The notes under the pieces: model-generated
Seen by the model: the letters and a program-made list of their open reading frames with translations, nothing else
Databases searched by the model: none
Told to the model about the DNA's origin: nothing
Part shown: positions 1 through 64,000 of the stretch, one piece after another
Position numbering within the stretch: the stretch's first letter is position 1
Layout of the letters: each line of letters starts with the position of its first letter
Position numbers and translations under genes: made by a program
Origin: an uncultured Candidatus Peribacteria bacterium
GTDB lineage: Bacteria; Patescibacteriota; Gracilibacteria; UBA1369; 2-02-FULL-48-14
Assembly (NCBI GenBank): GCA_964516995.1
Contig: CAZFAV010000004.1
Span: 18,689 to 82,688, forward strand
Direction of reading: 5' to 3'
Length of the DNA: 64,000 bases

Positions 1-166
1 TCACTATGTGGATTTTGGGGTGGACAGTGGCGCTACAATTCTGCAAGAAAAAGTGGCGATTGAACCTGGAGAAACACCTGAAAGTTTACGTGCCAAGGTT
101 TTGGCGCTCGAAAAAAAGGCTTATCCGGAAGTGATCCGCATGCTTTCAAAAACTCTTCAAAATTAA
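1..166 (+). CDS. purN: Phosphoribosylglycinamide formyltransferase, C-terminal fragment (runs off the window start)
   Basis: The frame is open from position 2 to the TAA at 164-166. The translation HYVDFGVDSGATILQEKVAIEPGETPESLRAKVLALEKKAYPEVI resembles the conserved C-terminal part of PurN-type GAR transformylases. Confidence 0.6.
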   Translation, partial: HYVDFGVDSGATILQEKVAIEPGETPESLRAKVLALEKKAYPEVIRMLSKTLQN

Positions 167-420
167 TGCCCTACAAAATTCGTCATGATCGTCCTAATTG
201 TATTGGCTGCACTGCTTGCGCTGCTGTTGCTCCGGGATTCTGGGAAATGAGTCTGGAAGATGGCAAATCTGATGTAGTCGGTGGTGTTTTAGGTGAGGAT
301 GGCTGGGAAGAACTTGAAATTGAGGAGGGAGATTTTCAAAAGAATATGGATGCGGCAAGCATTTGTCCGGTCAATGTGATCCATCTGATTCGGATCGGAG
401 ATGGGAAACAACTGATTTAG
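166..420 (+). CDS. Single-cluster [4Fe-4S]/[3Fe-4S] ferredoxin
   Basis: 84 aa. 'CIGCTACAAVAP' plus the distal 'CPVNVI' give a CxxCxxC...CP ligand pattern. The ATG overlaps the purN stop (TAATG). Confidence 0.75.
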   Translation: MPYKIRHDRPNCIGCTACAAVAPGFWEMSLEDGKSDVVGGVLGEDGWEELEIEEGDFQKNMDAASICPVNVIHLIRIGDGKQLI

Positions 421-461
421 GGGGTTCCTTTGCGCTGGGGGATCCTGTAAAATGCCGTAGC

Positions 462-2258
462 ATGAAAGATATTTATGAACCAGTGACCTGGCTTGTGGCC
501 GGGGAGGCCGGATACGGAATCTCGACGATGGGAGCCACCTTCGCTCGGATCTGTACCCGCGCGGGCTTGTATGTGCACGGCTATGGAGAATACCCTTCTC
601 TGATTCGCGGTGGACACAATACAGCCGGTGTGCGCGTGGGCTACGAACCCGTGACTTCTCACAGCGACAAGATTGACATTTTGCTCGCACTCAACCGCAA
701 CGCCATAGATTTTCAAATTCCGGAAATGCAACCAAATGGGATTGTGATTTATGACGGTGAAAGTCTCGTCTGGGATGTGAAGATAGCCCCCCCAAGTTTG
801 AGGCTTTGTGATGTTCCATTGGCTCGGATCACTAAGGAACTGGAGGCGGACCGCGTGATGAGAAACACTGTGGCCCTCGGTGCGAGCTTGGCAGTTTTTG
901 GTTTTGAGTTCTCCCATATGGAGGAAATGCTACAACGCATGTTTGGCCGCAAAGGACCCGAGGTGGTGCAGCACAACTTGAATGTGGCGAAGGCAGGCTA
1001 TGATTATGTGAATGAACATTTTGCGGCAGGCTTCCCCTTAGCGGGTGGAGGCACTGGGCCTTATGAACGAAAGATGCAGGCCAAGCCTAAGGCGCCCAAG
1101 CACATTTTGCTCTCTGGGAACGAAGCCCTGGCTTTGGGCGCGCTCAAAGCCGGCGTGAAGTTCATGGCAGCCTACCCCATGACTCCCGTGACTTCCATTA
1201 TGCTCGCCATTGCGGGCTGGGGAATTAAGCACAACATTGTAATGAAGCAGACGGAAGATGAGATTGCGGCGATGAACATGGCCATTGGTGCCTCTTACAT
1301 GGGTGTTCGCACGCTCACCGCTACGGCGGGTGGAGGGTTTTCTTTGATGACGGAAGCCATCGGTATGGCCGCTATTACTGAGACTCCTTTGGTGGCGATT
1401 GAAGGACAGCGCCCGGGTCCTTCTACGGGACTTCCCACCTGGACCGATCAAGCGGATCTCCGTTTTGTGATGCACGCTTCTCAGGGAGAATTCCCCCGCA
1501 TGGTACTGCTGCCCGGCGATGTGACGGAGTGTTTTGATATGATGCTCAAAGCCTTCAACTGGGCAGAAAAATATCAAATGGTGGTTTTAGTTTTGGTGGA
1601 CAAGTATATGGGTGAATCATTGCACACGGCGGATCCGTTTAAGCACGAAGATTATGTAGTGGACCGTGGAGAACTCATGACTATGGAAGAGGCGCTCAAA
1701 ATCACTCCAGGCACCTACAAACGTTACGAATTCACGGAACGCGGTGTTTCTCGCAGGGCTCTTCCGGGCTACCCCAACACCATTCATGCCGTGTCTACGG
1801 ACGAACACAAAGAAGATGGGGACCTGGATGAAAGCAGCGCGAATCGCATCAAGATGGTGGACAAACGAGCGCGTAAACTCGAGACCTTACAGCGTGAAGC
1901 GATGAACGGAACCGATGGGGCCGAACTGCATGGTCCCGAAGACGCTGACCTTACACTTGTGGGTTGGGGCTCTATGAAAGGACCCATTTTGGAAGCCATG
2001 AAAACGGCCAACGAAAATGGCGAAAAAGTGAACTTTTTACAGATAAAAATGGCACTGCCCTTTGCCACAGAACAAGTGGCTAAAATTCTGAGTACTGCTA
2101 AAAAAACCTTGCTGGTGGAAAACAATTCTATGGCGCAAATGGCTGGAGTGATTCGTGAAAACACGGGCCTCGCCATCACGAATCACCTGCTGCGTTACGA
2201 TGGCCGCCCTATTCATTCTGCACAAATTCTAGACCGGATTAACTCTGAACTCGCATGA
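462..2258 (+). CDS. 2-oxoacid:ferredoxin oxidoreductase, alpha subunit with fused N-terminal gamma-like domain
   Basis: I prefer the ATG at 462 (MKDIYEP...) to the ORF-track start at 363, which overlaps the ferredoxin. Motifs GEAGYGISTMG, GNEALALGALKAGVKFMAAYPMTP and GASYMGVRTLTATAGGGFSLM are typical of OFOR/KorA/PorA alpha subunits. Substrate specificity cannot be called. Confidence 0.85.
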   Translation: MKDIYEPVTWLVAGEAGYGISTMGATFARICTRAGLYVHGYGEYPSLIRGGHNTAGVRVGYEPVTSHSDKIDILLALNRNAIDFQIPEMQPNGIVIYDGESLVWDVKIAPPSLRLCDVPLARITKELEADRVMRNTVALGASLAVFGFEFSHMEEMLQRMFGRKGPEVVQHNLNVAKAGYDYVNEHFAAGFPLAGGGTGPYERKMQAKPKAPKHILLSGNEALALGALKAGVKFMAAYPMTPVTSIMLAIAGWGIKHNIVMKQTEDEIAAMNMAIGASYMGVRTLTATAGGGFSLMTEAIGMAAITETPLVAIEGQRPGPSTGLPTWTDQADLRFVMHASQGEFPRMVLLPGDVTECFDMMLKAFNWAEKYQMVVLVLVDKYMGESLHTADPFKHEDYVVDRGELMTMEEALKITPGTYKRYEFTERGVSRRALPGYPNTIHAVSTDEHKEDGDLDESSANRIKMVDKRARKLETLQREAMNGTDGAELHGPEDADLTLVGWGSMKGPILEAMKTANENGEKVNFLQIKMALPFATEQVAKILSTAKKTLLVENNSMAQMAGVIRENTGLAITNHLLRYDGRPIHSAQILDRINSELA

Positions 2259-3139
2259 CCGAAAAACCTCTCAAAATGTTGGAGAAACTCACGGATCTCG
2301 ACACGGGCTCGCCCTGCAACTGGTGTCCGGGCTGTGGCGATTTTGGAATTTTAGTGGCGCTCAAGCAGGCACTCTTCGAATTGAAGATTGACCCCGAAAA
2401 CACCATGATTGTTTCCGGAATTGGATGCGGATCTCAGGCCCCTCACCTCATCAAAGTTTATGGCTTCCACTCCCTGCACGGACGCGCACTGCCGGTGGCT
2501 ACTGCGATGAAAATGGCCAACCACAAAATGAATGTAATTGTGATTGGAGGGGATGGAGACGGTTACGGGATTGGGATGGCACACTTCATTCACACTGCGC
2601 GACGCAACTTCGACATCACCTATATTGTGCAAAATAACCAAGTTTACGGCCTTACCAAGGGGCAAACTTCCCCCACGAGCGATCATGGCTTTAAGACCAA
2701 GTCGACTCCTGAAGGTGTGATTGAAATTGCCGTACGACCATTGGGACTTTCTATTATGTCTGGAGCGACTTTTGTGGCTCGTGGTTTTGCCGGGGATGTG
2801 ATGGGACTCAAAGAGCTCATCAAGCAAGGCATTCAGCATCGTGGTTTCTCTCACATCGATGCGCTGCAACCTTGCGTCACCTTCAATAAAGTGAACACTT
2901 ATCAGTGGTACCAACAACGCATTTACAAGCTCGACAAAGAAGAAGGTTACGATCCCACCAACCGTGCTATGGCTTTGCAAAAGGCTGAGGAGTGGGGAGA
3001 GCGCATTGCAGTGGGTGTATACTACAAGGAAGAGCGTCCTACCTACATGGATGAACTTCCTCAGCTCAAAGACAAAACCCTTGTGGAATACAATCCTGCC
3101 GATGTAGATTTTGCGGCGACCTTACAGAATTACTTTTAA
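2255..3139 (+). CDS. 2-oxoacid:ferredoxin oxidoreductase, beta (TPP-binding) subunit
   Basis: WCPGCGDFGIL and the GGDGDGYGIG thiamine-diphosphate motif. ATGA overlap with the alpha subunit. Confidence 0.85.
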   Translation: MTEKPLKMLEKLTDLDTGSPCNWCPGCGDFGILVALKQALFELKIDPENTMIVSGIGCGSQAPHLIKVYGFHSLHGRALPVATAMKMANHKMNVIVIGGDGDGYGIGMAHFIHTARRNFDITYIVQNNQVYGLTKGQTSPTSDHGFKTKSTPEGVIEIAVRPLGLSIMSGATFVARGFAGDVMGLKELIKQGIQHRGFSHIDALQPCVTFNKVNTYQWYQQRIYKLDKEEGYDPTNRAMALQKAEEWGERIAVGVYYKEERPTYMDELPQLKDKTLVEYNPADVDFAATLQNYF

Positions 3140-3142
3140 ACC

Positions 3143-3439
3143 ATGTCTGACGTAACCATCACCAATACCGCGACCGGCGCCAAGGCCACTTGTCCCGCTG
3201 GCTCTAACTTCCGTGAAGTGGCCCAAGCTCAAAACCTGGATGTAGCGTTTGGCTGTGAAAGTGGTATTTGCTCCACTTGTCTCATTCAGATTAAGAGCGG
3301 AAAAGAAAATATCAGTCCTAAAACGGATCAAGAAGAGTTCACGTTGGACACCCGTGGCGTGGCACCCGACGACATGAATACGCGCTTAGGCTGCCAATGC
3401 CAAATCAACGGAGATGTGGAGTTTGAACCGGGGATGTAG
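3143..3439 (+). CDS. [2Fe-2S] ferredoxin
   Basis: 98 aa. 'CESGICSTC' (C-x4-C-x2-C) plus the distal 'LGCQC' match the plant/vertebrate-type 2Fe-2S ligand pattern. It lies 3 nt after the OFOR beta gene. Confidence 0.7.
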   Translation: MSDVTITNTATGAKATCPAGSNFREVAQAQNLDVAFGCESGICSTCLIQIKSGKENISPKTDQEEFTLDTRGVAPDDMNTRLGCQCQINGDVEFEPGM

Positions 3440-4034
3440 TGGGGACACGGAAAGGTTTTTTTGCTTGTCTCTCCAAAGACTCACAAGCTGCCGTTACGCG
3501 TCCTCTAATTTCTGGTGCTAGGATGGGCCTAGGATTTGTGTATTCTTGGATGCTTGTTTCTTCCGTGATGGCCATCCAAAGTATTCTTTCACCGCTTGAG
3601 TCTGCTTTTACAGTGAGTATATCTCCCGGTTGGCGAGGCGTTGGAATTCTTATTTGAATAAGATCCACTTTACCCATTTTATTATCCACAAGACTAATCG
3701 TTCCGGCGGTCCCAAAATCCACGGTAAGTTCACAGATCCCGCCCTCATTCGGCTTATATTTTACTTCCATTCCACTATTAGGGTCGCTAAAGAATACTGC
3801 ACTTACAAAAGGTTCAGCGTGTAGCCCAAGCCCTAAACTCAAGGCGCCTGGAGCTAATCTAGGCGATTCAACCACATCCATCAGACGATCTAAATTTGCT
3901 CTTAGCATGTCCATACGTGCTTCTAAAACAGCTCCGTTTTCGCCGCCAGGGAAAGGGGCTAAAGTTAAGGGTTGAGATTGCTCGTGCATTGGAGCACAAG
4001 CGGAAAGGACCAGAGGCAAAAGCATGGGGCGCAT
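3405..4034 (-). CDS. Hypothetical lipoprotein
   Basis: The N-terminus MRPMLLPLVLSAC has a signal peptide with a lipobox Cys. No other recognisable motif. The 3' end overlaps the convergent ferredoxin gene by 35 nt. Confidence 0.5.
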   Translation of the reverse strand: MRPMLLPLVLSACAPMHEQSQPLTLAPFPGGENGAVLEARMDMLRANLDRLMDVVESPRLAPGALSLGLGLHAEPFVSAVFFSDPNSGMEVKYKPNEGGICELTVDFGTAGTISLVDNKMGKVDLIQIRIPTPRQPGDILTVKADSSGERILWMAITEETSIQEYTNPRPILAPEIRGRVTAACESLERQAKKPFRVPTTSPVQTPHLR

Positions 4035-4082
4035 AATAAAGTTATTTACTATAAACTTTTTATTTTCTTTGTCAACTATTCC

Positions 4083-5054
4083 TCATTGAACCTGACCCAT
4101 CACCACGCTCACCATGAGGCAGCGGTCTTTAGCAATACAAGCCACTGCGGGGTCACCTCCGTGTGTGCCGATGAGAACTGCGTCCTCCCAGCCGTTCTTG
4201 CCCAAGTGAGCCACCCAGTTACTGGAAGCCTGCCCCATTCCGGGAGTACCATAGAAATAAAGGCCGTCTTCCCGAGCGACAAAGTTTCCTGTCCAGTTCA
4301 GTTTTTGCTCGCTAGTAAAAGTGAGATCATCTTGCATGGTAAAGGTGAGACCATCTTCAGAAGTGCCGTAGTGAGCTCCTGCGGTGTTTTCTGGCATGTT
4401 GTTGGGCGTGATCATGTGCCAGAGTCCGTCCCAATAGCCCACAGCGGAGTCGTATCCAGGCATGTCTGCCACATCAAAACGAATGCCCTCTTCGTAGGTA
4501 TAATGAATGCCATCTTCGGAGATGGCGGAGTAAATGTTGGTTTCGTCGGCGAAGGTAGCGGTCCCTTCCGGGCTGGAAGTGTAGTATAAACGTATGCGCC
4601 CGTCATCAAGCACTGCCAGCGTGGGATCAAAGGGCCGTTGAAGATCTGGAAAATCTGCGATGGTGATGGGCTCGGGTTCGGTCCATGTTTTCCCTTCATC
4701 GTCAGAAAAGATCACTGCCACTTGATCGAAAGTTTTTTCGCTGTCACAGCTGAACCACTGAAAAGCTAGAATGAGCCGGCCATCTGCATCTTGTACCAAA
4801 TTGGGTACTCCTCCCGCTTCTACAATAGTGACGGGATCCTCCTCGAATGCATCACCCTCCTCATCCAACCACTGAAGGTCCAAATTATTGTTCCATGGCC
4901 CCTGAAGCTGTTCTTCTTTCACACAAATCTGCAGAAATGCTGTGGCTTGAGGACTGCTCATTCCCGTGGGTTTATTGGGTGTCGATGTATCCGCGGGAGT
5001 GTTTGTGGAACAAGCGGTTGCTAAAACCAACAGCAAGGGCAGAAGACGGCGCAT
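4083..5054 (-). CDS. Lipoprotein with BNR/Asp-box repeats (sialidase-like beta-propeller fold suspected)
   Basis: MRRLLPLLLVLATAC lipobox. Asp-box-like 'SDDEGKTW', 'SEDGIHY' and 'SEDGLTF' repeats. Confidence 0.55.
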   Translation of the reverse strand: MRRLLPLLLVLATACSTNTPADTSTPNKPTGMSSPQATAFLQICVKEEQLQGPWNNNLDLQWLDEEGDAFEEDPVTIVEAGGVPNLVQDADGRLILAFQWFSCDSEKTFDQVAVIFSDDEGKTWTEPEPITIADFPDLQRPFDPTLAVLDDGRIRLYYTSSPEGTATFADETNIYSAISEDGIHYTYEEGIRFDVADMPGYDSAVGYWDGLWHMITPNNMPENTAGAHYGTSEDGLTFTMQDDLTFTSEQKLNWTGNFVAREDGLYFYGTPGMGQASSNWVAHLGKNGWEDAVLIGTHGGDPAVACIAKDRCLMVSVVMGQVQ

Positions 5055-5063
5055 ACAGGAGGG

Positions 5064-6371
5064 TTATAATTTCTCCTTCATCTTAGCGCGATCTTCCGAA
5101 GAGAGTACAGCTTTGTTATCTTTGATTTCGAGAATAGGACGCCCCCCGCTCACAAATTTTCCGGCTTCAATATCCTCAGCAATCACGAGGCCAGAAGTGA
5201 TCATGGTATTAGAGCCAATACGCACACCGGGCATGAGACTGGTCTGTACACCTACACGAATGTGGTCTCCCAAAATAGGACCGAGCTTATTGCGACCCGT
5301 CTGTATCCCACCCGAAAGAATTTCTTTTTCGTCAAGGCGGAGGTTGGCACAAATGGCTCCCGCTCCAAAACTCACATCGTTGCCCATGATGGTGTCTCCC
5401 ACATAATTGCTGTGAAACCAACAGTCATCACCAATAAAAGACCGTGCCACTTCTGTGGAATAGCCCACTACACAGTTTTCACCCAAAATGGATTCCCGCA
5501 CTAGAGCATTATTGGCTATCACGCTATTTTTCCCGATGTAAGCGGGGCCCACAATCGTAGCGTGATCCATGATCTTGACCCCTTCTTCGATGACCACGTC
5601 GCCTTTGATCACGGCCGTTTCAGCGATTTGAGCGCTGGAGTGAACCTTACCCTCCACTCGTTTAAAAATGTGCATCATGAGATCCAAAATGTGCCAAGGG
5701 TGTTTAATGGGCTGCCAAAAACCAGCGTAGGGAACGGCTTTAAAAATGCGCTCCTTCATCAGCTGATCGAGCGCTTGTTCGTAGCGATCATCGCGAGTAC
5801 TAGTGTTTTTTTTGAGTGCTGAGAAAAGGGCGGCTGGCTTTTTGTGTACGTGCAGCACCACATTGATCCATTGAGAAGGCTCCGTTCCTGGCTCAGGTTT
5901 TTCTATGATTCCAGTAATGCGGTCTCCTTCCATTTTGAGGTAACCTCCGGGGAAGTACTCTTTGACTTCGTGAGCAAGCAAAAAGGAATCGCCCTCGCCT
6001 TGAATGGCAGTTTTAATCGCATCATAGGCGTCTACATCTACGCGATCGTTGCTGCTCACTATAAAAAGATCCTCATCCCCCACCGCTTCTTCCACTGCGA
6101 GTACCGCTCCAGCCATTCCTTCTTCTAAATCTTTCTGTTCAAAAACTTCTACCTTAAGAACGGGGTCAGCCTCCATTTGTCTCTGTGCGGCTGCTTTGAG
6201 TTGATCCTGATTGTGTCCTCCTCCCACCAGCAAAATTACCTTAAAACCAGCAGCGCTCAGGCGGCTGATTTGGAATTCAATCAAGCTGAGGCCAAAGAAT
6301 TTGAGAAAATTTTTATCTTCAATGGGTTTAACTCGTCGGCTGCGGCCGGCGGCCAATAACAGGGTTTTCAT
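5064..6371 (-). CDS. Sugar-phosphate nucleotidyltransferase fused to a left-handed beta-helix (hexapeptide) domain, GlmU-like architecture
   Basis: I chose the start at MKTLLLAAGRSRR (a G-x-G-x-R NTP-transferase-type motif). The C-terminal half has hexapeptide repeats (IGKNSVIANNALV.., IGDDCWFHSNYVGDTIMGNDVSFGAG..). Confidence 0.7.
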   Translation of the reverse strand: MKTLLLAAGRSRRVKPIEDKNFLKFFGLSLIEFQISRLSAAGFKVILLVGGGHNQDQLKAAAQRQMEADPVLKVEVFEQKDLEEGMAGAVLAVEEAVGDEDLFIVSSNDRVDVDAYDAIKTAIQGEGDSFLLAHEVKEYFPGGYLKMEGDRITGIIEKPEPGTEPSQWINVVLHVHKKPAALFSALKKNTSTRDDRYEQALDQLMKERIFKAVPYAGFWQPIKHPWHILDLMMHIFKRVEGKVHSSAQIAETAVIKGDVVIEEGVKIMDHATIVGPAYIGKNSVIANNALVRESILGENCVVGYSTEVARSFIGDDCWFHSNYVGDTIMGNDVSFGAGAICANLRLDEKEILSGGIQTGRNKLGPILGDHIRVGVQTSLMPGVRIGSNTMITSGLVIAEDIEAGKFVSGGRPILEIKDNKAVLSSEDRAKMKEKL

Positions 6372-6485
6372 GTGCGGAGAGTATAGCGGAATACAGATTA
6401 AAAGGCCAGAGCCTGGACGGTCTGTCGTCCCCAATCGACACGACTTTTGCTTTTAAGACAGCCCTTTTCTGCTATTCTTGAATCG

Positions 6486-8117
6486 ATGAAGACCTGTGAG
6501 CGCTGCCAAATGGGGTTTGAGATCGGTACATGTGACCGCACTTTTTTAGAGAAGTTTGATGTGCCTGACCCCAAGCTTTGTCCTGATTGTCGCAACCAAC
6601 GTCGGCTTATTTTCCGTAATGACCGGAATTTCTACAAACGCAGCTGTGATCTTTGCCAAAAAGTGATCGTAAGCATTTGCTCTCCTGATAAACCCTTCCC
6701 CGTCTACTGCAAGGAATGTTATTTAAGCGATCGCTTCGACCCGCTCGTTTATGGCGCTTCCTACGATCCTTCTCGCTCTTTTATTGAGCAATTTGCTGAG
6801 ATGCGAGCTCGTGTACCTCGAGTGGCCAATTATTTTACGCAGTGTGAAAATTGCGATTACACCGTGCACACTGGCAACAGTCGCAATTGTTATATGGGCG
6901 CTTCTTTTGTGAATTGTGAAAACACTTATTATTCGGACTGGGCTTTTTATTGCAAAGACTCTTCTGATCTCTACATTTGCCAAAATATGGAGCGCTGCTA
7001 CGAATGCATGCAATGCGAGCAATGCTATAGCGGCATGTGGCTAGAAAACTGTATGGGCGTGAGTTTCTCTGCCCTTTGTTTTGATTGCCGTAGCTCTCAA
7101 TACCTTCTGGGCTGTGTGGGACAACGTCAAAAACAACACATGATTTTAAATGAGCCAGTGAGCGCGCAGGAATTTGAAAGCACTTGGAATAGGCTGATGA
7201 CTGACTCGACTTTTCGTAAGGAATTTAAAGAGAAATATCGTGCCCTTCGCCTCAGGATTCCCGTGAAATCCACTTGGGATAAAAACAGCGAAAACTGCAC
7301 TGGAAATTACGTGACCAATTCTCGCAACGCACAGGAGTCCTATGCGGTGAAAGATGTGGAGGATGGCTCTCATTTATACGAAGTGGGTGGACTCAAAGAT
7401 GGCATGGATGTGACCCGTTGTGCTCGTGGTGAATTTGTTTACGATGTGACGGCGCTCATCGATCTCAAGTTTAGTAAATTCTGCAATTTGTGTTATCAGT
7501 CCAGTAACATGGAGTACTGCGACAACTGCCAAAGTTCGCACAATTGTTTCGGTTGCATGGGGCTGAAGGGACATCGCTACTGCATTTTAAATCAGCAGTA
7601 TTCGCCCGAAGAATACGCCAGCTTGGTGGAAAAAATTCGTGCAGACATGCGAGCGCGGGGTGAGTACGGAGAGTTCTTCCCCGCTTCACTTTCGGTCTAT
7701 GGCTACAACGAAACCAAGGCTTGTGATTTCTATCCTCTGAGTAAAGAACAGGCCCTCGCAGAAGGGTTGAAGTGGCGGGACCCAGATGAAAGGTCTTACA
7801 CCGAACAAAAAATGAACTTACCAGAGGACTCCACAGAAGCTGCAGAAGATTTGGTGAACGAAGTACTGGCCTGCGAACTATGCAGTAAGAATTATCGTCT
7901 GATTTCTCAGGAATTGGCGCTGTATAAAATACTCGGAGTGCCTCTGCCACGGCAGTGCTACAATTGTAGACACTTGGCTCGCATGGCTTTGGAAACGCCT
8001 CGTCATTTGTGGGATCGCCACTGTGGCTCTTGTGGAATGGATATTCAAAGCACCTATTCCAGTGAGCGACCGGAGAAGGTTTTTTGTGAGAAGTGTTACC
8101 TAACCTCTGTAGTATGA
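6486..8117 (+). CDS. Cys-rich double-zinc-ribbon/CxxC-ladder family protein, paralogue P1 (subtype A, all four ribbons intact)
   Basis: I chose the ATG at MKTCERCQ, analogous to the other paralogues. N-module CxxC-x24-CxxC-x18-CxxC-x17-CxxC. Family motifs RPE-x-V(F/Y)CE-x-CY at the C-terminus. No TM or signal peptide. Confidence 0.9.
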   Translation: MKTCERCQMGFEIGTCDRTFLEKFDVPDPKLCPDCRNQRRLIFRNDRNFYKRSCDLCQKVIVSICSPDKPFPVYCKECYLSDRFDPLVYGASYDPSRSFIEQFAEMRARVPRVANYFTQCENCDYTVHTGNSRNCYMGASFVNCENTYYSDWAFYCKDSSDLYICQNMERCYECMQCEQCYSGMWLENCMGVSFSALCFDCRSSQYLLGCVGQRQKQHMILNEPVSAQEFESTWNRLMTDSTFRKEFKEKYRALRLRIPVKSTWDKNSENCTGNYVTNSRNAQESYAVKDVEDGSHLYEVGGLKDGMDVTRCARGEFVYDVTALIDLKFSKFCNLCYQSSNMEYCDNCQSSHNCFGCMGLKGHRYCILNQQYSPEEYASLVEKIRADMRARGEYGEFFPASLSVYGYNETKACDFYPLSKEQALAEGLKWRDPDERSYTEQKMNLPEDSTEAAEDLVNEVLACELCSKNYRLISQELALYKILGVPLPRQCYNCRHLARMALETPRHLWDRHCGSCGMDIQSTYSSERPEKVFCEKCYLTSVV

Positions 8118-9733
8118 CCACTTGCATACAGTGCCAGCGCCCCTTTGAGTGGACTCCCGAAGACGCGGCTTTCCTCAATAAAATCGCCCCGAGTATAGCT
8201 GGTACTTATTACGAATTCCCCGCGCCCACCCGATGCAGTGATTGCCGACGCCAACGCCGCTACAGTTTTCGCAATGATCGACACCTTTACAAACGTAAGT
8301 GCGACAAAACTGGGCGCGATATTATTTCCATCAATTCACCTGACAAAATTTATCCCGTCTATGCCATCGACGTGTGGTTCAGTGATGCTTATGATCCGCT
8401 AGAATACGGGCGGGACTTTGACTTTTCTAGGCCTTTTTTTGAACAGTTTGCCGAGCTCTCTCGCGTCGTACCGCGACCGGCTTCTTCGGTTGTGAACAGC
8501 GAAAACTGCGATTTCACCGCCTTCACATTGCAAAGTCGCAACTGTTTTTTAACATCTCGCCTATTTGGCAGCGAGGATATTTTCTACAGCTACTTGGCCA
8601 TTCACAGTCGATCTTCCATCGACTGTTACAACATCAACGACTGTGAGCTGTGTTACGAATGCAGCGACTGTGTACAGTGTTATCAATGCATTTACACCGA
8701 GCGTTCCAAGGGCAGCAGCGACCTCAAATTCTGCGCGGATATGAGTTCGTGCCAGAATTGTTTCGGCTCTGTGGGACTCGTGCAAAAACAATTCTATTTT
8801 TTTAATCAGCCACTCACGAAAGAGGAATATCAGAAGAAAGTGGCCGAGTGGTTCGATGGCAGTGCCGAATCGGTGGAGCGTTGTTTGAGCGCCTTCCGTG
8901 AGCACCAGAAAAAATACCCTGTGCGCGCAATGAACATTTTCAATTCCGAAAATGTTCTTGGCAGCAGCATCTTCGACAGCCGTAATATTTATAACTCTTT
9001 CGACATGGTGCAGTGCGAGGACTCGCGTTACTGCACCCAGAGTGAAAACTGCAAAGATATTATGGACGTGGATTTTGGAACGAGATCTGAAATTGGTTAT
9101 GAAGTGCTGTCTGATGGCATGAATCGCAGCGTGTATTTTTCTTATGCAGTGATTGGTAGCAACAATGATATTCTGTACTCAATGGTGGCCTACAACGGAA
9201 ATCAAAATTGTTTTGGCTGTGTGGGAATCAAAAAAAACTCCTACTGCATTTTGAACAAGCAGTACACGAAGGAAGAATATGAAGCACTGGTGCCCCGTAT
9301 CATTGAACATATGAAACAAACCGGCGAATGGGGCCAGTACTTCCCGATAGAGCTGTCTAATGTGGGGTACAACGAAAGTTGCGCGATGCTCGTACGTCCA
9401 CTTACTAAGGAACAAGCCCAGGCTCAGGGCTATCACTGGCACGACATGGAAGAAAGTGCCCCTGTGCAGGCCGAAGGCGAGAACATCGTGAAATGCAAAG
9501 AGAGCGGTCGCAGCTTTAGGCTGATCCCACAGGAGCTTAAGTTCTATGCGCAATTGGGCCTACCACGTCCTAGCGTGCATCCGGACCTCCGCCATTTAAA
9601 ACGGGTGGCCCTGCGTAATCCCTACTCCCTACACCCCAGCACCTGCCGCAAATGCTCTAAGGGCATTTGGACAGACCAAAGCGAAGACCGTATTATTTAC
9701 TGTATTGAGTGTTATTTGAGGGAGGTGTATTGA
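8114..9733 (+). CDS. Cys-rich family paralogue P2 (subtype B)
   Basis: ATGA overlap with P1 (8114-8117). MTTCIQCQ...RCSDCRRQRR, YGRDFDFSRPFFEQFAEL, YCILNKQYTKEEYEALVPRIIEHMKQTGEWGQYFP, C-terminal IIYCIECYLREVY. Confidence 0.9.
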   Translation: MTTCIQCQRPFEWTPEDAAFLNKIAPSIAGTYYEFPAPTRCSDCRRQRRYSFRNDRHLYKRKCDKTGRDIISINSPDKIYPVYAIDVWFSDAYDPLEYGRDFDFSRPFFEQFAELSRVVPRPASSVVNSENCDFTAFTLQSRNCFLTSRLFGSEDIFYSYLAIHSRSSIDCYNINDCELCYECSDCVQCYQCIYTERSKGSSDLKFCADMSSCQNCFGSVGLVQKQFYFFNQPLTKEEYQKKVAEWFDGSAESVERCLSAFREHQKKYPVRAMNIFNSENVLGSSIFDSRNIYNSFDMVQCEDSRYCTQSENCKDIMDVDFGTRSEIGYEVLSDGMNRSVYFSYAVIGSNNDILYSMVAYNGNQNCFGCVGIKKNSYCILNKQYTKEEYEALVPRIIEHMKQTGEWGQYFPIELSNVGYNESCAMLVRPLTKEQAQAQGYHWHDMEESAPVQAEGENIVKCKESGRSFRLIPQELKFYAQLGLPRPSVHPDLRHLKRVALRNPYSLHPSTCRKCSKGIWTDQSEDRIIYCIECYLREVY

Positions 9734-9758
9734 GTACGATTCATGTCTCACCCTTTAT

Positions 9759-10481
9759 CTAATTCTCGGCCCACATTTTTTCAAACACAGCCATGAACAT
9801 TTTGTAAAAGGCAGGATTGGTAATACAAATGCAGTTGGTTTCTGCGGTTGCATCAAAAAGCATGATTTTATTGTCGAACAGGATACAAGTGGTTTCAAAA
9901 TAAGGGTCTTTAGGAAGAAATCTTACCTCTCGGCAGCTGGTTTTATCTTTCTTTTTTAAGTCTAATGCTGCTGGTGTTTTTTGAGCTAATAGCCGCGCGT
10001 AAATTTTCTTTTTTATTCTCTCTTTAGTCCATTTCTCCTCCCTCTTTGGATCTATGCCTTTTAAGAAAACATCGTAGTTGATCCAAATATTGATTACTTC
10101 GGGCTCGGTTCGGAGTATGTCTTCGTACATTTCTCGGTATCCTTCTGTGCCCTTGTAATATTGAACCTCGATGACCTGAGGAACATTTTTAGTAGCTTCA
10201 GCGAATCTGTCGACTAAATTTTGTGCTGCTTCATATTTTTCTTTTTCTTGATGCAAAACTTTTTTTGGATCATCTATCACAAAATAAGTCACGCGGCCTT
10301 TTTTGTAGCTGTAGACCAAATTCCTTTCCTCCAAGTTTTTTAAGGCTGCATATACGGTGGGCCTTTTAATTCCACTCATTCGTGCAAGAACTGAGGGTTG
10401 AGCGGTCCCAAGGTTAAACAAGAGAAGATATATGGCTGCCTCTTTAGGAGAAAATCCGAGTTTATAGAGTTCTTCTCTCAC
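9759..10481 (-). CDS. TrmB-family transcriptional regulator (TrmB-1)
   Basis: N-terminal winged-helix signature LGFSPKEAAIYLLLFNLGTAQPSVLARMSGIKRPTVYAALKNLEERNLV, about 240 aa. Convergent with P2 and divergent from the next block. Confidence 0.8.
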   Translation of the reverse strand: MREELYKLGFSPKEAAIYLLLFNLGTAQPSVLARMSGIKRPTVYAALKNLEERNLVYSYKKGRVTYFVIDDPKKVLHQEKEKYEAAQNLVDRFAEATKNVPQVIEVQYYKGTEGYREMYEDILRTEPEVINIWINYDVFLKGIDPKREEKWTKERIKKKIYARLLAQKTPAALDLKKKDKTSCREVRFLPKDPYFETTCILFDNKIMLFDATAETNCICITNPAFYKMFMAVFEKMWAEN

Positions 10482-10501
10482 TTTTTTAATGTTTAGATTT
10501 C

Positions 10502-10529
10502 ATTATCCTTTTTCTATGCCATTTGCCAA
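10502..10529 (-). promoter_or_regulatory. Candidate sigma70-type promoter for TrmB-1
   Basis: On the minus strand, TTGGCA (10524-10529), a 16-nt spacer, then GATAAT (10502-10507), about 20 nt upstream of the ATG at 10481. Confidence 0.4.
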
Positions 10530-10561
10530 GACCCTGGCTGGTTCGACATGTTTTTGGCTTA

Positions 10562-10589
10562 TTGACTTTCGATCTCTTTATTTTAAAAT
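10562..10589 (+). promoter_or_regulatory. Candidate promoter for the 470-aa gene / P3-P5 block
   Basis: TTGACT (10562-10567), a 16-nt spacer, then TAAAAT (10584-10589). The ATG at 10607 is only about 11 nt from the predicted TSS. Confidence 0.45.
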
Positions 10590-10606
10590 AGAATCTTATA
10601 TTTGAC

Positions 10607-12019
10607 ATGGAAAGAGTGCCACAAAACGAAAGCGGGTGGGAAGCTTTAAAAGCGTTTTGGAAACGCACTTTAACAGAGCGGAGCCTCACTTTAGATATAG
10701 ATGAGGAAGGACTTTCCGTTCAGAAAAAGCAAAAAATTGGACCAAAAGGGTTGATCGAAGACTGTTATATCCCAGGAGGAGATGTCCATGCATTTTATGT
10801 GGGAAAGATTCCTTTAAGGGGACCATGGCTAGCACTTAAAGACATCTCTGGGTGGGAAGAACAGAATCCCACTTATTCAAAACCTTATCTACAAGCGGCC
10901 TTGTCTTATGCTCAGACTTTTCTTCAAGATGGTCCCGTACGATTTGTGATTGGAGTCGAGCTACAAACTTTTTGTAATGGCCGTGATTCTATGCAGGGAC
11001 ATTTGTCTGCTCAAGAGGAAAGGGCTTTTTTGCTTAGAGTGGCCCAAGAGCACCACGTGCCGTTGGAGGATGTTTTAATTTCTACTTTTAGAGAAGACCA
11101 TCCAGAACTGTTTTTGGCTTTAGATGCTGCTGCTGACCCTATTTCCGGTCGCGTTCAGCTAGATCAAGTTTTTCTGTCAGAAATGCCCATACTTTCTGCT
11201 TCGTCTAATGCCCTGGAGCTGGCTACTGTGCTTTATAAAGCGGCGCAAAAAAGTAGCAAGCTCAGAAAGGCTTTTCAAAGTTTGATTCCGGAGGAACTAA
11301 AAAAACAACGGGACGCGGATGAAAATACTTTCTGTTCGATGGATGCTTACGGACTTTTTGAAGTCGCCATACGCTTGGTGGATATTTTACGTGGCCGATA
11401 CATCCATGGTGGGGTGGATAGGCAAGGAGCTCTCGGCCAAGTAATTATTCAGCTGATTAGAGGGAGAGAAGGCATTTTTTCCTCTATTCTAGCCTTGGAT
11501 CCACTTTTCACTCTTCTCCAAGCTCAGTCTTTCCAAGCCCTTAATATTGATCGAAATAAGAATGAATTTGAAAGAGAGCGCATTGTTCATAGAGCTCGAT
11601 CTCGTATCCATGGCATCTATGGCCTAGGCGCAAGCATCGCGGTAGCAGTGGCTTCCAGTTATGGAATCTGGTCTTACCACCAAAAGGCCGAACAAGAGGG
11701 CTATTTTGACCAAGCTGTGCTTAGGGTGGGCTCTCATATTCAATGTCCTGAAATTCCTAATTTTGACTTAACAGAGCAGGCTAGATCAATAGAGTCACAA
11801 TTTGCATCTGACCTGAGTGATCGTTACAAAACATCCATCCCCTTTGGAGACTTGGAGCCCTTTTTGATGGAGGAGCTCTTTTCTCATCCAAAAGTCTGTT
11901 TGATTATGAATAGTGATCAAGACCGCCTAGATTTTCTTGATGATTTCGTACGCCATCACCCTTTTGTTTTTTGCTTTGAGGGAAATCCTAATCCAGCCGC
12001 TTGGTGTTTGTCTCAGTAA
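10607..12019 (+). CDS. Hypothetical protein (470 aa, one predicted TM helix near residue 345)
   Basis: Long ORF with coding-like composition and no recognisable motif. The hydrophobic stretch IYGLGASIAVAVASSYGIWSY is the only TM-like segment. It heads the second block of the array. Confidence 0.7.
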   Translation: MERVPQNESGWEALKAFWKRTLTERSLTLDIDEEGLSVQKKQKIGPKGLIEDCYIPGGDVHAFYVGKIPLRGPWLALKDISGWEEQNPTYSKPYLQAALSYAQTFLQDGPVRFVIGVELQTFCNGRDSMQGHLSAQEERAFLLRVAQEHHVPLEDVLISTFREDHPELFLALDAAADPISGRVQLDQVFLSEMPILSASSNALELATVLYKAAQKSSKLRKAFQSLIPEELKKQRDADENTFCSMDAYGLFEVAIRLVDILRGRYIHGGVDRQGALGQVIIQLIRGREGIFSSILALDPLFTLLQAQSFQALNIDRNKNEFERERIVHRARSRIHGIYGLGASIAVAVASSYGIWSYHQKAEQEGYFDQAVLRVGSHIQCPEIPNFDLTEQARSIESQFASDLSDRYKTSIPFGDLEPFLMEELFSHPKVCLIMNSDQDRLDFLDDFVRHHPFVFCFEGNPNPAAWCLSQ

Positions 12020-12034
12020 GTTCCAATAGAGAGC

Positions 12035-12063
12035 TTGTCCTGTCGACCTTTTTCCGATATAAA
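12035..12063 (+). promoter_or_regulatory. Candidate internal promoter upstream of P3
   Basis: TTGTCC (12035-12040), a 17-nt spacer, then TATAAA (12058-12063). The ATG lies at 12081. Confidence 0.4.
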
Positions 12064-12080
12064 TAAGCTCTTTGATTTTT

Positions 12081-13727
12081 ATGGAACAGACCTGCAAAAT
12101 CACGGGGAAAAAGTTTGAATTTACGGACTGGGAGCTTCAAGTTCTGAGGAAATTTAGTGTGGATTTCCCAGCTCCTACGCTGTGCATTGAAGAGCGGCAC
12201 CGTCGCCGTTTGGCGCATCGCAATGAACGTAAGATTTACAAAAGCAAATGTGCCCTTTCCGGCAAAGATATTGTTTCGGTCTACTCGCCGGATAAACCCT
12301 ATACTGTGCTGGCTCCGGAGGTGTGGTGGAGTGACCAATGGGATCCCAAGTCCTATGGGCGTGACTTTGATTTTTCTCGTCCTTTTTTTGAACAGTTTGC
12401 AGAGCTTGAGCGGGATGTGCCTCACCTCGCGCTCATCAATGTGAATGGAGAAAACAGCGACTATTGCAATCTCACCACCGGTAATAAAAACTGCTATTTG
12501 GTCTTTGGCGGGGACTACAACCAAGACTCCATGTACAGCGCCTTCAGCATGCATGGCATAGACAATGTGGACGTATACTGGGTCACGGGCTCGGAGCTCA
12601 TTTATGACTGCACCGATTGTGAGGGCTGCTACAACCTTAAGTATTCTCGCAACTGTGTCTCTTGCCGCGAAAGTGCCTTTCTTTTTGCCTGCCGCAACTG
12701 TGAGAATTGTTTTGGCTGTGTGGGGCTCATCGGAAAGAAATACCACATTTTCAATCAGCCCTACTCGCCCGAAGAGTACAAAAAGAAAATTGCGGAATAC
12801 GATTTGAGTTCTTGGAAGAGCGTACAGTATTTAAAAGAAGAATTTGAGAAATTTCGGCTTAAATTCCCTCACCGTTATGCGCAAATCATCAACTCGGAAA
12901 ACTGCACCGGGGACCATATTTCTAATGCTAAAAATTGCATCAATTGCTTTGGCATAGAAGGTCCAGCGGAGGATGCGAAGGATCTTTTTTTGAGTGCGGA
13001 GAACATCAAAGACTGTTTGAGTTCGAGTCATTTTGGATACAAGGTGGAACTTTATTACGAGATGCTCGGTTCCTTGGAAGGCCGCGACTGTGCTTTTTGT
13101 AGTTTTTCTTGGACCTCCCAATCCACCTTCTACTGCGAAATGGTCACAAACTCTCACGACCTTTTTGGCTGCAGCAATATGAAGCGCGCGGAGTACTGCA
13201 TTTTGAACAAGCAATACAGCAAGGAGGAGTATTTTGCTTTGCGAGATCGAATCATGGAGCACATGAAGAAAACCGGAGAGTGGGGTGAGTTTTTCCCGAT
13301 TCAAAACTCCTTGTTTGCCTACAATGAGACCGTGGCCCAGGACTACTTCCCTCTCACTAAAGAGGAGGCTCTGGCTAAGGGCTATCAATGGCTGGATGAA
13401 GAAAGGCGCTCTGGCATTGGTCCGATGATTCCTGATCGTATTTCTGACACAACAGATACTATTCTGGGTCAGGCTTTAGTCTGTGAAAAAACGGGCCGTC
13501 CTTACCGCGTGATTCCTCAGGAATTGGCCTTTTATAGAAAGATGGGAGTGCCCGTGCCTCACTATGCACCAGAAACTCGCAATGAGCTGCGGATTGCCCT
13601 TAGAAATCCCATTCAAACATGGGAGCGGAAATGTGTGAAGTGCAACAAACCGATTCAGAGTTCTTATGCTCCCCACCGTCCAGAAATCGTGTACTGTGAT
13701 GACTGTTATTTAGCCTTGATGTACTAA
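12081..13727 (+). CDS. Cys-rich family paralogue P3 (subtype C, N-terminal ribbons degenerate)
   Basis: ATG at MEQTCKITG (the ORF-track TTG at 12072 is less likely). The single-Cys 'CKITGKKF' and 'LCIEERHRRR' replace CxxC/CPxCR. The family core motifs and the C-terminal CVKCNKPIQSSYAPHRPEIVYCDDCY are intact. Confidence 0.9.
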   Translation: MEQTCKITGKKFEFTDWELQVLRKFSVDFPAPTLCIEERHRRRLAHRNERKIYKSKCALSGKDIVSVYSPDKPYTVLAPEVWWSDQWDPKSYGRDFDFSRPFFEQFAELERDVPHLALINVNGENSDYCNLTTGNKNCYLVFGGDYNQDSMYSAFSMHGIDNVDVYWVTGSELIYDCTDCEGCYNLKYSRNCVSCRESAFLFACRNCENCFGCVGLIGKKYHIFNQPYSPEEYKKKIAEYDLSSWKSVQYLKEEFEKFRLKFPHRYAQIINSENCTGDHISNAKNCINCFGIEGPAEDAKDLFLSAENIKDCLSSSHFGYKVELYYEMLGSLEGRDCAFCSFSWTSQSTFYCEMVTNSHDLFGCSNMKRAEYCILNKQYSKEEYFALRDRIMEHMKKTGEWGEFFPIQNSLFAYNETVAQDYFPLTKEEALAKGYQWLDEERRSGIGPMIPDRISDTTDTILGQALVCEKTGRPYRVIPQELAFYRKMGVPVPHYAPETRNELRIALRNPIQTWERKCVKCNKPIQSSYAPHRPEIVYCDDCYLALMY

Positions 13728-15317
13728 ATGATTAATCGTTGTAGAAACTGCCAAAATCCTTTTGAGGTCACAGATAAGGACATGGAGTTTTATAAAAAGA
13801 TAGAAGTGACGCCTCCTAGTTTTTGCCCTTCGTGTCGCTTGCAAAGACGTCTCAGTTTCCGGAATGAAAGTAAACTCCATAAGAGGAGTTGTGATTTGTG
13901 TAAGAGACCCGTCATTTCTTTTTATTCTGAGCAGAGCCGTTTCCCTGTTTATTGCATGGAGTGTTGGTGGTCCGACCAATGGGATCCTTCTAGTTATGGA
14001 CGGGATTTTGATTTTTCACGTCCTTTTTTTGATCAGATGAAAGAATTGATGCAAGTAGTCCCCAAAGCTTCTGCGCTTCACTTAAACAATGAAAATTCTG
14101 AATATAATGCCCTGCTCGCCTTCAGCAAAAACACTTATATGTCTGCTGGTTCTTATTACGTAGAGGATTGTTTGTATGCTCGCAAGAGTCAGTACAGTAA
14201 AGACTGTTTGATCAGTAATTTCTTGGACCATTGTGAACTGGTGGCATGGAGCACTAATTCAAAGAACTGTTATCGTGCTCACCATCTTTTAAACTGTAGA
14301 AGTTGCAACAATTCGGCCTACCTAGCCGACTGCACAAGCTGTGAAAATTGCTTTATGTGCAGTGGGCTTAGTAATAAAAAATTCTGCTTTAAAAACCAGC
14401 AGTTGAGTGAAGAAGATTATCAGAAAAAGGTGGAGGAGTATCAGGATAAAAACCCTAAAGATATTTGGAAAGAATTTTGTACATTCAGTGCCAGCATCCC
14501 TAAGCGTTACCAAAATCAGCTCAGTTGTGAAAATTCTTCTGGAGACTATATCTATAACTCTAGAAATGCTACGGAGGTTTATGATTGTTTTGAAGTTCAA
14601 GACTCCAAATATTTACTCGAATGCGTCAATGTGAAGGACAGCATGGATCTTTCTATGCACGATAAAGACATCGAGCTTTGTTATGAACTGTGTTCAGGGG
14701 GTGACAGTAATTTTAACCTTAAATTCAGTTATTGCTCTTGTGCCTCTCCTAATTCCAGCTATCTATTTTCATGTTTTTACTTGGAGGACAGTTTGGGTTG
14801 TGACGGTTTTCATGCGCGTCAAAAAAACTATATTCTGAATAAAAAATATGGTGAAAGTGAATACCAAGAACTCAAAAAGCGGATCATTGAACATATGAAG
14901 AGAACTGGCGAATGGGGCGAGTTTTTCCCTATCACGCTCTCTTCCTTTCCTTATAATGAGAGTGTGGCTTTTAATAGCTTCCCCCTTACCCGCGAAGCAG
15001 CTTTACAGAACGGTTACTCTTGGGCAGAAGAAGAGTCCCGATCCGTGGCGACTGCACTTGGTGTTTTACAATGTGAAGTCTGTTCCAAACCTTATCGAAT
15101 CATTCCACAGGAAGCAGCTCTGGGTCAAAAAATTGGTGTTCCTCCTTCTACATTATGTGCAGACTGCCGATTTGCAGAACTTTTCAGCTGGAAGAATCCC
15201 CACCAACTTTGGTCTGGACAGTGTGATCGATGCAGTATGTCTATTCAAACCACCTATTCCCCTTCTCGTCCGGAAAAAGTTTACTGTGAGAAGTGTTATT
15301 TGGAGTCGGTGTACTAG
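13728..15317 (+). CDS. Cys-rich family paralogue P4 (subtype A, all four ribbons intact)
   Basis: TAAATG junction with P3. The N and C modules both show CxxC-x24-CxxC-x18-CxxC-x17-CxxC. I hand-counted 37 Cys in 529 aa. Confidence 0.9.
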   Translation: MINRCRNCQNPFEVTDKDMEFYKKIEVTPPSFCPSCRLQRRLSFRNESKLHKRSCDLCKRPVISFYSEQSRFPVYCMECWWSDQWDPSSYGRDFDFSRPFFDQMKELMQVVPKASALHLNNENSEYNALLAFSKNTYMSAGSYYVEDCLYARKSQYSKDCLISNFLDHCELVAWSTNSKNCYRAHHLLNCRSCNNSAYLADCTSCENCFMCSGLSNKKFCFKNQQLSEEDYQKKVEEYQDKNPKDIWKEFCTFSASIPKRYQNQLSCENSSGDYIYNSRNATEVYDCFEVQDSKYLLECVNVKDSMDLSMHDKDIELCYELCSGGDSNFNLKFSYCSCASPNSSYLFSCFYLEDSLGCDGFHARQKNYILNKKYGESEYQELKKRIIEHMKRTGEWGEFFPITLSSFPYNESVAFNSFPLTREAALQNGYSWAEEESRSVATALGVLQCEVCSKPYRIIPQEAALGQKIGVPPSTLCADCRFAELFSWKNPHQLWSGQCDRCSMSIQTTYSPSRPEKVYCEKCYLESVY

Positions 15318-15347
15318 GCTGGTATAGTGCTGCAGTTCCCTATAAAT

Positions 15348-17018
15348 ATGCTGCAAAACTGTTCCCAATGTTTCCAAGTGTTCGACATCTCCCCCGAAGA
15401 CTTGGCTTTTTATGATTCCATCTCTCCAGTGATGGGAGGACAGAAGCAAGCTATTCCTCCTCCTCAGCGCTGTCCTTCTTGTCGCCTTCAAAAGCGTATG
15501 GCTTTTAGGAATGAACGAAAGCTTTACCATCGCAAAAGTGATCTTAGCGGAAAATTAATCCTCACTAACTATTCTCCTGAGAAAAATTATAAAGTTTACG
15601 ATCAAGATGAATGGTGGTCCGACCAGTGGGAGGGACTGAGTTTTGGTCGGGATTTTGATTTTAATCGAAGCTTTAGCGAGCAGTTTGACGAGCTCATGCA
15701 CGAGGTGCCGCACATCTCTCTCATCAATACCGGTTGCGAAAACAGTTACTTCACCAACTTCGCTCTTTTTCAAAAAAACTGTTACCTCATTTTTGGCGGA
15801 GGGAACAGTGAGGATTGTATGCATGGAAAGTACATTGTGAGCTGCAAAAACTGTGTAGATAATCTGACTTTGTACAACTCTGAACTTTGTTATGAAGGAG
15901 TGGCTTCGGACAATTGTTACCAGTGCCATTACTTTTCGCATTCACGAAACTGCGTGGACTGCCTCATGATCGACAACTGTCTAGCCTGCAAGAATTGTAT
16001 CGGCTGTTTTGGCCTGGTGAATAAAGAATATTTTTACTTCAATCAATTTGTAGGGAAGGAGAAGTTTATGGAACTTAAGGCGGCTTTATATCCTTTGACT
16101 CCTGCTAAGATTGCTGCGCTTCGGACTCAGTTTGAGGCCATGAAGGCTCAGCTTCCTCATCGACAAGCGCGTATTTATGCGTCAGAGAATTGTACCGGTG
16201 ACAATATTTATAACTCAAAAAATTGCCAGATTTCTTACGACATTAAAGAGTGTGAAGACTGTAAGTTCATGAATTTTGCACCCAAGTGTAAGGGCAGTTA
16301 CGACACTTCTTTCTGCGCGCCGGACGGGGTGCAATTTTCTTACAATATGTGCTCCGCCATCAGTACTCGTTCTATGACGGGCTATTTAGTGTGGTATTGC
16401 GACAGTGTTTATTACTCCGAGGAGTGCCACCATTCTAATGATTTATTTGGCTGTGTAGGTCTCAAAAATAAACGTTATTGTATTTTAAATAAGCAGTACT
16501 CTAAGGGAGAATATGAAGCTTTGATGCCACGTATTATCGAGCACATGCGTAAGACCGGAGAGTGGGGTGAGTACTTTGATTATAAGCTCTCTCCCTTCTG
16601 TTATAACGAGACCGTGGCCCAAGAATATTTCCCTTTGGATGAGGCGGGAGCGGCAGCAGTCGGCGCGCGCTGGTACCCAGTAGCTCCAGAAACATTGGAA
16701 GGAACTTTACTGAGTTCTGTGCCCGAAAATATTCAAGAAGTGGGTGATGAAATCTTAAGCCAGGTTCTGACTTGTGAAGTCACTAAAAGACCTTATAAAA
16801 TCATCCCTCCAGAGTTGAAGTTTTATCGCTCCCAAGGCTTGCCAATACCTCGTCGACATCCGGATCAAAGGCACATGGATCGGGTAGCGTTGCATACCCC
16901 CTATCACCTTTTTGATCGCGCTTGCTCCCAGTGTGGCAAAGACATGCAAACTGCCTACTCAACTCAAAAAGCACCCATCGTTTATTGTGAAGAGTGCTAC
17001 CTCAAACTCATTTACTGA
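15348..17018 (+). CDS. Cys-rich family paralogue P5 (subtype B)
   Basis: I chose the ATG at MLQNCSQCF (the ORF-track GTG at 15327 is possible). ISPVMGGQKQAIPPPQRCPSCRLQKR, YCILNKQYSKGEYEALMPRIIEHMRKTGEWGEYF, C-terminal IVYCEECYLKLIY. Confidence 0.88.
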   Translation: MLQNCSQCFQVFDISPEDLAFYDSISPVMGGQKQAIPPPQRCPSCRLQKRMAFRNERKLYHRKSDLSGKLILTNYSPEKNYKVYDQDEWWSDQWEGLSFGRDFDFNRSFSEQFDELMHEVPHISLINTGCENSYFTNFALFQKNCYLIFGGGNSEDCMHGKYIVSCKNCVDNLTLYNSELCYEGVASDNCYQCHYFSHSRNCVDCLMIDNCLACKNCIGCFGLVNKEYFYFNQFVGKEKFMELKAALYPLTPAKIAALRTQFEAMKAQLPHRQARIYASENCTGDNIYNSKNCQISYDIKECEDCKFMNFAPKCKGSYDTSFCAPDGVQFSYNMCSAISTRSMTGYLVWYCDSVYYSEECHHSNDLFGCVGLKNKRYCILNKQYSKGEYEALMPRIIEHMRKTGEWGEYFDYKLSPFCYNETVAQEYFPLDEAGAAAVGARWYPVAPETLEGTLLSSVPENIQEVGDEILSQVLTCEVTKRPYKIIPPELKFYRSQGLPIPRRHPDQRHMDRVALHTPYHLFDRACSQCGKDMQTAYSTQKAPIVYCEECYLKLIY

Positions 17019-17767
17019 GCCACAAAGGAAGTGGCACCGAGCCAAGCGAGATTGTACACCGCTCTTTGTGTGCGAGCGTACACTGCGGATTCAATGAGTA
17101 GGCCAATGGATTCCTCGGGATCGAGCGACATGACTGCAACCGTGTTCCCATAAATAGAAATTTGATTTTCAAAGTTGAACTCTTTGGGGTTTACAAAGAG
17201 AATTTCCACAAGTTCTTCTGGATAATTTTTGGGATAAAAGGTTTTCACAAAGCGACGCGCTTCTTCAGTGGAGGGGGAGAGTAGACGGGTTTTAATTCCT
17301 CGCTTCACGAGTTTCTGGGTGTAGCTGGGCAGATAGTCAGGGAGCAATTTGCCTAATGCAGCCAAGTTGGTGTAACCCAGCACTTCCGACTCCGCCTCTA
17401 GGGTTTGATCGAAGATGGTTTTGATCCCCTCGATTCCTTCGTAAGAACGAATAAGTGGTTTAAAAGATTGTGGACTGATGAGCGAAAGGAGTTGAGGCAA
17501 AAGCTTTTTGGCAGAAGCGTATTTTTCTTGAATTTGATTAACGAGAACTTGCGGAGGCTCGGCCACAAAAAACTTCACATTGCCTTTGAGATTGGACGTG
17601 ACGAGTCCGCGGCGCCGCAGATTTTCTAAGACATAATAACAGTTCACGCGTGGTACTTTGGATTTGCTGGCGATGGTGCTGGCAAAGGACCCTCCCAGCT
17701 CTAAGACGGTGAGGTAAACTTGTGCCTCTTCTTTGGATAAACCGAGTTCTTCGAGCTCAGGAAGCAT
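17012..17767 (-). CDS. TrmB-family transcriptional regulator (TrmB-2)
   Basis: LGLSKEEAQVYLTVLELGGSFASTIASKSKVPRVNCYYVLENLRRRGLV winged-helix signature, 251 aa. The 3' end overlaps the P5 stop by 7 nt (convergent). Confidence 0.8.
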   Translation of the reverse strand: MLPELEELGLSKEEAQVYLTVLELGGSFASTIASKSKVPRVNCYYVLENLRRRGLVTSNLKGNVKFFVAEPPQVLVNQIQEKYASAKKLLPQLLSLISPQSFKPLIRSYEGIEGIKTIFDQTLEAESEVLGYTNLAALGKLLPDYLPSYTQKLVKRGIKTRLLSPSTEEARRFVKTFYPKNYPEELVEILFVNPKEFNFENQISIYGNTVAVMSLDPEESIGLLIESAVYARTQRAVYNLAWLGATSFVAQ

Positions 17768-17793
17768 AGTGTTGTAAAGTTTTTTCTACAATA

Positions 17794-17822
17794 ATTTTAA
17801 TCTGTTATAAGTATAATTTCAA
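17794..17822 (-). promoter_or_regulatory. Candidate promoter for TrmB-2
   Basis: On the minus strand, TTGAAA (17817-17822), a 17-nt spacer, then TAAAAT (17794-17799). The ATG lies at 17767. Confidence 0.45.
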
Positions 17823-17831
17823 GCAAATCGT

Positions 17832-17860
17832 ATGACAATATTTACAAAATTTGCTATGAT
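17832..17860 (+). promoter_or_regulatory. Candidate promoter for the csaA-like/P6-P8 block
   Basis: ATGACA (17832-17837), a 17-nt spacer, then TATGAT (17855-17860). Its -35 lies 9 nt from the -35 of the divergent TrmB-2 promoter. Confidence 0.45.
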
Positions 17861-17919
17861 GGGTACTAGCATTTAGAAAACAGGGCCAAACCCCTGTCCG
17901 TTTATTTCATTTGTCTTCT

Positions 17920-18252
17920 ATGGCGACTATCGACGATTTCAATGCCTTAGACATCCGCGTGGGTAAAATCACAGCGGCAGAACCCTTCCCTGAGGCACGA
18001 AAACCTGCTTACAAACTCACCATAGACTTTGGTCCAGAAATTGGACTGAAGCACTCTTCAGCTCAAATCACTCAGCATTATGAACGTGAAGCTTTGGTGG
18101 GTCGTTTGGTGCTGGGCGTGGTGAACTTTCCTCCTCGGCAAATCGGGCCTTTTCAATCTGAAGTGCTAACTTTGGGTTTGCCCGATGAAAATGGAGACGT
18201 GGTCCTTATTCAGCCTGATAGAGATTTACCCTTAGGTGGTCGCCTTTTCTAA
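17920..18252 (+). CDS. csaA: CsaA/YgjH-like tRNA-binding domain protein
   Basis: DIRVGKITAAEPFPEARKPAYKLTIDFGPEIGLKHSSAQIT...LVGRLVLGVVNFPPRQIGPFQSEVLTLG matches the OB-fold tRNA-binding (EMAP/CsaA) domain pattern. I prefer the ATG at 17920 to the TTG at 17911. Confidence 0.75.
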   Translation: MATIDDFNALDIRVGKITAAEPFPEARKPAYKLTIDFGPEIGLKHSSAQITQHYEREALVGRLVLGVVNFPPRQIGPFQSEVLTLGLPDENGDVVLIQPDRDLPLGGRLF

Positions 18253-18253
18253 T

Positions 18254-19900
18254 ATGAATTCCCTGACTAAAACTTGTAGAGTGAGCGGCCAAGATTTTGT
18301 GGTGAGTCCTACGGATCAAGCCTTTTATGAGAAACTGGGAGTTCCTTTACCCACTTTGAGCCCGGAAGAAAGACGACGACGACGCTATGCTCATCGCAAT
18401 GAAAGGCACTTGTACCATCGCACTTGTGGACTCAGTGGCAAGACTTTGATTTCCAATATTTCTCCAGAAAGTGGGATCCCCGTGTATGAATCTGCGGAAT
18501 GGTGGAGCGACAAATGGGACGCCCTGCAGTATGGCCGTGACTTTGATTTCTCCCGTCCTTTTTTCGAGCAATTTAAGGAACTTAGTCGTGTAGTGCCTCA
18601 ATTGGCTCTCTCAGTTTGGAATTCTGAGAACAGTAGTTATTGCAACTATGTAGGGAACGTGAAAGACTCTTATTTGATCTTTGGTTCGGTTTACTCCGAG
18701 CAGTGTTATTTCGGCTCTCCCTACTATTCCCGAGACTGCATCGATACTTTAGTGGTGCGCGATTGTGAACACTGCTACGAATGCATTGACTGTCGCAAAC
18801 TTTACGAATGTTTTTACTGCCAAGATTGCCACACTTCTTCGCAGCTCATTGCCTGTTATGACTGCCAAAGTTGCCAAGACTGCATCGGCTGTGCGGGTCT
18901 GCGCAGAAAGCAGTATTGCATCTTTAACAAACAAGTGAGCAAGGAAGAATATGAAAAGTTTAAGTCAGAGCTGAATCTTTGCGACCCAGCTACTCGAACT
19001 CATTTAGAGCAAGAACTCGCTCGGTTAAAGTTAGAAATTCCCCACCGCTACATGCACAGCGGGCAGGTAGAAAATGTGAGCGGAGATTATGTTTATCAAA
19101 GCAAAAACGCAGAAGATTGCTTCTTTACTGACCGCTCAGAAGACGTGGCTCACTGTATGCAAGTGGTGGACTTAAAAGATTGCTTTGATAATAATTTTAC
19201 AGAAGAAAATGAGCTCTGCTACGAATATTTAGGAGCTTATCAAAATCAGCGAGTCTTGTTTTCTAAGTTTCTCAATAAGGTCTCTGAAAGTTTCTACTGT
19301 GACAGTTGTTTCAATTCCAAAAATCTTTTTGGCTGTATTGGAATGAGAGGAAAGTCTTACTGCATTCTGAACAAGCAATACAGTAAGGAAGAATATGAAG
19401 CCTTAGTTCCTCGTATCATCGAGCATATGAAGAAAACGGGCGAGTGGGGTGAGTTTTTCCCTATAGACAGCTCTCTGTTTGCCTACAACGAAACAGTGGC
19501 CAATGAGTATTTTCCTCTGACCGAGGAAGAAGCTAAGGCCCGTAGCTACGCTTGGAGAAAAGAAGATGAAAGTAGTACTTACCAAGGTCCACACGCTCAA
19601 ATTCCGGAAAATATTTCTGAGGTGCCGGACTCTATCATGGACCAGATACTCACCTGCGAAGTGAGTGGGAAACTGTATAAAATCATCCCCGCTGAGTTGG
19701 AGTTTTACCGACGAATGCATTTGCCCGTGCCTCGTCGCTGTCCCAACCAGCGGCATCAAGATCGCCTCCAAAAGCGTAATCCTCAAAAACTATGGCCATG
19801 GGAATGCTCCCAGTGCGGGACTGGTATTTCTACTGTCTACTCACCTGAGCGAGCGGAAAAGGTTTACTGTGAAGCATGTTATTTAAAATTGGTTTACTAA
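18254..19900 (+). CDS. Cys-rich family paralogue P6 (subtype C)
   Basis: The ATG lies 1 nt after the csaA-like stop. 'CRVSGQDF' and 'LSPEERRRRR' mark degenerate ribbons. There are 12 Cys in 43 residues at 18764-18892. C-terminal KVYCEACYLKLVY. Confidence 0.9.
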   Translation: MNSLTKTCRVSGQDFVVSPTDQAFYEKLGVPLPTLSPEERRRRRYAHRNERHLYHRTCGLSGKTLISNISPESGIPVYESAEWWSDKWDALQYGRDFDFSRPFFEQFKELSRVVPQLALSVWNSENSSYCNYVGNVKDSYLIFGSVYSEQCYFGSPYYSRDCIDTLVVRDCEHCYECIDCRKLYECFYCQDCHTSSQLIACYDCQSCQDCIGCAGLRRKQYCIFNKQVSKEEYEKFKSELNLCDPATRTHLEQELARLKLEIPHRYMHSGQVENVSGDYVYQSKNAEDCFFTDRSEDVAHCMQVVDLKDCFDNNFTEENELCYEYLGAYQNQRVLFSKFLNKVSESFYCDSCFNSKNLFGCIGMRGKSYCILNKQYSKEEYEALVPRIIEHMKKTGEWGEFFPIDSSLFAYNETVANEYFPLTEEEAKARSYAWRKEDESSTYQGPHAQIPENISEVPDSIMDQILTCEVSGKLYKIIPAELEFYRRMHLPVPRRCPNQRHQDRLQKRNPQKLWPWECSQCGTGISTVYSPERAEKVYCEACYLKLVY

Positions 19901-21555
19901 TGACGCCTATTACTCAAAAATGTCGGGTGACTGGCCAAGCCTTTGTCATTGATGATGGAGACCAAGCCATGCTGGCTAAGCTGGGGATGCCATTACCCAC
20001 GCTTTGTCCTCAAGAGCGTCAAAGACGTCGTATGAGTTTTAGAAACGATCACCAACTCTACCACCGTAAATGTGATGCCACGGGTAAAGAAATCATCTCC
20101 TTATACCACTCTGATAGTCCATTCACTATTTATAGCCAAGAGTTTTATAGGAGCGATAAGTGGGACCCTAAAACATATGGGCAAGATTTTGATTTTTCTA
20201 GACCTTTCTTTGAGCAGTTTGCTGAGTTGCAAAAAAAGGTGCCTCGCATTGCCATCAATGCTTTAGGCAATGAAAATTCAGATTTCACTAGTTATACCGG
20301 CTGGAATCGCAATTGTTACCTCATTGTCACTTCGGATCGAAATGAAGATTCATACTTTGGCTACTTTCTTTTTGACAGTAAGAACTGTGTGGATAGCTTG
20401 TATGTTTTCAACTCAGAACTCTGCTATGAATGCGTAGACTGTAAGAATTGCTACCACTGTTTCTTTGGCCTGAATCTGGAAAACTGTACGGACTGCTTGT
20501 TCTCTCGTGATCTTATTGGATGCAGTGAATGTTTTGGCTGTATTAATCTTCGAAATAAAAAGTACTGTTACTTTAACGAGCAGCTGACTAAAGAAGAGTA
20601 TGAAAAAAGAATCAATGCGTTAAATCTGGCCTCCTATGAATCACTAAAGGCTATTCGTGGGGAGGTAGAGGCATTCTTTTTAAGTCATCCACGACGCGCC
20701 CTGGACATTAAAGCCTCGGAAAATGTTTCTGGAGATCATATTAAATTCTCAAAAAATTGTTCTAATGCTTACGATGTAAGTAATTGTCAGGACTGCCGCT
20801 ATGTTTCTCACTTTATCAACTCTAAAGATTGTATGGATTGGGACTACTGTGGAGACAAAAGCGAAATGGGTTACGAAATTAGTGGCTGCGTTGATTTGAA
20901 GTTTTCTGCTTTTGCCACCAACTGTTGGGTGGGTAATAGCTACCTCTATTACTGTGATTTGATGAATAACTCGAAGTACTGCTTTGGGTGTATTGGACTG
21001 GATAAAGGCGAATACTGCATTTTGAATAAGCAGTACAGTAAGGAAGAATATGATGTGCTGGTAGGTCGTATCGTGGATCATATGAAGAAAACTGGTGAAT
21101 GGGGCGAATTCTTCCCTTCACCATTGAGTCCCTTTGGTTACAACGAGACGGTGGCGCAGGATTACCTTCCTTTGACCCAGGAACAGGCTCAAGAGAGAGG
21201 TTTACGTTGGCATAATAAGGCAGAAAAAGCCTCCTATCAGGGTCCGAAGCTGAGCTTGCCTGACTCTGTGAAGGAAACGGATGAAAAAATCTGTTCTCAA
21301 ATTCTCACTTGTGAAGTCAGTGATGAACATTACCGGGTCATTTCTCAAGAACTTCGCTTCCATAAAGAGCACCAACTGGCTTTGCCACGGCGTTCTCCAA
21401 ACCAAAGATTTTTGGATCGCGTTCGCTTGCGAAATCCTCGTCAACAATGGGCAAGAAGCTGTGGGCTCTGTGGCAAAACCATGATGAGCAGTTATAGCCC
21501 TGAGCGCCCTGAGATTGTCTACTGTGAAGAATGCTTTATTAAAACCGTTTACTGA
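19900..21555 (+). CDS. Cys-rich family paralogue P7 (subtype C)
   Basis: TAATG overlap with P6. 'CRVTGQAF' and 'LCPQERQRRR'. YCILNKQYSKEEYDVLVGRIVDHMKKTGEWGEFFP. C-terminal IVYCEECFIKTVY. Confidence 0.9.
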   Translation: MTPITQKCRVTGQAFVIDDGDQAMLAKLGMPLPTLCPQERQRRRMSFRNDHQLYHRKCDATGKEIISLYHSDSPFTIYSQEFYRSDKWDPKTYGQDFDFSRPFFEQFAELQKKVPRIAINALGNENSDFTSYTGWNRNCYLIVTSDRNEDSYFGYFLFDSKNCVDSLYVFNSELCYECVDCKNCYHCFFGLNLENCTDCLFSRDLIGCSECFGCINLRNKKYCYFNEQLTKEEYEKRINALNLASYESLKAIRGEVEAFFLSHPRRALDIKASENVSGDHIKFSKNCSNAYDVSNCQDCRYVSHFINSKDCMDWDYCGDKSEMGYEISGCVDLKFSAFATNCWVGNSYLYYCDLMNNSKYCFGCIGLDKGEYCILNKQYSKEEYDVLVGRIVDHMKKTGEWGEFFPSPLSPFGYNETVAQDYLPLTQEQAQERGLRWHNKAEKASYQGPKLSLPDSVKETDEKICSQILTCEVSDEHYRVISQELRFHKEHQLALPRRSPNQRFLDRVRLRNPRQQWARSCGLCGKTMMSSYSPERPEIVYCEECFIKTVY

Positions 21556-23243
21556 TGCAAAAAACTTGTAAAAATTGCCAAATTTCTTTTGAGATTTATC
21601 CTGAAGACCTTGCTTTTTATGAGCGCATCTCTCCTACTTTTGACGGCAAGAAATTTCCTATTCCTACTCCCACGCTCTGCCCAACCTGCCGATGGCAAAG
21701 GCGTACTGCTTTTAGAAATGAGCGGACGCTCTATCATGCCACTTGCGGGCTGAGTGGAAAGTCCATGATTTCCATGCATCGTCCCGACGTTCCTTTTCCT
21801 GTGTACTCCATTAACGAGTGGCGCTCCGATAAATGGAATCCTTTAGATTACGGTCGAGATTTTGATTTCTCTCGACCTTTCTTTGAACAATTTAAGGAGC
21901 TTTGTGATCGGGTTCCACACTTCAACTTATTTGTAGATCCAGACATGGATGTAAACTCCGAATACACGAACTGTGCCGATCATTCAAAAAACTGCTATCT
22001 CATTTCTCAGGCAGAAAATAATGAAGACTGTTACTACACTCGTGGCATCAACCAGTGTAAGGACTGCGTTGATGATTTGCGCATCCAACAGTCGGAACTC
22101 TGCTATGAATGTGTAGGGCTTTTTTCATGCTATCGCTGCCTTTACTGCCAAGACTGCGAAAACAGCGTGGACTGTGCTTTTTCATCTGATTTAAAAGGAT
22201 GTAAAAACTGTTTTGGCTGCCATGGTTTGGTTCAAAAACAGTATTACTTTTTTAATCAGCCACTCAGCAAGGAAGAGTGGGAGAAACGAGTTCAAGAACT
22301 GGAACTGACCCCGGTTCTCATTGAAGAACTTCAAGCGCAAAGTGAGACTGTACGACTCCAAACTCCGCATCGAGCCGTGCACCAGACTCAGTGCGAAAAC
22401 GTAACAGGAGACCATTTGGTGCAGTGTAAAAATTCTCACGATGTTTATGACTCTAAAGATTTAGAAGAATGCGCTTATTGTTACGAAATTTTGAATGGTG
22501 CCAAGTATGCTTACGATTACTCCATGTGGGGTGTAAATGCGGAATTGCTCTACGAGTGTAATGGCGTGGGAAACAATGCTTACAACGTTTTGTTCACCAA
22601 TCATGGGTGGCAGAATTTGACGAATGTTCTTTACAGCGAAAGCTGTTTCCCATCTGTTAAAGACTGCTTTGGCTGTTTTGGACTCCGTCGTGCTCAATAC
22701 TGTATTTTCAATAAGCAATACACTAAAGAAGAATATGAATCGATGGTGGCTCGCATTTTGGAACACATGCAAAAAACGGGGGAATGGGGTGAATTTTTCC
22801 CGATTGAAATGAGTCCTTTTGCGTATAACGAAACCGTAGCTCAACTGGTGCTCCCTCTAAGCAAAGAGCAAGTTTTAGCCAAGGGTTGGAAGTGGTATGA
22901 GCGTGAAGAAGCTAAAGCACAATATATTGGACCGGATGTAGAGATCCCTAGTAAAATTCGTGAAACAAGTGATGAAATCACCAAACAAATTTTACGCTGC
23001 AAAAAAACTGGAAAGCTTTATAAAGTGATCCCCCAAGAACTGAACTTCTACCGAAAAATGGGTGTCCCTGTGCCCCTTGTTTGTCCTGAGCAAAGGCTTT
23101 TGGATCGAGCGGCTCGGCGAAATCCTCGTGTTCTCTGGAATCGAGCTTGCAGCGCTTGTGGACAAAACACTCTCAGTAGCTATGCTCCGAATCGACCAGA
23201 AATCGTGTACTGCGAAGCCTGTTATTTAAAAACGGTTTACTAA
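21555..23243 (+). CDS. Cys-rich family paralogue P8 (subtype B)
   Basis: TGATG overlap with P7. MQKTCKNCQ...ISPTFDGKKFPIPTPTLCPTCRWQRR. YCIFNKQYTKEEYESMVARILEHMQKTGEWGEFFP. C-terminal IVYCEACYLKTVY. Confidence 0.9.
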   Translation: MQKTCKNCQISFEIYPEDLAFYERISPTFDGKKFPIPTPTLCPTCRWQRRTAFRNERTLYHATCGLSGKSMISMHRPDVPFPVYSINEWRSDKWNPLDYGRDFDFSRPFFEQFKELCDRVPHFNLFVDPDMDVNSEYTNCADHSKNCYLISQAENNEDCYYTRGINQCKDCVDDLRIQQSELCYECVGLFSCYRCLYCQDCENSVDCAFSSDLKGCKNCFGCHGLVQKQYYFFNQPLSKEEWEKRVQELELTPVLIEELQAQSETVRLQTPHRAVHQTQCENVTGDHLVQCKNSHDVYDSKDLEECAYCYEILNGAKYAYDYSMWGVNAELLYECNGVGNNAYNVLFTNHGWQNLTNVLYSESCFPSVKDCFGCFGLRRAQYCIFNKQYTKEEYESMVARILEHMQKTGEWGEFFPIEMSPFAYNETVAQLVLPLSKEQVLAKGWKWYEREEAKAQYIGPDVEIPSKIRETSDEITKQILRCKKTGKLYKVIPQELNFYRKMGVPVPLVCPEQRLLDRAARRNPRVLWNRACSACGQNTLSSYAPNRPEIVYCEACYLKTVY

Positions 23244-23255
23244 AGCTTTGCAGGT

Positions 23256-23284
23256 TGTATCAGGTTCAATAATCTGGTATAATA
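23256..23284 (+). promoter_or_regulatory. Candidate promoter for the TraD/VirD4-like ATPase gene
   Basis: TTGTAT (23256-23261), a 17-nt spacer ending in TGG, then TATAAT (23279-23284). The ATG at 23300 implies a leader of only about 9 nt. Confidence 0.5.
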
Positions 23285-23299
23285 GGTTATTGGATATTT

Positions 23300-25558
23300 A
23301 TGGAATTTCTACAGATTGTACTAGAACAGGGAACGGCCGAAGGGGCCAAAAAAGAGCATTTATTCCTCCAATTTTTGGAGAATCTACACAATACGGCCCA
23401 TCATGCCCATTTGTCTCTGGAGCTCTTTGGTTACAACCAATACACCTATTTTTTCATAGGTTGTGAGCCCAATATGACCAAATTGATTGAAGGAATGATC
23501 TATTCCCTCTTCCCCAACTGTGAAATTCGTCCGATGAAGGATTATACGAATTTTTATGATCCTAGTAAGCAGTTTTTGGCCGGAACCCGTGTGGGGTTCC
23601 AAATGTCTGATATTTATCCCATCAAGACTTACGAAGAATTTGAGCTCGACTCTCTTTCGGGTCTTTTTTCCGTAGTGTCTAAACTGGGCCGCAATGATCA
23701 AGCGTGGGTTCAAATTTTGGTGAATCCTCGCGAAGAAGACTGGCAGTACCATTTGGGTCGCCGTATGAAGATGCGTTTTAATAATGTGAAGCGTAATTTT
23801 CGACTTAAAAACTATACCCGTTTAAAAGACAAAAAAGAGTTTTTTGAAGAAGAACATCATGACTTTGTGCATAAGAGTGAACATCACCCTTTTGAAATTG
23901 AAGTTCGCTTTGGTGCCGTGGCTAGCAGCGAATCTGAGGCTCAATCTAACCTTTTAGCCCTAGCCAAGGCCTTCTATCAGTTCAATAAAACGGACCGCAA
24001 TCATTTTATGGTGGAGCGTATCAAGATGGGAAATTCTTTCCTAAAAGAATACCAACATCGACACATTAAAAGTCCGATGATGGTGAGCGCTCATGAACTC
24101 GCGACTCTCTACCACTTCCCCAACTCCGATCATGTTCCTCACGTGGTTCATATACTCGCGAAGAAGCATGAACCTCCCAAGAATTTGCCTTCTAATCCGG
24201 GCCCAGAAATTTCCATGTTTGGAACCACCAACTATCACAACAATTTTCAAGACTTCGGGATTAAACGTGCCGATCGCCGCCGCCACCTCTATGCGGTGGG
24301 GAAGAGTGGTACCGGTAAGTCCAAACTCTTGGAACTTTTGATTAAGAGTGACATTGAGGCAGGAAAAGGTGTGGGGGTACTCGATCCGCACGGAGACTTG
24401 GTGGACAATATTTTGCGCTTTGTACCGGAACATCGCATCAAGGATGTGATTCTCTTTGATCCCTCCGATACCGAGTTCCCCATCGCCTTCAATCCACTCG
24501 AAAAAGTGGATGAAAAGTTTAAAATGCAGATCACGATTGGGTTCATCGACATCTTTAAAAAGCTCTTTGGATCTAACTGGAGCAACCGTCTAGAACACGT
24601 GCTGCGCTATACCACTTTGGCTCTGCTCGACTCGCCCAACACTACGGTGCTCTCCATTTTGAAAATGCTTTCTGATAAAAATTACCGTCAGAAAATCATT
24701 GCGCGCATTGAAGACAGCGTGGTGAAGAATTTCTGGGTGAATGAGTTTGCCGGATGGAGTGAAAAATTTGATTCTGAGGCCATTACTCCGCTCCTCAATA
24801 AGGTCGGGCAATTGGTGTCTACCAACATGATTCGTAACATCATTGGTCAGCCTAAGAACACCTTCAACATTCGTGAGATCATGGATGGAGAAAAAATTCT
24901 TCTCATGAAAGTCTCTAAGGGTCTTTTGGGAGAAGAAAACGCTGGACTGCTCGGTTCTATGATCATTACTAAGATCTACCAGGCGGCCATGGCGCGAGCC
25001 GATATGCGTGAAGAAGATCGTAAAGATTTCTACTTCTACGTGGACGAGTTCCAAAACTTTGCTACTGATACCTTTGCGGAAATTTTATCTGAAGCTCGTA
25101 AATATCGCCTCTGTTTGACCATCGCCCACCAGTACATCGGGCAGCTGGAAGAAGAGGTCCGCAAAACGGTGTTTGGTAACGTGGGGTCGATGGTGAGCTT
25201 CCGTGTGGGAGCCGAAGACGCCGCTGTGCTTTCTGAAGAATACACTCCTATTTTTGGAGTACGTGACATCATCAACCTGGGTGTGCGAGAATTCTATTTA
25301 AAGATGTCTATTGATGGGGAACTCACTGAAGCTTTTTCTGGTAAAACACTGGGTATTGAGTATGGAAAAGTGGATCACACTCGAGCCATCATAGAGGCTT
25401 CTCGTGCGGCCTACTGTGCTTCTCGTGAAGATGTGGAAGAAAGCCTTAAAAAGTGGGACGAAGGAGGCGAGGTGGATGCGATGGCTCCTGCTTCTACGAG
25501 CAGCTCCGCCAATGATGTGATCCAAGAATCTCCGGAATTTGAAATGCCATTGATTTAG
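23300..25558 (+). CDS. P-loop NTPase of the TraD/VirD4/TraG coupling-protein type, soluble (no N-terminal TM helices)
   Basis: Walker A 'AVGKSGTGKSKLLE', Walker B-like 'FYFYVDEFQNF', and 'LTIAHQYIGQL...VFGNVGSMVSFRVG', typical of the TraG-D C-terminal region. The first ~300 aa have no hydrophobic segment and no domain I recognise. Confidence 0.65.
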   Translation: MEFLQIVLEQGTAEGAKKEHLFLQFLENLHNTAHHAHLSLELFGYNQYTYFFIGCEPNMTKLIEGMIYSLFPNCEIRPMKDYTNFYDPSKQFLAGTRVGFQMSDIYPIKTYEEFELDSLSGLFSVVSKLGRNDQAWVQILVNPREEDWQYHLGRRMKMRFNNVKRNFRLKNYTRLKDKKEFFEEEHHDFVHKSEHHPFEIEVRFGAVASSESEAQSNLLALAKAFYQFNKTDRNHFMVERIKMGNSFLKEYQHRHIKSPMMVSAHELATLYHFPNSDHVPHVVHILAKKHEPPKNLPSNPGPEISMFGTTNYHNNFQDFGIKRADRRRHLYAVGKSGTGKSKLLELLIKSDIEAGKGVGVLDPHGDLVDNILRFVPEHRIKDVILFDPSDTEFPIAFNPLEKVDEKFKMQITIGFIDIFKKLFGSNWSNRLEHVLRYTTLALLDSPNTTVLSILKMLSDKNYRQKIIARIEDSVVKNFWVNEFAGWSEKFDSEAITPLLNKVGQLVSTNMIRNIIGQPKNTFNIREIMDGEKILLMKVSKGLLGEENAGLLGSMIITKIYQAAMARADMREEDRKDFYFYVDEFQNFATDTFAEILSEARKYRLCLTIAHQYIGQLEEEVRKTVFGNVGSMVSFRVGAEDAAVLSEEYTPIFGVRDIINLGVREFYLKMSIDGELTEAFSGKTLGIEYGKVDHTRAIIEASRAAYCASREDVEESLKKWDEGGEVDAMAPASTSSSANDVIQESPEFEMPLI

Positions 25559-25720
25559 TACTATTTTTGACCTATCTCAACTCGCTCAACGGAACCGTCC
25601 CCGTCCCATGATTGGCAGGACTAGTTTTAGCATGTGAATTTTTAAAAGTCCTGACAAAAACCTGACTTAAATACTTCTAATGCAACTTTATTGCGTTAGG
25701 TCAGACTTAGGATTTGATCT

Positions 25721-26845
25721 TCAGGTTAAAACCTCCAGAAGTTTATTGGCCGCCAGTGCTTCTTTTATTTCCATCGCAATACGTTCTCCGTAGCTCACCG
25801 GGTGACCCCAGAGGTAGCTGCTGTAGGGAGTGAAGCGGGTGCCGGGAGAGCCTGGAATGCGCATGGACACGTCGAAGATCACGAACTCTTCACGTCCATT
25901 TTCTGCGGCCACAGCACCTTGGAGCGCAAAAGGACCGATGATGCCGGGCTTAGCATATTCTTGAGTGGCTTTCACGAATTTTTCCCCAATATCGAAGGCT
26001 TTCTCAACCAAGGATTCCTTCATAGTCACAGCCACGTGGCCGGTCTCTACCATGCTGGGCTGGTAGCCGCTGGTGAGGAGCTCGTTTTGCACGCCGGCAC
26101 TGAGTCGAAGAAAGCCATCGAGACTGGTTTGGCGACGCATGTCGGTTCCCATGAGTTCGAGTTCACCGGTGAGCGGAGAATAGAAATAATTGAGGTTCAC
26201 TTGGGCTCCGATGATGAATTCTTCGATCACCGCTTTATCGAGTCCTTCCTTTGTGATTTTACCGGAAGCAATCATTTCGTCAGACTTTTTCTTGTAATCT
26301 TCCGGGCTGGTGGCCACAAAGAAAGCTCGCTCGTAGGAGCGAGTGGCTTCATTTACCTTCACGATCACGGGGCCGTTGATGTCTGCTGGCTTGGCAATCA
26401 TTTTCGGCAAACGAATGCCGGCTTTTTCGAGCAAGAAGTACTGATTGTTTTCTACATCGCGTTCTTCCAAGCGCACGAGGTGGCGCGTGCCGTAAATGGG
26501 CACATTGAAGTCGTTGGCAATCGCTTCCCAATCGCAGTAGACCCAAAAATAACGGTTGTGCACAAAGATGGTATTGAGCCCGCGGAGCTCTTCTTGCACT
26601 TCGGGCTTCACGATGTCTGCGAATTTATCGAGGAGAATGAGATGGTCTACGCAGCCCTTCCCTCCTTCTCGCGTTCGGTAGTATTTTTCGTAAGTTTTTT
26701 CACGTCCCTTTTGAGCCACTACCAAGGTTTGGAACCCGAGCTTCTTGGCTCCTTCACAGACTTCCAAAGCACTGTGTCCACCCAGCACCCCAATGGTGAT
26801 TTGAGAGAGATTGTAGGATTTGAGGACTTCGGGAAGGGAGATCAT
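25721..26845 (-). CDS. purP: 5-formaminoimidazole-4-carboxamide ribonucleotide (FAICAR) synthetase, archaeal ATP-grasp type (PurP paralogue 1)
   Basis: ITIGVLGGHSALEVCEGAKKLGFQTLVV, GPVIVKV.., YFYSPLTGELELMGTDMRRQT, PGIIGPFALQG, FDVSMRIPGSPGT and YGERIAMEIKEA follow the PurP (MJ0136-type) pattern. Confidence 0.75.
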   Translation of the reverse strand: MISLPEVLKSYNLSQITIGVLGGHSALEVCEGAKKLGFQTLVVAQKGREKTYEKYYRTREGGKGCVDHLILLDKFADIVKPEVQEELRGLNTIFVHNRYFWVYCDWEAIANDFNVPIYGTRHLVRLEERDVENNQYFLLEKAGIRLPKMIAKPADINGPVIVKVNEATRSYERAFFVATSPEDYKKKSDEMIASGKITKEGLDKAVIEEFIIGAQVNLNYFYSPLTGELELMGTDMRRQTSLDGFLRLSAGVQNELLTSGYQPSMVETGHVAVTMKESLVEKAFDIGEKFVKATQEYAKPGIIGPFALQGAVAAENGREEFVIFDVSMRIPGSPGTRFTPYSSYLWGHPVSYGERIAMEIKEALAANKLLEVLT

Positions 26846-26879
26846 GAGGTTTGAACGATTAAAGCGGGACTATGGTAAC

Positions 26880-26908
26880 AAAAAAGGGACTCCCTGGGGA
26901 GTCCCTTT
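26880..26908 (-). terminator. Rho-independent terminator after the SLH/S-layer gene
   Basis: The minus-strand RNA reads AAAGGGACUCC-CCAG-GGAGUCCCUUU followed by UUUGUU: a perfect 11-bp stem, 4-nt loop and U-tract, 12 nt after the stop at 26920. Confidence 0.75.
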
Positions 26909-26919
26909 GAGTGAGATTC

Positions 26920-28278
26920 TTAGTTGTCCATGACCCAAGCGCGGTAGGCGTTGTTCACCATTACAGCTGCTTCGGCACGGGAGAGGTTGCGTTCAGGCTT
27001 GAACGTTCCATCGGGGTAACCTTCTACTACATCGTAGTCGGTGGCCACACGAACGGTGGAAGCGAACCAGTCACTGCGGTAGATATCGGAGAAGCGAGTA
27101 GCGGTTTCATCGGTGTCTACACCAGCGAGACGAACGAGGAGCATGAGAGCTTCTACACGAGAGATGGGTTGGTTGGGGTAGTAGTGATTGTCCTCATCAA
27201 TCGCATCAAGACGGTAAGCGGTCGCTACGTACTTGTAGTACCATTCACTTTCTTCTACGTCGCTGAAGGGAACGCTGAAGTCATCGTACTTGCTGGTGTC
27301 TATGGCGGCATTCATAATAGCCATTTTGAGGAACTCAGCACGAGTGATGGTGTGGTTCACCATGTAGTTTCCTTGTTCACCTTCGATGATTCCACGGCAG
27401 TAAAGATCCGTGATAGCGGTTTTTCCCCAGTGGAAATCAATGTCTTGGAAGGGTGTTTGGCAACCGTTATCAGGAGTGAGTTGAACCTTATAAGACTGAG
27501 TTTCGGTGTTGATATCATTCACGTTGAAACCTTGATCGAGATAACCATCCACGCTCACAGCGAGCATGTAATCGGTGTCGCTCATTTCGGTTTGAAGAGC
27601 AAGGAGGTAACTTCCATCTCCATTGTCTTCAACGGCATAAATGTGGGTGTCGGTTCCTTCTCCCAATTGGAAGTTACTGGAATCGAGGTTCTTAATCGAA
27701 CTTCCCTTGTCGTTGATTACCGTCACTTCAAGGTTGAAAACGCGAGCAGATACTTGGTCAATCTTAGCGCTCTTGGTGCTTTCTTCATCGGCACGTACAC
27801 GAATCCAGTAAGCATTGTTGTCTTCGAATTCAAACTTTTCCCAGTCGGAAGGAAGGTCAAAAATGACATTGTAAGTACCAATCTTGCTGAAGTTGTCGAT
27901 GGTATCGTCGTTCACATCGAGAGTTTGCCAAGAATCTCCGTCGTTGTATTGCCAGCTGAGCTCGGCATCCTTGTCGTCTTCATATTGAGCATCTCCTTCA
28001 ATAGTGAAGAAAACTTCATCGAAAGGAGACTTGGATCCCATATAGAGATATTCGCTGTCTTCTTCATCGCCTCCGAAGAGTGAGAAGTTGGCATCGTCAT
28101 TCTTTTCTGCAGCAGTTGTCACATCATCGGTGTCTTCACCGTCGGTGTAAACGTAGTCGAGATCTGCAGAAGCACCGGTGATCACCTCAGTGGTAGAGTT
28201 AGAACCGGCCAAAGGAGCGAGTGCACTCAGGAAGGAAAGGCCCAGGAGCGCAATGAGTAAAAGGGAGAACTTTTTCAT
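26920..28278 (-). CDS. Secreted S-layer-type protein with three C-terminal SLH domains
   Basis: Signal peptide MKKFSLLLIALLGLSFLSALAPLAG. Three SLH-like repeats (FQDIDFHWGKTAITDLYCRGII..ITRAEFLKM; FSDVEESEWYYKYVATAY..ISRVEALMLL; FSDIYRSDWFASTVRVATDYDVVEGYPDGTFKPERNLSRAEAAVMV). Confidence 0.75.
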   Translation of the reverse strand: MKKFSLLLIALLGLSFLSALAPLAGSNSTTEVITGASADLDYVYTDGEDTDDVTTAAEKNDDANFSLFGGDEEDSEYLYMGSKSPFDEVFFTIEGDAQYEDDKDAELSWQYNDGDSWQTLDVNDDTIDNFSKIGTYNVIFDLPSDWEKFEFEDNNAYWIRVRADEESTKSAKIDQVSARVFNLEVTVINDKGSSIKNLDSSNFQLGEGTDTHIYAVEDNGDGSYLLALQTEMSDTDYMLAVSVDGYLDQGFNVNDINTETQSYKVQLTPDNGCQTPFQDIDFHWGKTAITDLYCRGIIEGEQGNYMVNHTITRAEFLKMAIMNAAIDTSKYDDFSVPFSDVEESEWYYKYVATAYRLDAIDEDNHYYPNQPISRVEALMLLVRLAGVDTDETATRFSDIYRSDWFASTVRVATDYDVVEGYPDGTFKPERNLSRAEAAVMVNNAYRAWVMDN

Positions 28279-28300
28279 GGGATACAGTTAAAAGGAGAGT

Positions 28301-28329
28301 AATTTATACTATCCTTGCTTAATTGTCAA
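28301..28329 (-). promoter_or_regulatory. Candidate promoter for the SLH/S-layer gene
   Basis: On the minus strand, TTGACA (28324-28329), a 17-nt spacer, then TAAATT (28301-28306). The ATG lies at 28278. Confidence 0.5.
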
Positions 28330-28336
28330 TAGTGGT

Positions 28337-28864
28337 TTAGAACCTCAAAGTTTCCAGGACTGTTTGAGTCTTTTCTTTTTTCTCATCAGTTCCTTCCCGT
28401 ACCACCCAGAGGGTTCCGTTCTTTTCCAAGAGGTATTCGGTCACCATGTAGTCACCGAACTCAGAATAATATGTTACTTTTGTGAAAGTATTCTCCCCTA
28501 TGTCTACCGTCTCCTGTGTGAATTCATGTTCGTCAACAGCTCCCCCAGTTTTAAGGTAGTCCACTTCCGCGTTCAAGTTTCTTTCCGATGGCTTAAGGGT
28601 GATGGCCCCGAGTAATTCTCCTTCAAAACCAGTACGATCCACGGTGTCCAATACCAGAAAGTCGGAATAGGGCATGTCAGAAACCACCAAGCCATCCGGT
28701 ACTTCAAAGGAGATTCCGTGTTTTGTCCAAGTGTAACGATCTTCTGTGTCCATGCTACTTTCTTCGCCGCCATCTGTAGTGTCCGTTGTGATGGGAGTAG
28801 TTGTTTGCTCACAAGCGGATAAAGCCAGTGCGAGTAGGAAAAATGAAAGGAAAGTTTTTTTCAT
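28337..28864 (-). CDS. Hypothetical lipoprotein
   Basis: I chose the start at MKKTFLSFFLLALALSAC (lipobox). Nothing else is recognisable. Confidence 0.55.
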   Translation of the reverse strand: MKKTFLSFFLLALALSACEQTTTPITTDTTDGGEESSMDTEDRYTWTKHGISFEVPDGLVVSDMPYSDFLVLDTVDRTGFEGELLGAITLKPSERNLNAEVDYLKTGGAVDEHEFTQETVDIGENTFTKVTYYSEFGDYMVTEYLLEKNGTLWVVREGTDEKKEKTQTVLETLRF

Positions 28865-28923
28865 GGGAAAAATTAAAGTCGCTGCCATCATCTCCTCCTA
28901 GGCTTCCAGTTGCAAGAAAATGG

Positions 28924-29970
28924 CTAACCTAAAATCTCATCTAAACGCCCTGACTCTATCGCCTGCTTGATTTCACGCGCCAAACGACGGCCCGTGGACA
29001 TGGGTTCCTTGTAACGAAGGGCAGTGTAGGGGGATCCTTCTATATAGGGGTTGGTTCCTGCCACAATACGAGCAGAGATTTCAAAGACACGGAAGTTGAG
29101 ATTGGGATCGATAATGCCTTCTAAACAGAAGGGCCCAAAGAGACCTGCGGTTTTATCATCCAAATTTTTAGAATGTTCAATTACGCTTTTCCCTATTTTG
29201 AAAAACATGGGGAGCATGGATTCTCGCACCACAATGGGGATGTTGCCGGTGATGGTGTAGCTGGTCCTGATGTTGGCTTCGATTTGATCCTTAGCGGCGA
29301 TGCGCCCGATGGAATCGGCATTGGACTCGTAGCGCTTGTCGAAGCTCATGATTTCGAGTTCTCCGGTAAGCGCCGAGTAGAAATAATGCACATACATAGG
29401 CACTCCAACGATGTATTCCTGAATGGCATATTCACTTTGCTCCGGAAATTCTTTGATGCGCTCCTGGAATTCTTCTGGTGACTTGGCGATAAAATACCCG
29501 AACCCTCCTTTGGCTCCATGGAATTTTACAATCACTGGGCGATCGATTTGTTCCGGTTTTTTGAAGACTTCCGGGAGATTGAGGCCCGCTTTTTTGAGCC
29601 ACTGTCTTTCCATGCTGCGATCGGATTCCCATTGCAAGATTCCTTTGCAACCATAGTAGTTTGCCTTCATTTTTTGAATCACATTTTCTACTCCGACATA
29701 ACTCACAAAACTGCCGTGAGGAATCACAATGGCATTCTTAGCGATGAGTTGGTCTTCGATGCTAAAATAATCTGCAAAACTGGGAATTTCGATGAGTTCG
29801 TCTGCTACCGGAAAGCTTTCAAAAACCGGCCGTATTTCGGGCGTGATGATGGCGATGGTACGGAAGCCTTCATCTTTGGCACCTTTTAGAATTTGTAGGG
29901 CCGTGTGGCTGCCAATGGTGGCAATGGCGTAATCGGAAATAGAAGTGGACATAGCAGAGCTTTTGGCCAT
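28924..29970 (-). CDS. purP: FAICAR synthetase, archaeal ATP-grasp type (PurP paralogue 2)
   Basis: IATIGSHTALQILKGAKDEGFRTIAI, IVIPHGSFVSYVG, DRPVIVKFHGAKGGFGYFIA, YFYSALTGELEIMSFDKRYESN, TGNIPIVVRES, GPFCLEG, FEISARIVAGTN. This copy is closer to the canonical PurP consensus than paralogue 1. Confidence 0.8.
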   Translation of the reverse strand: MAKSSAMSTSISDYAIATIGSHTALQILKGAKDEGFRTIAIITPEIRPVFESFPVADELIEIPSFADYFSIEDQLIAKNAIVIPHGSFVSYVGVENVIQKMKANYYGCKGILQWESDRSMERQWLKKAGLNLPEVFKKPEQIDRPVIVKFHGAKGGFGYFIAKSPEEFQERIKEFPEQSEYAIQEYIVGVPMYVHYFYSALTGELEIMSFDKRYESNADSIGRIAAKDQIEANIRTSYTITGNIPIVVRESMLPMFFKIGKSVIEHSKNLDDKTAGLFGPFCLEGIIDPNLNFRVFEISARIVAGTNPYIEGSPYTALRYKEPMSTGRRLAREIKQAIESGRLDEILG

Positions 29971-30000
29971 CTTAGCAAAGTCCAGAAAATTGTCGAGGGT

Positions 30001-30738
30001 TTAGAAAAATGCGAGTAGGAGGAGTCCCAGGGCGATGCGATAATAACCAAAGGCCTGTAGGCCGTGCTTATGAAGAAATTTCATGAGGAAGTCTGCTGCA
30101 AACCAGCTCGAGAAAAAAGCGGTAACAAACCCTGTCACCAGCACAGCGGCACTGAGCGTAACGGGATCCTCGCCAATGGCAATATGGTATGAGGTCAGTA
30201 ATCCTGCTCCGGTGATGGCCACTGCTCCCAGCATAAAAGAAAATTTGGCTGCTTCTTCGCGCTTTATCCCAAGCATCATTCCCGTAAAAATAGTGGAGCC
30301 ACTCCGAGAAACACCAGGGATGAGTGCAAACATTTGTGCAAACCCTATAGCGATTCCTCTCCCCCATGTCAGAGGCCGGTCATTTCGGGGTTGAGGTATA
30401 AAATACAAAAGACCCATCACAATCATGAGAATAGCGATTGAGTTGAGATTCCGTAAATGTGCATCGATGGTGTCTTCTAAAAGTACCCCGGCTATAGCGG
30501 CGGGAAGCGTAGCTAGGATGAGTAACGGCCAGCGGCGGGGCTGGAAGATGTCGCGACGGAAATAAATTAATATGGCGAGCAAAGTACCGAGGTGCAGTGT
30601 TACATCAAAGTCTTTGAGTTGGTCGACTTTGAGATCCAATAAAATTTCTGCCACAACTAAATGTCCAGAAGAGGAAATGGGTAAAAACTCCGTAAGGCCC
30701 TGGAGTAATCCGAGAAAAGCGGCTTGGAAAAGACTCAT
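30001..30738 (-). CDS. uppP: Undecaprenyl-diphosphate phosphatase
   Basis: LLQGLTEFLPISSSGHLVV and PGVSRSGSTI motifs in a polytopic membrane protein of 245 aa. Confidence 0.85.
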   Translation of the reverse strand: MSLFQAAFLGLLQGLTEFLPISSSGHLVVAEILLDLKVDQLKDFDVTLHLGTLLAILIYFRRDIFQPRRWPLLILATLPAAIAGVLLEDTIDAHLRNLNSIAILMIVMGLLYFIPQPRNDRPLTWGRGIAIGFAQMFALIPGVSRSGSTIFTGMMLGIKREEAAKFSFMLGAVAITGAGLLTSYHIAIGEDPVTLSAAVLVTGFVTAFFSSWFAADFLMKFLHKHGLQAFGYYRIALGLLLLAFF

Positions 30739-30747
30739 GGGCTGAGT

Positions 30748-30969
30748 CTAGTTTTTGCTGGGTCTTTTTACAAGGTCGTAGATCGCTGCCAGCGTGAAGA
30801 TGACTTGCAGAACGATAAAAATGAGGTCGTTCAAATAAATACTGTAGGCCTCTAAGCAAAGCCCTCCCGCAATGTAGAGCCCATCTTGCTGAGAACGTTT
30901 TTTGGTGACGATTCCTATGGAAATTAAAAGAAGCCCTGCTGCTCCAATCCCTTTAAATAAGAGATCCAT
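30748..30969 (-). CDS. Small hypothetical membrane protein (73 aa)
   Basis: Two or three hydrophobic helices, packed tightly between purH and uppP. No family recognised. Confidence 0.45.
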   Translation of the reverse strand: MDLLFKGIGAAGLLLISIGIVTKKRSQQDGLYIAGGLCLEAYSIYLNDLIFIVLQVIFTLAAIYDLVKRPSKN

Positions 30970-30972
30970 TTT

Positions 30973-32544
30973 TTAATGTTTAAAGCTACGAATTCCACTG
31001 AGCACCATGGCCATTCCTAGCTCGTCCGCTTTAGCAATCACCTCTGCATCACGAATAGAGCCTCCGGGCTGAATCACTGCGTGTATTCCTGCCGCATGTG
31101 CTTCTTCTACAGCATCCGGGAAAGGAAAGAACGCGTCGGAAGCCATAACGGATCCTGGGATGCGGTCGGCACCTTTGCGCTTAGCGATAATTACACTGTC
31201 TACACGAGACATCTGTCCGGCTCCAATTCCAGTAGCGGTGCAACCTCCTTTATCGTTGAGTTTGGCAAAAACGACGGCATTGGATTTTACATGCTTTACG
31301 AGAACGCGAGCGAAAAGCAGAGCTTCAATTTCCTCCTGGGTGGGCGCAGCTTTAGTGACCACCTGTAAGTCCTTTTCCGTAACAACATGTTGGTCTGCCG
31401 TTTGAACGAGAAGACCCCCCGACACGGAACGAATGTGTCTTTGATTGGGGTTTTTACGGAGCTCTCCTGTTTCCAGCAAGCGGAGTTTTTCTTTAGCGCT
31501 AAAAAGTTCGCGTGAGCCTTTGTCGAAGCTGGGCGCGATGACGATTTCTACGAAGAGTTTTTTCTCCTGAATGAATTCAGCGATCTCTTTGGTACAGGGC
31601 CGGTTGAGAGCAATCACACAGCCAAAAGCAGCCATGGGATCCACGGCATAAGCTTCTCGAAAGGCGTCCTCTATGCTGTCAGCAGTAGCGGCACCACATG
31701 GGTTGGTGTGCTTTATAATAGCCGCTGCTGGCTTGTCAAAATCTTTGACGAGTTCGAGAGCGCCGTCGGCATCAATGATGTTGTTGTAAGAAAGTTCCTT
31801 ACCTTGCAGTACCTTTGCGTTGGTCACATTGGGGAAGTTGTCCGAAGGGTCGCGGAAGAAAGCTGCTTTTTGATGTGGGTTCTCGCCATAACGTAGCTTC
31901 ATTACCTTCTCATAATGGAGGTCAAGGAGTTCGTTGGGCTCGCCTTTGTAGCGAAGATACTCTGCAATGGCATGATCGTAATGGCTGGTTTTTTCAAAGA
32001 CTGAAATGGCACAGTGACGTCGAGTTTCCAGGGTTATACCCCCTTGTTTCTCGAGTTCTTCGATCACTAGTGGGTAATCTTTTGGATCACACACGGCGGT
32101 GACCCATTTGAAGTTTTTAGAAGCGCTACGAAGCATGGAAGGCCCACCGATGTCGATCTGTTCAATAGCTTCAAGCTCAGTTACTCCTTCTTTGGCAATG
32201 GTGTCTTCAAAAGGATAAAGATTAATTACTACCATATCGATTTCGCTGATTCCGTTGGCTGCGGCTACTTCGTCGTCCTCACCTCGGCGCATCAAAAGAC
32301 CTCCGTGCACTTTGGGGTGCAAGGTTTTTACGCGGCCCCCCATCATTTCAGGAAAACCCGTGTACTCAGAAACATCTTTTACTGGAATGCCTGCGTCTTT
32401 AATGGCCTTAGCGGTGCCTCCTGTAGAAAGCAACTCTGCTCCATGTTGGTGCAGCGCTTGGGCAAGAGGAATTAGATTTGTTTTGTCGGACACACTCAGT
32501 AGAGCGCGCTTAATGATCCGAACGTCACTAGAACCTTTTTCCAT
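30973..32544 (-). CDS. purH: Bifunctional AICAR transformylase / IMP cyclohydrolase
   Basis: KRALLSVSDKTNL, TGGTAKA, GGRVKTLHPKVHGG, KHTNPCG and SDAFFPFPD motifs. I chose the ATG at 32544 (the TTG at 32556 is also possible). Confidence 0.9.
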   Translation of the reverse strand: MEKGSSDVRIIKRALLSVSDKTNLIPLAQALHQHGAELLSTGGTAKAIKDAGIPVKDVSEYTGFPEMMGGRVKTLHPKVHGGLLMRRGEDDEVAAANGISEIDMVVINLYPFEDTIAKEGVTELEAIEQIDIGGPSMLRSASKNFKWVTAVCDPKDYPLVIEELEKQGGITLETRRHCAISVFEKTSHYDHAIAEYLRYKGEPNELLDLHYEKVMKLRYGENPHQKAAFFRDPSDNFPNVTNAKVLQGKELSYNNIIDADGALELVKDFDKPAAAIIKHTNPCGAATADSIEDAFREAYAVDPMAAFGCVIALNRPCTKEIAEFIQEKKLFVEIVIAPSFDKGSRELFSAKEKLRLLETGELRKNPNQRHIRSVSGGLLVQTADQHVVTEKDLQVVTKAAPTQEEIEALLFARVLVKHVKSNAVVFAKLNDKGGCTATGIGAGQMSRVDSVIIAKRKGADRIPGSVMASDAFFPFPDAVEEAHAAGIHAVIQPGGSIRDAEVIAKADELGMAMVLSGIRSFKH

Positions 32545-32580
32545 AATGAAGGGCAAACCTGGGGGAGTTTAACGACATTT

Positions 32581-32811
32581 TTAAGGCAAATCAAGCCCGC
32601 CCTTGCTCCAAGGATTACAGCGGAGGATGCGCCATAGACCCATAAAAGATCCACGGATCACACCGTATTTACCAATAGCCATGTGAGTATAGGCGCTGCA
32701 AGAAGGTGTGTAGCGGCAAAAACCTCCCGGGAAGATATGCCTCAGCCATGAATGATCTGGAGAGAGCAGCAGTTGATAGAGGCGAATGAGACCTTGGGCG
32801 ATTTTTTTCAT
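32581..32811 (-). CDS. yidD: Membrane protein insertion efficiency factor YidD
   Basis: LIRLYQLLLSP...CRYTPSCSAYTHMAIGKYGVIRGSFMGLWRILRCNPW signature. I chose the start at MKKIAQG so the gene does not overlap the upstream peptidase gene. Confidence 0.85.
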   Translation of the reverse strand: MKKIAQGLIRLYQLLLSPDHSWLRHIFPGGFCRYTPSCSAYTHMAIGKYGVIRGSFMGLWRILRCNPWSKGGLDLP

Positions 32812-32815
32812 AGCA

Positions 32816-34015
32816 TCACCATACTCCCATGAAGCTGGGACTGATCTTGGCTCCATTGTATTCCACTTCAAAGTGAAGGTGGATTCCTGTGACTCCATAC
32901 ACACGTCCGGTATTTCCCATCTTTCCTATGACTTGGCCTTGAGAGACGTAGTCCCCTTCTTGCACGTAGAATTCGGACATGTGGGCGTAGTGGGTGCGGT
33001 AACCGTTTCCGTGGTCTATCCAGACGTTATTTCCATATCCACCGCTCCAACCTGTACCTGTTTTGTCTACCGTACCGGCGGCCACAGCCACGATGTCGGG
33101 TTTACTGCGGTCAGCGATATCGTAAGCGTAGTGTCCACTGTGGTAACCTTGGGTGATGCTTCCACTGGTGGGACGGATCCAACCCAAAGCATTGGGAGCC
33201 GAAATAATGGCTCCCACATCAGGCCCAGAGGCCGAGTATCCTCCCGTGGTATTGAAACCACTGCCTGTATTGTAGTTTTTATTGCTGTTAGACGCGATGT
33301 ACGTGACTTCAGGCTTTCCATCTACGATGAAGAATGATTCGCCTTCTTTTAAGTCGCTGTCGTCTGTTACTCCGTTAAAGTCTTTGGTCTTGTCTAAATT
33401 CCCCTTGTACTTGTCCATGAGAGACACGAGGGTGGCTCCTTTAGGGATGGTCACATAAACACCATCTTTAGGAGGTATTTTGAGAGTTTGCCCGATCTTG
33501 AGGTAATCACTAGAGAGGCCAGAATTGGCGTATATAATAGAGTTTACGGAAAGGCCATAACGATAAGCAATCATCGAGAGAGTTTCCCCTTCTTGAACCA
33601 CATGGTCTGCCATTTCGGTGCGGTTTTGGTCAAACGTAGCCTGCCCTGCGAGTGGCATGTTTTTGATTAAATACCCCTCTTCATCAGTAACCTGTTCTGT
33701 GGGATTAAGACTCAAATATTCCTGACCAGCCCCTTCTCCTCCAGCGAACTGTCCATTCGTGGTGTTCACAGAAGTGAGTAATAACAAACCGACACTCCAG
33801 GTGGCCAACTGAGTATAAAGACGGCGAGGTGCCGGAAGGCGATCCAAGGGATGCATAAATTGGGACAACCTTTTCCCAGAAGGGGAAATGAAATCCCAGG
33901 CTTTTCTAATTGCTCTCTTTGTGCTGAACCAAACTCGTCCGATTGTGCTGTGGTAGTGACCTTCCCAGAGCTTTTTATGCCGCTCCTGTCGGGCCTCTTT
34001 ATTGACAGTACTCAT
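32816..34015 (-). CDS. LysM domain-containing M23 family metallopeptidase
   Basis: LysM: HVVQEGETLSMIAYRYGLSVNSIIYAN...IGQTLKIP. M23: HYAYDIA...WIDHGNGYRTHYAHMSEFYVQEGDYVSQGQVIGKMGNTG...GIHLHFEV. One N-terminal TM helix. Confidence 0.85.
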   Translation of the reverse strand: MSTVNKEARQERHKKLWEGHYHSTIGRVWFSTKRAIRKAWDFISPSGKRLSQFMHPLDRLPAPRRLYTQLATWSVGLLLLTSVNTTNGQFAGGEGAGQEYLSLNPTEQVTDEEGYLIKNMPLAGQATFDQNRTEMADHVVQEGETLSMIAYRYGLSVNSIIYANSGLSSDYLKIGQTLKIPPKDGVYVTIPKGATLVSLMDKYKGNLDKTKDFNGVTDDSDLKEGESFFIVDGKPEVTYIASNSNKNYNTGSGFNTTGGYSASGPDVGAIISAPNALGWIRPTSGSITQGYHSGHYAYDIADRSKPDIVAVAAGTVDKTGTGWSGGYGNNVWIDHGNGYRTHYAHMSEFYVQEGDYVSQGQVIGKMGNTGRVYGVTGIHLHFEVEYNGAKISPSFMGVW

Positions 34016-34097
34016 CTTATGGAGGATAGCTCAAGCATGGTGGTGGGTCAAGCGGGCTCCGGTTGTGTTTGCGTCCCCAAGCCACTATTCTGACGCT

Positions 34098-35807
34098 ATG
34101 AATCGTATCCGACTGCTTTCGGATGAGCTCATCAGTCAAATTGCCGCCGGTGAGGTGATTGAACGTCCTGCCTCGGCTCTCAAAGAGTTGGTGGAGAACA
34201 GCATAGATGCAGGAGCCACTCAAATTTCTATAGAGTTGGAGGAAGGAGGTTTGGAAAAAATACGTGTAGTGGATGATGGCTGTGGTATGACCGGGGAGGA
34301 AGCCCGAACTGCTTTTCTGAGGCATGCCACGAGTAAAATTAAGAGTTTAGAAGATCTTTTTACAATTAAAAGCTTGGGGTTTCGCGGCGAAGCCTTGGCG
34401 AGCATCGCCAGTATTTCTAGGTTGAGCTTGAAGACTCGACCAGCAGAAGAACGGGTGGGGACGCGCGTTGAAATGGACGGAGGAAAAGAACTTTCTGTAG
34501 AAGAAACCGCTTGCCCTGTGGGAACAGATGTTACAGTTTTAGCTTTGTTCCATGCCACTCCTGCTCGTAAAAAATACATGAAGAGCGTGGGTACCGAATA
34601 TGGACACTGTTTTGACATGCTCAGCCAGATCGGGATGTCTCACCCAGAGGTGGGCTTTCGTCTCAGTAAAGATGGCACTTTGGTTTTTGAACTTCCCCCC
34701 AGGCAAGACCTCAAAGAGCGCATTCGAATTCTTTATGGCGGTAGCATTGCGGATGCGCTTTTGCCCCTTCATTATCAGCAGTCCAATTTAAGGATTTCCG
34801 GTTTTGTAGGAAAACCCGAACTCTCACGCAGCAGCCGAAAGTACCAATTTTTATTTGTGAATGGACGAGCCATTGAGAGCCGCCTTGTTGCTCGGGCAGT
34901 GGAAGAAGCTTTCCATTCCCTACTTATGACCGACAAGCACCCCTGGTTTGCGGTGACCATAGAAATGGATCCCACTTTTTTAGATGTGAATGTGCATCCA
35001 CGAAAACTGGAGGTGAAGTTTGTAAATACGCAGGAAGTGTATCGAGCGGTTTTTGGGGCCGTGCAGCATGCTTTGCAAAACAGCATGATTGCTCCTGTTT
35101 TGGGCCGACAAAATTCGTCTGATTTTATGCCCACTCCTTCCCTGGAAATGGTCTTTGAGCCACGGCCTGTTCTTGCTCAGCAAGAGCGCCGCGCGGACGC
35201 GGTGGAGCATCCTATGGAGGCGCGAGGAGTTTTGTTTAAACCCGTCGCACAAGTGGCTAACTGTTATATTGTGGCCGAGAGTGAGGAAGGCTTGGTGCTC
35301 ATTGATCAACACGCGGCGCACGAGCGAGTTCGCTATGCTCGTCTGATGAAATCTTTGGAAGAAAAACAGCCCATGCTTCAACCCTTGCTCACTCCTCTTT
35401 CTCTGGATTTGGGGGTAGAAAGTCTTGAGCTCATTCGTGGACACTTGGACGAATTTTTGGCTTTAGGCTTTGACCTTGAACCCTTTGGTGGAAACACTTA
35501 TTTGCTCCGTGCTGTGCCCGATGGACTGCAAAAGAAAGACCCCGAACGGGTGATGAGGGAAGTACTCGCGGATGTGGCCCGTGATGAACGTCAGAAAATA
35601 TTGCCTGTGCGCGAAGCCTTAGTGACTAGCGCCGCTTGTCGCGGTGCAATTAAATTTGGAGACTCGCTGAGCATGATCGAAATGGAGGCTTTACTCCGGG
35701 ACATGGCGGATACACCAAACTACACTCATTGTCCTCATGGTCGTCCAGCCCTCATTACCTGGACTTATGGTAGGTTAGAAGAGCTGTTCAAAAGGAAGAA
35801 CTTTTAG
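34098..35807 (+). CDS. mutL: DNA mismatch repair protein MutL
   Basis: I chose the start at MNRIRLLSDELISQIAAGEVIERPASALKELVENSIDAG (GHKL ATPase motif I). The ORF-track upstream extension overlaps the divergent peptidase gene. Confidence 0.9.
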   Translation: MNRIRLLSDELISQIAAGEVIERPASALKELVENSIDAGATQISIELEEGGLEKIRVVDDGCGMTGEEARTAFLRHATSKIKSLEDLFTIKSLGFRGEALASIASISRLSLKTRPAEERVGTRVEMDGGKELSVEETACPVGTDVTVLALFHATPARKKYMKSVGTEYGHCFDMLSQIGMSHPEVGFRLSKDGTLVFELPPRQDLKERIRILYGGSIADALLPLHYQQSNLRISGFVGKPELSRSSRKYQFLFVNGRAIESRLVARAVEEAFHSLLMTDKHPWFAVTIEMDPTFLDVNVHPRKLEVKFVNTQEVYRAVFGAVQHALQNSMIAPVLGRQNSSDFMPTPSLEMVFEPRPVLAQQERRADAVEHPMEARGVLFKPVAQVANCYIVAESEEGLVLIDQHAAHERVRYARLMKSLEEKQPMLQPLLTPLSLDLGVESLELIRGHLDEFLALGFDLEPFGGNTYLLRAVPDGLQKKDPERVMREVLADVARDERQKILPVREALVTSAACRGAIKFGDSLSMIEMEALLRDMADTPNYTHCPHGRPALITWTYGRLEELFKRKNF

Positions 35808-35841
35808 CTATAATGTTCCCTTAGCTTTTTAAAGTCTTTTT

Positions 35842-36315
35842 ATGAATCTACTGAAGCTGAGCGTTTTGGGTCTTGGATTAGCTGGAACTGCAGAAGCGTC
35901 AGAAACGGCTTTGCGTGAGCTTACAGCACCCTATTCGGAGACTGTTCACGGACAGCTGAGGGTGCGCCCGGCTTCTGAGGACAACCGGACTGCGCTGGCC
36001 TATTTGGTGGTCAATGAAGTACCCAATCCGTCTTTTCATGAACAACTTTTAAAAGCAGCACAAGAAGGTGGCGCTCTCCATTTAGAAGGTAATACTGTTT
36101 GGCTCCGCTTGGGCTGTCTTCGGGGTGATGAAGTTTTGGACCAAAGCGGCAAACCCGTAGTGAGCAACCTTCCACTCTTGCACAATGCTACTTATCTGCA
36201 TTTAGCCGAGGTACGTTTGGATTTTGATGTGGGGCTTTCCGAAGCTGTTACGGGGCTGTGTAGCTCACCTGTGGACCGTGCTACCGTTGTGGGCTTTACT
36301 GGTACAAAAGATTGA
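35842..36315 (+). CDS. Hypothetical secreted protein
   Basis: Signal-peptide-like MNLLKLSVLGLGLAGTAEA. No recognisable domain. The 3' end overlaps the convergent DUF4012 gene by 20 nt. Confidence 0.5.
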   Translation: MNLLKLSVLGLGLAGTAEASETALRELTAPYSETVHGQLRVRPASEDNRTALAYLVVNEVPNPSFHEQLLKAAQEGGALHLEGNTVWLRLGCLRGDEVLDQSGKPVVSNLPLLHNATYLHLAEVRLDFDVGLSEAVTGLCSSPVDRATVVGFTGTKD

Positions 36316-38392
36316 GACTAAGATCTTGATCAAAAGATCCAGATACAAAGTAATCTCTACCCGGTTGAATCTCTGTGGGGACAGGGCTAGAGGACAGAAG
36401 CGTGCGAGTTTCTGCGGTGACGGATTCTTCGTAGGTTACGTTTTTTAAACCTGGTTGTTTGAACCATTGGAAGTTGTAATTTTGGAAAGATCCTTGAAGT
36501 TTGAGCGGTAGTGCAAATTGCAGTGTGATGGTTTGGCTTTCACCGGGCAGAAGCGTTTGGTCGAAGTAGTAGTATGATAGGTCCTGATCGGAGTCGTAGA
36601 AAATCCGTACATCGTCACGATAAATTCCGCTTGAATCAAGGAGGGTGGCTCCTTCGGGCAAATAGAGGCGGATGGCTGCTTTATTGGGAGCATTGCCCAT
36701 GAGAGCTTCTAAAGTACCCGTCCATGCCGTGAACCCATATTCTCGCGTGGTCTGCTTGAGCCAAGCGAGGGTGTTGTCGTTAAAGGTGTGAGTGCGAGTA
36801 AGACTGACCGTAGCCACCATACTGCCATCCTCTAAAATTTCGGTATCGTGCGTAAGCTTAGTTTGAATGTAACGCTCTGTTTTATTCCCGCTGATGGTCT
36901 CTACAGTAGGCATGTAAAAGTCCCCTTCTAATGTAGAAAGTTTTGGGATAGATCCCTCCATTCCAAGATCAGTGAAGAGTTTTTCTACGCGGGGATCTTT
37001 GTGATAGAAGAGCAGTTGTTTCTTTTGAATTTGCTCCCATGCGGTTCCTCCCAAAGCAGCAGCGGTTTGTGGGTTACTCGCTTTTTCCATAAAGGCATTC
37101 AGCAATTCTCCGAGCACCGCTTTGGGGGTGGTCTTGCCAAAAGTCTTGGCTTCCACCAATGTGCTCAAAACGGCGGGGAAAGTTTCGGCGGAAAGAGCCT
37201 TAGACAGTGAGGGCAAAGTGAGCGCTCCCGTGTCTTCCATAAAAGCTTGAGCGGCAGAAAGATTGACGGCAATGACTCCATCTACACCGGGGCCTCCTTC
37301 TTGTTCTAAAAACCACGCGCTTTTTTGAGCAGAAGTGGGGAAATCAGGTGAATAGTTGCTGTCACGTAGACGCCACTGAGTGGTGAGTCCGGTGAGCTCA
37401 GGGATGGGTACCGGAATGTCTTGATAACTGCGGTTGTCGAACTCGTAAACATCGTGGAAGTCGAGTGGTGAAAGGCGTCCGTCATTGAGAGTCACTAAAA
37501 CAAAGCTTCCAATAAATCCTCCACCCAGGCGCATTTCATCATTGTTCTGCAAAAGTACAAGGTAGGTTTGAGGAGTCTTGTCTCCCAGAGCGGTGAGGAG
37601 CGGATCTTTAACACTCACCCATAGATTGAGGAGGTTCGATAGCGCAGCTAATTTGTCTTCGTATTCAGCGAATTGAACTTGATATTCTGTGCCCGAAAGA
37701 TCCACATTTTCTAAGAGTGTTTGGATCTGATTCATTTGCTCGGCGGCGGGCTCTAAATCGGCTTCGGAAACGGTGCGAAGATAGTCGGTGAGGGAGCCTT
37801 CTGGGGGAAGCTGCGTGAGTGAACTGCGTGCACTGGAGAGGTGCTTCCCTACTTCGGCCATCAAAGATCCGGCGTCTAAAACATTGCTGAGGCTCTGCAC
37901 AGGACCAGGTTCGTCCAGCCAAGGTGAAGCCGCGGTGAGCAAGAAGGCTCCTTTGTTTTTGGCTTCATCAAAAAGCTGCTGAGCTTGATCAAACATCAGG
38001 AGGTCAGCCCCGCTTTCTCCCGATACAAAAGACTGACTCGCTCCTTTGAGTGACATAAAACCTTCTGCTGCCAAGGCGAGAGCTTCCTCTCCCTGGTTTT
38101 TACCCAGAAAGATCATCTGACCTACGTTGAGTGCTAAGATCATAAAGAGCGCGGCTACCAGCATGGGGATACGCCCCAATCCGCGTCGACGACTAAAGTT
38201 TTTTCCTACAATATGAATTTTTTCTGGACTGGAATTTTTGAATTCAATTTCTTTCTTGAGGTCCACGGTGACTCTTTCGTGGGCCTTTTTTTTGCTGGAA
38301 GCGTCTACGTTTTTTAAATCAATGACATGACTGGATGCCTTGGGGTTGTCCCGAGGAGGCGTGTTTTCTGGACCGATGTCGAGCCTGATCAT
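36296..38392 (-). CDS. DUF4012 domain-containing membrane-anchored protein
   Basis: One TM helix (IPMLVAALFMILALNVGQMIFL) and the DUF4012-like core 'LLQNNDEMRLGGGFIGSFVLVTLNDGRL'. Family assignment is from memory of the motif, not a search. Confidence 0.6.
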   Translation of the reverse strand: MIRLDIGPENTPPRDNPKASSHVIDLKNVDASSKKKAHERVTVDLKKEIEFKNSSPEKIHIVGKNFSRRRGLGRIPMLVAALFMILALNVGQMIFLGKNQGEEALALAAEGFMSLKGASQSFVSGESGADLLMFDQAQQLFDEAKNKGAFLLTAASPWLDEPGPVQSLSNVLDAGSLMAEVGKHLSSARSSLTQLPPEGSLTDYLRTVSEADLEPAAEQMNQIQTLLENVDLSGTEYQVQFAEYEDKLAALSNLLNLWVSVKDPLLTALGDKTPQTYLVLLQNNDEMRLGGGFIGSFVLVTLNDGRLSPLDFHDVYEFDNRSYQDIPVPIPELTGLTTQWRLRDSNYSPDFPTSAQKSAWFLEQEGGPGVDGVIAVNLSAAQAFMEDTGALTLPSLSKALSAETFPAVLSTLVEAKTFGKTTPKAVLGELLNAFMEKASNPQTAAALGGTAWEQIQKKQLLFYHKDPRVEKLFTDLGMEGSIPKLSTLEGDFYMPTVETISGNKTERYIQTKLTHDTEILEDGSMVATVSLTRTHTFNDNTLAWLKQTTREYGFTAWTGTLEALMGNAPNKAAIRLYLPEGATLLDSSGIYRDDVRIFYDSDQDLSYYYFDQTLLPGESQTITLQFALPLKLQGSFQNYNFQWFKQPGLKNVTYEESVTAETRTLLSSSPVPTEIQPGRDYFVSGSFDQDLSLNLLYQ

Positions 38393-38401
38393 GCGAGGCG
38401 T

Positions 38402-39874
38402 TCAAGGAGTGGAAAGTTGAACGACTGAGCGGCTAAAGCTTCCGTCATCAAAGAGTTTACGTGCGGTAATGATGGTGTCGAAGTCGCTCAGAAGCGTCTT
38501 TAGTATAGACCCTTCTGGGAGGAGTAGACAATGGAGAGTAAAAAGCTCATCTGAACCTGTTATTAAGCTGTCCAAATTGTCCAGAGTTCTTGGAGCTTGA
38601 AGACCTAAGCTGCGATCGAGGGCTGTAAAGACCGTTTGTTCTTGCCCGCCAATGAGGGCCAAGTTCTCTGTGAGAAGTACTGTCGCAACTGCGTTTCCTT
38701 CGGCGGAAAAACTATAGTACTGGTAACCTTGATATTGACTCGTAGATTCTTCTACAGGGATCCATTCAGCACGGGTTTCTCCGCTCTCGATACGATAGGT
38801 TTTTCCGTAAAGAAAATACTCAGCAAAAAGGTCCTTCAACTGAAGAGCCTGAGTGACTTCTTCGTTTGAATCGAGCTGCGTGATAAACAAAAAATCAGAT
38901 CCTGGAGTAAAACCAAGATACTGCTCACCATTAAGGAGCGGCATAAGTTGAATGCCAAAGTCGACATCGGGGCCGAATAAATTTTCGACTTTATTCTGGA
39001 TCTCTTCGTCCCAAGCTTGAGCAGCGAGCGGGGTCCGTTTTTTAAGTACATTTTGGACTTGTGCCCACTGCTCTCCCAGATTTTGTCCACCCCACTCCAC
39101 TGCAAAAGATTCTGACGTCCATGGTAAGAGGCGGCCTGAATATTTTTCTGTGGGGTGCCAGTAAGCATCGTCTTCGATTAAAGTTTTGTCGATCGCCAGA
39201 GTGCTTTCTACCTGCCATTTCTGATTGAAACGCAAACTCATTCCAACGGCCGGATAAAGAGCAAGGAGGGGTTCTAAATTAGGGAAATCTTCTTGGTAAC
39301 GAGGAAAGACTTTTTGCAGGTCAGCATAAATAAAGCCATCCCTCCAAGAAGCTAACCTTCCTCTGATGTTTTGATAATTTGAACTGCTTTTTAAACTGTC
39401 CTCCTCGCCACTGGCTACTTTTTGGACAGTGCTCAAAAGATCCTGATCCTCCGACAAGAGGAGTAAATCTCCCATCCAGGTAAAACAAGGTTGTGATTTT
39501 TTTGAATAACAGGTGACTTGGCTCCACAAAGAGGCTGTGGCCCGTGTGCTTTCCCATGTCTCTCCCTCTGTTTTCAAACTCTTCAAATACTGCTCTGCAG
39601 CTTCGCTAGAATTGATTTGCAAAATGGTGAGTTTGGCGTTGTCCACCGTAGCGCTACCGTAAGCATCTACCCACGGCTCAGATACGTAAGGACTTTTAAG
39701 TACTGTGCCCGTATGAGCCGTTTTGACAAGGTAAAAACTCTCTGTTTCTAAAGGTAAAATCTCAGCCAAATCTGGCAAGCTGGTCCATTTAACAAAAATT
39801 GCCGCAGCGATTAAAAGTACCCCCAGCAGTATGCTGAGTGCAAAAAGCGCTTTCACAAGAATTTGCTTTTTCAT
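38402..39874 (-). CDS. Hypothetical membrane-anchored protein
   Basis: I chose the start at MKKQILVKALFALSILLGVLLIAAAIFV (N-terminal anchor), followed by a large extracytoplasmic-looking domain with no motif recognised. Confidence 0.6.
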   Translation of the reverse strand: MKKQILVKALFALSILLGVLLIAAAIFVKWTSLPDLAEILPLETESFYLVKTAHTGTVLKSPYVSEPWVDAYGSATVDNAKLTILQINSSEAAEQYLKSLKTEGETWESTRATASLWSQVTCYSKKSQPCFTWMGDLLLLSEDQDLLSTVQKVASGEEDSLKSSSNYQNIRGRLASWRDGFIYADLQKVFPRYQEDFPNLEPLLALYPAVGMSLRFNQKWQVESTLAIDKTLIEDDAYWHPTEKYSGRLLPWTSESFAVEWGGQNLGEQWAQVQNVLKKRTPLAAQAWDEEIQNKVENLFGPDVDFGIQLMPLLNGEQYLGFTPGSDFLFITQLDSNEEVTQALQLKDLFAEYFLYGKTYRIESGETRAEWIPVEESTSQYQGYQYYSFSAEGNAVATVLLTENLALIGGQEQTVFTALDRSLGLQAPRTLDNLDSLITGSDELFTLHCLLLPEGSILKTLLSDFDTIITARKLFDDGSFSRSVVQLSTP

Positions 39875-39969
39875 GCTCGGGCTACTGTAGCATCTCTTTA
39901 TTTTTCTCGAAAGCCTGTGTAAAATCTGCCCACACTGCACACAACGCTGTGCTCCTCTAAAAAGTACTT

Positions 39970-42099
39970 ATGCTCGCTCAGGAACTTCGCCAAAAATACC
40001 TCGATTTCTTCTCTAAAAAACATGGCCACAAGGTCATCCTGGGTTCGAGCTTGCTTCCCGAAAACGATCCGACGGTGCTTTTTACGACCGCAGGAATGCA
40101 CCCTTTAGTACCTTACCTTCTCGGCGAAAAACATCCAGAAGGAACACGCCTCGTGGACGTGCAAAAATGCGTCCGAACCGATGATATTGAAGAAGTGGGT
40201 GATCCTACGCACTGTACTTTTTTTGAAATGCTGGGCAACTGGTCTTTAGGAGATTACTTTAAGGCCGAAGCCATTCAAATGTCCTACGAATTCATGACAA
40301 AGGAACTGGGGCTGGATCCCAAGAGGCTCATGGTGACTTGTTTTGAAGGAGATGAAAATGCACCTCGTGACGATGAGGCGGCTGGAGAATGGGAAAAGCT
40401 TGGCTTTAAGCGTGCGGAAGATGCCCCTAACGAAAAACAACTGATTTTCTTTTACGAAAAAAAGAAAAACTGGTGGGGTCCTGCGGGACAAACTGGTCCG
40501 TGCGGTCCGGACACCGAAATGTTCTATGATCTTTGCCCTGAATTGCCAGTGGGGCAGCACCGCGAAGGAGCTTCCGCAGATTTAATCGCCCGTTATCCCC
40601 TCAAGAATGGCAGTGGTCGCTGTCATCCCAACTGTGAGTGTGGACGTTATGTAGAGATTTGGAACGATGTGTTCATGCAGTACAATAAGACAGAGGATGG
40701 ACGCTTTGAGCCCCTCCAGCAACAGAATGTAGACACTGGTATGGGACTGGAACGTGTGACGGCTATTTTGCAGGGCAAAGCCACTCACTACGATACGGAG
40801 CTTTTTGAATCCATGATCAAACGGATTCGTGCTCTTTCTAAAGAGGAGAATACGGTGAGTGAGCGCATTGTGGCTGATCATATTCGTAGCGCCGTATTTA
40901 TTATTGGAGATGAACGAGGGGTAACCCCATCCAACAACGATCAAGGCTATGTACTACGCAAACTCATTCGCCGTGCGATTCGTCACGGACGCAAGCTTGG
41001 GATTCAAGGTTCGTTTACGGTGGAATTGGCTCGCCTAGTGATTGGTACCTATGGAGATTTTTATAAAGAGCTGCCTAAGTATGAACAGCGCATTTTAGAC
41101 AGTCTCAAGAAAGAAGAAGAGCAATTCCAAGAAGCTCTTACCAATGGAGAAGCGGAGATCTCTAAAGACATTGAGAAGGTGGATCAAGCTCTCCATATTT
41201 TGTTGAATGAAAATAATGTGGCTCGCCTAGAGATGGCTCTCAATATTTTGAAGCAAACTCTAGAAAATGAGGTGCTCCCCAGCGGTGAGAATAAGGATGA
41301 TAAAATCCTAACTTCTATTTATAAAGACCTCAGCCCCGTTTTAGGAAAAATGCGCAGCGAGTTTAAAAATGAAGCTTCCAACAAAACTGTAGATGAAGCT
41401 ATTTTGAGCTCTGTACGAGAGAGTGTGAAGAAGCTTTTGGACCGAGAGCTTACGACTTTGATCGTGAGTGGGAAACGTGCTTTTTATTACTTTGAAAGTT
41501 TTGGTTTCCCCTTAGAAATGACTATTGAAATGCTCAAAGAGAAAGGTTTATCGGTAGACCAAATCAAGTTCAATGAAGCCTTTTCTCAACACCAAGAAAA
41601 ATCCCGCTTGGCTTCCGGACAAAAGTTTGCGGGAGGTTTAGCGGACCATAGTTTTGAAACCAAGAAGCTCCACACGGCTACCCACCTCATGCTGGAGGCG
41701 CTGCGTCGTGTGCTGGGGAAAACTGTGGAACAAAAGGGTTCCAACATCACCCAAGAACGTCTACGTTTTGACTTTAACTACGAGGACAAACTGAGCCCGG
41801 AACAAATTGCTGAGGTAGAGAAATTAGTAAACGATGCGATTCAAGCCGATTATCCTATCCACTGGGAAGAAATGAGCGTAGAAGAGGCTCGTAAAATCGA
41901 TGCTACCGGAGTGTTTGTGGACAAGTATGAAGGGGAATTAGCGGGGCGTGTAAAAGTTTACTTTATGGGTGATTACTCCAAGGAAATTTGTGGAGGTCCT
42001 CACGTGGATCACACGGGGCAACTGGGAGGACACTTTAAGATCGTAAAGGAGGAGTCCAGTTCTTCTGGTATTCGTCGCGTAAAGGCGATTTTGGAATGA
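39970..42099 (+). CDS. alaS: Alanine--tRNA ligase (lacks the C-Ala domain)
   Basis: LFTTAGMHP, KCVRTDDIEEVGD, FFEMLGNWSLGDYFK, EIWNDVFMQY, DTGMGLERV, and editing-domain HTATHLM and CGGPHV motifs. The protein ends 7 aa after GIRRVKA. Confidence 0.9.
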   Translation: MLAQELRQKYLDFFSKKHGHKVILGSSLLPENDPTVLFTTAGMHPLVPYLLGEKHPEGTRLVDVQKCVRTDDIEEVGDPTHCTFFEMLGNWSLGDYFKAEAIQMSYEFMTKELGLDPKRLMVTCFEGDENAPRDDEAAGEWEKLGFKRAEDAPNEKQLIFFYEKKKNWWGPAGQTGPCGPDTEMFYDLCPELPVGQHREGASADLIARYPLKNGSGRCHPNCECGRYVEIWNDVFMQYNKTEDGRFEPLQQQNVDTGMGLERVTAILQGKATHYDTELFESMIKRIRALSKEENTVSERIVADHIRSAVFIIGDERGVTPSNNDQGYVLRKLIRRAIRHGRKLGIQGSFTVELARLVIGTYGDFYKELPKYEQRILDSLKKEEEQFQEALTNGEAEISKDIEKVDQALHILLNENNVARLEMALNILKQTLENEVLPSGENKDDKILTSIYKDLSPVLGKMRSEFKNEASNKTVDEAILSSVRESVKKLLDRELTTLIVSGKRAFYYFESFGFPLEMTIEMLKEKGLSVDQIKFNEAFSQHQEKSRLASGQKFAGGLADHSFETKKLHTATHLMLEALRRVLGKTVEQKGSNITQERLRFDFNYEDKLSPEQIAEVEKLVNDAIQADYPIHWEEMSVEEARKIDATGVFVDKYEGELAGRVKVYFMGDYSKEICGGPHVDHTGQLGGHFKIVKEESSSSGIRRVKAILE

Positions 42100-43101
42100 T
42101 TACCGCCCTTCGTAAATGGGATGCGGATTCCAATGTGCTATATCGCCCACCATACGATGCACATCAGCTAAGAGATGATGGAGTGCAGCGCTTCTTGAAT
42201 GCGGTTTTAAAGGCGGTAAAGCTGCCTGTTCTTTTTGCCGCTTTGACATTCGTTCTTCAAAGTTCAATCGGTCTACTCTGCTTCTTTTGGCCATGATTTC
42301 ATCAATTAAGATCTGAGCCATATCGGCGGCAAAAGGTGAAGTATGGGCATGCAAAGCCTCTACGGCGGACATAGATTCGTCTACCCAACTCCCCCCGTGT
42401 TGTCTTCCTCTAGTGACTTGAGGATAAGTATCATCACTGCAAACAATATTAATGGCTTGGCTAGCACCTACTACATTTCCTGTATCTATTCCTGCATCCA
42501 CATGATGGCAAGTCATACGAGTGGTCCTCTCTCCCGCTTCCATCATTTCTCCAAAAGGATTTCCACCAGGATATTTACCCCTGGCCAAATCAGAGGGGTG
42601 AAAGTTGTAGGTACCTAAAGGAGCTTGACTAAAAACTTCAGGAGGAATCTTCTGCCCAAAAGTGGCCGAAAAAATGACATGGGGTCTCCACTCATTTAAC
42701 AGACCTTCGTGAAAAAACTTTGCTTTAATGTCTCCAGTCCACACGGGCACACCTGCGAGTAGGGAAAAGCCCGTCATCCAACCTTGAAGAGTCCGCTGTG
42801 CCTCTGGAGGAATGTATTGCCATAAACGTTTATGAGCACTCACCCTTGCCTGCCCACCCTCCGTTTGTCCTGGCTGACGAGCATTAATAACATCGTCTGT
42901 GCAAACTCCCACGATGTTTAAACCTGGATTGCCTCGAGCCATTTCGTTGAGCCTAAAAACAACATTGAGCCCTCGGTAGGCGCTACCAAAAATAGCCACT
43001 CTCAAGGCATCTGGATTTTTAAGCTGCATTAAACGTGCAGGAGGTCTTGTTAATTCTCCCCATCGGGCGTCCCCGTAGTCTTGTACCTCTTCCCCTTCCA
43101 T
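42100..43101 (-). CDS. Formyltransferase-family protein (divergent)
   Basis: 'YNFHPSDL' (the N-x-H catalytic pair as in HPSLLP) and 'HHVDAGIDTGNVV' (catalytic Asp region) resemble the Fmt/PurN N-terminal fold. The long insert and C-terminal tail are unlike either. Confidence 0.5.
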   Translation of the reverse strand: MEGEEVQDYGDARWGELTRPPARLMQLKNPDALRVAIFGSAYRGLNVVFRLNEMARGNPGLNIVGVCTDDVINARQPGQTEGGQARVSAHKRLWQYIPPEAQRTLQGWMTGFSLLAGVPVWTGDIKAKFFHEGLLNEWRPHVIFSATFGQKIPPEVFSQAPLGTYNFHPSDLARGKYPGGNPFGEMMEAGERTTRMTCHHVDAGIDTGNVVGASQAINIVCSDDTYPQVTRGRQHGGSWVDESMSAVEALHAHTSPFAADMAQILIDEIMAKRSRVDRLNFEERMSKRQKEQAALPPLKPHSRSAALHHLLADVHRMVGDIAHWNPHPIYEGR

Positions 43102-43167
43102 TTTAATTAAATAGTGAAAGATTCTTATTTAAATATAATTCCACCCTTAAGTCAACCTCAACAGCTT

Positions 43168-44532
43168 TTAGAGAAGTTCTCCTTTCAAGTAGAAGTTGTG
43201 CGAGCCTGTCACTTTGACGGGGACTATTTCCCCAATGAGTGGTCTGCCTGAACGGAACTCAATCTCTTTGAATTCTGGTGTTCGACCACGGCATGTCTGT
43301 CCGATTTGTTCGGAGACGAGCACTTCCACCGTGCGTCCCACAAAAGCTTGAGTTTTTTGGTCGGCAATTTTTTTGATGAGCTCGTTTAGACGATGCCAGC
43401 GCTCGGCTTTGACTTTGGCTGGTACGTCATCCTTGAGACTACGCTCAGAATAGGTGCCTTTGCGTGGAGAATAACGTGAGGAATAACACATGTCCCATTC
43501 CAGTTCTTCGTACATACGGTAAGTCCTTTCAAACTCTTCTTCTGTTTCCCCAGAAAAGCCCACTATAATGTCCGTGCTGATGGCACATCCTGGAATCGCG
43601 GCTTTAATTTTCTTGAGAATTTCTATGTATTCAGCACTGCGGTAATTGCGGTTCATGCGGCGCAGTACGGCATCATCGCCAGACTGAATGGGCATGTGCA
43701 CATAAGGACATATCGTCCGGAGACTAGCCATGGTTTCTATGACTTCGTCATGGAAATCACGAGGATGTGGAGAAGTAAAACGCAGGCGGCGAAGGCCCAA
43801 ATCATAGAGTTGGTCTACTGCTCTCAAAAGCGCTGCGAAAGGGCTTTTACCATAGTTTTCAAAGTCTCCAGATTTTTTGTCGCTAAAAGAGAGTCCATAG
43901 GAATTTACCGTTTGACCCACAAGTGTAATCTCTACGGCTCCATCGCGGACATGTTTTTCGCACTCCGCTAGGATTTCTTTGAAGTTTCGACTTTTTTCTC
44001 TACCGCGAGTAAAGGGCACAATGCAGTAAGTACAAAATTTGTCACAGCCTGTCATAATGGGAACAAAGACAGAGTGATTGCTGGTCTTTGTCGGTACAAT
44101 TTTGAAGTAATTTTCAAGTTCGCCATCATCAATTTGATCTTTAAAATCGAGCTGCGGATTGACGTCTTTCAGAAGTTCGGCGAGTTGCGCTACATCCTCA
44201 ATACGGAAGGCAATGTCTACTTCGGCCATGGTATCCAAAATAGGATCTCTTTTTTCTTCGTGAGCATTTTGAGTTGAAGTTTTGCGTATCATGCAACCGG
44301 TGATGCCAATGCGGAGCTCAGGGTTTTCATCATGGAGTTTTTTGAGGATTTTGCGAAGTCCAAAAACCTTGTCCTCTGCCTTCTGTTTCACACTGCAAGT
44401 ATTGAGAACTAGTACGTCTGCTTTCTCATCTTTCTGAGCAGCTTCATAGCCCAGACGTTCCAAAACACTGGCGACCCGCTCGGAGTCGGAGTAGTTCATC
44501 GCACAACCGTAAGTTTGTATAGTGTATTTCAT
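43168..44532 (-). CDS. miaB: tRNA (N6-isopentenyl-A37) methylthiotransferase, radical SAM (MiaB family)
   Basis: N-terminal UPF0004 'TYGCAMNYSDSE', radical-SAM 'CDKFCTYCIVPFTRG', and a C-terminal TRAM-like region. MiaB versus other methylthiotransferase subfamilies was not rigorously resolved. Confidence 0.7.
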   Translation of the reverse strand: MKYTIQTYGCAMNYSDSERVASVLERLGYEAAQKDEKADVLVLNTCSVKQKAEDKVFGLRKILKKLHDENPELRIGITGCMIRKTSTQNAHEEKRDPILDTMAEVDIAFRIEDVAQLAELLKDVNPQLDFKDQIDDGELENYFKIVPTKTSNHSVFVPIMTGCDKFCTYCIVPFTRGREKSRNFKEILAECEKHVRDGAVEITLVGQTVNSYGLSFSDKKSGDFENYGKSPFAALLRAVDQLYDLGLRRLRFTSPHPRDFHDEVIETMASLRTICPYVHMPIQSGDDAVLRRMNRNYRSAEYIEILKKIKAAIPGCAISTDIIVGFSGETEEEFERTYRMYEELEWDMCYSSRYSPRKGTYSERSLKDDVPAKVKAERWHRLNELIKKIADQKTQAFVGRTVEVLVSEQIGQTCRGRTPEFKEIEFRSGRPLIGEIVPVKVTGSHNFYLKGELL

Positions 44533-44577
44533 TCCACGTGAAAAGCGGAGCCGAGTCTAACAGAAAAGAGGGCTATT

Positions 44578-45054
44578 TTAAAGCGTTTGGAAGCGGAAAA
44601 GCGCTGCGGCTAAAGAATACGGGAACTCTCTACGCTTTGCATTAAAAGCTTCGGCCGCTTTTTGTAATTCAAGCTTTTGTTGATCGATCAGAGTGCTGAT
44701 TTCTTGAATTCCCTTTTTAGCTTCCAAAAAATTGACTGACCGAAGGCTTGTTTGATCCAAAAAAGACAAAAGTTCTTTCTCAAAAGCTTCTTCCTCAACA
44801 CGAGATGCGGCACTTCTAAAGGCCATGCGATCACTCACTAATTTTCTCCATGCATCTGTGGGCTCTTGAAGTTCTCGAATACTTTCCAGAAGTAAAGGGA
44901 CTTGATCTCGACGACGCTCATAGTCTTTGAAGAGGACTTCTTGGCGCCTCTGTAAATCGTGCAGTGCATTCAGCAAACTTTGCCTCAGCCAAAGCATCCC
45001 TACAAAGTAGAGGATAAGCAGCGTGATCAACAGTAAAATCAAATTAGTGAGCAT
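44578..45054 (-). CDS. LemA family membrane protein
   Basis: N-terminal TM, 'YERRRDQVPLLLESI' (compare the LemA RR-x-DLIPNLV motif) and C-terminal 'FNAKRREFPYSLAAALFRF'. Confidence 0.55.
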   Translation of the reverse strand: MLTNLILLLITLLILYFVGMLWLRQSLLNALHDLQRRQEVLFKDYERRRDQVPLLLESIRELQEPTDAWRKLVSDRMAFRSAASRVEEEAFEKELLSFLDQTSLRSVNFLEAKKGIQEISTLIDQQKLELQKAAEAFNAKRREFPYSLAAALFRFQTL

Positions 45055-45586
45055 GACGATTTGCGATAGATTGATCGCGAGAATCTAAAATACGTCTCGC
45101 GTTTTCGTAGGGATGATCCACATACTTCATGATGAAAAAAATATCGTTGGAAGCTGTCATGATTTCTAATGTACCAAAGTGCAAAATGCTTTCTAAAATT
45201 CCTTGCTCAATTCCTTTTACATCCTCAATTTGACTCACATTGGTTTCAGAAATTTGCCTATGGAAGAGGTCAATTTGCTCGTGTGAAATAACACGTTGAT
45301 CTGTGACCACAATGATATCGAGTTCATCATTGAGCCAATGCACATAAGTAATGAGACTGATGAAAAGAATGTAGGTGATGAAGAGCAGCATACTGCCCCA
45401 AAAAATCTGGTTGCTGCTGTTCTCCCAGAGGCCACCCAAAACAGCCATCCCCAACAAGAAAGGAATTCCTCCGATGAGCAAAAGTACCAAAGCCGCTTTA
45501 ACATCGGTAATCCAATGTTTGCGGATCAAAAGCTTGATATGCTCGTTTTCTTTTTGTCCGGGAAAGTGTTTAACGTGATTGCTCAT
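45044..45586 (-). CDS. Bacterial PH-domain (YdbT/DUF304-like) membrane protein
   Basis: Two TM helices followed by 'IIVVTDQRVISHEQ...GTLEIMTASNDIFFIMKYVDHP', typical of bPH_2 domains. Confidence 0.55.
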   Translation of the reverse strand: MSNHVKHFPGQKENEHIKLLIRKHWITDVKAALVLLLIGGIPFLLGMAVLGGLWENSSNQIFWGSMLLFITYILFISLITYVHWLNDELDIIVVTDQRVISHEQIDLFHRQISETNVSQIEDVKGIEQGILESILHFGTLEIMTASNDIFFIMKYVDHPYENARRILDSRDQSIANRHAH

Positions 45587-46611
45587 TTACGGAGGGCTTT
45601 GAGAAAGAGTTGTGCGGACTTGGGCCAAGAATACTGCTTCGCGGCGGCTCGTCCTGCCGCGCGGAGTGAGGCAACGGCTTGAGGGTCTTCTAGCTTTTTA
45701 AGCGTAGCAGAAAGTGAGCCTTTAAGAAACAGCGCCGCCCCGTGGGACACTTCACGATTGACGGGCAAATCCTTAACGACAGCGGGCGTCCCTACGGAAA
45801 GTGCTTGAAGCAAAGGAATATTAAAGCCTTCTTGATCTGAAAAATGCAACAGCGCCTTACTAGACTTGAGAGCAGAGTAAAGTTCTTTTTCGGACAGCCT
45901 TCCTAAATGAAGAACTGAGGGATGACTGGGCACGGCAGGATAATAACGTGAACGATGGTGGGGCACACCCACCAGGAGTAAACGACTCTCAGCGTGAGTT
46001 TTTTGATAAAGCACAAATTGCTGCACCAGCTCTGTCACATTTTTTCTAAGATCGTAGCCACCAATGTAAATAAAATCATTTTGATAAGGTTTTTTACTCA
46101 GCCCGGTGGGAATTTCTGGTGCAGCATTGGGCAAGATTTTAGCAGCGGGTATACCAAGTTCATCGTGAGTGGCGTGGGAGACGGTGAAGAGTTGGTCTAC
46201 GTGCACTAAGGCCCTTTTAGCTTGTCTATAGTAAGTGCGTTTGAGTCTGGACCCTTGGTAACGAGGATCATCCCACAAAATGAGGTCGTGCACGGTCATG
46301 GCGCGCAGATGCGAGGAGCGCGCTGGCAAAGGACAGGGGTAAGGGTAATATTCCCAGTCGAGATTGTGACGAGCAAAATAGGCCGGTACTTGAACCCGCT
46401 CCCAGACCCACTTTTTGAGAGCGGGATGAGGAAGCCAAGTTTTAGGGCGAAGCGTGTGCACTTTGAGACCAGGAATTTTCACGGGAGCCGGACTCACCAC
46501 AGTGAGTTCTACTTTCTTAGTAGCAGCCAAGGCTTTGAGTAGTCCTAGAGAATGCTGACCGATGCCGGTATGAGGCTGTGAGAGGAACCAGCCTTGGAAT
46601 CCAAGCTTCAT
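45583..46611 (-). CDS. Glycosyltransferase, GT4/GT-B family
   Basis: C-terminal half 'LLVGVP...ELYSALKSSKALLHFSDQEGFNIPLLQALSVGTPAVV' is a glycosyl-transferase group 1 signature. ATGA-type overlap with the downstream gene. Confidence 0.7.
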   Translation of the reverse strand: MKLGFQGWFLSQPHTGIGQHSLGLLKALAATKKVELTVVSPAPVKIPGLKVHTLRPKTWLPHPALKKWVWERVQVPAYFARHNLDWEYYPYPCPLPARSSHLRAMTVHDLILWDDPRYQGSRLKRTYYRQAKRALVHVDQLFTVSHATHDELGIPAAKILPNAAPEIPTGLSKKPYQNDFIYIGGYDLRKNVTELVQQFVLYQKTHAESRLLLVGVPHHRSRYYPAVPSHPSVLHLGRLSEKELYSALKSSKALLHFSDQEGFNIPLLQALSVGTPAVVKDLPVNREVSHGAALFLKGSLSATLKKLEDPQAVASLRAAGRAAAKQYSWPKSAQLFLKALRK

Positions 46612-47643
46612 TTAAAGGTAAGATAAAAGGAGCCAAGCGATTTTTTCTGTGGCGGTATTGGGGTGGATGCTTTGGGGCCGTTGGGGCAAAGCGAGGAGTT
46701 GTTTGAGGGCAGGCTTAGTTTGGTCTGCAATGGAGAAAAGCGATGATTCTACAGCAGCGATTTGAGCATTGGCCATTTGGTCTCCACGACTGGCGTGTGT
46801 GCCGAGTGGATAAAGCAGGGCAGGAATTTGTACCGCCTCCAATTCGGCAAGAGTGTTGGCTCCAGCACGGGTCAGCGCGAGCGAAGCGAGCGCGTAGAGG
46901 TCGTTCATCCCTTTTTCTACGTAAGGGAATTCTATGTAGTGCTTTTCTCTTTTCACTTTTCCTTTTTTTCCACTGATATGGATCACATCAAAATGCTCCA
47001 GCCATGACTTTTTTTCACGTTCAGTGAGGGCATTGAGTTGCGCAGAGCCACTGCTGCCTCCCATCACTAAGAGCACCGGCCGTGTGCCGGTGAAACCTGT
47101 CATTTTTTGTGCCTTTTTTTTACTTCCATCAAATAAAGAAAGTCGAACTGGATTTCCCACAATTTCTATTTTCTCCTCGTATTTTTCCAACTCCAGGTGA
47201 GCTGTTTCATAAGCCAAAAGAATTTTGCTGGCAAAGCGGGCGCTGAGCTTGGTCGCCAGCCCTGGGATAGCATCCGAATCGTGGATCACTACTGGGATTT
47301 TCCTCATCCAGGCAGCAAATACCACTGGGAAACCCACAAAGCCTCCCTTGCTAAAAACCACCGTGGGCTTTAAGCGCCCTAGTTTAAAATAGGCCTGTAT
47401 TATGCCGAGCGGAATTCGGAAGAGATCCACGAGATTTTGAAGGGAGAAATAACGCCTCAGTTTGCCGGTGCTGATCTCTTCAAAAGGGATTCCGGCTGCG
47501 GTAACAAGAGTCTTTTCAATTCCCTTATGAGAGCCTAGATAGACGAGTTTTGCTTTGGGTTCAAACGCGCGTATAGCGTCCGCTATAGCGAGGTTGGGAA
47601 TGACGTGCCCAGCTGTTCCTCCTCCGGTCAGGAGAATATTCAT
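46612..47643 (-). CDS. murG: UDP-GlcNAc:undecaprenyl-PP-MurNAc-pentapeptide GlcNAc transferase
   Basis: I chose the start at MNILLTGGGTAGHVIPNLAIADA (MurG G-loop 1). Also 'LVMGGSSGSAQLN' and 'RAGANTLAELE'. Confidence 0.85.
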   Translation of the reverse strand: MNILLTGGGTAGHVIPNLAIADAIRAFEPKAKLVYLGSHKGIEKTLVTAAGIPFEEISTGKLRRYFSLQNLVDLFRIPLGIIQAYFKLGRLKPTVVFSKGGFVGFPVVFAAWMRKIPVVIHDSDAIPGLATKLSARFASKILLAYETAHLELEKYEEKIEIVGNPVRLSLFDGSKKKAQKMTGFTGTRPVLLVMGGSSGSAQLNALTEREKKSWLEHFDVIHISGKKGKVKREKHYIEFPYVEKGMNDLYALASLALTRAGANTLAELEAVQIPALLYPLGTHASRGDQMANAQIAAVESSLFSIADQTKPALKQLLALPQRPQSIHPNTATEKIAWLLLSYL

Positions 47644-48802
47644 AAAGGGTCGTGGTTTGAGAGATGTTGAGCAGAATGCCGATGGCAAACAGCGTCATTA
47701 CCATGGAGGAACCTCCGTAACTGATGAACGGCAAGGTGATTCCAGTGATCGGGAACAAGGCTGTGTTCACCATGATATTAACGAAAGCCTGCACCGAAAT
47801 CCAGGTTCCAATCCCTGCAGCAGTGAGCATGGCGAATTTATTGGGGGCGTGACTGGCGATTTGGAAACTACGATAAGCCACTACCGCATAGAGCAGCACA
47901 ATCATGGACATGCGCACAAAGCCCAATTCTTCGGAAGAAGCGGCAAAGATAAAGTCATCCACTGCTTGAGGCAGCCAGAAAGATTTTTGAATTCCTTGAG
48001 TGAGTCCCTTCCCCCAAAACCCTCCGCTGCCAATGGCAATGTTGGCTTGGCGCGTCTGCCAACAATAATCTTCGGTACAATCGCTGGGAGGATTCACAAA
48101 AGCTTCCACTCGCTCTCTTATGTGCTGAGAGCTGGCGAAAATTCCTAAAACCGCCACTGCTACGATCAAAGCTCCCCCGAGCATGTGACTCAGTCGTGCT
48201 CCAGCGAGATAGTAAATAACGACTGCAATGAGAGCAAAAATCATGGAAGATCCGATATCAGGCTGCAAGGCTACGGGCAAAATAATAAGCCCTGCAATGA
48301 TGGCGAACTTAAGAAAACCTTCCTTAAGCTCTCCTATTTTTTCAAAAGAAATCCTTTCGGCAAAAAAGTAACTGAGGAAGAAAATCAGCCCGAGTTTGGC
48401 GATCTCCGAAGGCTGAACGGAGTCAATAAAAGGCAGTGCGGGCAGATTGATCCAGCTCTTGGCAAACGTGTTGTTGCTGTCTCCGGCAATGAGCACATAC
48501 ATGAGCAGTCCAAAACCCGCCGCATAAAAAATGGGCGCTAAGGTTTTCCACACGCGAAAAGGGGTCTTCCAAGCCACCAGCATAGCGGCTAGGCCGAGGC
48601 CTGCACGAACCAAGTGCTTCTTCAAAATGAGGTAACAATCCACGGCCACATTGGAACAGTCGGCGTACTTGAGGTCGGGAGCGGAAATACGGATGGACTT
48701 GGGCACTCCAATAGAAGTGATCATTACCACGCCCACCACGACCAGCGCTAAAACTGCCAGGAGGAGAATCTTATCGTATTTTTGGTTCTTAAATAGCCTC
48801 AC
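47561..48802 (-). CDS. ftsW: SEDS-family peptidoglycan glycosyltransferase (FtsW-type, adjacent to murG)
   Basis: About 10 TM helices with 'LQPDIGS', 'LPQAVDDFIFA' and 'GITLPFISYGGSS' motifs. The C-terminal tail overlaps the murG start by 83 nt. Confidence 0.75.
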   Translation of the reverse strand: MRLFKNQKYDKILLLAVLALVVVGVVMITSIGVPKSIRISAPDLKYADCSNVAVDCYLILKKHLVRAGLGLAAMLVAWKTPFRVWKTLAPIFYAAGFGLLMYVLIAGDSNNTFAKSWINLPALPFIDSVQPSEIAKLGLIFFLSYFFAERISFEKIGELKEGFLKFAIIAGLIILPVALQPDIGSSMIFALIAVVIYYLAGARLSHMLGGALIVAVAVLGIFASSQHIRERVEAFVNPPSDCTEDYCWQTRQANIAIGSGGFWGKGLTQGIQKSFWLPQAVDDFIFAASSEELGFVRMSMIVLLYAVVAYRSFQIASHAPNKFAMLTAAGIGTWISVQAFVNIMVNTALFPITGITLPFISYGGSSMVMTLFAIGILLNISQTTTLYEYSPDRRRNSWARHSQPRYSGRYTRV

Positions 48803-48869
48803 TGGCCTTGGGATGCATTAAAGTGAGGACAGTGTAGCGGAAGAGGGTAGCTGTTGGAAGTTGAAGCGT

Positions 48870-51800
48870 TTACTGAAGAGGGATTCTCAAGATGCCCATC
48901 GTACCCATTTCGGGATGATGCCTCTGCTCATCAAAGCAAATTTTTGCTTTACCTTGATAGACTACAGCTCCATGTCTTCCTTCTGGCGCCAACTGAACCA
49001 TCATTGCTCTACTTCCGTAGTGACCTTTAGCTCTACTAGCGATCTGCTCGATTTCAGAATTAGTAGGGATGGTTAATCCTTCGCTTAGCATTAAACTCGT
49101 ATTATTTTCTATAAATGTTTTACCTTGTGTGTTTCTGTGCATTCTACAATCTGCAATTTTTAAACATTGATCTTCCACCCAAAAAATTGTTTCTCCATCA
49201 CTACCCTTTTCTATGTACTCCAAGCTATTGATAAAAGATTGGCCGGTGAGTGGATTCTCTCTTCCCAGTGCTTGGCCAATTTCTTCCAAAGAAATGTCTG
49301 CTTCGGTTCCAGCTGGGTACTGTTTTCCGTAAGATCTAATGAGACCTTCCACGCGAGGATCTTTCGAGAGATTCACTTCTACTATTCGTGGATATTCTAT
49401 GCCACCCATCGCTGCCAATTCATGAGCTTTTTCTGGATCTATAGTCAAGCACTCCATTATCCAAGCTATTTTTGATTTTTCCGGAGTTTTTTTCACTTCA
49501 TCTATAGCAGCTTTAGCATCTTCAGTCGCAAATCTATATCTAAGAGCTAGAGCAGCTAATACCATCCAAGTTTTACCCTTAAATCTGTTTGGCTTGTTTT
49601 CAATAATTCTTTTTAAGAGAGGTCTCAATTTTGTGAATTCTATTTTCTCAGTAGCTTTTTGCCTAAACACTCCTACCCTCCTTTCTTTTCCTAAAAAGAT
49701 ATCTATGTAAAAAAGTTCCGGGGCAGTTTCTAAAATGGTGGCTAGTATTCTTTCATCTTCTGTCTCTACGCACTTCTCTAAACAAAAAAGTACGAGCTCC
49801 TCAAGAATGCAATCTGTAGCTCCTTGAAATTCAGGTTTACATAGTATTATAGAGATATTCTTAAGAATATCTCTATAAATAGTCTTCGCTATTTGTTCTC
49901 CAAAAATCATCTCAAGATCTAAGGCATAAAGATATCGTATATTTCGGGTAATTAGCTCAAGCACTACTTCAGAAGCTTCATCTACCAATCCAGCTAAAAG
50001 TAATGCCCTAACTAGAGTAAATTGAGCTTTAACGTTTCCTTTATCGGCTTCCACTGCTCTTCTTAAAGATGTAAGCGCTTCTGGCAATTCACCTGTTTTT
50101 GATTTTAATCCGGCATATTTTGTCCATGCCTCAGAGGCTAATTCCACATTTTCTGACATTCTTCCAACTATTCTATACCGCTTCATTGCTTCCTCATCCT
50201 CACCTAAAACTTCCGCCGATACACCTGCCCCATATTGATTACCCATAACCGTAGGATCTGCTTGAACTCCTTCCATAAATAACTTCAGTGCCTCTCGAAA
50301 ATCTTCATGAGCTTCCGCACTTCTTAAAAATACCGTTCCTTGCCTCAACCTTTGTTTAGCAACATTTCCAAGACTATCTTCAGTTAGATCTATTAACCTT
50401 TCAAGTAAAGCGTTGCCCTGTTGAACTTCTTTTTGGATATTTGCGTTTCCTCTTTCGAGCGTGGAGTCTATTTGCCTTAATTGAGACAAAATAGCTGCTT
50501 TTGAAATAGCAATTTGTGTTGCTATGGCATCCAGTGCCTCTAGCCCTAAATTGACTCCACGCTCCAAAACCCCATTTACTTGTGAGAACCCGTAATTCAT
50601 TGCTTCTATGAACCCTGCTGCTAGCTCTTCTAAATTTACTAAATGCTGATTAGTACCAACTATCCCAACTGCAATGTCTGATAAAAGGTGATTGCCTCTT
50701 TCCCGCTGTGCTATTTCATGCTCTTGACCGACTACTAATATTTCTCCCAATACAGTGTGTCTTCTTAGCTCTCCTATTCCTATCTCTCGCTGATCTATGG
50801 CTTTGTCTCCTTGGATAAGTAAGTCAATTAAACTGAAACTCCTTTCTAGTGCAGAACCATCTACACGAGCTTCTCTATACCTTTTTTTAACTTCATAACT
50901 TATTCCTTCCACAACTAAGTTATTATTACTCATGTCTATGAGTAAATCCTCTTCAATGGTTGACTGACGGGCTTGATCACACACATTTAAAAGTGCATAA
51001 GCATCTTGAATGAAACTTTCAACATCCTGATTAGGGAACTCCCCCACAACTTTTTCCAACCTTCTTAGTTGTTGAACTGCACCGTCTCTTGTTGCTCTTT
51101 TAGCCAGTCTACTTGGATGGTCTACTAGGGTGAGTATCTCGCGACCCTCTCTTTTTAAAGTTGCGTCTGCGATTTTATTTTCAATTACACCCTCAATAAA
51201 TCTTTTGGCCGTAGGTGATGCGAGCCTCGTGTCCAGTAATAACTCTAAATCCCCGCTTGCATCTTCATTTAGTAAGCCATTTTGATGTGCTGAAAGAATT
51301 TGCATGAAACGCGTATTAGTGCGGATGAACTCTCTAGGTGTTTCTTTAGTATACCGAGGTCCTTGTGCCTCTCTGGCTTGTCTCGCTAAAGCGCTGCCAG
51401 AAGAAACTACCTCCCTCCCTACTGCACGAACAGCAGATTCCACCTCATGGACTGCATGGGTTGTGTGGTCTATCCGTCTACCTAAATCATCAAACCCTCC
51501 GGCAGTAAGTTTGGCCAAACTTCTTGTTTCCCCTATGAGCCCATTAAAACCACCTTGTGCAATCCTCGCGAGTACCCTTGTCTCTTCTAATAAACCTTCG
51601 CCTCTCTGGTTTAAAGCACCCATTTGAAAAGCAGCTTCTTTTAAAACTCTCTGCGTTTCGTATGCTTTTTTGTCGAAGTCTTCCCTTCTTACTACCGTAC
51701 TTCCTCCATGCAACCCTTTTAGAGCTGTCACGAGTTCTCTCTGTAAAACTAAAGTGTCTCCATGTCTTTGTGCTTGTTCCTTCCTCGCTCTATGCAGTTC

Positions 51801-51905
51801 ACTTACAATCCTTCCATCTGGTGTACGACTCAAGCTATAAGAAGGTGTCCCATAAAACACGCTTTCGAAGAATCGATCGCTTTGAACATCTGTACTTCGA
51901 GCCAT
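48870..51905 (-). CDS. Giant hypothetical protein G3 (1011 aa; TPR-like central region)
   Basis: Uninterrupted ORF with no signal peptide or TM. Short tandem 'ETR-x-LA-x4-GGF-x2-L' repeat at residues ~108-140. TPR-like helices around residues 520-650. The 3' two-thirds are AT-rich. No enzymatic motif recognised. Confidence 0.75.
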   Translation of the reverse strand: MARSTDVQSDRFFESVFYGTPSYSLSRTPDGRIVSELHRARKEQAQRHGDTLVLQRELVTALKGLHGGSTVVRREDFDKKAYETQRVLKEAAFQMGALNQRGEGLLEETRVLARIAQGGFNGLIGETRSLAKLTAGGFDDLGRRIDHTTHAVHEVESAVRAVGREVVSSGSALARQAREAQGPRYTKETPREFIRTNTRFMQILSAHQNGLLNEDASGDLELLLDTRLASPTAKRFIEGVIENKIADATLKREGREILTLVDHPSRLAKRATRDGAVQQLRRLEKVVGEFPNQDVESFIQDAYALLNVCDQARQSTIEEDLLIDMSNNNLVVEGISYEVKKRYREARVDGSALERSFSLIDLLIQGDKAIDQREIGIGELRRHTVLGEILVVGQEHEIAQRERGNHLLSDIAVGIVGTNQHLVNLEELAAGFIEAMNYGFSQVNGVLERGVNLGLEALDAIATQIAISKAAILSQLRQIDSTLERGNANIQKEVQQGNALLERLIDLTEDSLGNVAKQRLRQGTVFLRSAEAHEDFREALKLFMEGVQADPTVMGNQYGAGVSAEVLGEDEEAMKRYRIVGRMSENVELASEAWTKYAGLKSKTGELPEALTSLRRAVEADKGNVKAQFTLVRALLLAGLVDEASEVVLELITRNIRYLYALDLEMIFGEQIAKTIYRDILKNISIILCKPEFQGATDCILEELVLFCLEKCVETEDERILATILETAPELFYIDIFLGKERRVGVFRQKATEKIEFTKLRPLLKRIIENKPNRFKGKTWMVLAALALRYRFATEDAKAAIDEVKKTPEKSKIAWIMECLTIDPEKAHELAAMGGIEYPRIVEVNLSKDPRVEGLIRSYGKQYPAGTEADISLEEIGQALGRENPLTGQSFINSLEYIEKGSDGETIFWVEDQCLKIADCRMHRNTQGKTFIENNTSLMLSEGLTIPTNSEIEQIASRAKGHYGSRAMMVQLAPEGRHGAVVYQGKAKICFDEQRHHPEMGTMGILRIPLQ

Positions 51906-51931
51906 GGTTCTAAAGAGTAGTCAGATCGCTT

Positions 51932-51960
51932 AAATTACCCTCGAATGTGTGAGTTGTCAA
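51932..51960 (-). promoter_or_regulatory. Candidate promoter for G3
   Basis: On the minus strand, TTGACA (51955-51960), a 17-nt spacer, then TAATTT (51932-51937). The ATG lies at 51905. Confidence 0.45.
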
Positions 51961-52024
51961 TCGTGCTGCGTTTTAAATTGTTGTCAGGGTTTAGCAACTC
52001 TAATTTAAACCTCCTCTCAGTAAA

Positions 52025-54418
52025 CTACGTAAAAATGACATCGTAGTTTGTACCAAAGGTGAGACATTGGTTCACTTGCGCTAATGCTATGCGGAAAGCA
52101 TTCGCTTGAGTACTTGCCGCAACATTTGTCCTCAAAGGTCCAGTGGTGACCCAACCACTTACTAAATCGTCCATTAATTTTACATTCTGCGCCACCTCTC
52201 CTCTGGTTGGGGTTCTTGCTGGTGCAATACCTAAAAGACGATTGCACTGATCACGAGCGATGGCCTTATCTGCCGGGTTGATTGCGGCTGCACCTGTACC
52301 ATAAATAATACCAAAATTCGCTCCAAAAAGACCTGATGAGAATTCATTGAGGACATCGCTCATTTCTTGACTAGTTCTTGCACCGGTAATTCTTCCAAAC
52401 GTATCCTGATAGAGATCCCTCTTTTCCGGTCCATTGGAAATCAGGGCCACCAAGTCGACAGGAGGAGTAACCGTGGTGTCGTAGAGTGCATTGAGAACCG
52501 CTGTTAAATCGGCGGCCATTGCAGCGTGAGCAGTCGCTTCTGTGGAACCTGCCGTAAGCCGTGCTGGGTTAAAGCGCGTAATAAAGTTGGTGATAAAGTT
52601 GGCCAAACGAGGTCCCGTGTTTACCGTATCGTTACCCGTAAGTTGTTGAACGAGTCTCTTGTAACCCTCTCGTTTCGTAGTATCCACGCAAGCAGCTTGT
52701 ATTTCTGCGCGTTGCAAGAGAGGTCCAAAATGAAGCGTGAAGTCACCGGTGCGGTAGCTGCGGAGGAATTGATCTTGATCTGCTGGTTTTTCGAGACCCA
52801 AAACGATTTCTCCAAAGCTTTTCATCTTTCCGAGACCGAGTTCCATGGTCTTTGGGTCGGAATGGTAGAGTGCTTCCACTAAACTACCGTAAGCTCCCCC
52901 TGCTGTGCGTTGAGGAACTCCGGCGCGAGCAGGAGCTGCTGCGGCCAAGTTGTTGAAGACGGTCACCAAGAAAGCATTGAGCTGATCGAAGTGAGTTTGA
53001 GCCTCACCCGTATAGGCCGTTCTTTCTCCCAGTTTAGAGTCGGTGGTCCCAGGAGCAATACCTCCTAAATCTAGAACTGTGCCCGGTGCTGCTGGAGAAT
53101 GGGTGCGCAAAATTTCGTAAATTTCGATGGGCAAAGTGTCTGGACGCAGCTTGGTCGTCGCTTTGAGATTGAACAGATTTTTAAGCAAAGTTTTGATTTC
53201 CTCTCTTCCCTCTGGAGTCACCAAATCATTTTCTAAACGACCAGGATTGAGAAGTTGTGCAAAAGTCGCTCGAAAGGCGTCGGCATTAAAGTTTTCTAAG
53301 AAAGCTTCACGCGTCGTACCACTTTGCACTTGAGCGTCTATGCTGGCTCCAAATTCTGTGTACTTGATGTCTACCTTGGTCCTATCTTGTGGGTAAAGGC
53401 GGTCCAAAGTTCCGACTACTGGAGGAACGGCGGCGGTGTTGGACGCGGTTAAGAGCGTCATGGCGTTGGCGTAGATTTGAGCAAATTGCAAATGATTGGC
53501 ATCGTCTTGAGGATTGCGAAGTCCGTGACGATGACCAGCGTCTACAATGTATCGATCGGGATGCATAGGATCGGGGACAATGTGTGCCCCCCAACGGCGC
53601 ATGATTTCTGTGGTCATGGTTTCTACTTCATCTCGGGTGAGGTCATCGTCCAGATTGAAAAGAATGCTGCATTCTTTTTTAATGGCGGCTCGACCCGCAG
53701 GACTGCCCATGCTATGGCGGAACATTGCTGGATTAGAGAGCCGTCGGAGGCGTGTAGTGAGGGCAAAGCCGTTTCCAAAACCACGGCAAAGATTTTCTAC
53801 ATCGTGGTGAAAGTGATGTGTCCGGTGATCCACAAAACTGAGCACCTGTCCTCCCAGATTGTCCCAAGTGGGAGTTAAAGGAGTGACGGGGTGTTCTGGG
53901 ATTCCAAAAAGCCAGCCAGCTAAACGAGCCACCGCTTTTTTTGTGTAGGATGAGCGAAATAAATCCCAATCCGCGAGATCAGCAAAATGACCCCAAGCAT
54001 GCTCTATATCGTGTTGAGAGAGGTTGCCCTCCACTCGTTTATCGTTGAGTTCTCCCAAGCTTTCTATCGCTTCTAACAAGTCTCCTTTATCCCCTGGAAT
54101 GAGTCGTCTTAAGAAGGATTTTTTTTCTCCTTTGACGTGTCCATGTCCATGCCCATGTTCTCCTTCTTTTTTTGAGGAATCACCGTCTCCTTTGGGATGA
54201 TCTGGCTTAGGATGACCTCCACCCTTTTTATCGGCTTCTGCAGGATGATCTTCTTTTGTACCTAAAGCTGCATTGGTCACATTGCTAAAGGCTTGTCCAA
54301 ATTGACCGAGGGCGGCCATGACTGAAGGGTCTGCCCACGGATTAACCGAGGGGGCAGAAGGGGCTCCTGAGGGAGCGCCTGTAGGTCCGTGGTTGGGGTG
54401 ATGAGGTCCTGCGACCAT
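52025..54418 (-). CDS. Giant hypothetical protein G2 (797 aa; His-rich N-terminus, internally repetitive)
   Basis: Uninterrupted GC-rich ORF. N-terminal 'KEDHPAEADKKGGGHPKPDHPKGDGDSSKKEGEHGHGHGH'. In frame with G1, 9 nt after its TAA. No recognised domain. Confidence 0.75.
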   Translation of the reverse strand: MVAGPHHPNHGPTGAPSGAPSAPSVNPWADPSVMAALGQFGQAFSNVTNAALGTKEDHPAEADKKGGGHPKPDHPKGDGDSSKKEGEHGHGHGHVKGEKKSFLRRLIPGDKGDLLEAIESLGELNDKRVEGNLSQHDIEHAWGHFADLADWDLFRSSYTKKAVARLAGWLFGIPEHPVTPLTPTWDNLGGQVLSFVDHRTHHFHHDVENLCRGFGNGFALTTRLRRLSNPAMFRHSMGSPAGRAAIKKECSILFNLDDDLTRDEVETMTTEIMRRWGAHIVPDPMHPDRYIVDAGHRHGLRNPQDDANHLQFAQIYANAMTLLTASNTAAVPPVVGTLDRLYPQDRTKVDIKYTEFGASIDAQVQSGTTREAFLENFNADAFRATFAQLLNPGRLENDLVTPEGREEIKTLLKNLFNLKATTKLRPDTLPIEIYEILRTHSPAAPGTVLDLGGIAPGTTDSKLGERTAYTGEAQTHFDQLNAFLVTVFNNLAAAAPARAGVPQRTAGGAYGSLVEALYHSDPKTMELGLGKMKSFGEIVLGLEKPADQDQFLRSYRTGDFTLHFGPLLQRAEIQAACVDTTKREGYKRLVQQLTGNDTVNTGPRLANFITNFITRFNPARLTAGSTEATAHAAMAADLTAVLNALYDTTVTPPVDLVALISNGPEKRDLYQDTFGRITGARTSQEMSDVLNEFSSGLFGANFGIIYGTGAAAINPADKAIARDQCNRLLGIAPARTPTRGEVAQNVKLMDDLVSGWVTTGPLRTNVAASTQANAFRIALAQVNQCLTFGTNYDVIFT

Positions 54419-54427
54419 AGAAATAGG

Positions 54428-57400
54428 TTAAGCGGCGTGTTTAGCGTGATCTTCCTTGGGATGATCTTCCTTGGGATGATCTTCTTTGGGATGATCTTCT
54501 TTGGGATGATCTTCTTTTGATTTTCCTCCAGCTACTACCGTGAGGGCTGGCTTCCCCTTCTTAGCAGCGGACTTTCCTCTTTCTACTGTCGCTTTTCCAT
54601 CAGCACCTCCAAAGAGATCGGGCACTAAGTTACGAGACCAATATCGTCCGTGTTCGCTTCCAGCGAGAGTCACTCCCACAAAAGTAGGAACTGCGCCTAA
54701 AGCACCCCAAACTAAACCAGCAGCTCCTGTGGGAACAGCGGCTACGGTGCGGAGGGCTTTATCGGCGGTCCATTGGAGCGCATTTTTAGCTCGGCGTAGT
54801 CCGTTGCCCATCCACGTAAAAGGACTGGTCCATCCCTTAGCTTCTTTCATTTCTGAATAGTTCGGCTCATCAAAGTAATTCCAGGCGTTAACGGCTCCTG
54901 CGCTCATTTCGGTGAGCGGTTCTCCTAAACCAGCAGCAACTCCATTTAGAGCGCCTGCCACTAAGAGTCCACCTCCTTTGGCCACTGCTGGAATCGATTT
55001 GATCCCTGCCACTCCTACATCGATTCCCTTACCAATCAATTTGAGTGCGCCGTAGCTCACGACTGCAGCGGTTCCCGCTACGGCTACCCCAGCTCCAATG
55101 GCCACATTACGCACTAAGTTAGGAAATCGACTAGGCGCAGCGGGGGCTGCTGGTCTTGCGGGTGCCGCAGTTCCGGCAGGTGCATTGGTGCCGTTCCACC
55201 AGTTTCTTACACGATTGAATTGATTTCTAAAAAAACCAGGGCTTGCTCGAGTAAGGTCCCGAGCAGTTTGCCATCCTTGTTGCAAATCGTTTCTCACCCA
55301 ACGCCCAGCCCTTTTCACAGGACTCGTGCGGTCGGCTGTTTGAAGGCGAACAATTTCATCGTAAATATCACCATAAAATCCAGGCTGAATTTCTTCTGCT
55401 TGTCCAGGATTCGCCCCATCTAGTGCGGCGCGGAGGTCATTCACGATTTGGTCACGAGTCATTCCCTCGGCTTGCATTTCGGTCACCATGGGGATGAGAT
55501 TGTTGGCTGTAATGTATCGTCCCAAAGCTGCTCGGACTTCGGCTTGCTCGCGGCGAGCTTGAAGCGTTCCTACTAGGCGGTCCGCTCCAGCATTGCCTGC
55601 GTTGACCACTGCACGGCCTATTCCCCTTAGACGATCTCCATCTGTAGTTTCTGTAGAACCGCGGCGTACACGTTGAATGGTGCCCGTGTCCTCGTCCACT
55701 ACAAAACTAACTCGATCTGCTGGTCTCAAATGCGCAGCTTCCTCAGGAGGCGTGCCGTCTGGAATTTGTGCCGTTCCAGTATTGAGGCTCTGCGCCACCT
55801 GTTGTAAAACGTCGTTGTCTGCTACTCGTACATGAGTTTCGTTTCCATCTTCATTCAAAACCACGTTTCCTTCATCATCTAAGTTTCGGCGATACACTTC
55901 ACCCTGATACAGGAGGACGTTCTCAGGTTCACCTGCTAAGTCCACACCTACTGTTCCATTGACTCCTGTTCTGGTGGTTTCCGCTGCGGCGCGTTCCCTC
56001 ACTACTTCGCCAATTTGTCCTTCTACAGCGGCGCGAGCTCCCAGGGCTGAGCGTGCGGCACCCGTCAAGGCGCCCCAAGCTCCTGAAACTGCTCCAGTCA
56101 CTGCAACCTGAGCCTGTTGAAGACGAGTTGGGGGGGCTGGCCTATTGTGTCGAGCTAAACGCCCTCGGGCTGTTCCTCTTTGGGTTTCTAGCTCACCGAT
56201 GCGAGTTCGGATTTCAGTGATCGTTGCTAAGGCGGAAGTGATCGTAGCCAAGGCCTGTGCCAAATGGTCTCTTCTTTCTGTGTAACTACGAACCAGTCCA
56301 GCTCTATTAAAAGTTTCTGTCGGGAGGCCTGCTATGGTTTGTTCTAAGTGTGTTTGAGTTTGTGTGGCTGCGGTTTGTAAATGGGTGAGATAAGCTTCTA
56401 TTTCACCGAGTTCTTCACCTGTGGCAGTCAAAGTGGCGTCGTCGGTTTGCTCATTGATGGCTGTGTTTAAAGCAGCTAATCTTTGAGTATTTCCTGCTAA
56501 GGCTAGATCAGAGCCCCTTGTCGCTATATTTTCGAAAGAATCTTCTTCTGCTTGTGTGAGGCCTCTGCGTGCTTGCATCTCACCTTGTAAGACTCCTTCT
56601 TGGACAGAGAGATGAGCAGATACCTGTGTTCTTAATTGAGTAAACCCATCAATCGCTTCCCTCAAACCTGCGGGCCGGATTAGATTATTCAAACTTGTGA
56701 AATGAGGTTCTGAAAGGTTGATCCCTCGTTTGGTAGCCATCTCTTGGATGCGCCCCCCCACTGTTTCTAAGGCTGTTAAAGCCTTAAGCAGATCGTTGAT
56801 AAGAACCCTCGTAGCCGCTTCTGGATTCCCTGTGCTATTACTCGTAGTGATTCCCGTCTGATAACCTGCAACAAAGACTCTGGCACTCGCTGTTGTGGCA
56901 CATTGTTTTGACAAATGCAGGAGGCTCCATCCAGACTCTGTATCGATTTCTTCGGCTACACGGCCCCATTCTGTGTTTGCTTCTTGGACAAAGCTGTTTA
57001 TATCGGCCAGTTCATCTAAGCGTCTCGAAGCCTGATCTCGGAGTGTAGTGAGTTGGCTTTTCAGTGCGGCGCGTCCTTCTTCCCTGCCGATCAAAAGATC
57101 AGAGAAAGGAGTTTTTGTGAGATCTATTTTTTCGCTTCTAGCTTGTTCCCCTAAGGCCTGCTCGTAACGGTCAAATTCGTGCAAGGTGTGCAAGTACTCA
57201 TTGAGTTCTTCATGAACTGCCCTGGTGCCTGCATGGTTATTCTGTGCTTTATGAAGCTCGTTAGAAAACCTGCGTGCTGCGGTGTCCGCGGTAGCAGAGC
57301 TAGCTGCTGCCTGAAGGGTTTCTTGGTGCCGAGGAAGAGATCCTAAATTCTTTCTATTGCCTCCCCACCTAGAGACGAACGCTGTTTCGGCTCTTTGTCG

Positions 57401-57844
57401 ATCTTCGGCTACTTTTCTCTCTGCATCAACACGGGCTGTCTCGGCTTCTTCTTTGGCTTTATGCGTTGCAGCGGCTCTACGGAGTTGCTCTCTCATTACT
57501 TCGATCCATGCATCGGGCACCGTGCGATCGTTTCCTCCATCGGAAAGAATGAGCTGGAAGAGGGGGTGATTGCCGTTTCTGTTGATTTGCACGTGACCGT
57601 GGTCGCGACGAAGAGGCGCATTGAGCACATGACGAACCTCGTCGTATTCCTGTGGATTAGGTGCGCGCTCTGTACCGCGGTCAATGATCGTGAGTCGGCC
57701 AGCTTCTATGCGAAAAGCACGAGGTCCTAAATGCTCCCTTAAATTTCCTACGGCATTCACATTTCCATCTGCGTCCACTTGCAGCCTTTGGGCTACTTCG
57801 GGGAGGAGACTTCGATCAAAGCTTTGATCTGTGTTTGATGCCAT
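54428..57844 (-). CDS. Giant hypothetical protein G1 (1138 aa; coiled-coil-rich, C-terminal Gly/Ala-rich hydrophobic region, KEDHP x5 tail)
   Basis: Uninterrupted GC-rich ORF behind a near-consensus promoter. Long Ala/Glu/Arg/Gln-rich helical stretches. Hydrophobic Gly/Ala segments encoded at 54662-55108. No recognised domain. Confidence 0.8.
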   Translation of the reverse strand: MASNTDQSFDRSLLPEVAQRLQVDADGNVNAVGNLREHLGPRAFRIEAGRLTIIDRGTERAPNPQEYDEVRHVLNAPLRRDHGHVQINRNGNHPLFQLILSDGGNDRTVPDAWIEVMREQLRRAAATHKAKEEAETARVDAERKVAEDRQRAETAFVSRWGGNRKNLGSLPRHQETLQAAASSATADTAARRFSNELHKAQNNHAGTRAVHEELNEYLHTLHEFDRYEQALGEQARSEKIDLTKTPFSDLLIGREEGRAALKSQLTTLRDQASRRLDELADINSFVQEANTEWGRVAEEIDTESGWSLLHLSKQCATTASARVFVAGYQTGITTSNSTGNPEAATRVLINDLLKALTALETVGGRIQEMATKRGINLSEPHFTSLNNLIRPAGLREAIDGFTQLRTQVSAHLSVQEGVLQGEMQARRGLTQAEEDSFENIATRGSDLALAGNTQRLAALNTAINEQTDDATLTATGEELGEIEAYLTHLQTAATQTQTHLEQTIAGLPTETFNRAGLVRSYTERRDHLAQALATITSALATITEIRTRIGELETQRGTARGRLARHNRPAPPTRLQQAQVAVTGAVSGAWGALTGAARSALGARAAVEGQIGEVVRERAAAETTRTGVNGTVGVDLAGEPENVLLYQGEVYRRNLDDEGNVVLNEDGNETHVRVADNDVLQQVAQSLNTGTAQIPDGTPPEEAAHLRPADRVSFVVDEDTGTIQRVRRGSTETTDGDRLRGIGRAVVNAGNAGADRLVGTLQARREQAEVRAALGRYITANNLIPMVTEMQAEGMTRDQIVNDLRAALDGANPGQAEEIQPGFYGDIYDEIVRLQTADRTSPVKRAGRWVRNDLQQGWQTARDLTRASPGFFRNQFNRVRNWWNGTNAPAGTAAPARPAAPAAPSRFPNLVRNVAIGAGVAVAGTAAVVSYGALKLIGKGIDVGVAGIKSIPAVAKGGGLLVAGALNGVAAGLGEPLTEMSAGAVNAWNYFDEPNYSEMKEAKGWTSPFTWMGNGLRRAKNALQWTADKALRTVAAVPTGAAGLVWGALGAVPTFVGVTLAGSEHGRYWSRNLVPDLFGGADGKATVERGKSAAKKGKPALTVVAGGKSKEDHPKEDHPKEDHPKEDHPKEDHAKHAA
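54446..54520 (-). repeat. 15-bp tandem repeat x5 encoding (KEDHP)n at the G1 C-terminus
   Basis: Plus-strand units are gtgatcttccttggg / atgatcttccttggg / atgatcttctttggg / atgatcttctttggg / atgatcttcttttga at 54446-54520. Confidence 0.9.
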
Positions 57845-57873
57845 ACATTGATCTTAAAAATCAATATTACATT

Positions 57874-57902
57874 ATTATAACGTAGATCTGTTTTTTAGTC
57901 AA
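57874..57902 (-). promoter_or_regulatory. Near-consensus sigma70-type promoter for G1
   Basis: On the minus strand, TTGACT (57897-57902), a 17-nt spacer, then TATAAT (57874-57879). The ATG lies at 57844. An inverted repeat ATTGAT-N7-ATCAAT (57847-57865) lies between the -10 and the start codon. Confidence 0.6.
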
Positions 57903-57966
57903 TCCCTTCTGAAATTTAATATGCGTTTGAGCTATTCAAAAATTTAAAAATCCTTACTATGAGGCC

Positions 57967-58440
57967 ATGGACCGCAAAGAAGCCACAAGACTCGACCGCG
58001 TTTGGATGTTTTTTGCCCCGATTTTTGTCGGACTTTTAGCTTTGGACCAGGTCACCAAATGGTGGGCAGTGAATCATGTGGCTCCAGAAGCGAATGTGGA
58101 TTTTGGCTTTTCTCTGGTTTACAACCGAGTGCTTTTGTTCAACATTTCTCTGCCTCAGTGGGCCATTTATATTCTCACTTTTTGTATTTTAGCTCTGGGC
58201 GTTTATCTGGTACTCAAAAATAAGATGTGGGAACAAAAAATTCACCTGGTGGGTTTTGCCCTCATTTTGGCGGGTGCCATTGGTAACTTGATCGACCGAC
58301 TGCATTATGGAGCGGTGGTGGATTTTATCAAAGTCTATTGGTGGCCCAATTTCAACCTGGCAGACGTATTTATTGTGAGCGCCGTGGTGATTTTGGCTTG
58401 GGACATTTTGTTCCACGAAAACGCGCTCGATGATCTTTGA
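57967..58440 (+). CDS. lspA: Lipoprotein signal peptidase (signal peptidase II)
   Basis: LDQVTKWWAV, GAIGNLIDRLHYGAVVDFI and NLADVFI motifs. 157 aa, 4 TM helices. Confidence 0.85.
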   Translation: MDRKEATRLDRVWMFFAPIFVGLLALDQVTKWWAVNHVAPEANVDFGFSLVYNRVLLFNISLPQWAIYILTFCILALGVYLVLKNKMWEQKIHLVGFALILAGAIGNLIDRLHYGAVVDFIKVYWWPNFNLADVFIVSAVVILAWDILFHENALDDL

Positions 58441-58449
58441 GTGGGCGTG

Positions 58450-59262
58450 CTACCGAGCGATGTCCTTGGACTCGTGCGTGAGTTTGGTCATGAGTTCCTC
58501 GGGGCCGGTTTTGCCCGTGATGAGTTCGTGCATGGGAAAGATTTGATTGAGAAACCAAATTTCGCCCGAAAGCACGTGGGGAACGTGCATGGCTTTGGCT
58601 TCCTCCAAAAAGAGGCTGGTTTTGCCGTAGACTGCGTCTAGTGCCAACTGCGTGGTCTTCCAGAAACGGAAAGGAATGAGCGTCGATTGACGGTCTGCGC
58701 TGCTGGCTGCGGTAGCATTGATGATGAGATCGGGCGCGCCATTCCAGCTGTCTAGATGCTCGATCCATTCCAGCTCCATTTCTTGTGCAAAGGCCTTGGC
58801 GCGCTCGGGTGTACGGTTCCAAATGGCCACGCGGGCACCCTCTTTTTTGAGCCCGTAAGCCGCCGCGCGTGCAGCCCCTCCCGCCCCCAAAATGAGCACA
58901 GTTTTATCTTTGAGCTCACTCATTTTGTTCTTGATGGCTCCTACTGCTCCCATCCAATCCGTATTGTAGCCATAAAGTTTACCTTCGCGGTTCACGATCA
59001 CATTCACGGCGTTGACTGCCTTCACGTCTTCACTGGCTTCGTCCAAGTAGGCAATGGAAGGAGTTTTATAAGGCATTGTGGCCACAATACCACTGAGTTC
59101 TCCGTTTTTGAGTTTAGCCATGACGCCCTCAAATTCTTCGGGCGGTACATCATGGGTCTCAAAGTGAGCTTCTACTCCTTCTTCTTCAAAGGCCCCGTTC
59201 ATGACGGGAGTCGTTAAACAGAAGGACAGTGGATGTCCGACAATCCAGTACTGTTTGATCAT
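58450..59262 (-). CDS. aroE: Shikimate dehydrogenase
   Basis: GHPLSFCLTTPVMNGAF, GIVATMPYK, GYNTDWMG and LILGAGGAARAAAYGL (Rossmann) motifs. Confidence 0.85.
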   Translation of the reverse strand: MIKQYWIVGHPLSFCLTTPVMNGAFEEEGVEAHFETHDVPPEEFEGVMAKLKNGELSGIVATMPYKTPSIAYLDEASEDVKAVNAVNVIVNREGKLYGYNTDWMGAVGAIKNKMSELKDKTVLILGAGGAARAAAYGLKKEGARVAIWNRTPERAKAFAQEMELEWIEHLDSWNGAPDLIINATAASSADRQSTLIPFRFWKTTQLALDAVYGKTSLFLEEAKAMHVPHVLSGEIWFLNQIFPMHELITGKTGPEELMTKLTHESKDIAR

Positions 59263-60017
59263 TTCTTACTGTTGGATTTCATGAGTTCACCAGCAGCCTC
59301 TACTGCTCGAAGTACTTCGATAGGTACCATCCAAACAGTGGTGTTGGATGCATCAGAAGAAAGATCATCGATGGCGTCCAGAGTGCGAAGGTGAAGAGCG
59401 CCAGGTTGTGCGCTGAGCATACGTGCGGCTTTGCTCAAGTTTTCGGCAGCGATCACTTCTCCTTCAGCCTTAATGATGGTGGCTTCGCGTTCACGTTGAG
59501 CTTCTGCCGCCTTACCAATCGTACGCTTCATATCCTCTGGGATGTTGATATCCTTGAGTTCTACATTCACTACATTCACTCCCCACACTTTAATCATTTC
59601 TACTACTGCATTGCGGATTTTTTCAGACTGTTGTTCACGTTGAGAAAGCAGTTCGTTTAAGGTCACTTCTCCCACCACATTACGCATGGTGGTCTGAGCG
59701 AGTTGGCTGGTGGCGTAATAGAAATTTTCGATGTTCAAAACGGCCTTGCTGGCATCATCTACTTTGAAGAACAAAACCGCTGTCACTGCCACAGAAATAT
59801 TGTCTTTGGTGAGACAGTCTTGGCTGGGCACTTCCACAGTACGAAGGCGAAGGTCTACTTTGGTCATGGATTGGAAAATAGGCAAAACCAAGCGCCAGCC
59901 TGGATCCACCATCTTTGTGAATTTTCCTAAAGTAAATTTCACTCCACGTTCGTACTGATTGACCTGCCGGATGCTGATGAGCAAAACGAAGAGGACGAGG
60001 AAAATCAAGAAGGGCAT
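59259..60017 (-). CDS. SPFH/band-7 (stomatin/slipin-like) membrane protein
   Basis: N-terminal TM, 'VNQYERGVKFTLGKF', 'TKDNISVAVTAVLFFKV', and a C-terminal coiled coil 'AEAQREREATIIKAEGE'. ATGA overlap with aroE. Confidence 0.8.
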   Translation of the reverse strand: MPFLIFLVLFVLLISIRQVNQYERGVKFTLGKFTKMVDPGWRLVLPIFQSMTKVDLRLRTVEVPSQDCLTKDNISVAVTAVLFFKVDDASKAVLNIENFYYATSQLAQTTMRNVVGEVTLNELLSQREQQSEKIRNAVVEMIKVWGVNVVNVELKDINIPEDMKRTIGKAAEAQREREATIIKAEGEVIAAENLSKAARMLSAQPGALHLRTLDAIDDLSSDASNTTVWMVPIEVLRAVEAAGELMKSNSKK

Positions 60018-60040
60018 AGTGTTTTAGAAAAGGGGTAGCC

Positions 60041-61015
60041 CTATTCTAACAGAGTGGCCGCATTTTGCCACAAGACTTTTCTCAGAATGGAGTAAGGCAA
60101 GTTGAGTCCGACGTAGTCCGCCGTAGAATCGTCATCTAAGCCTGTATTGAAACTAGCCTTGGAAAGGATCCAAATGTAATTCTGATAGAGACCAGTGAGG
60201 TATTCCACATCTTTATTCTCATAATCGCTCACTACGTTATCGGTTCCAAACAAGATGCGATCTTGGAACTCAGTAAAGAAACTGACGAAAGCGTCGTGAT
60301 TCTGGCTGATGGTGGTGAAGCCTGTATGAGCTAGGCTTTCTTTTCCAAAACTGGTATCGATGTAGAGATTAGGAAAGCGCGTCATCAGGTCCGTCAGGCG
60401 GCCCAAAGATTGAGATGAGAGACAGTAGTGAGGACAAATCACCGGCAATTTTGGGTTGAGGCTGAGCACATTCTCTAACTCTCCTTGGTATTCCCCGCTA
60501 TTGATGGCGAGCATGAGCACACCGCCCGCGTCACTCAAAGCCTGATAAAGATCGGCCAAACGGGCATCGTCCACAGGAATCACATGAGTGTAGCTGTAGC
60601 CGTTGTAAAGCTTGATGCCAAGTCCTCCGTTGGCTAAACATTCTTGCATTTTCTCTACTCTTTCCAAGTCCAAGGGATCGATCGTACAGAAGTACTCAAA
60701 ACTGTCTTGGTTTTGAGTTTGTTGCACTACAGAAGCGATCAGAGCGTTGTTGTCGTTGCTGTCGGCCAAAGAAAGGTCCTTTTTTTCAGTGTAATAAAGG
60801 ATATCTTTGGGGATGCCTTGTAAAACCACTTTTTGAATATTGAGCTGAGCCATGGCTTCCTGCAGCTCTACCACATTGCCCAAGCTTTCTACAGACTCAT
60901 GAACGTTAAAAATAGGCGGTGTACTGGGGCTTGCGGTGTAGAATTGGATCAAGACCAGGACCGGAGCAAGGATCCAGAAAAGAGTTTTGGAGGCTTTCAT
61001 AGGGTGGAAAGGCAT
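60041..61015 (-). CDS. Amidohydrolase-2-like (TIM-barrel metal-dependent hydrolase) protein, membrane-anchored or secreted
   Basis: N-terminal hydrophobic segment. 'LYIDTSFG' and 'ILFGTDNV' resemble the C-terminal strands of amidohydrolase-fold proteins. Assignment is weak. Confidence 0.4.
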   Translation of the reverse strand: MPFHPMKASKTLFWILAPVLVLIQFYTASPSTPPIFNVHESVESLGNVVELQEAMAQLNIQKVVLQGIPKDILYYTEKKDLSLADSNDNNALIASVVQQTQNQDSFEYFCTIDPLDLERVEKMQECLANGGLGIKLYNGYSYTHVIPVDDARLADLYQALSDAGGVLMLAINSGEYQGELENVLSLNPKLPVICPHYCLSSQSLGRLTDLMTRFPNLYIDTSFGKESLAHTGFTTISQNHDAFVSFFTEFQDRILFGTDNVVSDYENKDVEYLTGLYQNYIWILSKASFNTGLDDDSTADYVGLNLPYSILRKVLWQNAATLLE

Positions 61016-61062
61016 GGAATACGCGGTTTAGTATGGCATACTGAGGAAAATTTGCAATTCTT

Positions 61063-61686
61063 ATGCAAGTGTTGCCGTTTACTATTTTTGGTCCGAGTGT
61101 GAAAGCCGGGGTATTAAAAGTCCAAAAAGATGTGCTGGAAGAACTGCCTTTTCCTGTTCAGTGGCTGAACCAAGTACACGGGGTAAAGGTTTTGGAAGTA
61201 GAGAAAATCAGCGGGCCAGAGGAAGCAGATGCCATGATCAGCACTACAAGAGGAGTGCCATTACTGATCAAAACGGCGGATTGTATTCCTTTGGTTATGG
61301 CCGATGAGAAGGCTGGTTTGGTGGCGGCGGTACACGCGGGGTGGCGAGGCCTTACAGCGGACATCGTGCCTTTGGTGATTTCTAGAATGATTGCGCTGGG
61401 AGCTTCCGTGGACCGTTTGAAGGTGGGCGTGGGCCCTTCATTAGGTGTGGAATGTGCGGAATTTAGTGAGCCGGAGAAGGAAATTCCAGAAAAATACCAC
61501 TGGGCGGTGCGCGAAGACCGTCACGTGGATTTGTGGAGAATTTTAGAGCATCAATTGCGTGAAGCAGGTGTAACGGAAGACCGGGTGGAATGGATGCGAG
61601 TTTGTACCTGCTGCTCGTCGGAATGGTTTTCGTGGCGACGGGATAAAGTTATGCATCGCTTTGGTACTTTTATTGAACTTCTTTAG
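61063..61686 (+). CDS. pgeF: Peptidoglycan editing factor PgeF / YfiH (laccase-domain, DUF152) protein
   Basis: LNQVHGVKV, ADAMIS, IKTADCIPLV, AAVHAGWRGL and WFSWRRD motifs. Confidence 0.8.
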   Translation: MQVLPFTIFGPSVKAGVLKVQKDVLEELPFPVQWLNQVHGVKVLEVEKISGPEEADAMISTTRGVPLLIKTADCIPLVMADEKAGLVAAVHAGWRGLTADIVPLVISRMIALGASVDRLKVGVGPSLGVECAEFSEPEKEIPEKYHWAVREDRHVDLWRILEHQLREAGVTEDRVEWMRVCTCCSSEWFSWRRDKVMHRFGTFIELL

Positions 61687-61724
61687 GGGTGGTTTTTTTT
61701 GCCCTTTTCTGGCAGACTATCCGC

Positions 61725-62657
61725 ATGAAACCTTTAGAGCCCCAGATTGACTTTGCGGTGGGCGGCCAAGCCGTGATCGAAGGAGTGATGATGCGCTCGC
61801 CTCATTTTTACACGGTGAGCGTACGAAACCCAGAAGGTGAGATTAAAATGAAGCAAAAGAAGTTTGAAAGTTTAACGAGCCATTTTGCCTTACTGCGCCT
61901 TCCTTTTCTGCGAGGAATGGTGCAGCTCGTGGAGTCTATGATCATCGGCTATCGCTCTTTGAGTTTTTCTAACGCAGTGTTTATTGGACAAGAAGAAGAA
62001 TCGGAAAAAGGTTGGAAGAAAGTTTTATTCGTGATTTTTGGCGGCCTTTATGCCCTCTTCACTTTGGGCGTTACCCTGTTTATGCTCAAATTTTTACCCC
62101 TGTGGGTAGCGGAACAAGCTGCAAAAGCATGGCCAGTAGTTAAAGAGCATTACCTACTTTTTAATGCGATCGATGGGCTTACTAAGATCACTATCTTCCT
62201 CGTTTACATTGGATCGATTTCGTTGCTACGCGACATTGCGCGGGTATTTCAGTATCACGGAGCTGAACACAAATCCATTTGGACTTACGAGAAGGGTCTT
62301 GAACTCACGGTAGCTAATGCGCGGAAGCAAACTCGCTTCCATCCGCGATGTGGGACGAGCTTTATTTTCTTAGTTATCCTCACTAGCGTATTGGTGTACA
62401 CCCTGGTCCCACCCAGTGAGAATTTTTGGGCTTTACTGCTCAGCCGCATTGCGGTGATTCCTCTTATTGCCGGAGCAAGTTACGAAGTGCTCAAACTCAG
62501 CGCGAAGTATCAAAATTTTGCACTGGTTAAAATGCTGGTGGCTCCAGGCTTGTTTTTACAAAGACTCACCACACGTGAGCCCGATGATCTTCAACTGGAA
62601 GTGGCTTTGAACTCACTGCGTGAATCCTTGGCTGTTGAAAAATTACCTGTTCCCTGA
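61725..62657 (+). CDS. DUF1385 domain-containing membrane protein
   Basis: VGGQAVIEGVMMRSP and YHGAEHKSI...HPRCGTSF motifs. I chose the start at MKPLEPQ. Confidence 0.7.
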   Translation: MKPLEPQIDFAVGGQAVIEGVMMRSPHFYTVSVRNPEGEIKMKQKKFESLTSHFALLRLPFLRGMVQLVESMIIGYRSLSFSNAVFIGQEEESEKGWKKVLFVIFGGLYALFTLGVTLFMLKFLPLWVAEQAAKAWPVVKEHYLLFNAIDGLTKITIFLVYIGSISLLRDIARVFQYHGAEHKSIWTYEKGLELTVANARKQTRFHPRCGTSFIFLVILTSVLVYTLVPPSENFWALLLSRIAVIPLIAGASYEVLKLSAKYQNFALVKMLVAPGLFLQRLTTREPDDLQLEVALNSLRESLAVEKLPVP

Positions 62658-64000
62658 TGGAAATACGTAAGATCCAAAGACGTAAACCACGCATCGCCAT
62701 GATTATGGACACGTGGTTTCCTGTCCACACGGGCGAGCAAGTGTACTGCGCTAAATTGGCGGTGGCTCTTGCGGAAGAACATGGCTTTGAAGTGGATCTT
62801 TATACGCGAGCCATTGAAGGCAAACTCACGGCAGAAGAACGGGCTGTAGAAGACATCGATGCCATTCGGGTGAAACGTCTGGGGTTCGCCAGCCATCCTT
62901 GGAACATCTTTATGCAGCTCTGGTTTATTTTTGGAACCTTTTTCCACCTGGTCAAGTCAGGACGCTCATATCGAGCTTACCACGCGCATACCGCCACCAG
63001 TGCAGTCGCTATGAAAATGGCTTCGTGGTTTACTCGTGTGCCCACTCTACTCACCGTACACGCCAATGCCGTTTTTCAAAAATCATGGACACTGCGCAAA
63101 ATCATACACCGTGTGATGTTTTTAGAAACCAAGTACTCACAAGAGGTGTCCATTGCTGAAAACTTTTTGAAGGCCTCTAATGTGAATGATCCTGTCTTGG
63201 TGATCCCCTACGGAGTCGATACCGAGGCTTTTGATGAAGTCATTGGTAAAAAAGATCCGCATCAGTTCAATGTGCTGAGCGTCGGTCGACTCGACATAGC
63301 CAAAGGATTGGATTTGCTTTTAGAAGCTGCCAAGCGAGTGATCGAATCCAATGGCTTCATTCAATCCCAAAAAGATTTTCAATTGCACTTAGTGGGTACC
63401 GGACCCGATCGAAAGATGCTCGAAGAAAAGGTCCAGCAACTGGGCATTGCAAAGTATGTACGATTCCATGGTTTGGTTACGGGTACTGCACTCATTGAGC
63501 TCTACAAATCCATGGATCTTTTTGTGCTTCCCTCCCGTTCAGAGGCTTTGCCGTTTGCAGCATTGGAAGCTTGCGCGGCCCGCCTGCCTTTGCTCGCTAC
63601 GGATGTGGGAGATTTGCGAAAATTGGTGTTTGAAAATACGAACGGTCATTTGATTGAACCCGAAGACGTAGATGAGCTGGCTTACTACTTGGAGCACTTT
63701 GCGAGCAATCCACACTTAGAAAGTATGGGGCAAGCCAGCTATGACTTGGTTTCGCAGGAATACACCTGGGACGACACTGTGCAGAAAATGCTGCGTGTTT
63801 ACGACAGCGTGATGCAAAGAAAAGTGGTTCAAGACATTGAAAAAAAAGAGGTTTTAGTTTCGCCTTTGCGTTTGCCTTTTGCTTTTTGGAAATCCCGTGC
63901 TTCTCGTACACCCTACAAAGGCAAGGCCCCCCTGCGTTTTTGCATGACTGTGAACTTGGAACAAAATGCAGCGGATGAACTGCCGCACGAGGACAGTGTG
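62657..64000 (+). CDS. Glycosyltransferase, GT4/GT-B family (3' end beyond the window; not in the ORF track because no stop is reached)
   Basis: TGATG overlap with the previous gene. I translated it by hand with no stop up to 64000. 'LSVGRLDIAKGLDLLLEA...LHLVGTGPD...ELYKSMDLFVLPSRSEALPFAALEACAARLPLLATDVGD' is a group-1 glycosyltransferase signature. About 60 further residues follow the GT domain. Confidence 0.75.
   Translation, partial: MEIRKIQRRKPRIAMIMDTWFPVHTGEQVYCAKLAVALAEEHGFEVDLYTRAIEGKLTAEERAVEDIDAIRVKRLGFASHPWNIFMQLWFIFGTFFHLVKSGRSYRAYHAHTATSAVAMKMASWFTRVPTLLTVHANAVFQKSWTLRKIIHRVMFLETKYSQEVSIAENFLKASNVNDPVLVIPYGVDTEAFDEVIGKKDPHQFNVLSVGRLDIAKGLDLLLEAAKRVIESNGFIQSQKDFQLHLVGTGPDRKMLEEKVQQLGIAKYVRFHGLVTGTALIELYKSMDLFVLPSRSEALPFAALEACAARLPLLATDVGDLRKLVFENTNGHLIEPEDVDELAYYLEHFASNPHLESMGQASYDLVSQEYTWDDTVQKMLRVYDSVMQRKVVQDIEKKEVLVSPLRLPFAFWKSRASRTPYKGKAPLRFCMTVNLEQNAADELPHEDSV

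Follow-up and report, generated by a model that had tools for sequence, protein, structure and literature searches.

What is the role of the three very large genes that lie, in this Peribacteria-type genome, between lspA and ftsW-murG? In the window, by which we mean the whole 64,000-nucleotide stretch analysed here, this interval encodes on the minus strand proteins of 1138, 797 and 1011 residues (G1, G2 and G3; Table 1), exactly where and as long as a first-pass annotation had read them. That annotation had seen giant genes without recognisable domains, and had proposed a secreted or membrane-inserting effector role in host interaction. G1-G3 are indeed real, very large genes and form an orphan family. 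Homologues share their N-termini, which backs the long starts of G2 (54418) and G3 (51905), and G2 is under purifying selection (pN/pS 0.12 between two strains, with 28 synonymous against 11 non-synonymous changes). Public gene calls give shorter starts for G2 and G3. For G1 and G2, nothing above threshold was found in Pfam, NCBIfam, PHROGs or PADLOC, nor by sequence and profile searches of the PDB; the claim of missing domains stands for these two and, TPR repeats apart, also for G3, in which the same searches recognised nothing else. The locus yielded no enzyme motif and no defence, phage or DGR signature.

Table 1. Positions of the genes, modules and sequence elements in and around the lspA|ftsW interval, in window coordinates.
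Feature	Position	Strand	Basis or remark
lspA (Peptidase_A8)	57967-58440	+	domain search; divergent gene, upstream edge of slot
Sigma-70-like promoter, TTGACT-17-TATAAT	57874..57902	-	lspA-G1 intergenic; 11/12
G1, anchor protein, 1138 aa	54428..57844	-	ORF and translation
G1 best-conserved arm part, aa 9-75	57620..57820	-	alignment with L006
G1 heptad stretch, aa 187-304	56933..57286	-	heptad periodicity above shuffles; holds one copy of a weak internal duplication
G1 membrane module M, aa 901-1069	54638..55144	-	hydropathy and profile
15-nt tandem repeat (family D10)	54447..54517	-	4.7 copies, 98% identity; encodes (KEDHP)n in G1 C-terminal tail
G1/G2 junction	54419..54430	-	sequence; TAA, 9 nt, G2 ATG in same frame
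G2, array protein, 797 aa	52025..54418	-	ORF and translation
G2 head, aa 1-101	54116..54418	-	low model confidence; disordered, His-rich (HGHGHGH, KEDHP-like)
G2 module R1, aa 173-275	53594..53902	-	family profile
G2 module R2, aa 300-445	53084..53521	-	best conserved; profile seed
G2 module R3, aa 473-619	52562..53002	-	family profile
G2 module R4, aa 627-749	52172..52540	-	family profile
G3, accessory TPR protein, 1011 aa	48870..51905	-	ORF and translation
G3 TPR region, aa ~530-660	49926..50318	-	Pfam TPR_19; consensus TPR structures
Promoter-like element, CTTCCA-18-TACACT	48831..48860	-	28 nt upstream of ftsW GTG
ftsW	47561-48802	-	domain search; downstream edge of slot
murG	46612-47688	-	domain search; flank
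GT1 gene	45583-46611	-	domain search; flank

Are these genes peculiar to one genome? We compared about 110 related loci, outgroups included. In 37 outgroup contigs lspA(-) directly adjoins ftsW(+), with a median gap of 75 nt, which bears out the earlier description of the genes as an insertion, and every Peribacteria-type locus examined (about 29) has one to three large genes of the orphan superfamily in the lspA|ftsW gap. Jackhmmer and HMM networks tie the membrane module of G1 (M) and the repeat module of G2 (R) to the genes of this slot in about 29 loci. When 1.84 billion proteins were searched exhaustively, 22 relatives of G2 emerged, and all five whose contexts were fetched (P0018, P0015, P0012, P0010 and P0020, found independently of FtsW) are encoded in the slot. 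The trio, or at least G2-G3, recurs in synteny in L003 and L007. The CPR-like organism suspected at first is indeed a CPR bacterium, of Candidatus Peribacteria: the 23 genome loci retrieved through FtsW come from Candidatus Peribacteria, Peregrinibacteria or Gracilibacteria MAGs, with the single exception of a weak Vampirovibrio match (32% identity, against 91% FtsW identity for the best locus). FtsW is 79-91% identical in the nearest relatives, and the gene order band7-aroE-lspA|ftsW-murG-GT1-...-miaB is kept across the group. Band 7/SPFH and LemA-like proteins, both membrane-organising, are encoded among the neighbours. Judged by these comparisons, the slot family is a set of positional orthologs confined to Peribacteria, not an island of one genome.

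From its conserved N-terminal domain, G1 continues with an arm that is helical and in part coiled coil, a second beta-rich region (residues ~630-760), a Pro/Ala linker, M and a charged, His-rich tail. A 1266-aa protein of locus L006 is collinear with G1 at 32% identity, and the two share the pattern FD.S.LP..QRL..D.DGN.N..GNL...IIDRGTER at residues 9-75. The coiled coil that had been read into the long helices of G1 is upheld for residues 187-304 and 509-560, where heptad periodicity exceeds that of shuffles, and not beyond these 14% of residues. Two G1 segments had been called similar, and the regions that host them do align, modestly (z = 4.2 against shuffles); the likeness noticed between the N-termini of G1 and G3 is not significant (z = -0.2). 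The hydrophobic Gly/Ala end of G1 is present by hydropathy at residues ~907-1064, where M combines Gly/Ala-rich segments (~907-938, 950-977 and 1030-1064) with a conserved aromatic and basic stretch, WNY..P...KGWTSPFTW. An HMM of M matches the first gene of the slot, or the N-terminal half of the slot protein, in 11 loci (L002, L004, L006, L007, L011, L013, L014, L020, L109, L110 and L113; E 1e-20 to 1e-60).

G2 starts with a disordered His/Lys/Pro-rich head, which contains one Gly-rich amphipathic helix (residues 33-51) preceded by Lys/Arg-depleted sequence, and continues with all-alpha modules of about 125 aa, four in tandem. The internal repetition ascribed to G2 is confirmed by the family profile, BLAST being blind to it, and the number of modules varies from 3 to 9 in its relatives. 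An AlphaFold2 model computed with 24 sequences is all-alpha, with separate confident modules (pLDDT 79.4, pTM 0.41). Across 24 family members only G357, P456, F535 and F560 are near-invariant, and no polar residue is conserved.

Do G1 and G2 represent separate proteins? Their in-frame junction has no Shine-Dalgarno sequence, and its layout suggests translational coupling and the fission point of a formerly single gene. Split pairs in related loci are 8-24 nt apart and in frame in 7 of 10 cases; the L113 pair is separated by 105 nt as called and by 9 nt if counted from an in-frame upstream ATG, located by eye. M and the R array reside in one chain in L014 (1422 aa), L007 (1105 aa) and P0015 (1354 aa), and G2 has its homologue in the C-terminal part of fused relatives, behind the membrane module. 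Since anchor and array are fused in some relatives, G1 and G2 are halves of one protein. Both sides of the split have His-rich ends, which the linkers of fused forms lack.

G3 has a conserved N-terminal region (RFFESLFYGTP...TPDGRIV), followed by TPR repeats and by ~200 C-terminal residues that are a separate gene in relatives. The TPR-like helices suspected in it proved genuine: Pfam TPR_19 matches residues 592-656 (30.9 bits against a cut-off of 25; 3.5e-7), and designed or consensus TPR proteins of the PDB match residues 530-660 (E 3e-12). Among the loci compared, G3 is present only in the window, L003, L007 and L024, where it is split and inverted; L002 is without it, though its G1 and G2 are of the same class. 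With a GC of 0.406 and a GC3 of 0.292, G3 is the lowest among the 32 ORFs of the window, and its codon-usage score is negative; G1 and G2 have low GC3 (0.40-0.42) and high GC1 and GC2, the latter because they are rich in Ala, Gly and Arg. The base composition is thus anomalous, as had been claimed. G3 is an accessory TPR protein of patchy distribution and was probably acquired more recently.

The near-consensus promoter said to drive the locus is well supported: the G1 ATG starts 29 nt past the end of its -10, and all 16 Peribacteria-type loci compared have an equivalent at the corresponding place, with 9-11 of 12 matches and a spacer of 17 nt in 15 loci and 16 nt in one. The promoter proposed for G3 has a perfect -35 (TTGACA), but its -10 is poor and it failed the promoter scan. 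A terminator scan of the coding strand found no terminator-like site from the slot genes through to ftsW. The element in front of ftsW, whose consensus in a 12-locus alignment is CTTCCCA...GCTAnACT, is probably ftsW's own promoter, kept downstream of the inserted genes.

By sequence comparison, the locus evolves far faster than its flanks and in mosaic fashion. G1 is 29% and G2 24% identical to the L006 counterpart, against 91% for FtsW and 82% for MurG; in L002 the flanks are less related, yet G2 is 54% identical. Even between strains that are 99.5% identical the locus is mosaic, G2 having a pS about 4x that of the flanks and G3 showing zero differences from the sister strain. Such a pattern is seen more typically in genes of interaction or conflict than in those of a housekeeping scaffold.

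How might the parts of this system act together? With a probability of roughly 0.4, we read the locus as a scaffold that is specific to the lineage, anchored in the membrane and non-enzymatic, and that may be tied to the envelope or to division. As part of that reading, the few invariant residues, the modelled all-alpha modules and the variable copy number would point to a structural, non-enzymatic character, and a structural scaffold seems a better match for the locus than a secreted effector. We envision G1-G3 as the local version of a Peribacteria-only system that would have been in the lspA|ftsW gap ever since the clade arose, and whose core would be one modular protein, consisting of an anchor (a variable N-terminal arm plus M) and an array of 3-9 tandem R modules. 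Here the gene would have been split in its linker, leaving G1 as the anchor and G2 as a four-module array in adjacent cistrons. The two halves may re-associate at the membrane, conceivably by packing of the Gly-rich N-terminal helix of G2 on Gly-zipper helices of G1, or by contact between the His-rich ends on either side of the split, and G3 might serve as an optional TPR adaptor in few lineages. The large arms would lie on the cytoplasmic side of the cell membrane, and the strong conserved promoter might ensure an abundant scaffold or spacer, its length set by module number. Structure searches found no analogue that would support any specific type of scaffold. The most specific guess, that the system organises envelope growth or division beside FtsW-MurG, is weakly supported, and so is any link of the slot proteins to FtsW: ftsW keeps a conserved promoter-like element of its own, and synteny extends over the whole neighbourhood, so that the adjacency may reflect low rearrangement instead of function.

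The same synteny suits the view that the proteins form a cytoplasmic, membrane-associated structural system unrelated to cell-wall synthesis, for example one that tethers the nucleoid or an organelle, coats and shapes the membrane or buffers metals by means of a His-rich protein, and that ftsW is adjacent by historical accident. We consider this unlikely. A strong promoter of their own serves the slot genes, and ftsW retains its own element, but no terminator separates the two; the membrane-organising neighbours would fit, but there is no specific pointer to any of these roles; and the His-rich, low-complexity ends occur only at the split and not in fused forms, and therefore seem to serve linkage or association rather than a main function. 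Considerably less probable is a conflict system (anti-phage defence, abortive infection or a toxin) in a core-gene hotspot, with a TPR sensor and a membrane-module effector. A fast, mosaic locus between conserved core genes, the patchy accessory G3 and a mobile AAA_14/DUF4143 ATPase gene within the same slot in L006, L029 and L024 (91% identical between L006 and L029, whose FtsW proteins are 80% identical) would agree with it; however, PADLOC gave no match, neither conserved polar residues nor a nuclease, NTPase, protease, kinase or other effector domain is present, and all of the about 29 loci hold the same diverging family where changing cargo might be looked for. Great length, a helical make-up and hydrophobic segments rich in Gly are traits that these proteins share with tape-measure proteins; this likeness, weak Foldseek rows to tape-measure proteins (E 0.7-2) and the deviant codon usage of G3 could hint at a phage or mobile-element remnant or at decaying, non-functional ORFs. 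That reading is largely refuted: those rows are not significant (TM <= 0.13), PHROGs is without a match, phage genes, tRNA and integrase are all absent nearby, the position is stable throughout a class-level clade, and the reading frames are intact, with purifying selection on G2.

Might the system instead face outwards? Conceivably, M anchors the array or helps to export it, and the array, the G1 arm or both form an external fibre of variable length that touches host cells or the cell wall and diversifies under host or phage pressure. This surface apparatus, which we find doubtful, would accord with the extreme divergence, discordant with the flanks, with mosaicism between nearly identical strains and with the variable module number. 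The pN/pS of G1 (0.88) might be added, but eight clustered non-synonymous changes in G1 fall in an Ala/Glu/Arg-rich linker that is deleted in L006, which indicates low constraint rather than selection. In 12 sequences, M is strongly basic between its first and last hydrophobic segments (177 K/R against 42 D/E) and the sequence beyond is slightly acidic; by the positive-inside rule, a 3-TM, C-terminus-out model is thus no worse than an all-cytoplasmic one, and it would place the array of fused forms outside the cell. K/R depletion in G1 tails and G2 heads would agree with such an arrangement. The lack of N-terminal signal peptides reported for all three proteins is, however, borne out by hydropathy, the sole measure applied: no hydrophobic 19-mer occurs before residue 900 in G1, anywhere in G2 or before residue 630 in G3, so that an arm of 900 residues precedes the first hydrophobic segment of G1, and free-standing G2 has no export signal, though homologous to the post-membrane part of fused forms. 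G1-G3 contain no secretion, sortase or SLH motif, and no secretion genes are adjacent.

The missing export signals and secretion genes, the homology of G2 to the post-membrane part of fused relatives and the positional occurrence of the family in every Peribacteria-type locus examined also speak against the secreted or host-membrane-inserting effector proposed by the first-pass annotation; rapid mosaic evolution still fits an interaction or arms-race role, which leaves the idea weakened, not refuted. In Peribacteria, inferred to be symbionts, variation between strains is concentrated in large envelope proteins (PMC4736985), which would suit a surface apparatus. The large, strain-variable exported proteins of Ca. 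Peribacter riflensis are, however, Cys-rich and carry signal peptides (PMC4736985), whereas G1-G3, with 0.1-0.9% Cys and no signal peptide, are unlike them in both respects.

About 110 loci were compared across the slot, the gap between lspA and ftsW that holds G1, G2 and G3 in the window. Outgroup loci (37 contigs, FtsW ~50% identical) have lspA (-) and ftsW (+) as immediate, divergently oriented neighbours, a median of 75 nt apart; all Peribacteria-type loci (FtsW at least 62% identical) hold large genes there, be it a single gene of 625-1472 aa, a pair (for example 880 + 876, 836 + 741, 799 + 1564 or 897 + 1272 aa) or a trio. Iterative profile searches link these genes through two modules. 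The membrane module M (aa 901-1069 of G1; module HMM versus G1, E 4e-51) consists of Gly/Ala-rich hydrophobic segments around a conserved 'sPF..G..WNYP..KGW..PF.W', and the all-alpha module R, about 105-145 aa in length, is present in four copies in G2 and in 3 to 9 copies in relatives. The first-pass annotation had described G2 as internally repetitive, and the profiles, which resolve four R modules where BLAST is blind to the repeats, bear this out. We define here a previously undescribed superfamily by an M module with the sPF..G..WNYP..KGW..PF motif, three or more R modules and the lspA-ftsW position. All three features occur in G1/G2 and likewise in L006, L007, L011, L013, L014, L109, L110 and L113, related loci retrieved via FtsW. 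A small, more distant subclade carries one Gly/Ala-rich ORF of about 215 aa in the slot; homology of these ORFs to M was not demonstrated (HMM E = 0.1, hhalign probability 3%).

An exhaustive HMMER search of 1.84 billion representative proteins with the G2 profile returned 22 members at E <= 1e-3, only one of which has a known domain, probably spurious, and the five for which contexts were fetched, all found without recourse to FtsW, lie in the lspA-ftsW slot. These proteins thus form a set of single-copy, positional orthologs within a single class-level lineage. Word-indexed homologue searches gave almost exclusively self-clusters, and the G2 alignment, when used for pattern scans, had no matches in collections of genomes and metagenomes; FtsW as bait succeeded. 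In species-representative genomes it had 23 matches, the nearest at 91% identity to the FtsW of the window, and all of them, bar one weak match, fall in Candidatus Peribacteria, Peregrinibacteria or Gracilibacteria MAGs, in agreement with the first-pass guess of a CPR organism.

The M module and the R array form a single polypeptide in L014, L007 and P0015, the last a G2-family member found by protein search. By the classical fusion argument, this is evidence for joint action of G1 and G2, and the occurrence of fused as well as split halves in nature provides built-in evidence of partner proteins. In the split form the genes almost touch: the TAA of G1 is followed by nine bases and then by the G2 start in the same frame, and the gap measures 8-24 nt in nine pairs and 105 nt as called in L113, or 9 nt there when counted, by eye, from an upstream in-frame ATG. 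Seven of the 10 split pairs are in frame, the cases not being independent. Stop-codon read-through or recoding between G1 and G2 is ruled out by extra in-frame stops in the L006 and L008 gaps and by the three out-of-frame pairs. His-rich segments (5-18% His) border the break on both sides in split pairs and are missing from the linkers of fused forms. The first or only protein of the slot in many cases ends in ...KKAA, KHAA, RQAA or DLAA; Ala-Ala C-termini are found in G1 and in the slot proteins of L002, L004, L008, L016, L021, L014 and L025. Such ends resemble ssrA-like recognition tags for ClpXP or tail-specific proteases. A genuine tag would imply regulated proteolysis and be informative as to the side of the membrane on which the tail resides.

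The locus of three giant ORFs reported in the first-pass annotation is confirmed at its coordinates (see table). It is flanked upstream by lspA on the opposite strand and downstream, on the same strand, by ftsW, murG and a GT1 glycosyltransferase gene. How are these genes transcribed? A strong promoter-like site precedes the first slot gene at a position kept in 16/16 loci, and no terminator-like site was found on the coding strand from there to ftsW. The slot genes share the orientation of ftsW and lie 35-112 nt upstream of it without an intervening terminator. A weaker conserved element between the last slot gene and ftsW is probably the promoter of ftsW itself; a 12-locus alignment across Peribacteria places it, as CTTCC(C/A)A-17/18-GCTA(C/A)ACT, 20-30 nt 5' of ftsW, and it may be a lineage-typical promoter unlike the sigma-70 consensus. 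The slot genes carry their own promoter and the ftsW element is retained, so the insertion fell between lspA and the ftsW promoter. Transcription continuing from the slot into ftsW is possible, and not required. The 6-bp inverted repeat ahead of G1 may be an operator, a 5' hairpin or a chance occurrence. The GGAGG after G2 is conspicuous, most genes here having no Shine-Dalgarno sequence. Neither Rfam nor tRNA scans of the window gave any hit. The bPH_2 and LemA-like genes trail ftsW-murG-GT1 in all related loci, so that the conserved block reaches well past the slot. In three loci the slot genes are separated from ftsW by an AAA_14/DUF4143 ATPase gene (L006, 8497-9672, -; L029, 2680-3864, -; L024, 6389-7522, +). 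The L006 and L029 ATPases are 91% identical, whereas the corresponding FtsW proteins are only 80% identical, and the ATPase gene therefore appears to have been mobile recently, the slot tolerating insertions.

Features of the slot locus and of other regions, in window coordinates
Feature	Position	Strand	Description
G1	54428-57844	-	1138 aa; 'hypothetical protein' in the public record
G2	52025-54418	-	797 aa; 'hypothetical protein' in the public record
G3	48870-51905	-	1011 aa; 'TPR repeat protein' in the public record
Promoter-like site of G1	57874-57902		TTGACT-17-TATAAT (11/12), 29 nt ahead of the G1 start
Inverted repeat	57847-57865	-	ATTGAT-N7-ATCAAT, after the -10 box and ahead of the start codon of G1
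Ala-Ala C-terminus of G1	54431-54442	-	
GGAGG and short ORF	51990-52016	-	GGAGG just past the G2 stop; TTG-initiated 20-codon ORF 12 nt on, in the G2-G3 spacer
Element upstream of ftsW	48831-48860	-	CTTCCCA-17/18-GCTAnACT
bPH_2 and LemA-like genes	44578-45586	-	After GT1; 180-aa weak bPH_2 (bacterial PH domain) protein and 158-aa LemA-like protein
Cys-rich array	6447-23243	+	Eight paralogous ORFs of ~530-560 aa, 5-7.6% Cys
VirD4/TraG-like type IV coupling protein	23300-25558	+	Directly after the Cys-rich array
SLH protein	26920-28278	-	452 aa; two C-terminal S-layer homology (SLH) domains, E 4e-28

The slot genes evolve at a tempo of their own. In L006, identity to the window is 91% for FtsW, 82% for MurG and 73% for GT1, compared with 29% for G1 and 24% for G2. 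The flanks of L002 are more distant (FtsW 86%, MurG 75%, GT1 70%), yet its G2 is far nearer to that of the window (54%; G1 59%, tail only), and the G2 of L006 groups with those of L003 and L029. This implies at least two deep allele classes in the slot, discordant with the phylogeny of its flanks. A comparison of window 44428-64000 with the sister strain L005 (99.5% identical; two strains) reveals uneven divergence also at short range. G1 differs by 7 synonymous and 19 non-synonymous changes (pN/pS 0.88; Fisher versus flanks, p = 4e-4), and G2 by 28 synonymous and 11 non-synonymous ones (pN/pS 0.12), its pS being about 4x that of the flanks. Counted per gene, there are 39 differences in G2 (16 per kb), 26 in G1, 11 in murG, none in G3 and 1-3 in most flanking genes, which indicates recombination tracts of different origin inside 10 kb. 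Eight of the replacements in G1 fall close together (aa 115-136) within a linker rich in Ala, Glu and Arg, beside a segment deleted in L006, and we read the clustering as low constraint plus recombination; with changes in a low-complexity linker and two strains compared, positive selection on G1 is not claimed. Hypervariation by a diversity-generating retroelement (DGR) was rejected, there being no template repeat: no repeat pair in the 64-kb window touches G1-G3 except a 15-nt tandem, and no reverse transcriptase was seen among the annotated neighbours.

G3 has relatives in L003, L007 and L024 only; L003 and L007 have a gene of its own for the region that matches the G3 C-terminus, the L024 relative is split and on the opposite strand, and L002 has G1/G2 of the same class without G3. 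Its codon usage is deviant, its GC3 of 0.29 is the lowest of 32 window ORFs, and it shows zero differences to the sister strain where about 8 are expected at the flank rate (P about 2e-4). G3 thus has the look of an accessory that came later and is moved by recombination. The resemblance between the G1 and G3 N-termini mentioned in the first-pass annotation is not significant, and neither is a second copy, at aa ~680-745, of the N-terminal domain of G1.

Where might these proteins reside relative to the membrane? By hydropathy, G1, G2 and G3 have no N-terminal hydrophobic segment or signal peptide, their N-termini being conserved and polar, and they do not have the appearance of Sec/Tat-exported proteins or lipoprotein precursors. 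In membrane-protein insertion, an N-terminal arm of 900 aa that lacks a signal sequence is expected to remain cytoplasmic. Free-standing G2 also has no export signal, and its homologous counterpart in fused forms is the stretch after M. Taken together, the signal-less arm and the signal-less G2 make it the parsimonious reading that both arms are cytoplasmic and that M is a hairpin or re-entrant anchor. The outer hydrophobic segments of M are spaced 74-128 aa apart, the stretch between them is strongly basic (177 K/R versus 42 D/E), the region past the last segment is slightly acidic, and K/R are depleted in G1 tails and G2 heads. Possible alternatives are a 3-TM arrangement with the C-terminus outside or a 4-helix arrangement with the Gly-rich helix of G2 (aa 33-51) as the fourth; the counterpart of this helix is TM-like in L006 and L014.

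Searches for known families and folds returned TPR matches only. Pfam, NCBIfam, PHROGs and PADLOC gave nothing for G1 and G2; PHROGs had no hit below E 0.06, and the best in PADLOC was BnzB at E 0.07 for G1 (none for G2 or G3); on sub-domains, 24 G2 relatives and 20 slot proteins of other loci, the same libraries gave TPR alone. A kinase-TPR match in one G2 relative was judged spurious. G3 matches the libraries only in its TPR part, aa ~530-660. There TPR_19 reaches 30.9 bits (cut-off 25) at aa 605-651, further TPR models come in slightly under their cut-offs, and consensus TPR structures match aa 534-655 with E 3e-12. With a Pfam TPR model above its gathering score, G3 is a TPR repeat protein, and its remaining ~880 aa gave no match. 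In the PDB, likewise, neither sequence nor profile queries (G1, G2 and G3, the family of G2, G1 paired with L006, the N-terminal family of G3, module M, and the C-terminus of G3) found anything except the TPR of G3, and literature searches found no description of the slot family. For G2, AlphaFold2 gave no usable model from 3 sequences (pLDDT 41.6); with 24 sequences (pLDDT 79.4, pTM 0.41) the protein is predicted to be all-alpha, confidently so inside the R modules, each of which comprises ~8 short helices in ~125 aa. Foldseek searches of this model against PDB and BFVD gave generic alpha-solenoid rows only (best E 0.018, TM <= 0.13). Since CPR-enriched protein families are mostly unannotated and membrane-associated (PMC6744442), orphan status alone is unsurprising.

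What, then, might such a system do? We envision a non-enzymatic, membrane-anchored scaffold or spacer of Peribacteria in which G1 serves as anchor, G2 as array and G3 as optional TPR adaptor, a reading to which we assign a probability of about 0.4. It rests on the absence of conserved polar residues across the family, on the variable module number, the low-complexity linkers and the strong promoter-like site, and on the membrane module. The most specific guess, a weakly supported one, is that the system serves envelope growth or division. Membership in the divisome or elongasome would be suggested by neighbourhood, and this argument is weakened by synteny and by the promoter-like element of ftsW: with region-wide synteny, and with a promoter of its own on either side, inference of function from the proximity of ftsW is weak. 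A cytoplasmic structural role unrelated to the cell wall would make the place beside ftsW a matter of chance; we consider it unlikely.

The first-pass interpretation is supported in part: the orphan status of the giant ORFs and the CPR origin are borne out, and the proposed role as secreted or membrane-inserting host effectors is weakened by the missing signal peptides. A surface or host-contact fibre would accommodate the variable array and sits poorly with the missing signal peptides; it is improbable to about the same degree as the cell-wall-independent role. More radically, M might itself be a self-contained display or export device that puts a signal-less array, perhaps with a His-rich loop, on the surface as a hypervariable, Peribacteria-specific contact fibre of adjustable length (3-9 modules). 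This is a long shot, and would, if true, reveal a previously unknown route by which CPR symbionts construct and diversify their host-contact surface without Sec signals. In a less radical variant, the two-part scaffold would be a CPR-specific FtsW-MurG organiser that replaces division proteins lacking from reduced genomes. A conflict system might account for discordant alleles and mobile neighbours, but known anti-phage defence was rejected, as the PADLOC component models were unmatched, and we regard this explanation as quite improbable. That the ORFs are a phage remnant or are decaying would be in keeping with the deviant codon usage of G3; in view of their retention at one position and the low pN/pS of G2, we give it very little credence. 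A phage tape-measure protein was rejected, with BFVD rows at E 0.7-2 and TM <= 0.13 and cellular genes as neighbours.

Elsewhere in the window, the ORFs of the Cys-rich array have recurring CxxC-type motifs and no Pfam match or obvious signal peptide, and one 470-aa Cys-poor ORF is interspersed. The array may be a counterpart of the Cys-rich clusters of Ca. Peribacter riflensis, whose proteins are reported to carry signal peptides for the most part (PMC4736985). The SLH protein suggests a Gram-positive-like wall with an SLH-anchored surface layer.

CPR bacteria account for a large share of bacterial diversity, and their cell biology is almost unknown. Being present in every Peribacteria-type locus examined, modular, preceded by a conserved strong promoter-like site and adjacent to the SEDS polymerase gene ftsW, the locus offers a tractable handle on envelope organisation or cell contact in this group. 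It also illustrates cleanly how genes arise and multiply in an intergenic gap, which passes from empty to a single gene, a split pair and a trio, and is an equally clean case of module-number variation and discordant allele classes at one chromosomal position. Should it merely encode a low-constraint structural protein, the finding would be modest and its value mainly that of a defined new family.

How does this family relate to known systems? Ca. Peribacter riflensis is reported to have large Cys-rich, signal-peptide-bearing, strain-variable exported proteins (PMC4736985), and G1-G3 belong to a different class. With TPR adaptor proteins (Pfam clan TPR), G3 shares its bona fide TPR stretch (aa ~530-660), its own family having been found at four loci only. 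Chlamydial Inc proteins, substrates of type III secretion, carry a bilobed hydrophobic domain whose lobes are joined by a short loop. Like them, the slot proteins are fast-evolving orphans with paired hydrophobic segments and coiled coil, in an organism dependent on other cells. Unlike in the bilobed arrangement, however, the outer segments lie about 75-130 aa apart around a conserved basic/aromatic stretch, and the family is a single-copy positional ortholog rather than an expanded effector repertoire, with no secretion system linked to the locus.

The nearest functional analogies might be Ebh, the landmark scaffolds and EzrA, none of which shares sequence, detectable fold or the tested defining features with the slot proteins. 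Ebh, a giant wall-associated protein of Staphylococcus aureus, strings together helical repeats of ~126 aa and is anchored in the membrane by its C-terminus. It resembles the slot system in its variable number of all-alpha units of about 125 aa, its membrane-spanning region and its charged tail, but it has an N-terminal signal peptide and Pfam-recognised FIVAR/GA modules, neither of which is found in G1 or G2, and its repeats precede the anchor, whereas the array here follows it. HubP/FimV, PodJ and TipN are large, lineage-restricted, fast-evolving non-enzymatic landmark hubs at poles or septa. The likeness lies in a membrane anchor, coiled coil or variable-copy repeats and acidic or low-complexity stretches, with TPR-like parts in FimV and PodJ; G1-G3 differ in having no homology to them and no LysM or peptidoglycan-binding domain, and in confining TPR to the separate, optional G3. 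EzrA, a division regulator of Firmicutes, is a membrane-anchored, cytoplasmic, non-enzymatic protein of all-alpha tandem helical repeats. The slot system is similarly anchored, apparently non-enzymatic and built from tandem helical repeats, probably also on the cytoplasmic side. However, EzrA is anchored by a single N-terminal TM helix, in contrast to a multi-segment Gly/Ala module that is C-terminal in G1 or mid-chain in fused forms, and its repeats are ~100-aa spectrin-like three-helix bundles, whereas the modelled R modules would comprise about 8 short helices in about 125 aa; EzrA was not matched in the slot proteins by Pfam or NCBIfam, nor was EzrA or spectrin by Foldseek. We thus file the family, with reservations, as a new and undescribed one under membrane-anchored helical-repeat scaffolds. 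What is new about it is its defined architecture, the fusion and fission of its halves, its fixed position and its tempo of change.

Follow-up and report, generated by a model that had tools for sequence, protein, structure and literature searches.

Adjacent, co-oriented ORFs that are collinear with a single ORF in relatives are known as 'Rosetta-stone' pairs and mark events of gene fission or fusion. Stop-codon read-through in bacteria and their phages is exemplified by the Q-beta coat/A1 protein, which is made at a leaky UGA; in bacteria, TAA is recognised by the two release factors alike and leaks least of the three stops. Membrane anchoring by paired Gly/Ala-rich hydrophobic segments is a property of chlamydial Inc proteins and T3SS translocators. 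For neighbouring genes, coupling by reinitiation declines steeply with distance, and close pairs are enriched for complex subunits (PMC10666635), with reinitiation in E. coli and Haloferax already reduced from a distance of 9 nt upwards (Huber et al. 2019 PMC6728339, 2023 PMC10666635).

Here we analysed two minus-strand genes, G1 (upstream) and G2 (downstream), in a window of 64,000 nt from an uncultured Candidatus Peribacteria bacterium. The in-frame junction described in the initial annotation, one TAA followed by 9 nt and an ATG, was borne out by re-reading the sequence and the coordinates: the minus strand runs ...CAC GCC GCT TAA CCT ATT TCT ATG GTC GCA GGA CCT..., translated as H-A-A-stop-P-I-S-M-V-A-G-P, and the frame is common to both genes (57844-54418 = 3426 = 3 x 1142), giving a hypothetical G1-PIS-G2 read-through product of 1939 aa. 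Based on the comparison with related loci, G1 and G2 are very probably separately translated, co-transcribed genes that originated from the fission of one gene. The features of the locus are as follows.

57874..57902, minus strand: promoter-like site TTGACT-17-TATAAT upstream of G1 (11/12 consensus matches)
54428..57844, minus strand: G1 coding sequence, 1138 aa (ORF; 99% identical to P0001 in JGI data)
54620..55132, minus strand: G1 membrane domain, residues 905-1075 (hydropathy, alignments and profile HMM)
54431..54610, minus strand: His-rich low-complexity tail of G1, last 60 aa, 10% His, terminal KHAA (His count)
54447..54517, minus strand: 15-nt tandem repeat encoding KEDHP x4 plus KEDHA (Tandem Repeats Finder, 4.7 copies, 98% matches)
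54428..54430, minus strand: G1 stop codon TAA (stop at the equivalent position in 10/10 split loci; TAA 9, TGA 1)
54419..54427, minus strand: spacer CCTATTTCT, 9 nt, containing no G and no SD-like sequence (sequence read)
54416..54418, minus strand: G2 start codon ATG (ATG 8-22 nt past the stop in every split orthologue)
52025..54418, minus strand: G2 coding sequence, 797 aa (ORF; stop TAG at 52025-52027)
54095..54418, minus strand: disordered, partly His-rich head of G2, residues 1-108 (AlphaFold2 pLDDT <50)
54245-54358, minus strand: G2 head motif SAPxxNPWxDPS...FG...AALGxKEDH, residues 21-58 (conserved in the alignment with P0002)
52025..54094, minus strand: all-alpha body of G2, residues 109-797, about four related modules (sequence comparison, AlphaFold2 and HMM)
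48870..51905, minus strand: G3, TPR-containing, 1011 aa, 119 nt downstream of G2 (TPR_19 match)

G1 is composed of an N-terminal domain, coiled-coil-like by eye, followed by the Gly/Ala-rich membrane domain and the His-rich tail. The membrane domain contains hydrophobic segments at residues 910-938, 951-971 and 1033-1063 (hydropathy) and a loop motif, GWNYP...KGWTSPF, that is conserved in the alignments, and its profile HMM matches split and fused relatives alike. Homologues of G1 are present in L003, L004, L005, L014, L015, L088, L090 and L091. The profile search with the membrane domain retrieved only P0015 and P0016, two short G1-like proteins, the latter named Candidatus Peregrinibacteria, and no family or structure match for G1 was obtained in Pfam, NCBIfam or PDB sequences (single sequence and profile). 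A word-indexed search with an artificial G1-PIS-G2 query found only P0001, the low-complexity words having probably crowded the candidates. Five KEDHP repeats had been counted before the stop; four of these are exact, and the fifth reads KEDHA. The repeat varies in the JGI contig L002 (KEDHHEEDHP), and the Logan contig L001 ends within it.

The head of G2 contains all three stretches reported before, PHHPNHG, KEDHPAEADKKGGGHPKPDHPKGDG and EHGHGHGH, while the modules of its body follow the pattern Y..FG...FL..F....F...F..LL....L......G+.E.K..L..LF.L and are matched repeatedly by overlapping profile regions of the HMM. We found 13 homologues of G2 at E <= 1e-3, one orthologue reaching 62% identity, and the alignment of 11 sequences is highly divergent, too much so for pattern design. 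Neither Pfam, NCBIfam and PDB sequences (single sequence and profile) nor Foldseek against PDB gave a family or structure match for G2; the Foldseek hits were discarded as generic alpha-solenoid noise (TM about 0.1). Hits of G2 to DUF7355 and SnoaL_4 were discarded as well, being weak, sub-threshold and absent from relatives. Scans of species-representative genomes with G2, and with G2 plus P0002, returned no match. The G1/G2 family is uncharacterised, was found here only in one Peregrinibacteria clade and evolves fast, with 21-30% identity where FtsW in the same genomes shows 73-88%.

The TTGACT-17-TATAAT element is the sole promoter-like site within 51800-58200, and the G1-G2 interval contains neither a promoter-like site nor a minus-strand terminator-like site. 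G3, which has a low GC content, is present in L002, comes after the fused gene in L007 and is absent from L004, L005, L006, L088 and L090; it is a facultative neighbour, possibly in the same operon as G1-G2. The lack of an SD sequence in the 9-nt gap, pointed out in the initial annotation, was confirmed, yet is usual here, as a 4-nt SD core precedes only 3/45 window ORFs, which is below the 12% random background. Judged from these 45 ORFs, SD-independent initiation is the norm in this genome. TAA is also the commonest stop among them (TAA 19, TGA 17, TAG 9). Scanning the window for Rfam families and tRNAs gave no hit, and no stable RNA structure was detected at the junction itself (fold versus shuffled sequence, z = -0.77). 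A reassignment of TAA to a sense codon was rejected, all three stops terminating ORFs of the window and the out-of-frame G2 genes of relatives following a TAA.

Translation of G2 most likely begins at its own ATG at 54418, the sole ATG/GTG/TTG that lies past the G1 stop and ahead of the conserved head motif (residues 21-58). We prefer this codon to Met34, the start in the JGI gene call, because the conserved head motif extends upstream of Met34 (residues 21-33 are conserved, Met34 itself is not and is Leu in P0002) and MVAGP is again the N-terminus in P0010, P0012 and L091. The TAA and the spacer are identical in L001 and in L002, the latter with 99.5% identity (92 mismatches over 19.5 kb), and since the TAA occurs in the window and in both of these contigs, it is not the assembly error of one data set.

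To place the junction in context, we used a comparison set of ten split loci including the window, which are not independent of each other. G1 and G2 are neighbours in all ten and occupy the same slot in each, between lspA and ftsW-murG, with Amidohydro_2, Band_7 and aroE upstream of the slot in split and fused loci. Stop, spacer and frame relation of the ten junctions are listed below.

Window: TAA + 9 nt, in frame
L003: TAA + 9 nt, in frame
L015: TAA + 9 nt, in frame
L091: TAA + 9 nt, in frame
L090: TAA + 18 nt, in frame
L014: TAA + 8 nt, out of frame
L004: TAA + 14 nt, out of frame
L006: TAA + 17 nt, out of frame
L005: TAA + 22 nt, out of frame; the spacer contains a further stop in the G1 frame
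L088: TGA + 19 nt, out of frame

The order of stop, spacer and ATG is kept in 10/10 split loci with spacers of 8-22 nt, which together amount to 134 nt with 2 G and 81% A+T as counted from the sequences. By this comparison, the TAA after ...KHAA proves to be a genuine, ancient termination site of G1, the G2 proteins of stop-bearing lineages being 21-62% identical, down to 21-30% in the distant ones. The frame behaves differently from this layout, being shared in 5/10 loci and not shared in the other 5/10; at an expectation of 1/3, five or more of ten in frame has P of about 0.21 (binomial, for loci that are related), the observed share being somewhat above 1/3, though not significantly. The shared frame in the window is no more than chance gives, and because the frame is kept in just half of the split loci, the sequence comparison demonstrates that it is inherited or accidental here and not functional. 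A second feature of the split forms is their His content, which reaches 7-25% in the G1 tails (seven split loci measured) versus 0-5% in the rest of G1. This enrichment is confined to the split forms, at the facing ends of G1 and G2 in each split locus examined, and is found in none of the fused forms, so that the His-rich theme first seen on both sides of the junction turned out to be a family trait of split forms.

The comparison of orthologous loci for fused or split states, as had been proposed at the outset, uncovered both, with ten split loci and two clear fused cases. P0008 (1354 aa) and P0009 (1105 aa) each occupy the lspA / ftsW-murG slot as one ORF, whose G1 membrane domain runs straight into G2-type helical modules without the His-rich linker. 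The G1 membrane domain is matched in L007, the locus of P0009, at E = 1e-51, and the G2 modules in P0008 and P0009 at E = 9e-12 and 2e-11. L010 and L013, the latter scoring nothing against the G1 membrane profile, are less secure fused loci, and weaker still are L016 and L019, whose G2 similarity is not significant. These relatives support the view that G1 and G2 correspond to parts of what is one polypeptide elsewhere. The initial annotation had considered the pair 'formerly or conditionally continuous', of which 'formerly' is supported by the fused genes P0008 and P0009 at the corresponding position, and 'conditionally' found no support.

The direction of change was approached with a neighbour-joining bootstrap tree of one gene, FtsW, whose outgroups lack the G1/G2 genes and leave the root state unobserved. 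All split loci together with L007 form one clade (90%), in which the fused L007 is nested (99%), and the sister group, with a support of 40-50%, takes in the other fused forms. This pattern points to an ancestor with a fused gene, a single fission and a later re-fusion in L007. The opposite course, with an ancestral two-gene state, independent fusions in P0008, P0009, L010, L013, L016 and L019 and a lineage that was never one polypeptide, seems unlikely to us. It gains some weight from the position of L007 among split loci, by which at least one fusion occurred, from the modest 40-50% for the mostly fused sister group, from the root state hidden behind gene-free outgroups, and from the fact that with an in-frame spacer a fusion is a one-base event. 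However, it requires that fusion struck the same point independently several times, where the fused-ancestor course needs one fission and a single re-fusion, and the 90% clade has both the His-rich ends and the stop/ATG layout as shared derived features.

Programmed or conditional read-through, by which some ribosomes would decode the TAA and produce a functional 1939-aa fusion, is very unlikely in our view, although the in-frame TAA may be read through at a low level. The shared frame, the absence of a stop from the 9-nt spacer, the occurrence of TAA + 9 nt in frame in 4/10 loci and of TAA + 18 nt in frame in one, and natural fused orthologues, in which G1 and G2 evidently function as one covalent chain, are all compatible with it. 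Against it stand the five of ten loci that are out of frame, the second stop in the G1 frame of L005, the use of TAA, generally known as the least leaky stop, in nine of ten stops, the unrelated and non-conserved in-frame spacer codons (PIS, FIP, STT, NKL, THQYLF), the lack of a stimulatory RNA structure (z = -0.77) and the conserved ATG and N-terminus after every stop. Frames, stops and spacer codons thus do not bear out the programmed read-through proposed initially, and differing frames among orthologues, named beforehand as counting against a continuous product, were found in half of the loci. A recent nonsense mutation that turned one long gene into an incipient pseudogene, or an error of sequencing or assembly that broke it, would likewise explain the shared frame, the low-complexity sequence on both sides and the fused orthologues; its probability is close to negligible, as three assemblies, one of them from a strain 0.5% diverged, agree on this stop, nine further loci with a G2 identity of 21-62% have a stop at the corresponding place, and both halves are intact and conserved. 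With a stop common to lineages whose G2 proteins are 21-30% identical, the suggested recent mutation fell away, and with three assemblies agreeing, so did the suggested sequencing error; a pseudogene was rejected in the same way, the stop not being lineage-specific and G2 being intact with its 13 homologues. The stop being ancient, the ATG fixed and the frame shared in 5/10 loci, we therefore see neither a conserved read-through nor a recent mutation or sequencing error. That G1 and G2 are unrelated neighbours in a compact genome, with frame and His-rich sequence coinciding, is extremely improbable: short spacers are indeed usual in the window (median gap of 16 nt between same-strand ORFs, and, counting maximal ORFs, three other same-strand pairs that are in frame and 9 nt apart), but the pair is kept in 10/10 split loci, matches single ORFs of the slot in collinear order and has its His enrichment specifically at the two facing ends.

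Returning to the fission of one gene, we propose that it occurred once, in the disordered linker of a fused ancestor. Since both major split clades contain TAA + 9 nt + ATG in frame, the layout expected from a point nonsense mutation, this was probably the original split form; a re-fusion would have followed in at least one lineage (L007). G2 would be translated either via termination-reinitiation from G1 or by ribosomes that initiate without an SD sequence on the unstructured spacer. Termination-reinitiation is plausible because the spacers are always 8-22 nt long; the layout for coupling is also present, with co-oriented genes at this distance in 10/10 loci and, in the window, no promoter- or terminator-like site between them. 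Such coupling may be weak, because 9 nt is longer than the overlaps that are optimal for reinitiation (PMC10666635). G1 would be membrane-anchored by a predicted helical hairpin with both termini in the cytoplasm, where G2, which has no signal peptide, may dock on it, restoring the two-part protein non-covalently; the cytoplasmic side of the membrane is probably where the products of both genes come together. The His-rich ends of G1 and G2, exclusive to split forms, may aid this docking. From the constant position beside ftsW-murG we consider, with low confidence, a role as envelope or division scaffold. A bolder version, which we hold to be quite improbable, would have the facing His-rich ends as an evolved, possibly metal-bridged non-covalent clasp replacing the peptide bond, the in-frame TAA + 9 nt as one mutation away from re-fusion, with lineages toggling between one and two chains, and a minor read-through isoform in the in-frame lineages.

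Taken together, the probable separate translation of two fission products removes a tempting recoding candidate and replaces it by a documented gene fission, probably with a re-fusion, in a CPR bacterium. Our analysis sets the G2 start at 54418 versus Met34 in the JGI call and defines an uncharacterised family that is always located beside ftsW-murG. The fused orthologues predict a complex of G1 and G2 and thereby offer a testable handle on two unannotated proteins, and the link between the split state and the His-rich ends poses a small, concrete question on how split proteins stay together.

Compared with read-through of the Q-beta type, G1-G2 shares an in-frame ORF after a single stop, but differs in that the G1 stop is TAA, the frame is not conserved, G2 has its own conserved ATG, the coding of the spacer is not conserved and there is no RNA element. 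Inc proteins and T3SS translocators, taken as a lead only, resemble G1 in the long soluble N-terminal part (coiled-coil-like by eye) followed by 2-3 close hydrophobic segments, whereas G1 has no sequence or profile similarity to them, no secretion system is linked with the locus and the organism belongs to the CPR. Like translationally coupled pairs (PMC6728339, PMC10666635), G1 and G2 are co-oriented, co-transcribed and 8-22 nt apart in 10/10 loci, with products that are probably subunits of one complex, yet they have neither the 4-nt or 1-nt overlap nor an SD motif. Unlike the usual Rosetta-stone pairs, G1 and G2 are uncharacterised and limited to one Peregrinibacteria clade, both cut ends are His-rich where the fused forms are not, and an apparent re-fusion is nested in the split clade. 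As in Rosetta-stone pairs, G1-G2 has collinear single-ORF counterparts, P0008 and P0009, at the corresponding position, the two genes are parted within a disordered inter-domain linker, and one-gene and two-gene states alternate on the tree.

The in-frame junction between the neighbouring minus-strand genes G1 and G2 that the initial annotation had described was confirmed, with a single TAA, a spacer of 9 nt, which makes the two frames coincide, and a hypothetical read-through product of 1939 aa. Across the junction the minus strand reads GAT CAC GCT AAA CAC GCC GCT TAA CCT ATT TCT ATG GTC GCA GGA CCT, and the following features belong to it:

57902-57874, promoter-like site TTGACT-17-TATAAT upstream of G1, a single strong match
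54428-57844, minus strand, G1, 1138 aa, stop TAA at 54428-54430
54447-54517, KEDHP-coding tandem repeat upstream of the G1 stop, 15-nt unit, 4.7 copies
52025-54418, minus strand, G2, 797 aa

The His-rich strings quoted earlier for the G2 head are present, and a 15-nt repeat does precede the stop, although it encodes four exact KEDHP units plus KEDHA instead of five KEDHP. Identical TAA and spacer sequences occur in Logan contig L001, whose start falls within this repeat, and in JGI contig L002 (92 differences in 19,574 positions relative to the window), so the stop is not an artefact of a single assembly and sequencing error is rejected as its origin. The repeat itself (window 54447-54517; L002 13330-13400) shows a substitution cluster, KEDHPKEDHP versus KEDHHEEDHP, between 99.5% identical strains, and since the Logan assembly also breaks there, it represents a locally fast-evolving, assembly-fragile spot.

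The gene pair is flanked by lspA (57967-58440, plus strand) and ftsW-murG, with amidohydrolase, Band-7 and shikimate dehydrogenase genes on the far side of the locus. A syntenic locus (L005) lies in the complete 1.34-Mb genome GCA_016699145.1, whose G1-like protein is labelled by NCBI as coming from "Candidatus Peregrinibacteria bacterium"; purH and PFOR among the window genes are consistent with the published description of Peregrinibacteria (PMC4736985). The TPR gene G3 downstream of G2 (48870-51905, minus strand) has a GC content of 0.37-0.42 versus 0.48-0.52 around it and was found in L002 and L007 and is absent from L004, L005, L006, L088 and L090; its low GC and patchy presence suggest a facultative and perhaps acquired insertion that separates G2 from ftsW. 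Elsewhere in the window, eight tandem full-length paralogues (6447-23243 and 23300-25558, plus strand; ~530-560 aa, 33-47% mutual identity) form an array that is interrupted by a 470-aa ORF (10607-12019) and a minus-strand ORF and immediately followed by a VirD4/TraG-like coupling protein. The three paralogues searched against Pfam and the one searched against NCBIfam gave no match, and the array may represent a family of effectors or surface proteins that has expanded in connection with a type IV system.

Ten independent split loci (separate G1 and G2), including the window, were obtained from the contigs of G2 homologues and from 80 FtsW-anchored metagenome loci, the latter searched with one profile for G2 and another for the membrane domain of G1.

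Junctions of the ten split loci (locus, G1 stop, spacer, frame of G2 relative to G1)
Window, TAA, 9 nt CCTATTTCT, in frame
L003, TAA, 9 nt TTTATTCCT, in frame
L015, TAA, 9 nt TCAACAACT, in frame
L091, TAA, 9 nt AATAAACTT, in frame
L090, TAA, 18 nt, in frame
L014, TAA, 8 nt, out of frame
L004, TAA, 14 nt, out of frame
L006, TAA, 17 nt, out of frame
L088, TGA, 19 nt, out of frame
L005, TAA, 22 nt with a second stop in the G1 frame, out of frame

Programmed read-through, which the shared frame had suggested, is not supported, because this frame is kept in only five of the ten split loci (binomial P for five or more of ten at 1/3 about 0.21 by our arithmetic, the loci not being independent), the spacer codons are unrelated between loci and G2 possesses its own conserved ATG. 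A fresh nonsense mutation is likewise contradicted by the stop, which together with a nearby ATG is conserved in lineages with 21-30% G2 identity. All three stop codons terminate window ORFs (19 TAA, 17 TGA, 9 TAG, with TAA the commonest), and thus no stop is reassigned. By our own count the pooled spacers contain 2 G in 134 nt and 81% A+T, and they look like an unstructured initiation region rather than coding sequence. At the out-of-frame loci, initiation at the ATG of G2 itself is the sole possibility.

For the window, independent initiation of G2 at the ATG at 54418 is well supported by sequence conservation. The JGI gene caller placed the start in L002 at Met34, where the G2 orthologue P0002 (62% identity in the HMMER scan) has Leu; G2 residues 21-58, SAPxxNPWxDPS...FG...AALGxKEDH, are conserved in P0002, and the ATG at 54418 is the sole in-frame ATG, GTG or TTG between the G1 TAA and this motif. 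Furthermore, the N-terminus MVAGP recurs in L091 and in the homologous proteins P0012 and P0010, with 14 of 15 initial nucleotides identical. The match of these first 15 nt, ATGGTCGCAGGACCT (window 54404-54418), to L091 4001-4015 and P0012 accompanies an overall protein identity of ~21% and could reflect initiation-region constraint, an N-terminal signal or local recombination.

The initial annotation had pointed to a missing Shine-Dalgarno (SD) sequence in the gap, and none is there; this absence is uninformative, since a 4-nt SD core at -20 to -4 precedes only 3 of 45 window ORFs and is thus rarer than at random positions (12%). Ribosomes of this lineage appear to start translation essentially without SD sequences. 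Same-strand genes are densely packed in the window (median gap 16 nt), and a 9-nt in-frame gap recurs in three other same-strand pairs of maximal ORFs (4083-6434, 13728-17018 and 36296-39940); this stop-to-start distance may be preferred in an SD-less genome, or it may arise artificially when each ORF is extended to the earliest start available. No promoter-like or terminator-like minus-strand site was found between G1 and G2, and the junction RNA fold is not more stable than shuffled sequence (z = -0.77). Translation of G2 would begin at the gene's own ATG by one of two routes: the ribosome terminating on G1 reinitiates, or a ribosome initiates SD-independently on the G-free spacer. In published measurements reinitiation falls off sharply as the distance grows, with little left at ~20 nt or more, and subunits of complexes are over-represented among closely spaced gene pairs (PMC10666635); termination-reinitiation coupling at 9 nt is possible.

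The suggestion to ask whether orthologues are fused or split was borne out on both sides, as both states occupy the same slot, with in-frame and out-of-frame split loci equally represented. In P0008 and P0009 (the fused protein of L007) the slot consists of lspA, one ORF, in some cases the TPR gene, and ftsW-murG, and alignment places the G1 membrane domain before the G2 head helices and modules (L007 profile match, E = 1e-51). Deeper-branching loci likewise have a single ORF of 863-1197 aa there. The G1 membrane domain lies mid-ORF in L010, L016 and L019 (domain E = 1e-5 to 1e-7), followed by a G2-type part in L010 (E = 4e-5), a part also detected in L013 (E = 3e-10); G2 similarity in L016 and L019 is below significance, and L013 has no score with the membrane profile. 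More distant Peregrinibacteria (FtsW ~50% identical) have no such gene, and the family was found here in one Peregrinibacteria clade only.

In a neighbour-joining tree of FtsW (single gene, 200 bootstraps), the split loci all group with L007 in one clade (90%), and the fused L007 is nested inside it ({WIN, L004, L090, L008, L005, L006, L007}, 99%; WIN, the window); a monophyletic group of split loci that excludes L007 has 0% support, and the remaining fused forms fall into a weakly supported sister group. The most economical reading of this single-gene tree starts from a fused ancestor, with a single fission at the clade base and a re-fusion in L007, while the reverse direction, with fused forms not ancestral, seems unlikely to us. 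Because each of the two major split sub-clades has members with in-frame TAA, 9 nt and ATG (window and L003 in one, L015 and L091 in the other), this arrangement was probably the original split state. Starting from a fused ancestor, a point nonsense mutation in the linker would leave exactly such a junction, other spacer lengths would be later indels, and re-fusion from an in-frame spacer would need a one-base change. The proposal of a formerly continuous polypeptide is supported by fused orthologues in the same slot, now as a putatively coupled gene pair: two co-oriented ORFs with a real stop, an independent start, conserved tight spacing and no intervening signals. The family is uncharacterised, and the probable mechanism, fission of a gene whose halves stay tightly coupled in an operon, is an ordinary one.

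Neither G1 nor G2 matched Pfam, NCBIfam or PDB sequences in single-sequence and profile searches, and HMMER, run in full with G2 against 1.84 billion representatives, returned 13 matches in total. Apart from P0002, these are stand-alone proteins of 692-1272 aa (25-33% identity) and P0008 (1354 aa) and P0009 (1105 aa), whose G2-like part starts only past residue ~500. AlphaFold2 (11-sequence alignment, mean pLDDT 73.8) predicts residues 1-108 of G2 as disordered and the remainder as all-alpha, with no meaningful Foldseek match in the PDB; modules of ~100 residues repeat along the body, and this accounts for the differing lengths. G1 has a long N-terminal part, coiled-coil-like as judged by eye, and three Gly/Ala-rich hydrophobic segments (910-938, 951-971 and 1033-1063) followed by the His-rich tail, its best conserved part being the loop GWNYP...KGWTSPF. 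Short G1 forms of ~302-307 aa in some relatives (L005 9070-9978; P0015) comprise the membrane domain and His-rich tail and lack the ~900-aa N-terminal domain, so the conserved core is the G1 membrane domain plus G2. The family changes far more quickly than the genes beside it: FtsW is 73-88% identical in genomes where G2 identity is 21-30%.

No signal peptide was found in G1 or G2. Together with the basic tail after the last hydrophobic segment, this fits G1 as a hairpin anchor with both ends cytoplasmic, on which G2 would dock at the cytoplasmic side. The fused orthologues argue that both act as one unit, and the fixed position beside ftsW-murG hints at a possible envelope or division role.

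The His-rich ends, and the apparent switching between a one-gene and a two-gene state, raise a side question of modest interest. Measured in seven split loci, the final 60 residues of G1 contain 7-25% His versus 0-5% elsewhere in G1, and in most of these loci the G2 head (first 110 residues) is enriched too (2-11%); tails and heads are also visibly His-rich in L088, L090 and L091. Fused forms have no comparable stretch (at most 3-8% His in any 60-residue window), so that the His-rich theme noticed initially is real, conserved and confined to the split state. These ends may aid chain re-association, for instance via metal ions, or may reflect no more than drift in disordered ends. In addition, G1 ends in -AA in five of the ten split loci (window 54431-54436, L003, L004, L005 and L006: KHAA, KKAA, AHAA, RKAA and RLAA). 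A C-terminal LAA is the ending of the ssrA degradation tag, which is recognised by ClpX, and by its resemblance to this tag the -AA end of G1 could be a candidate proteolysis mark.
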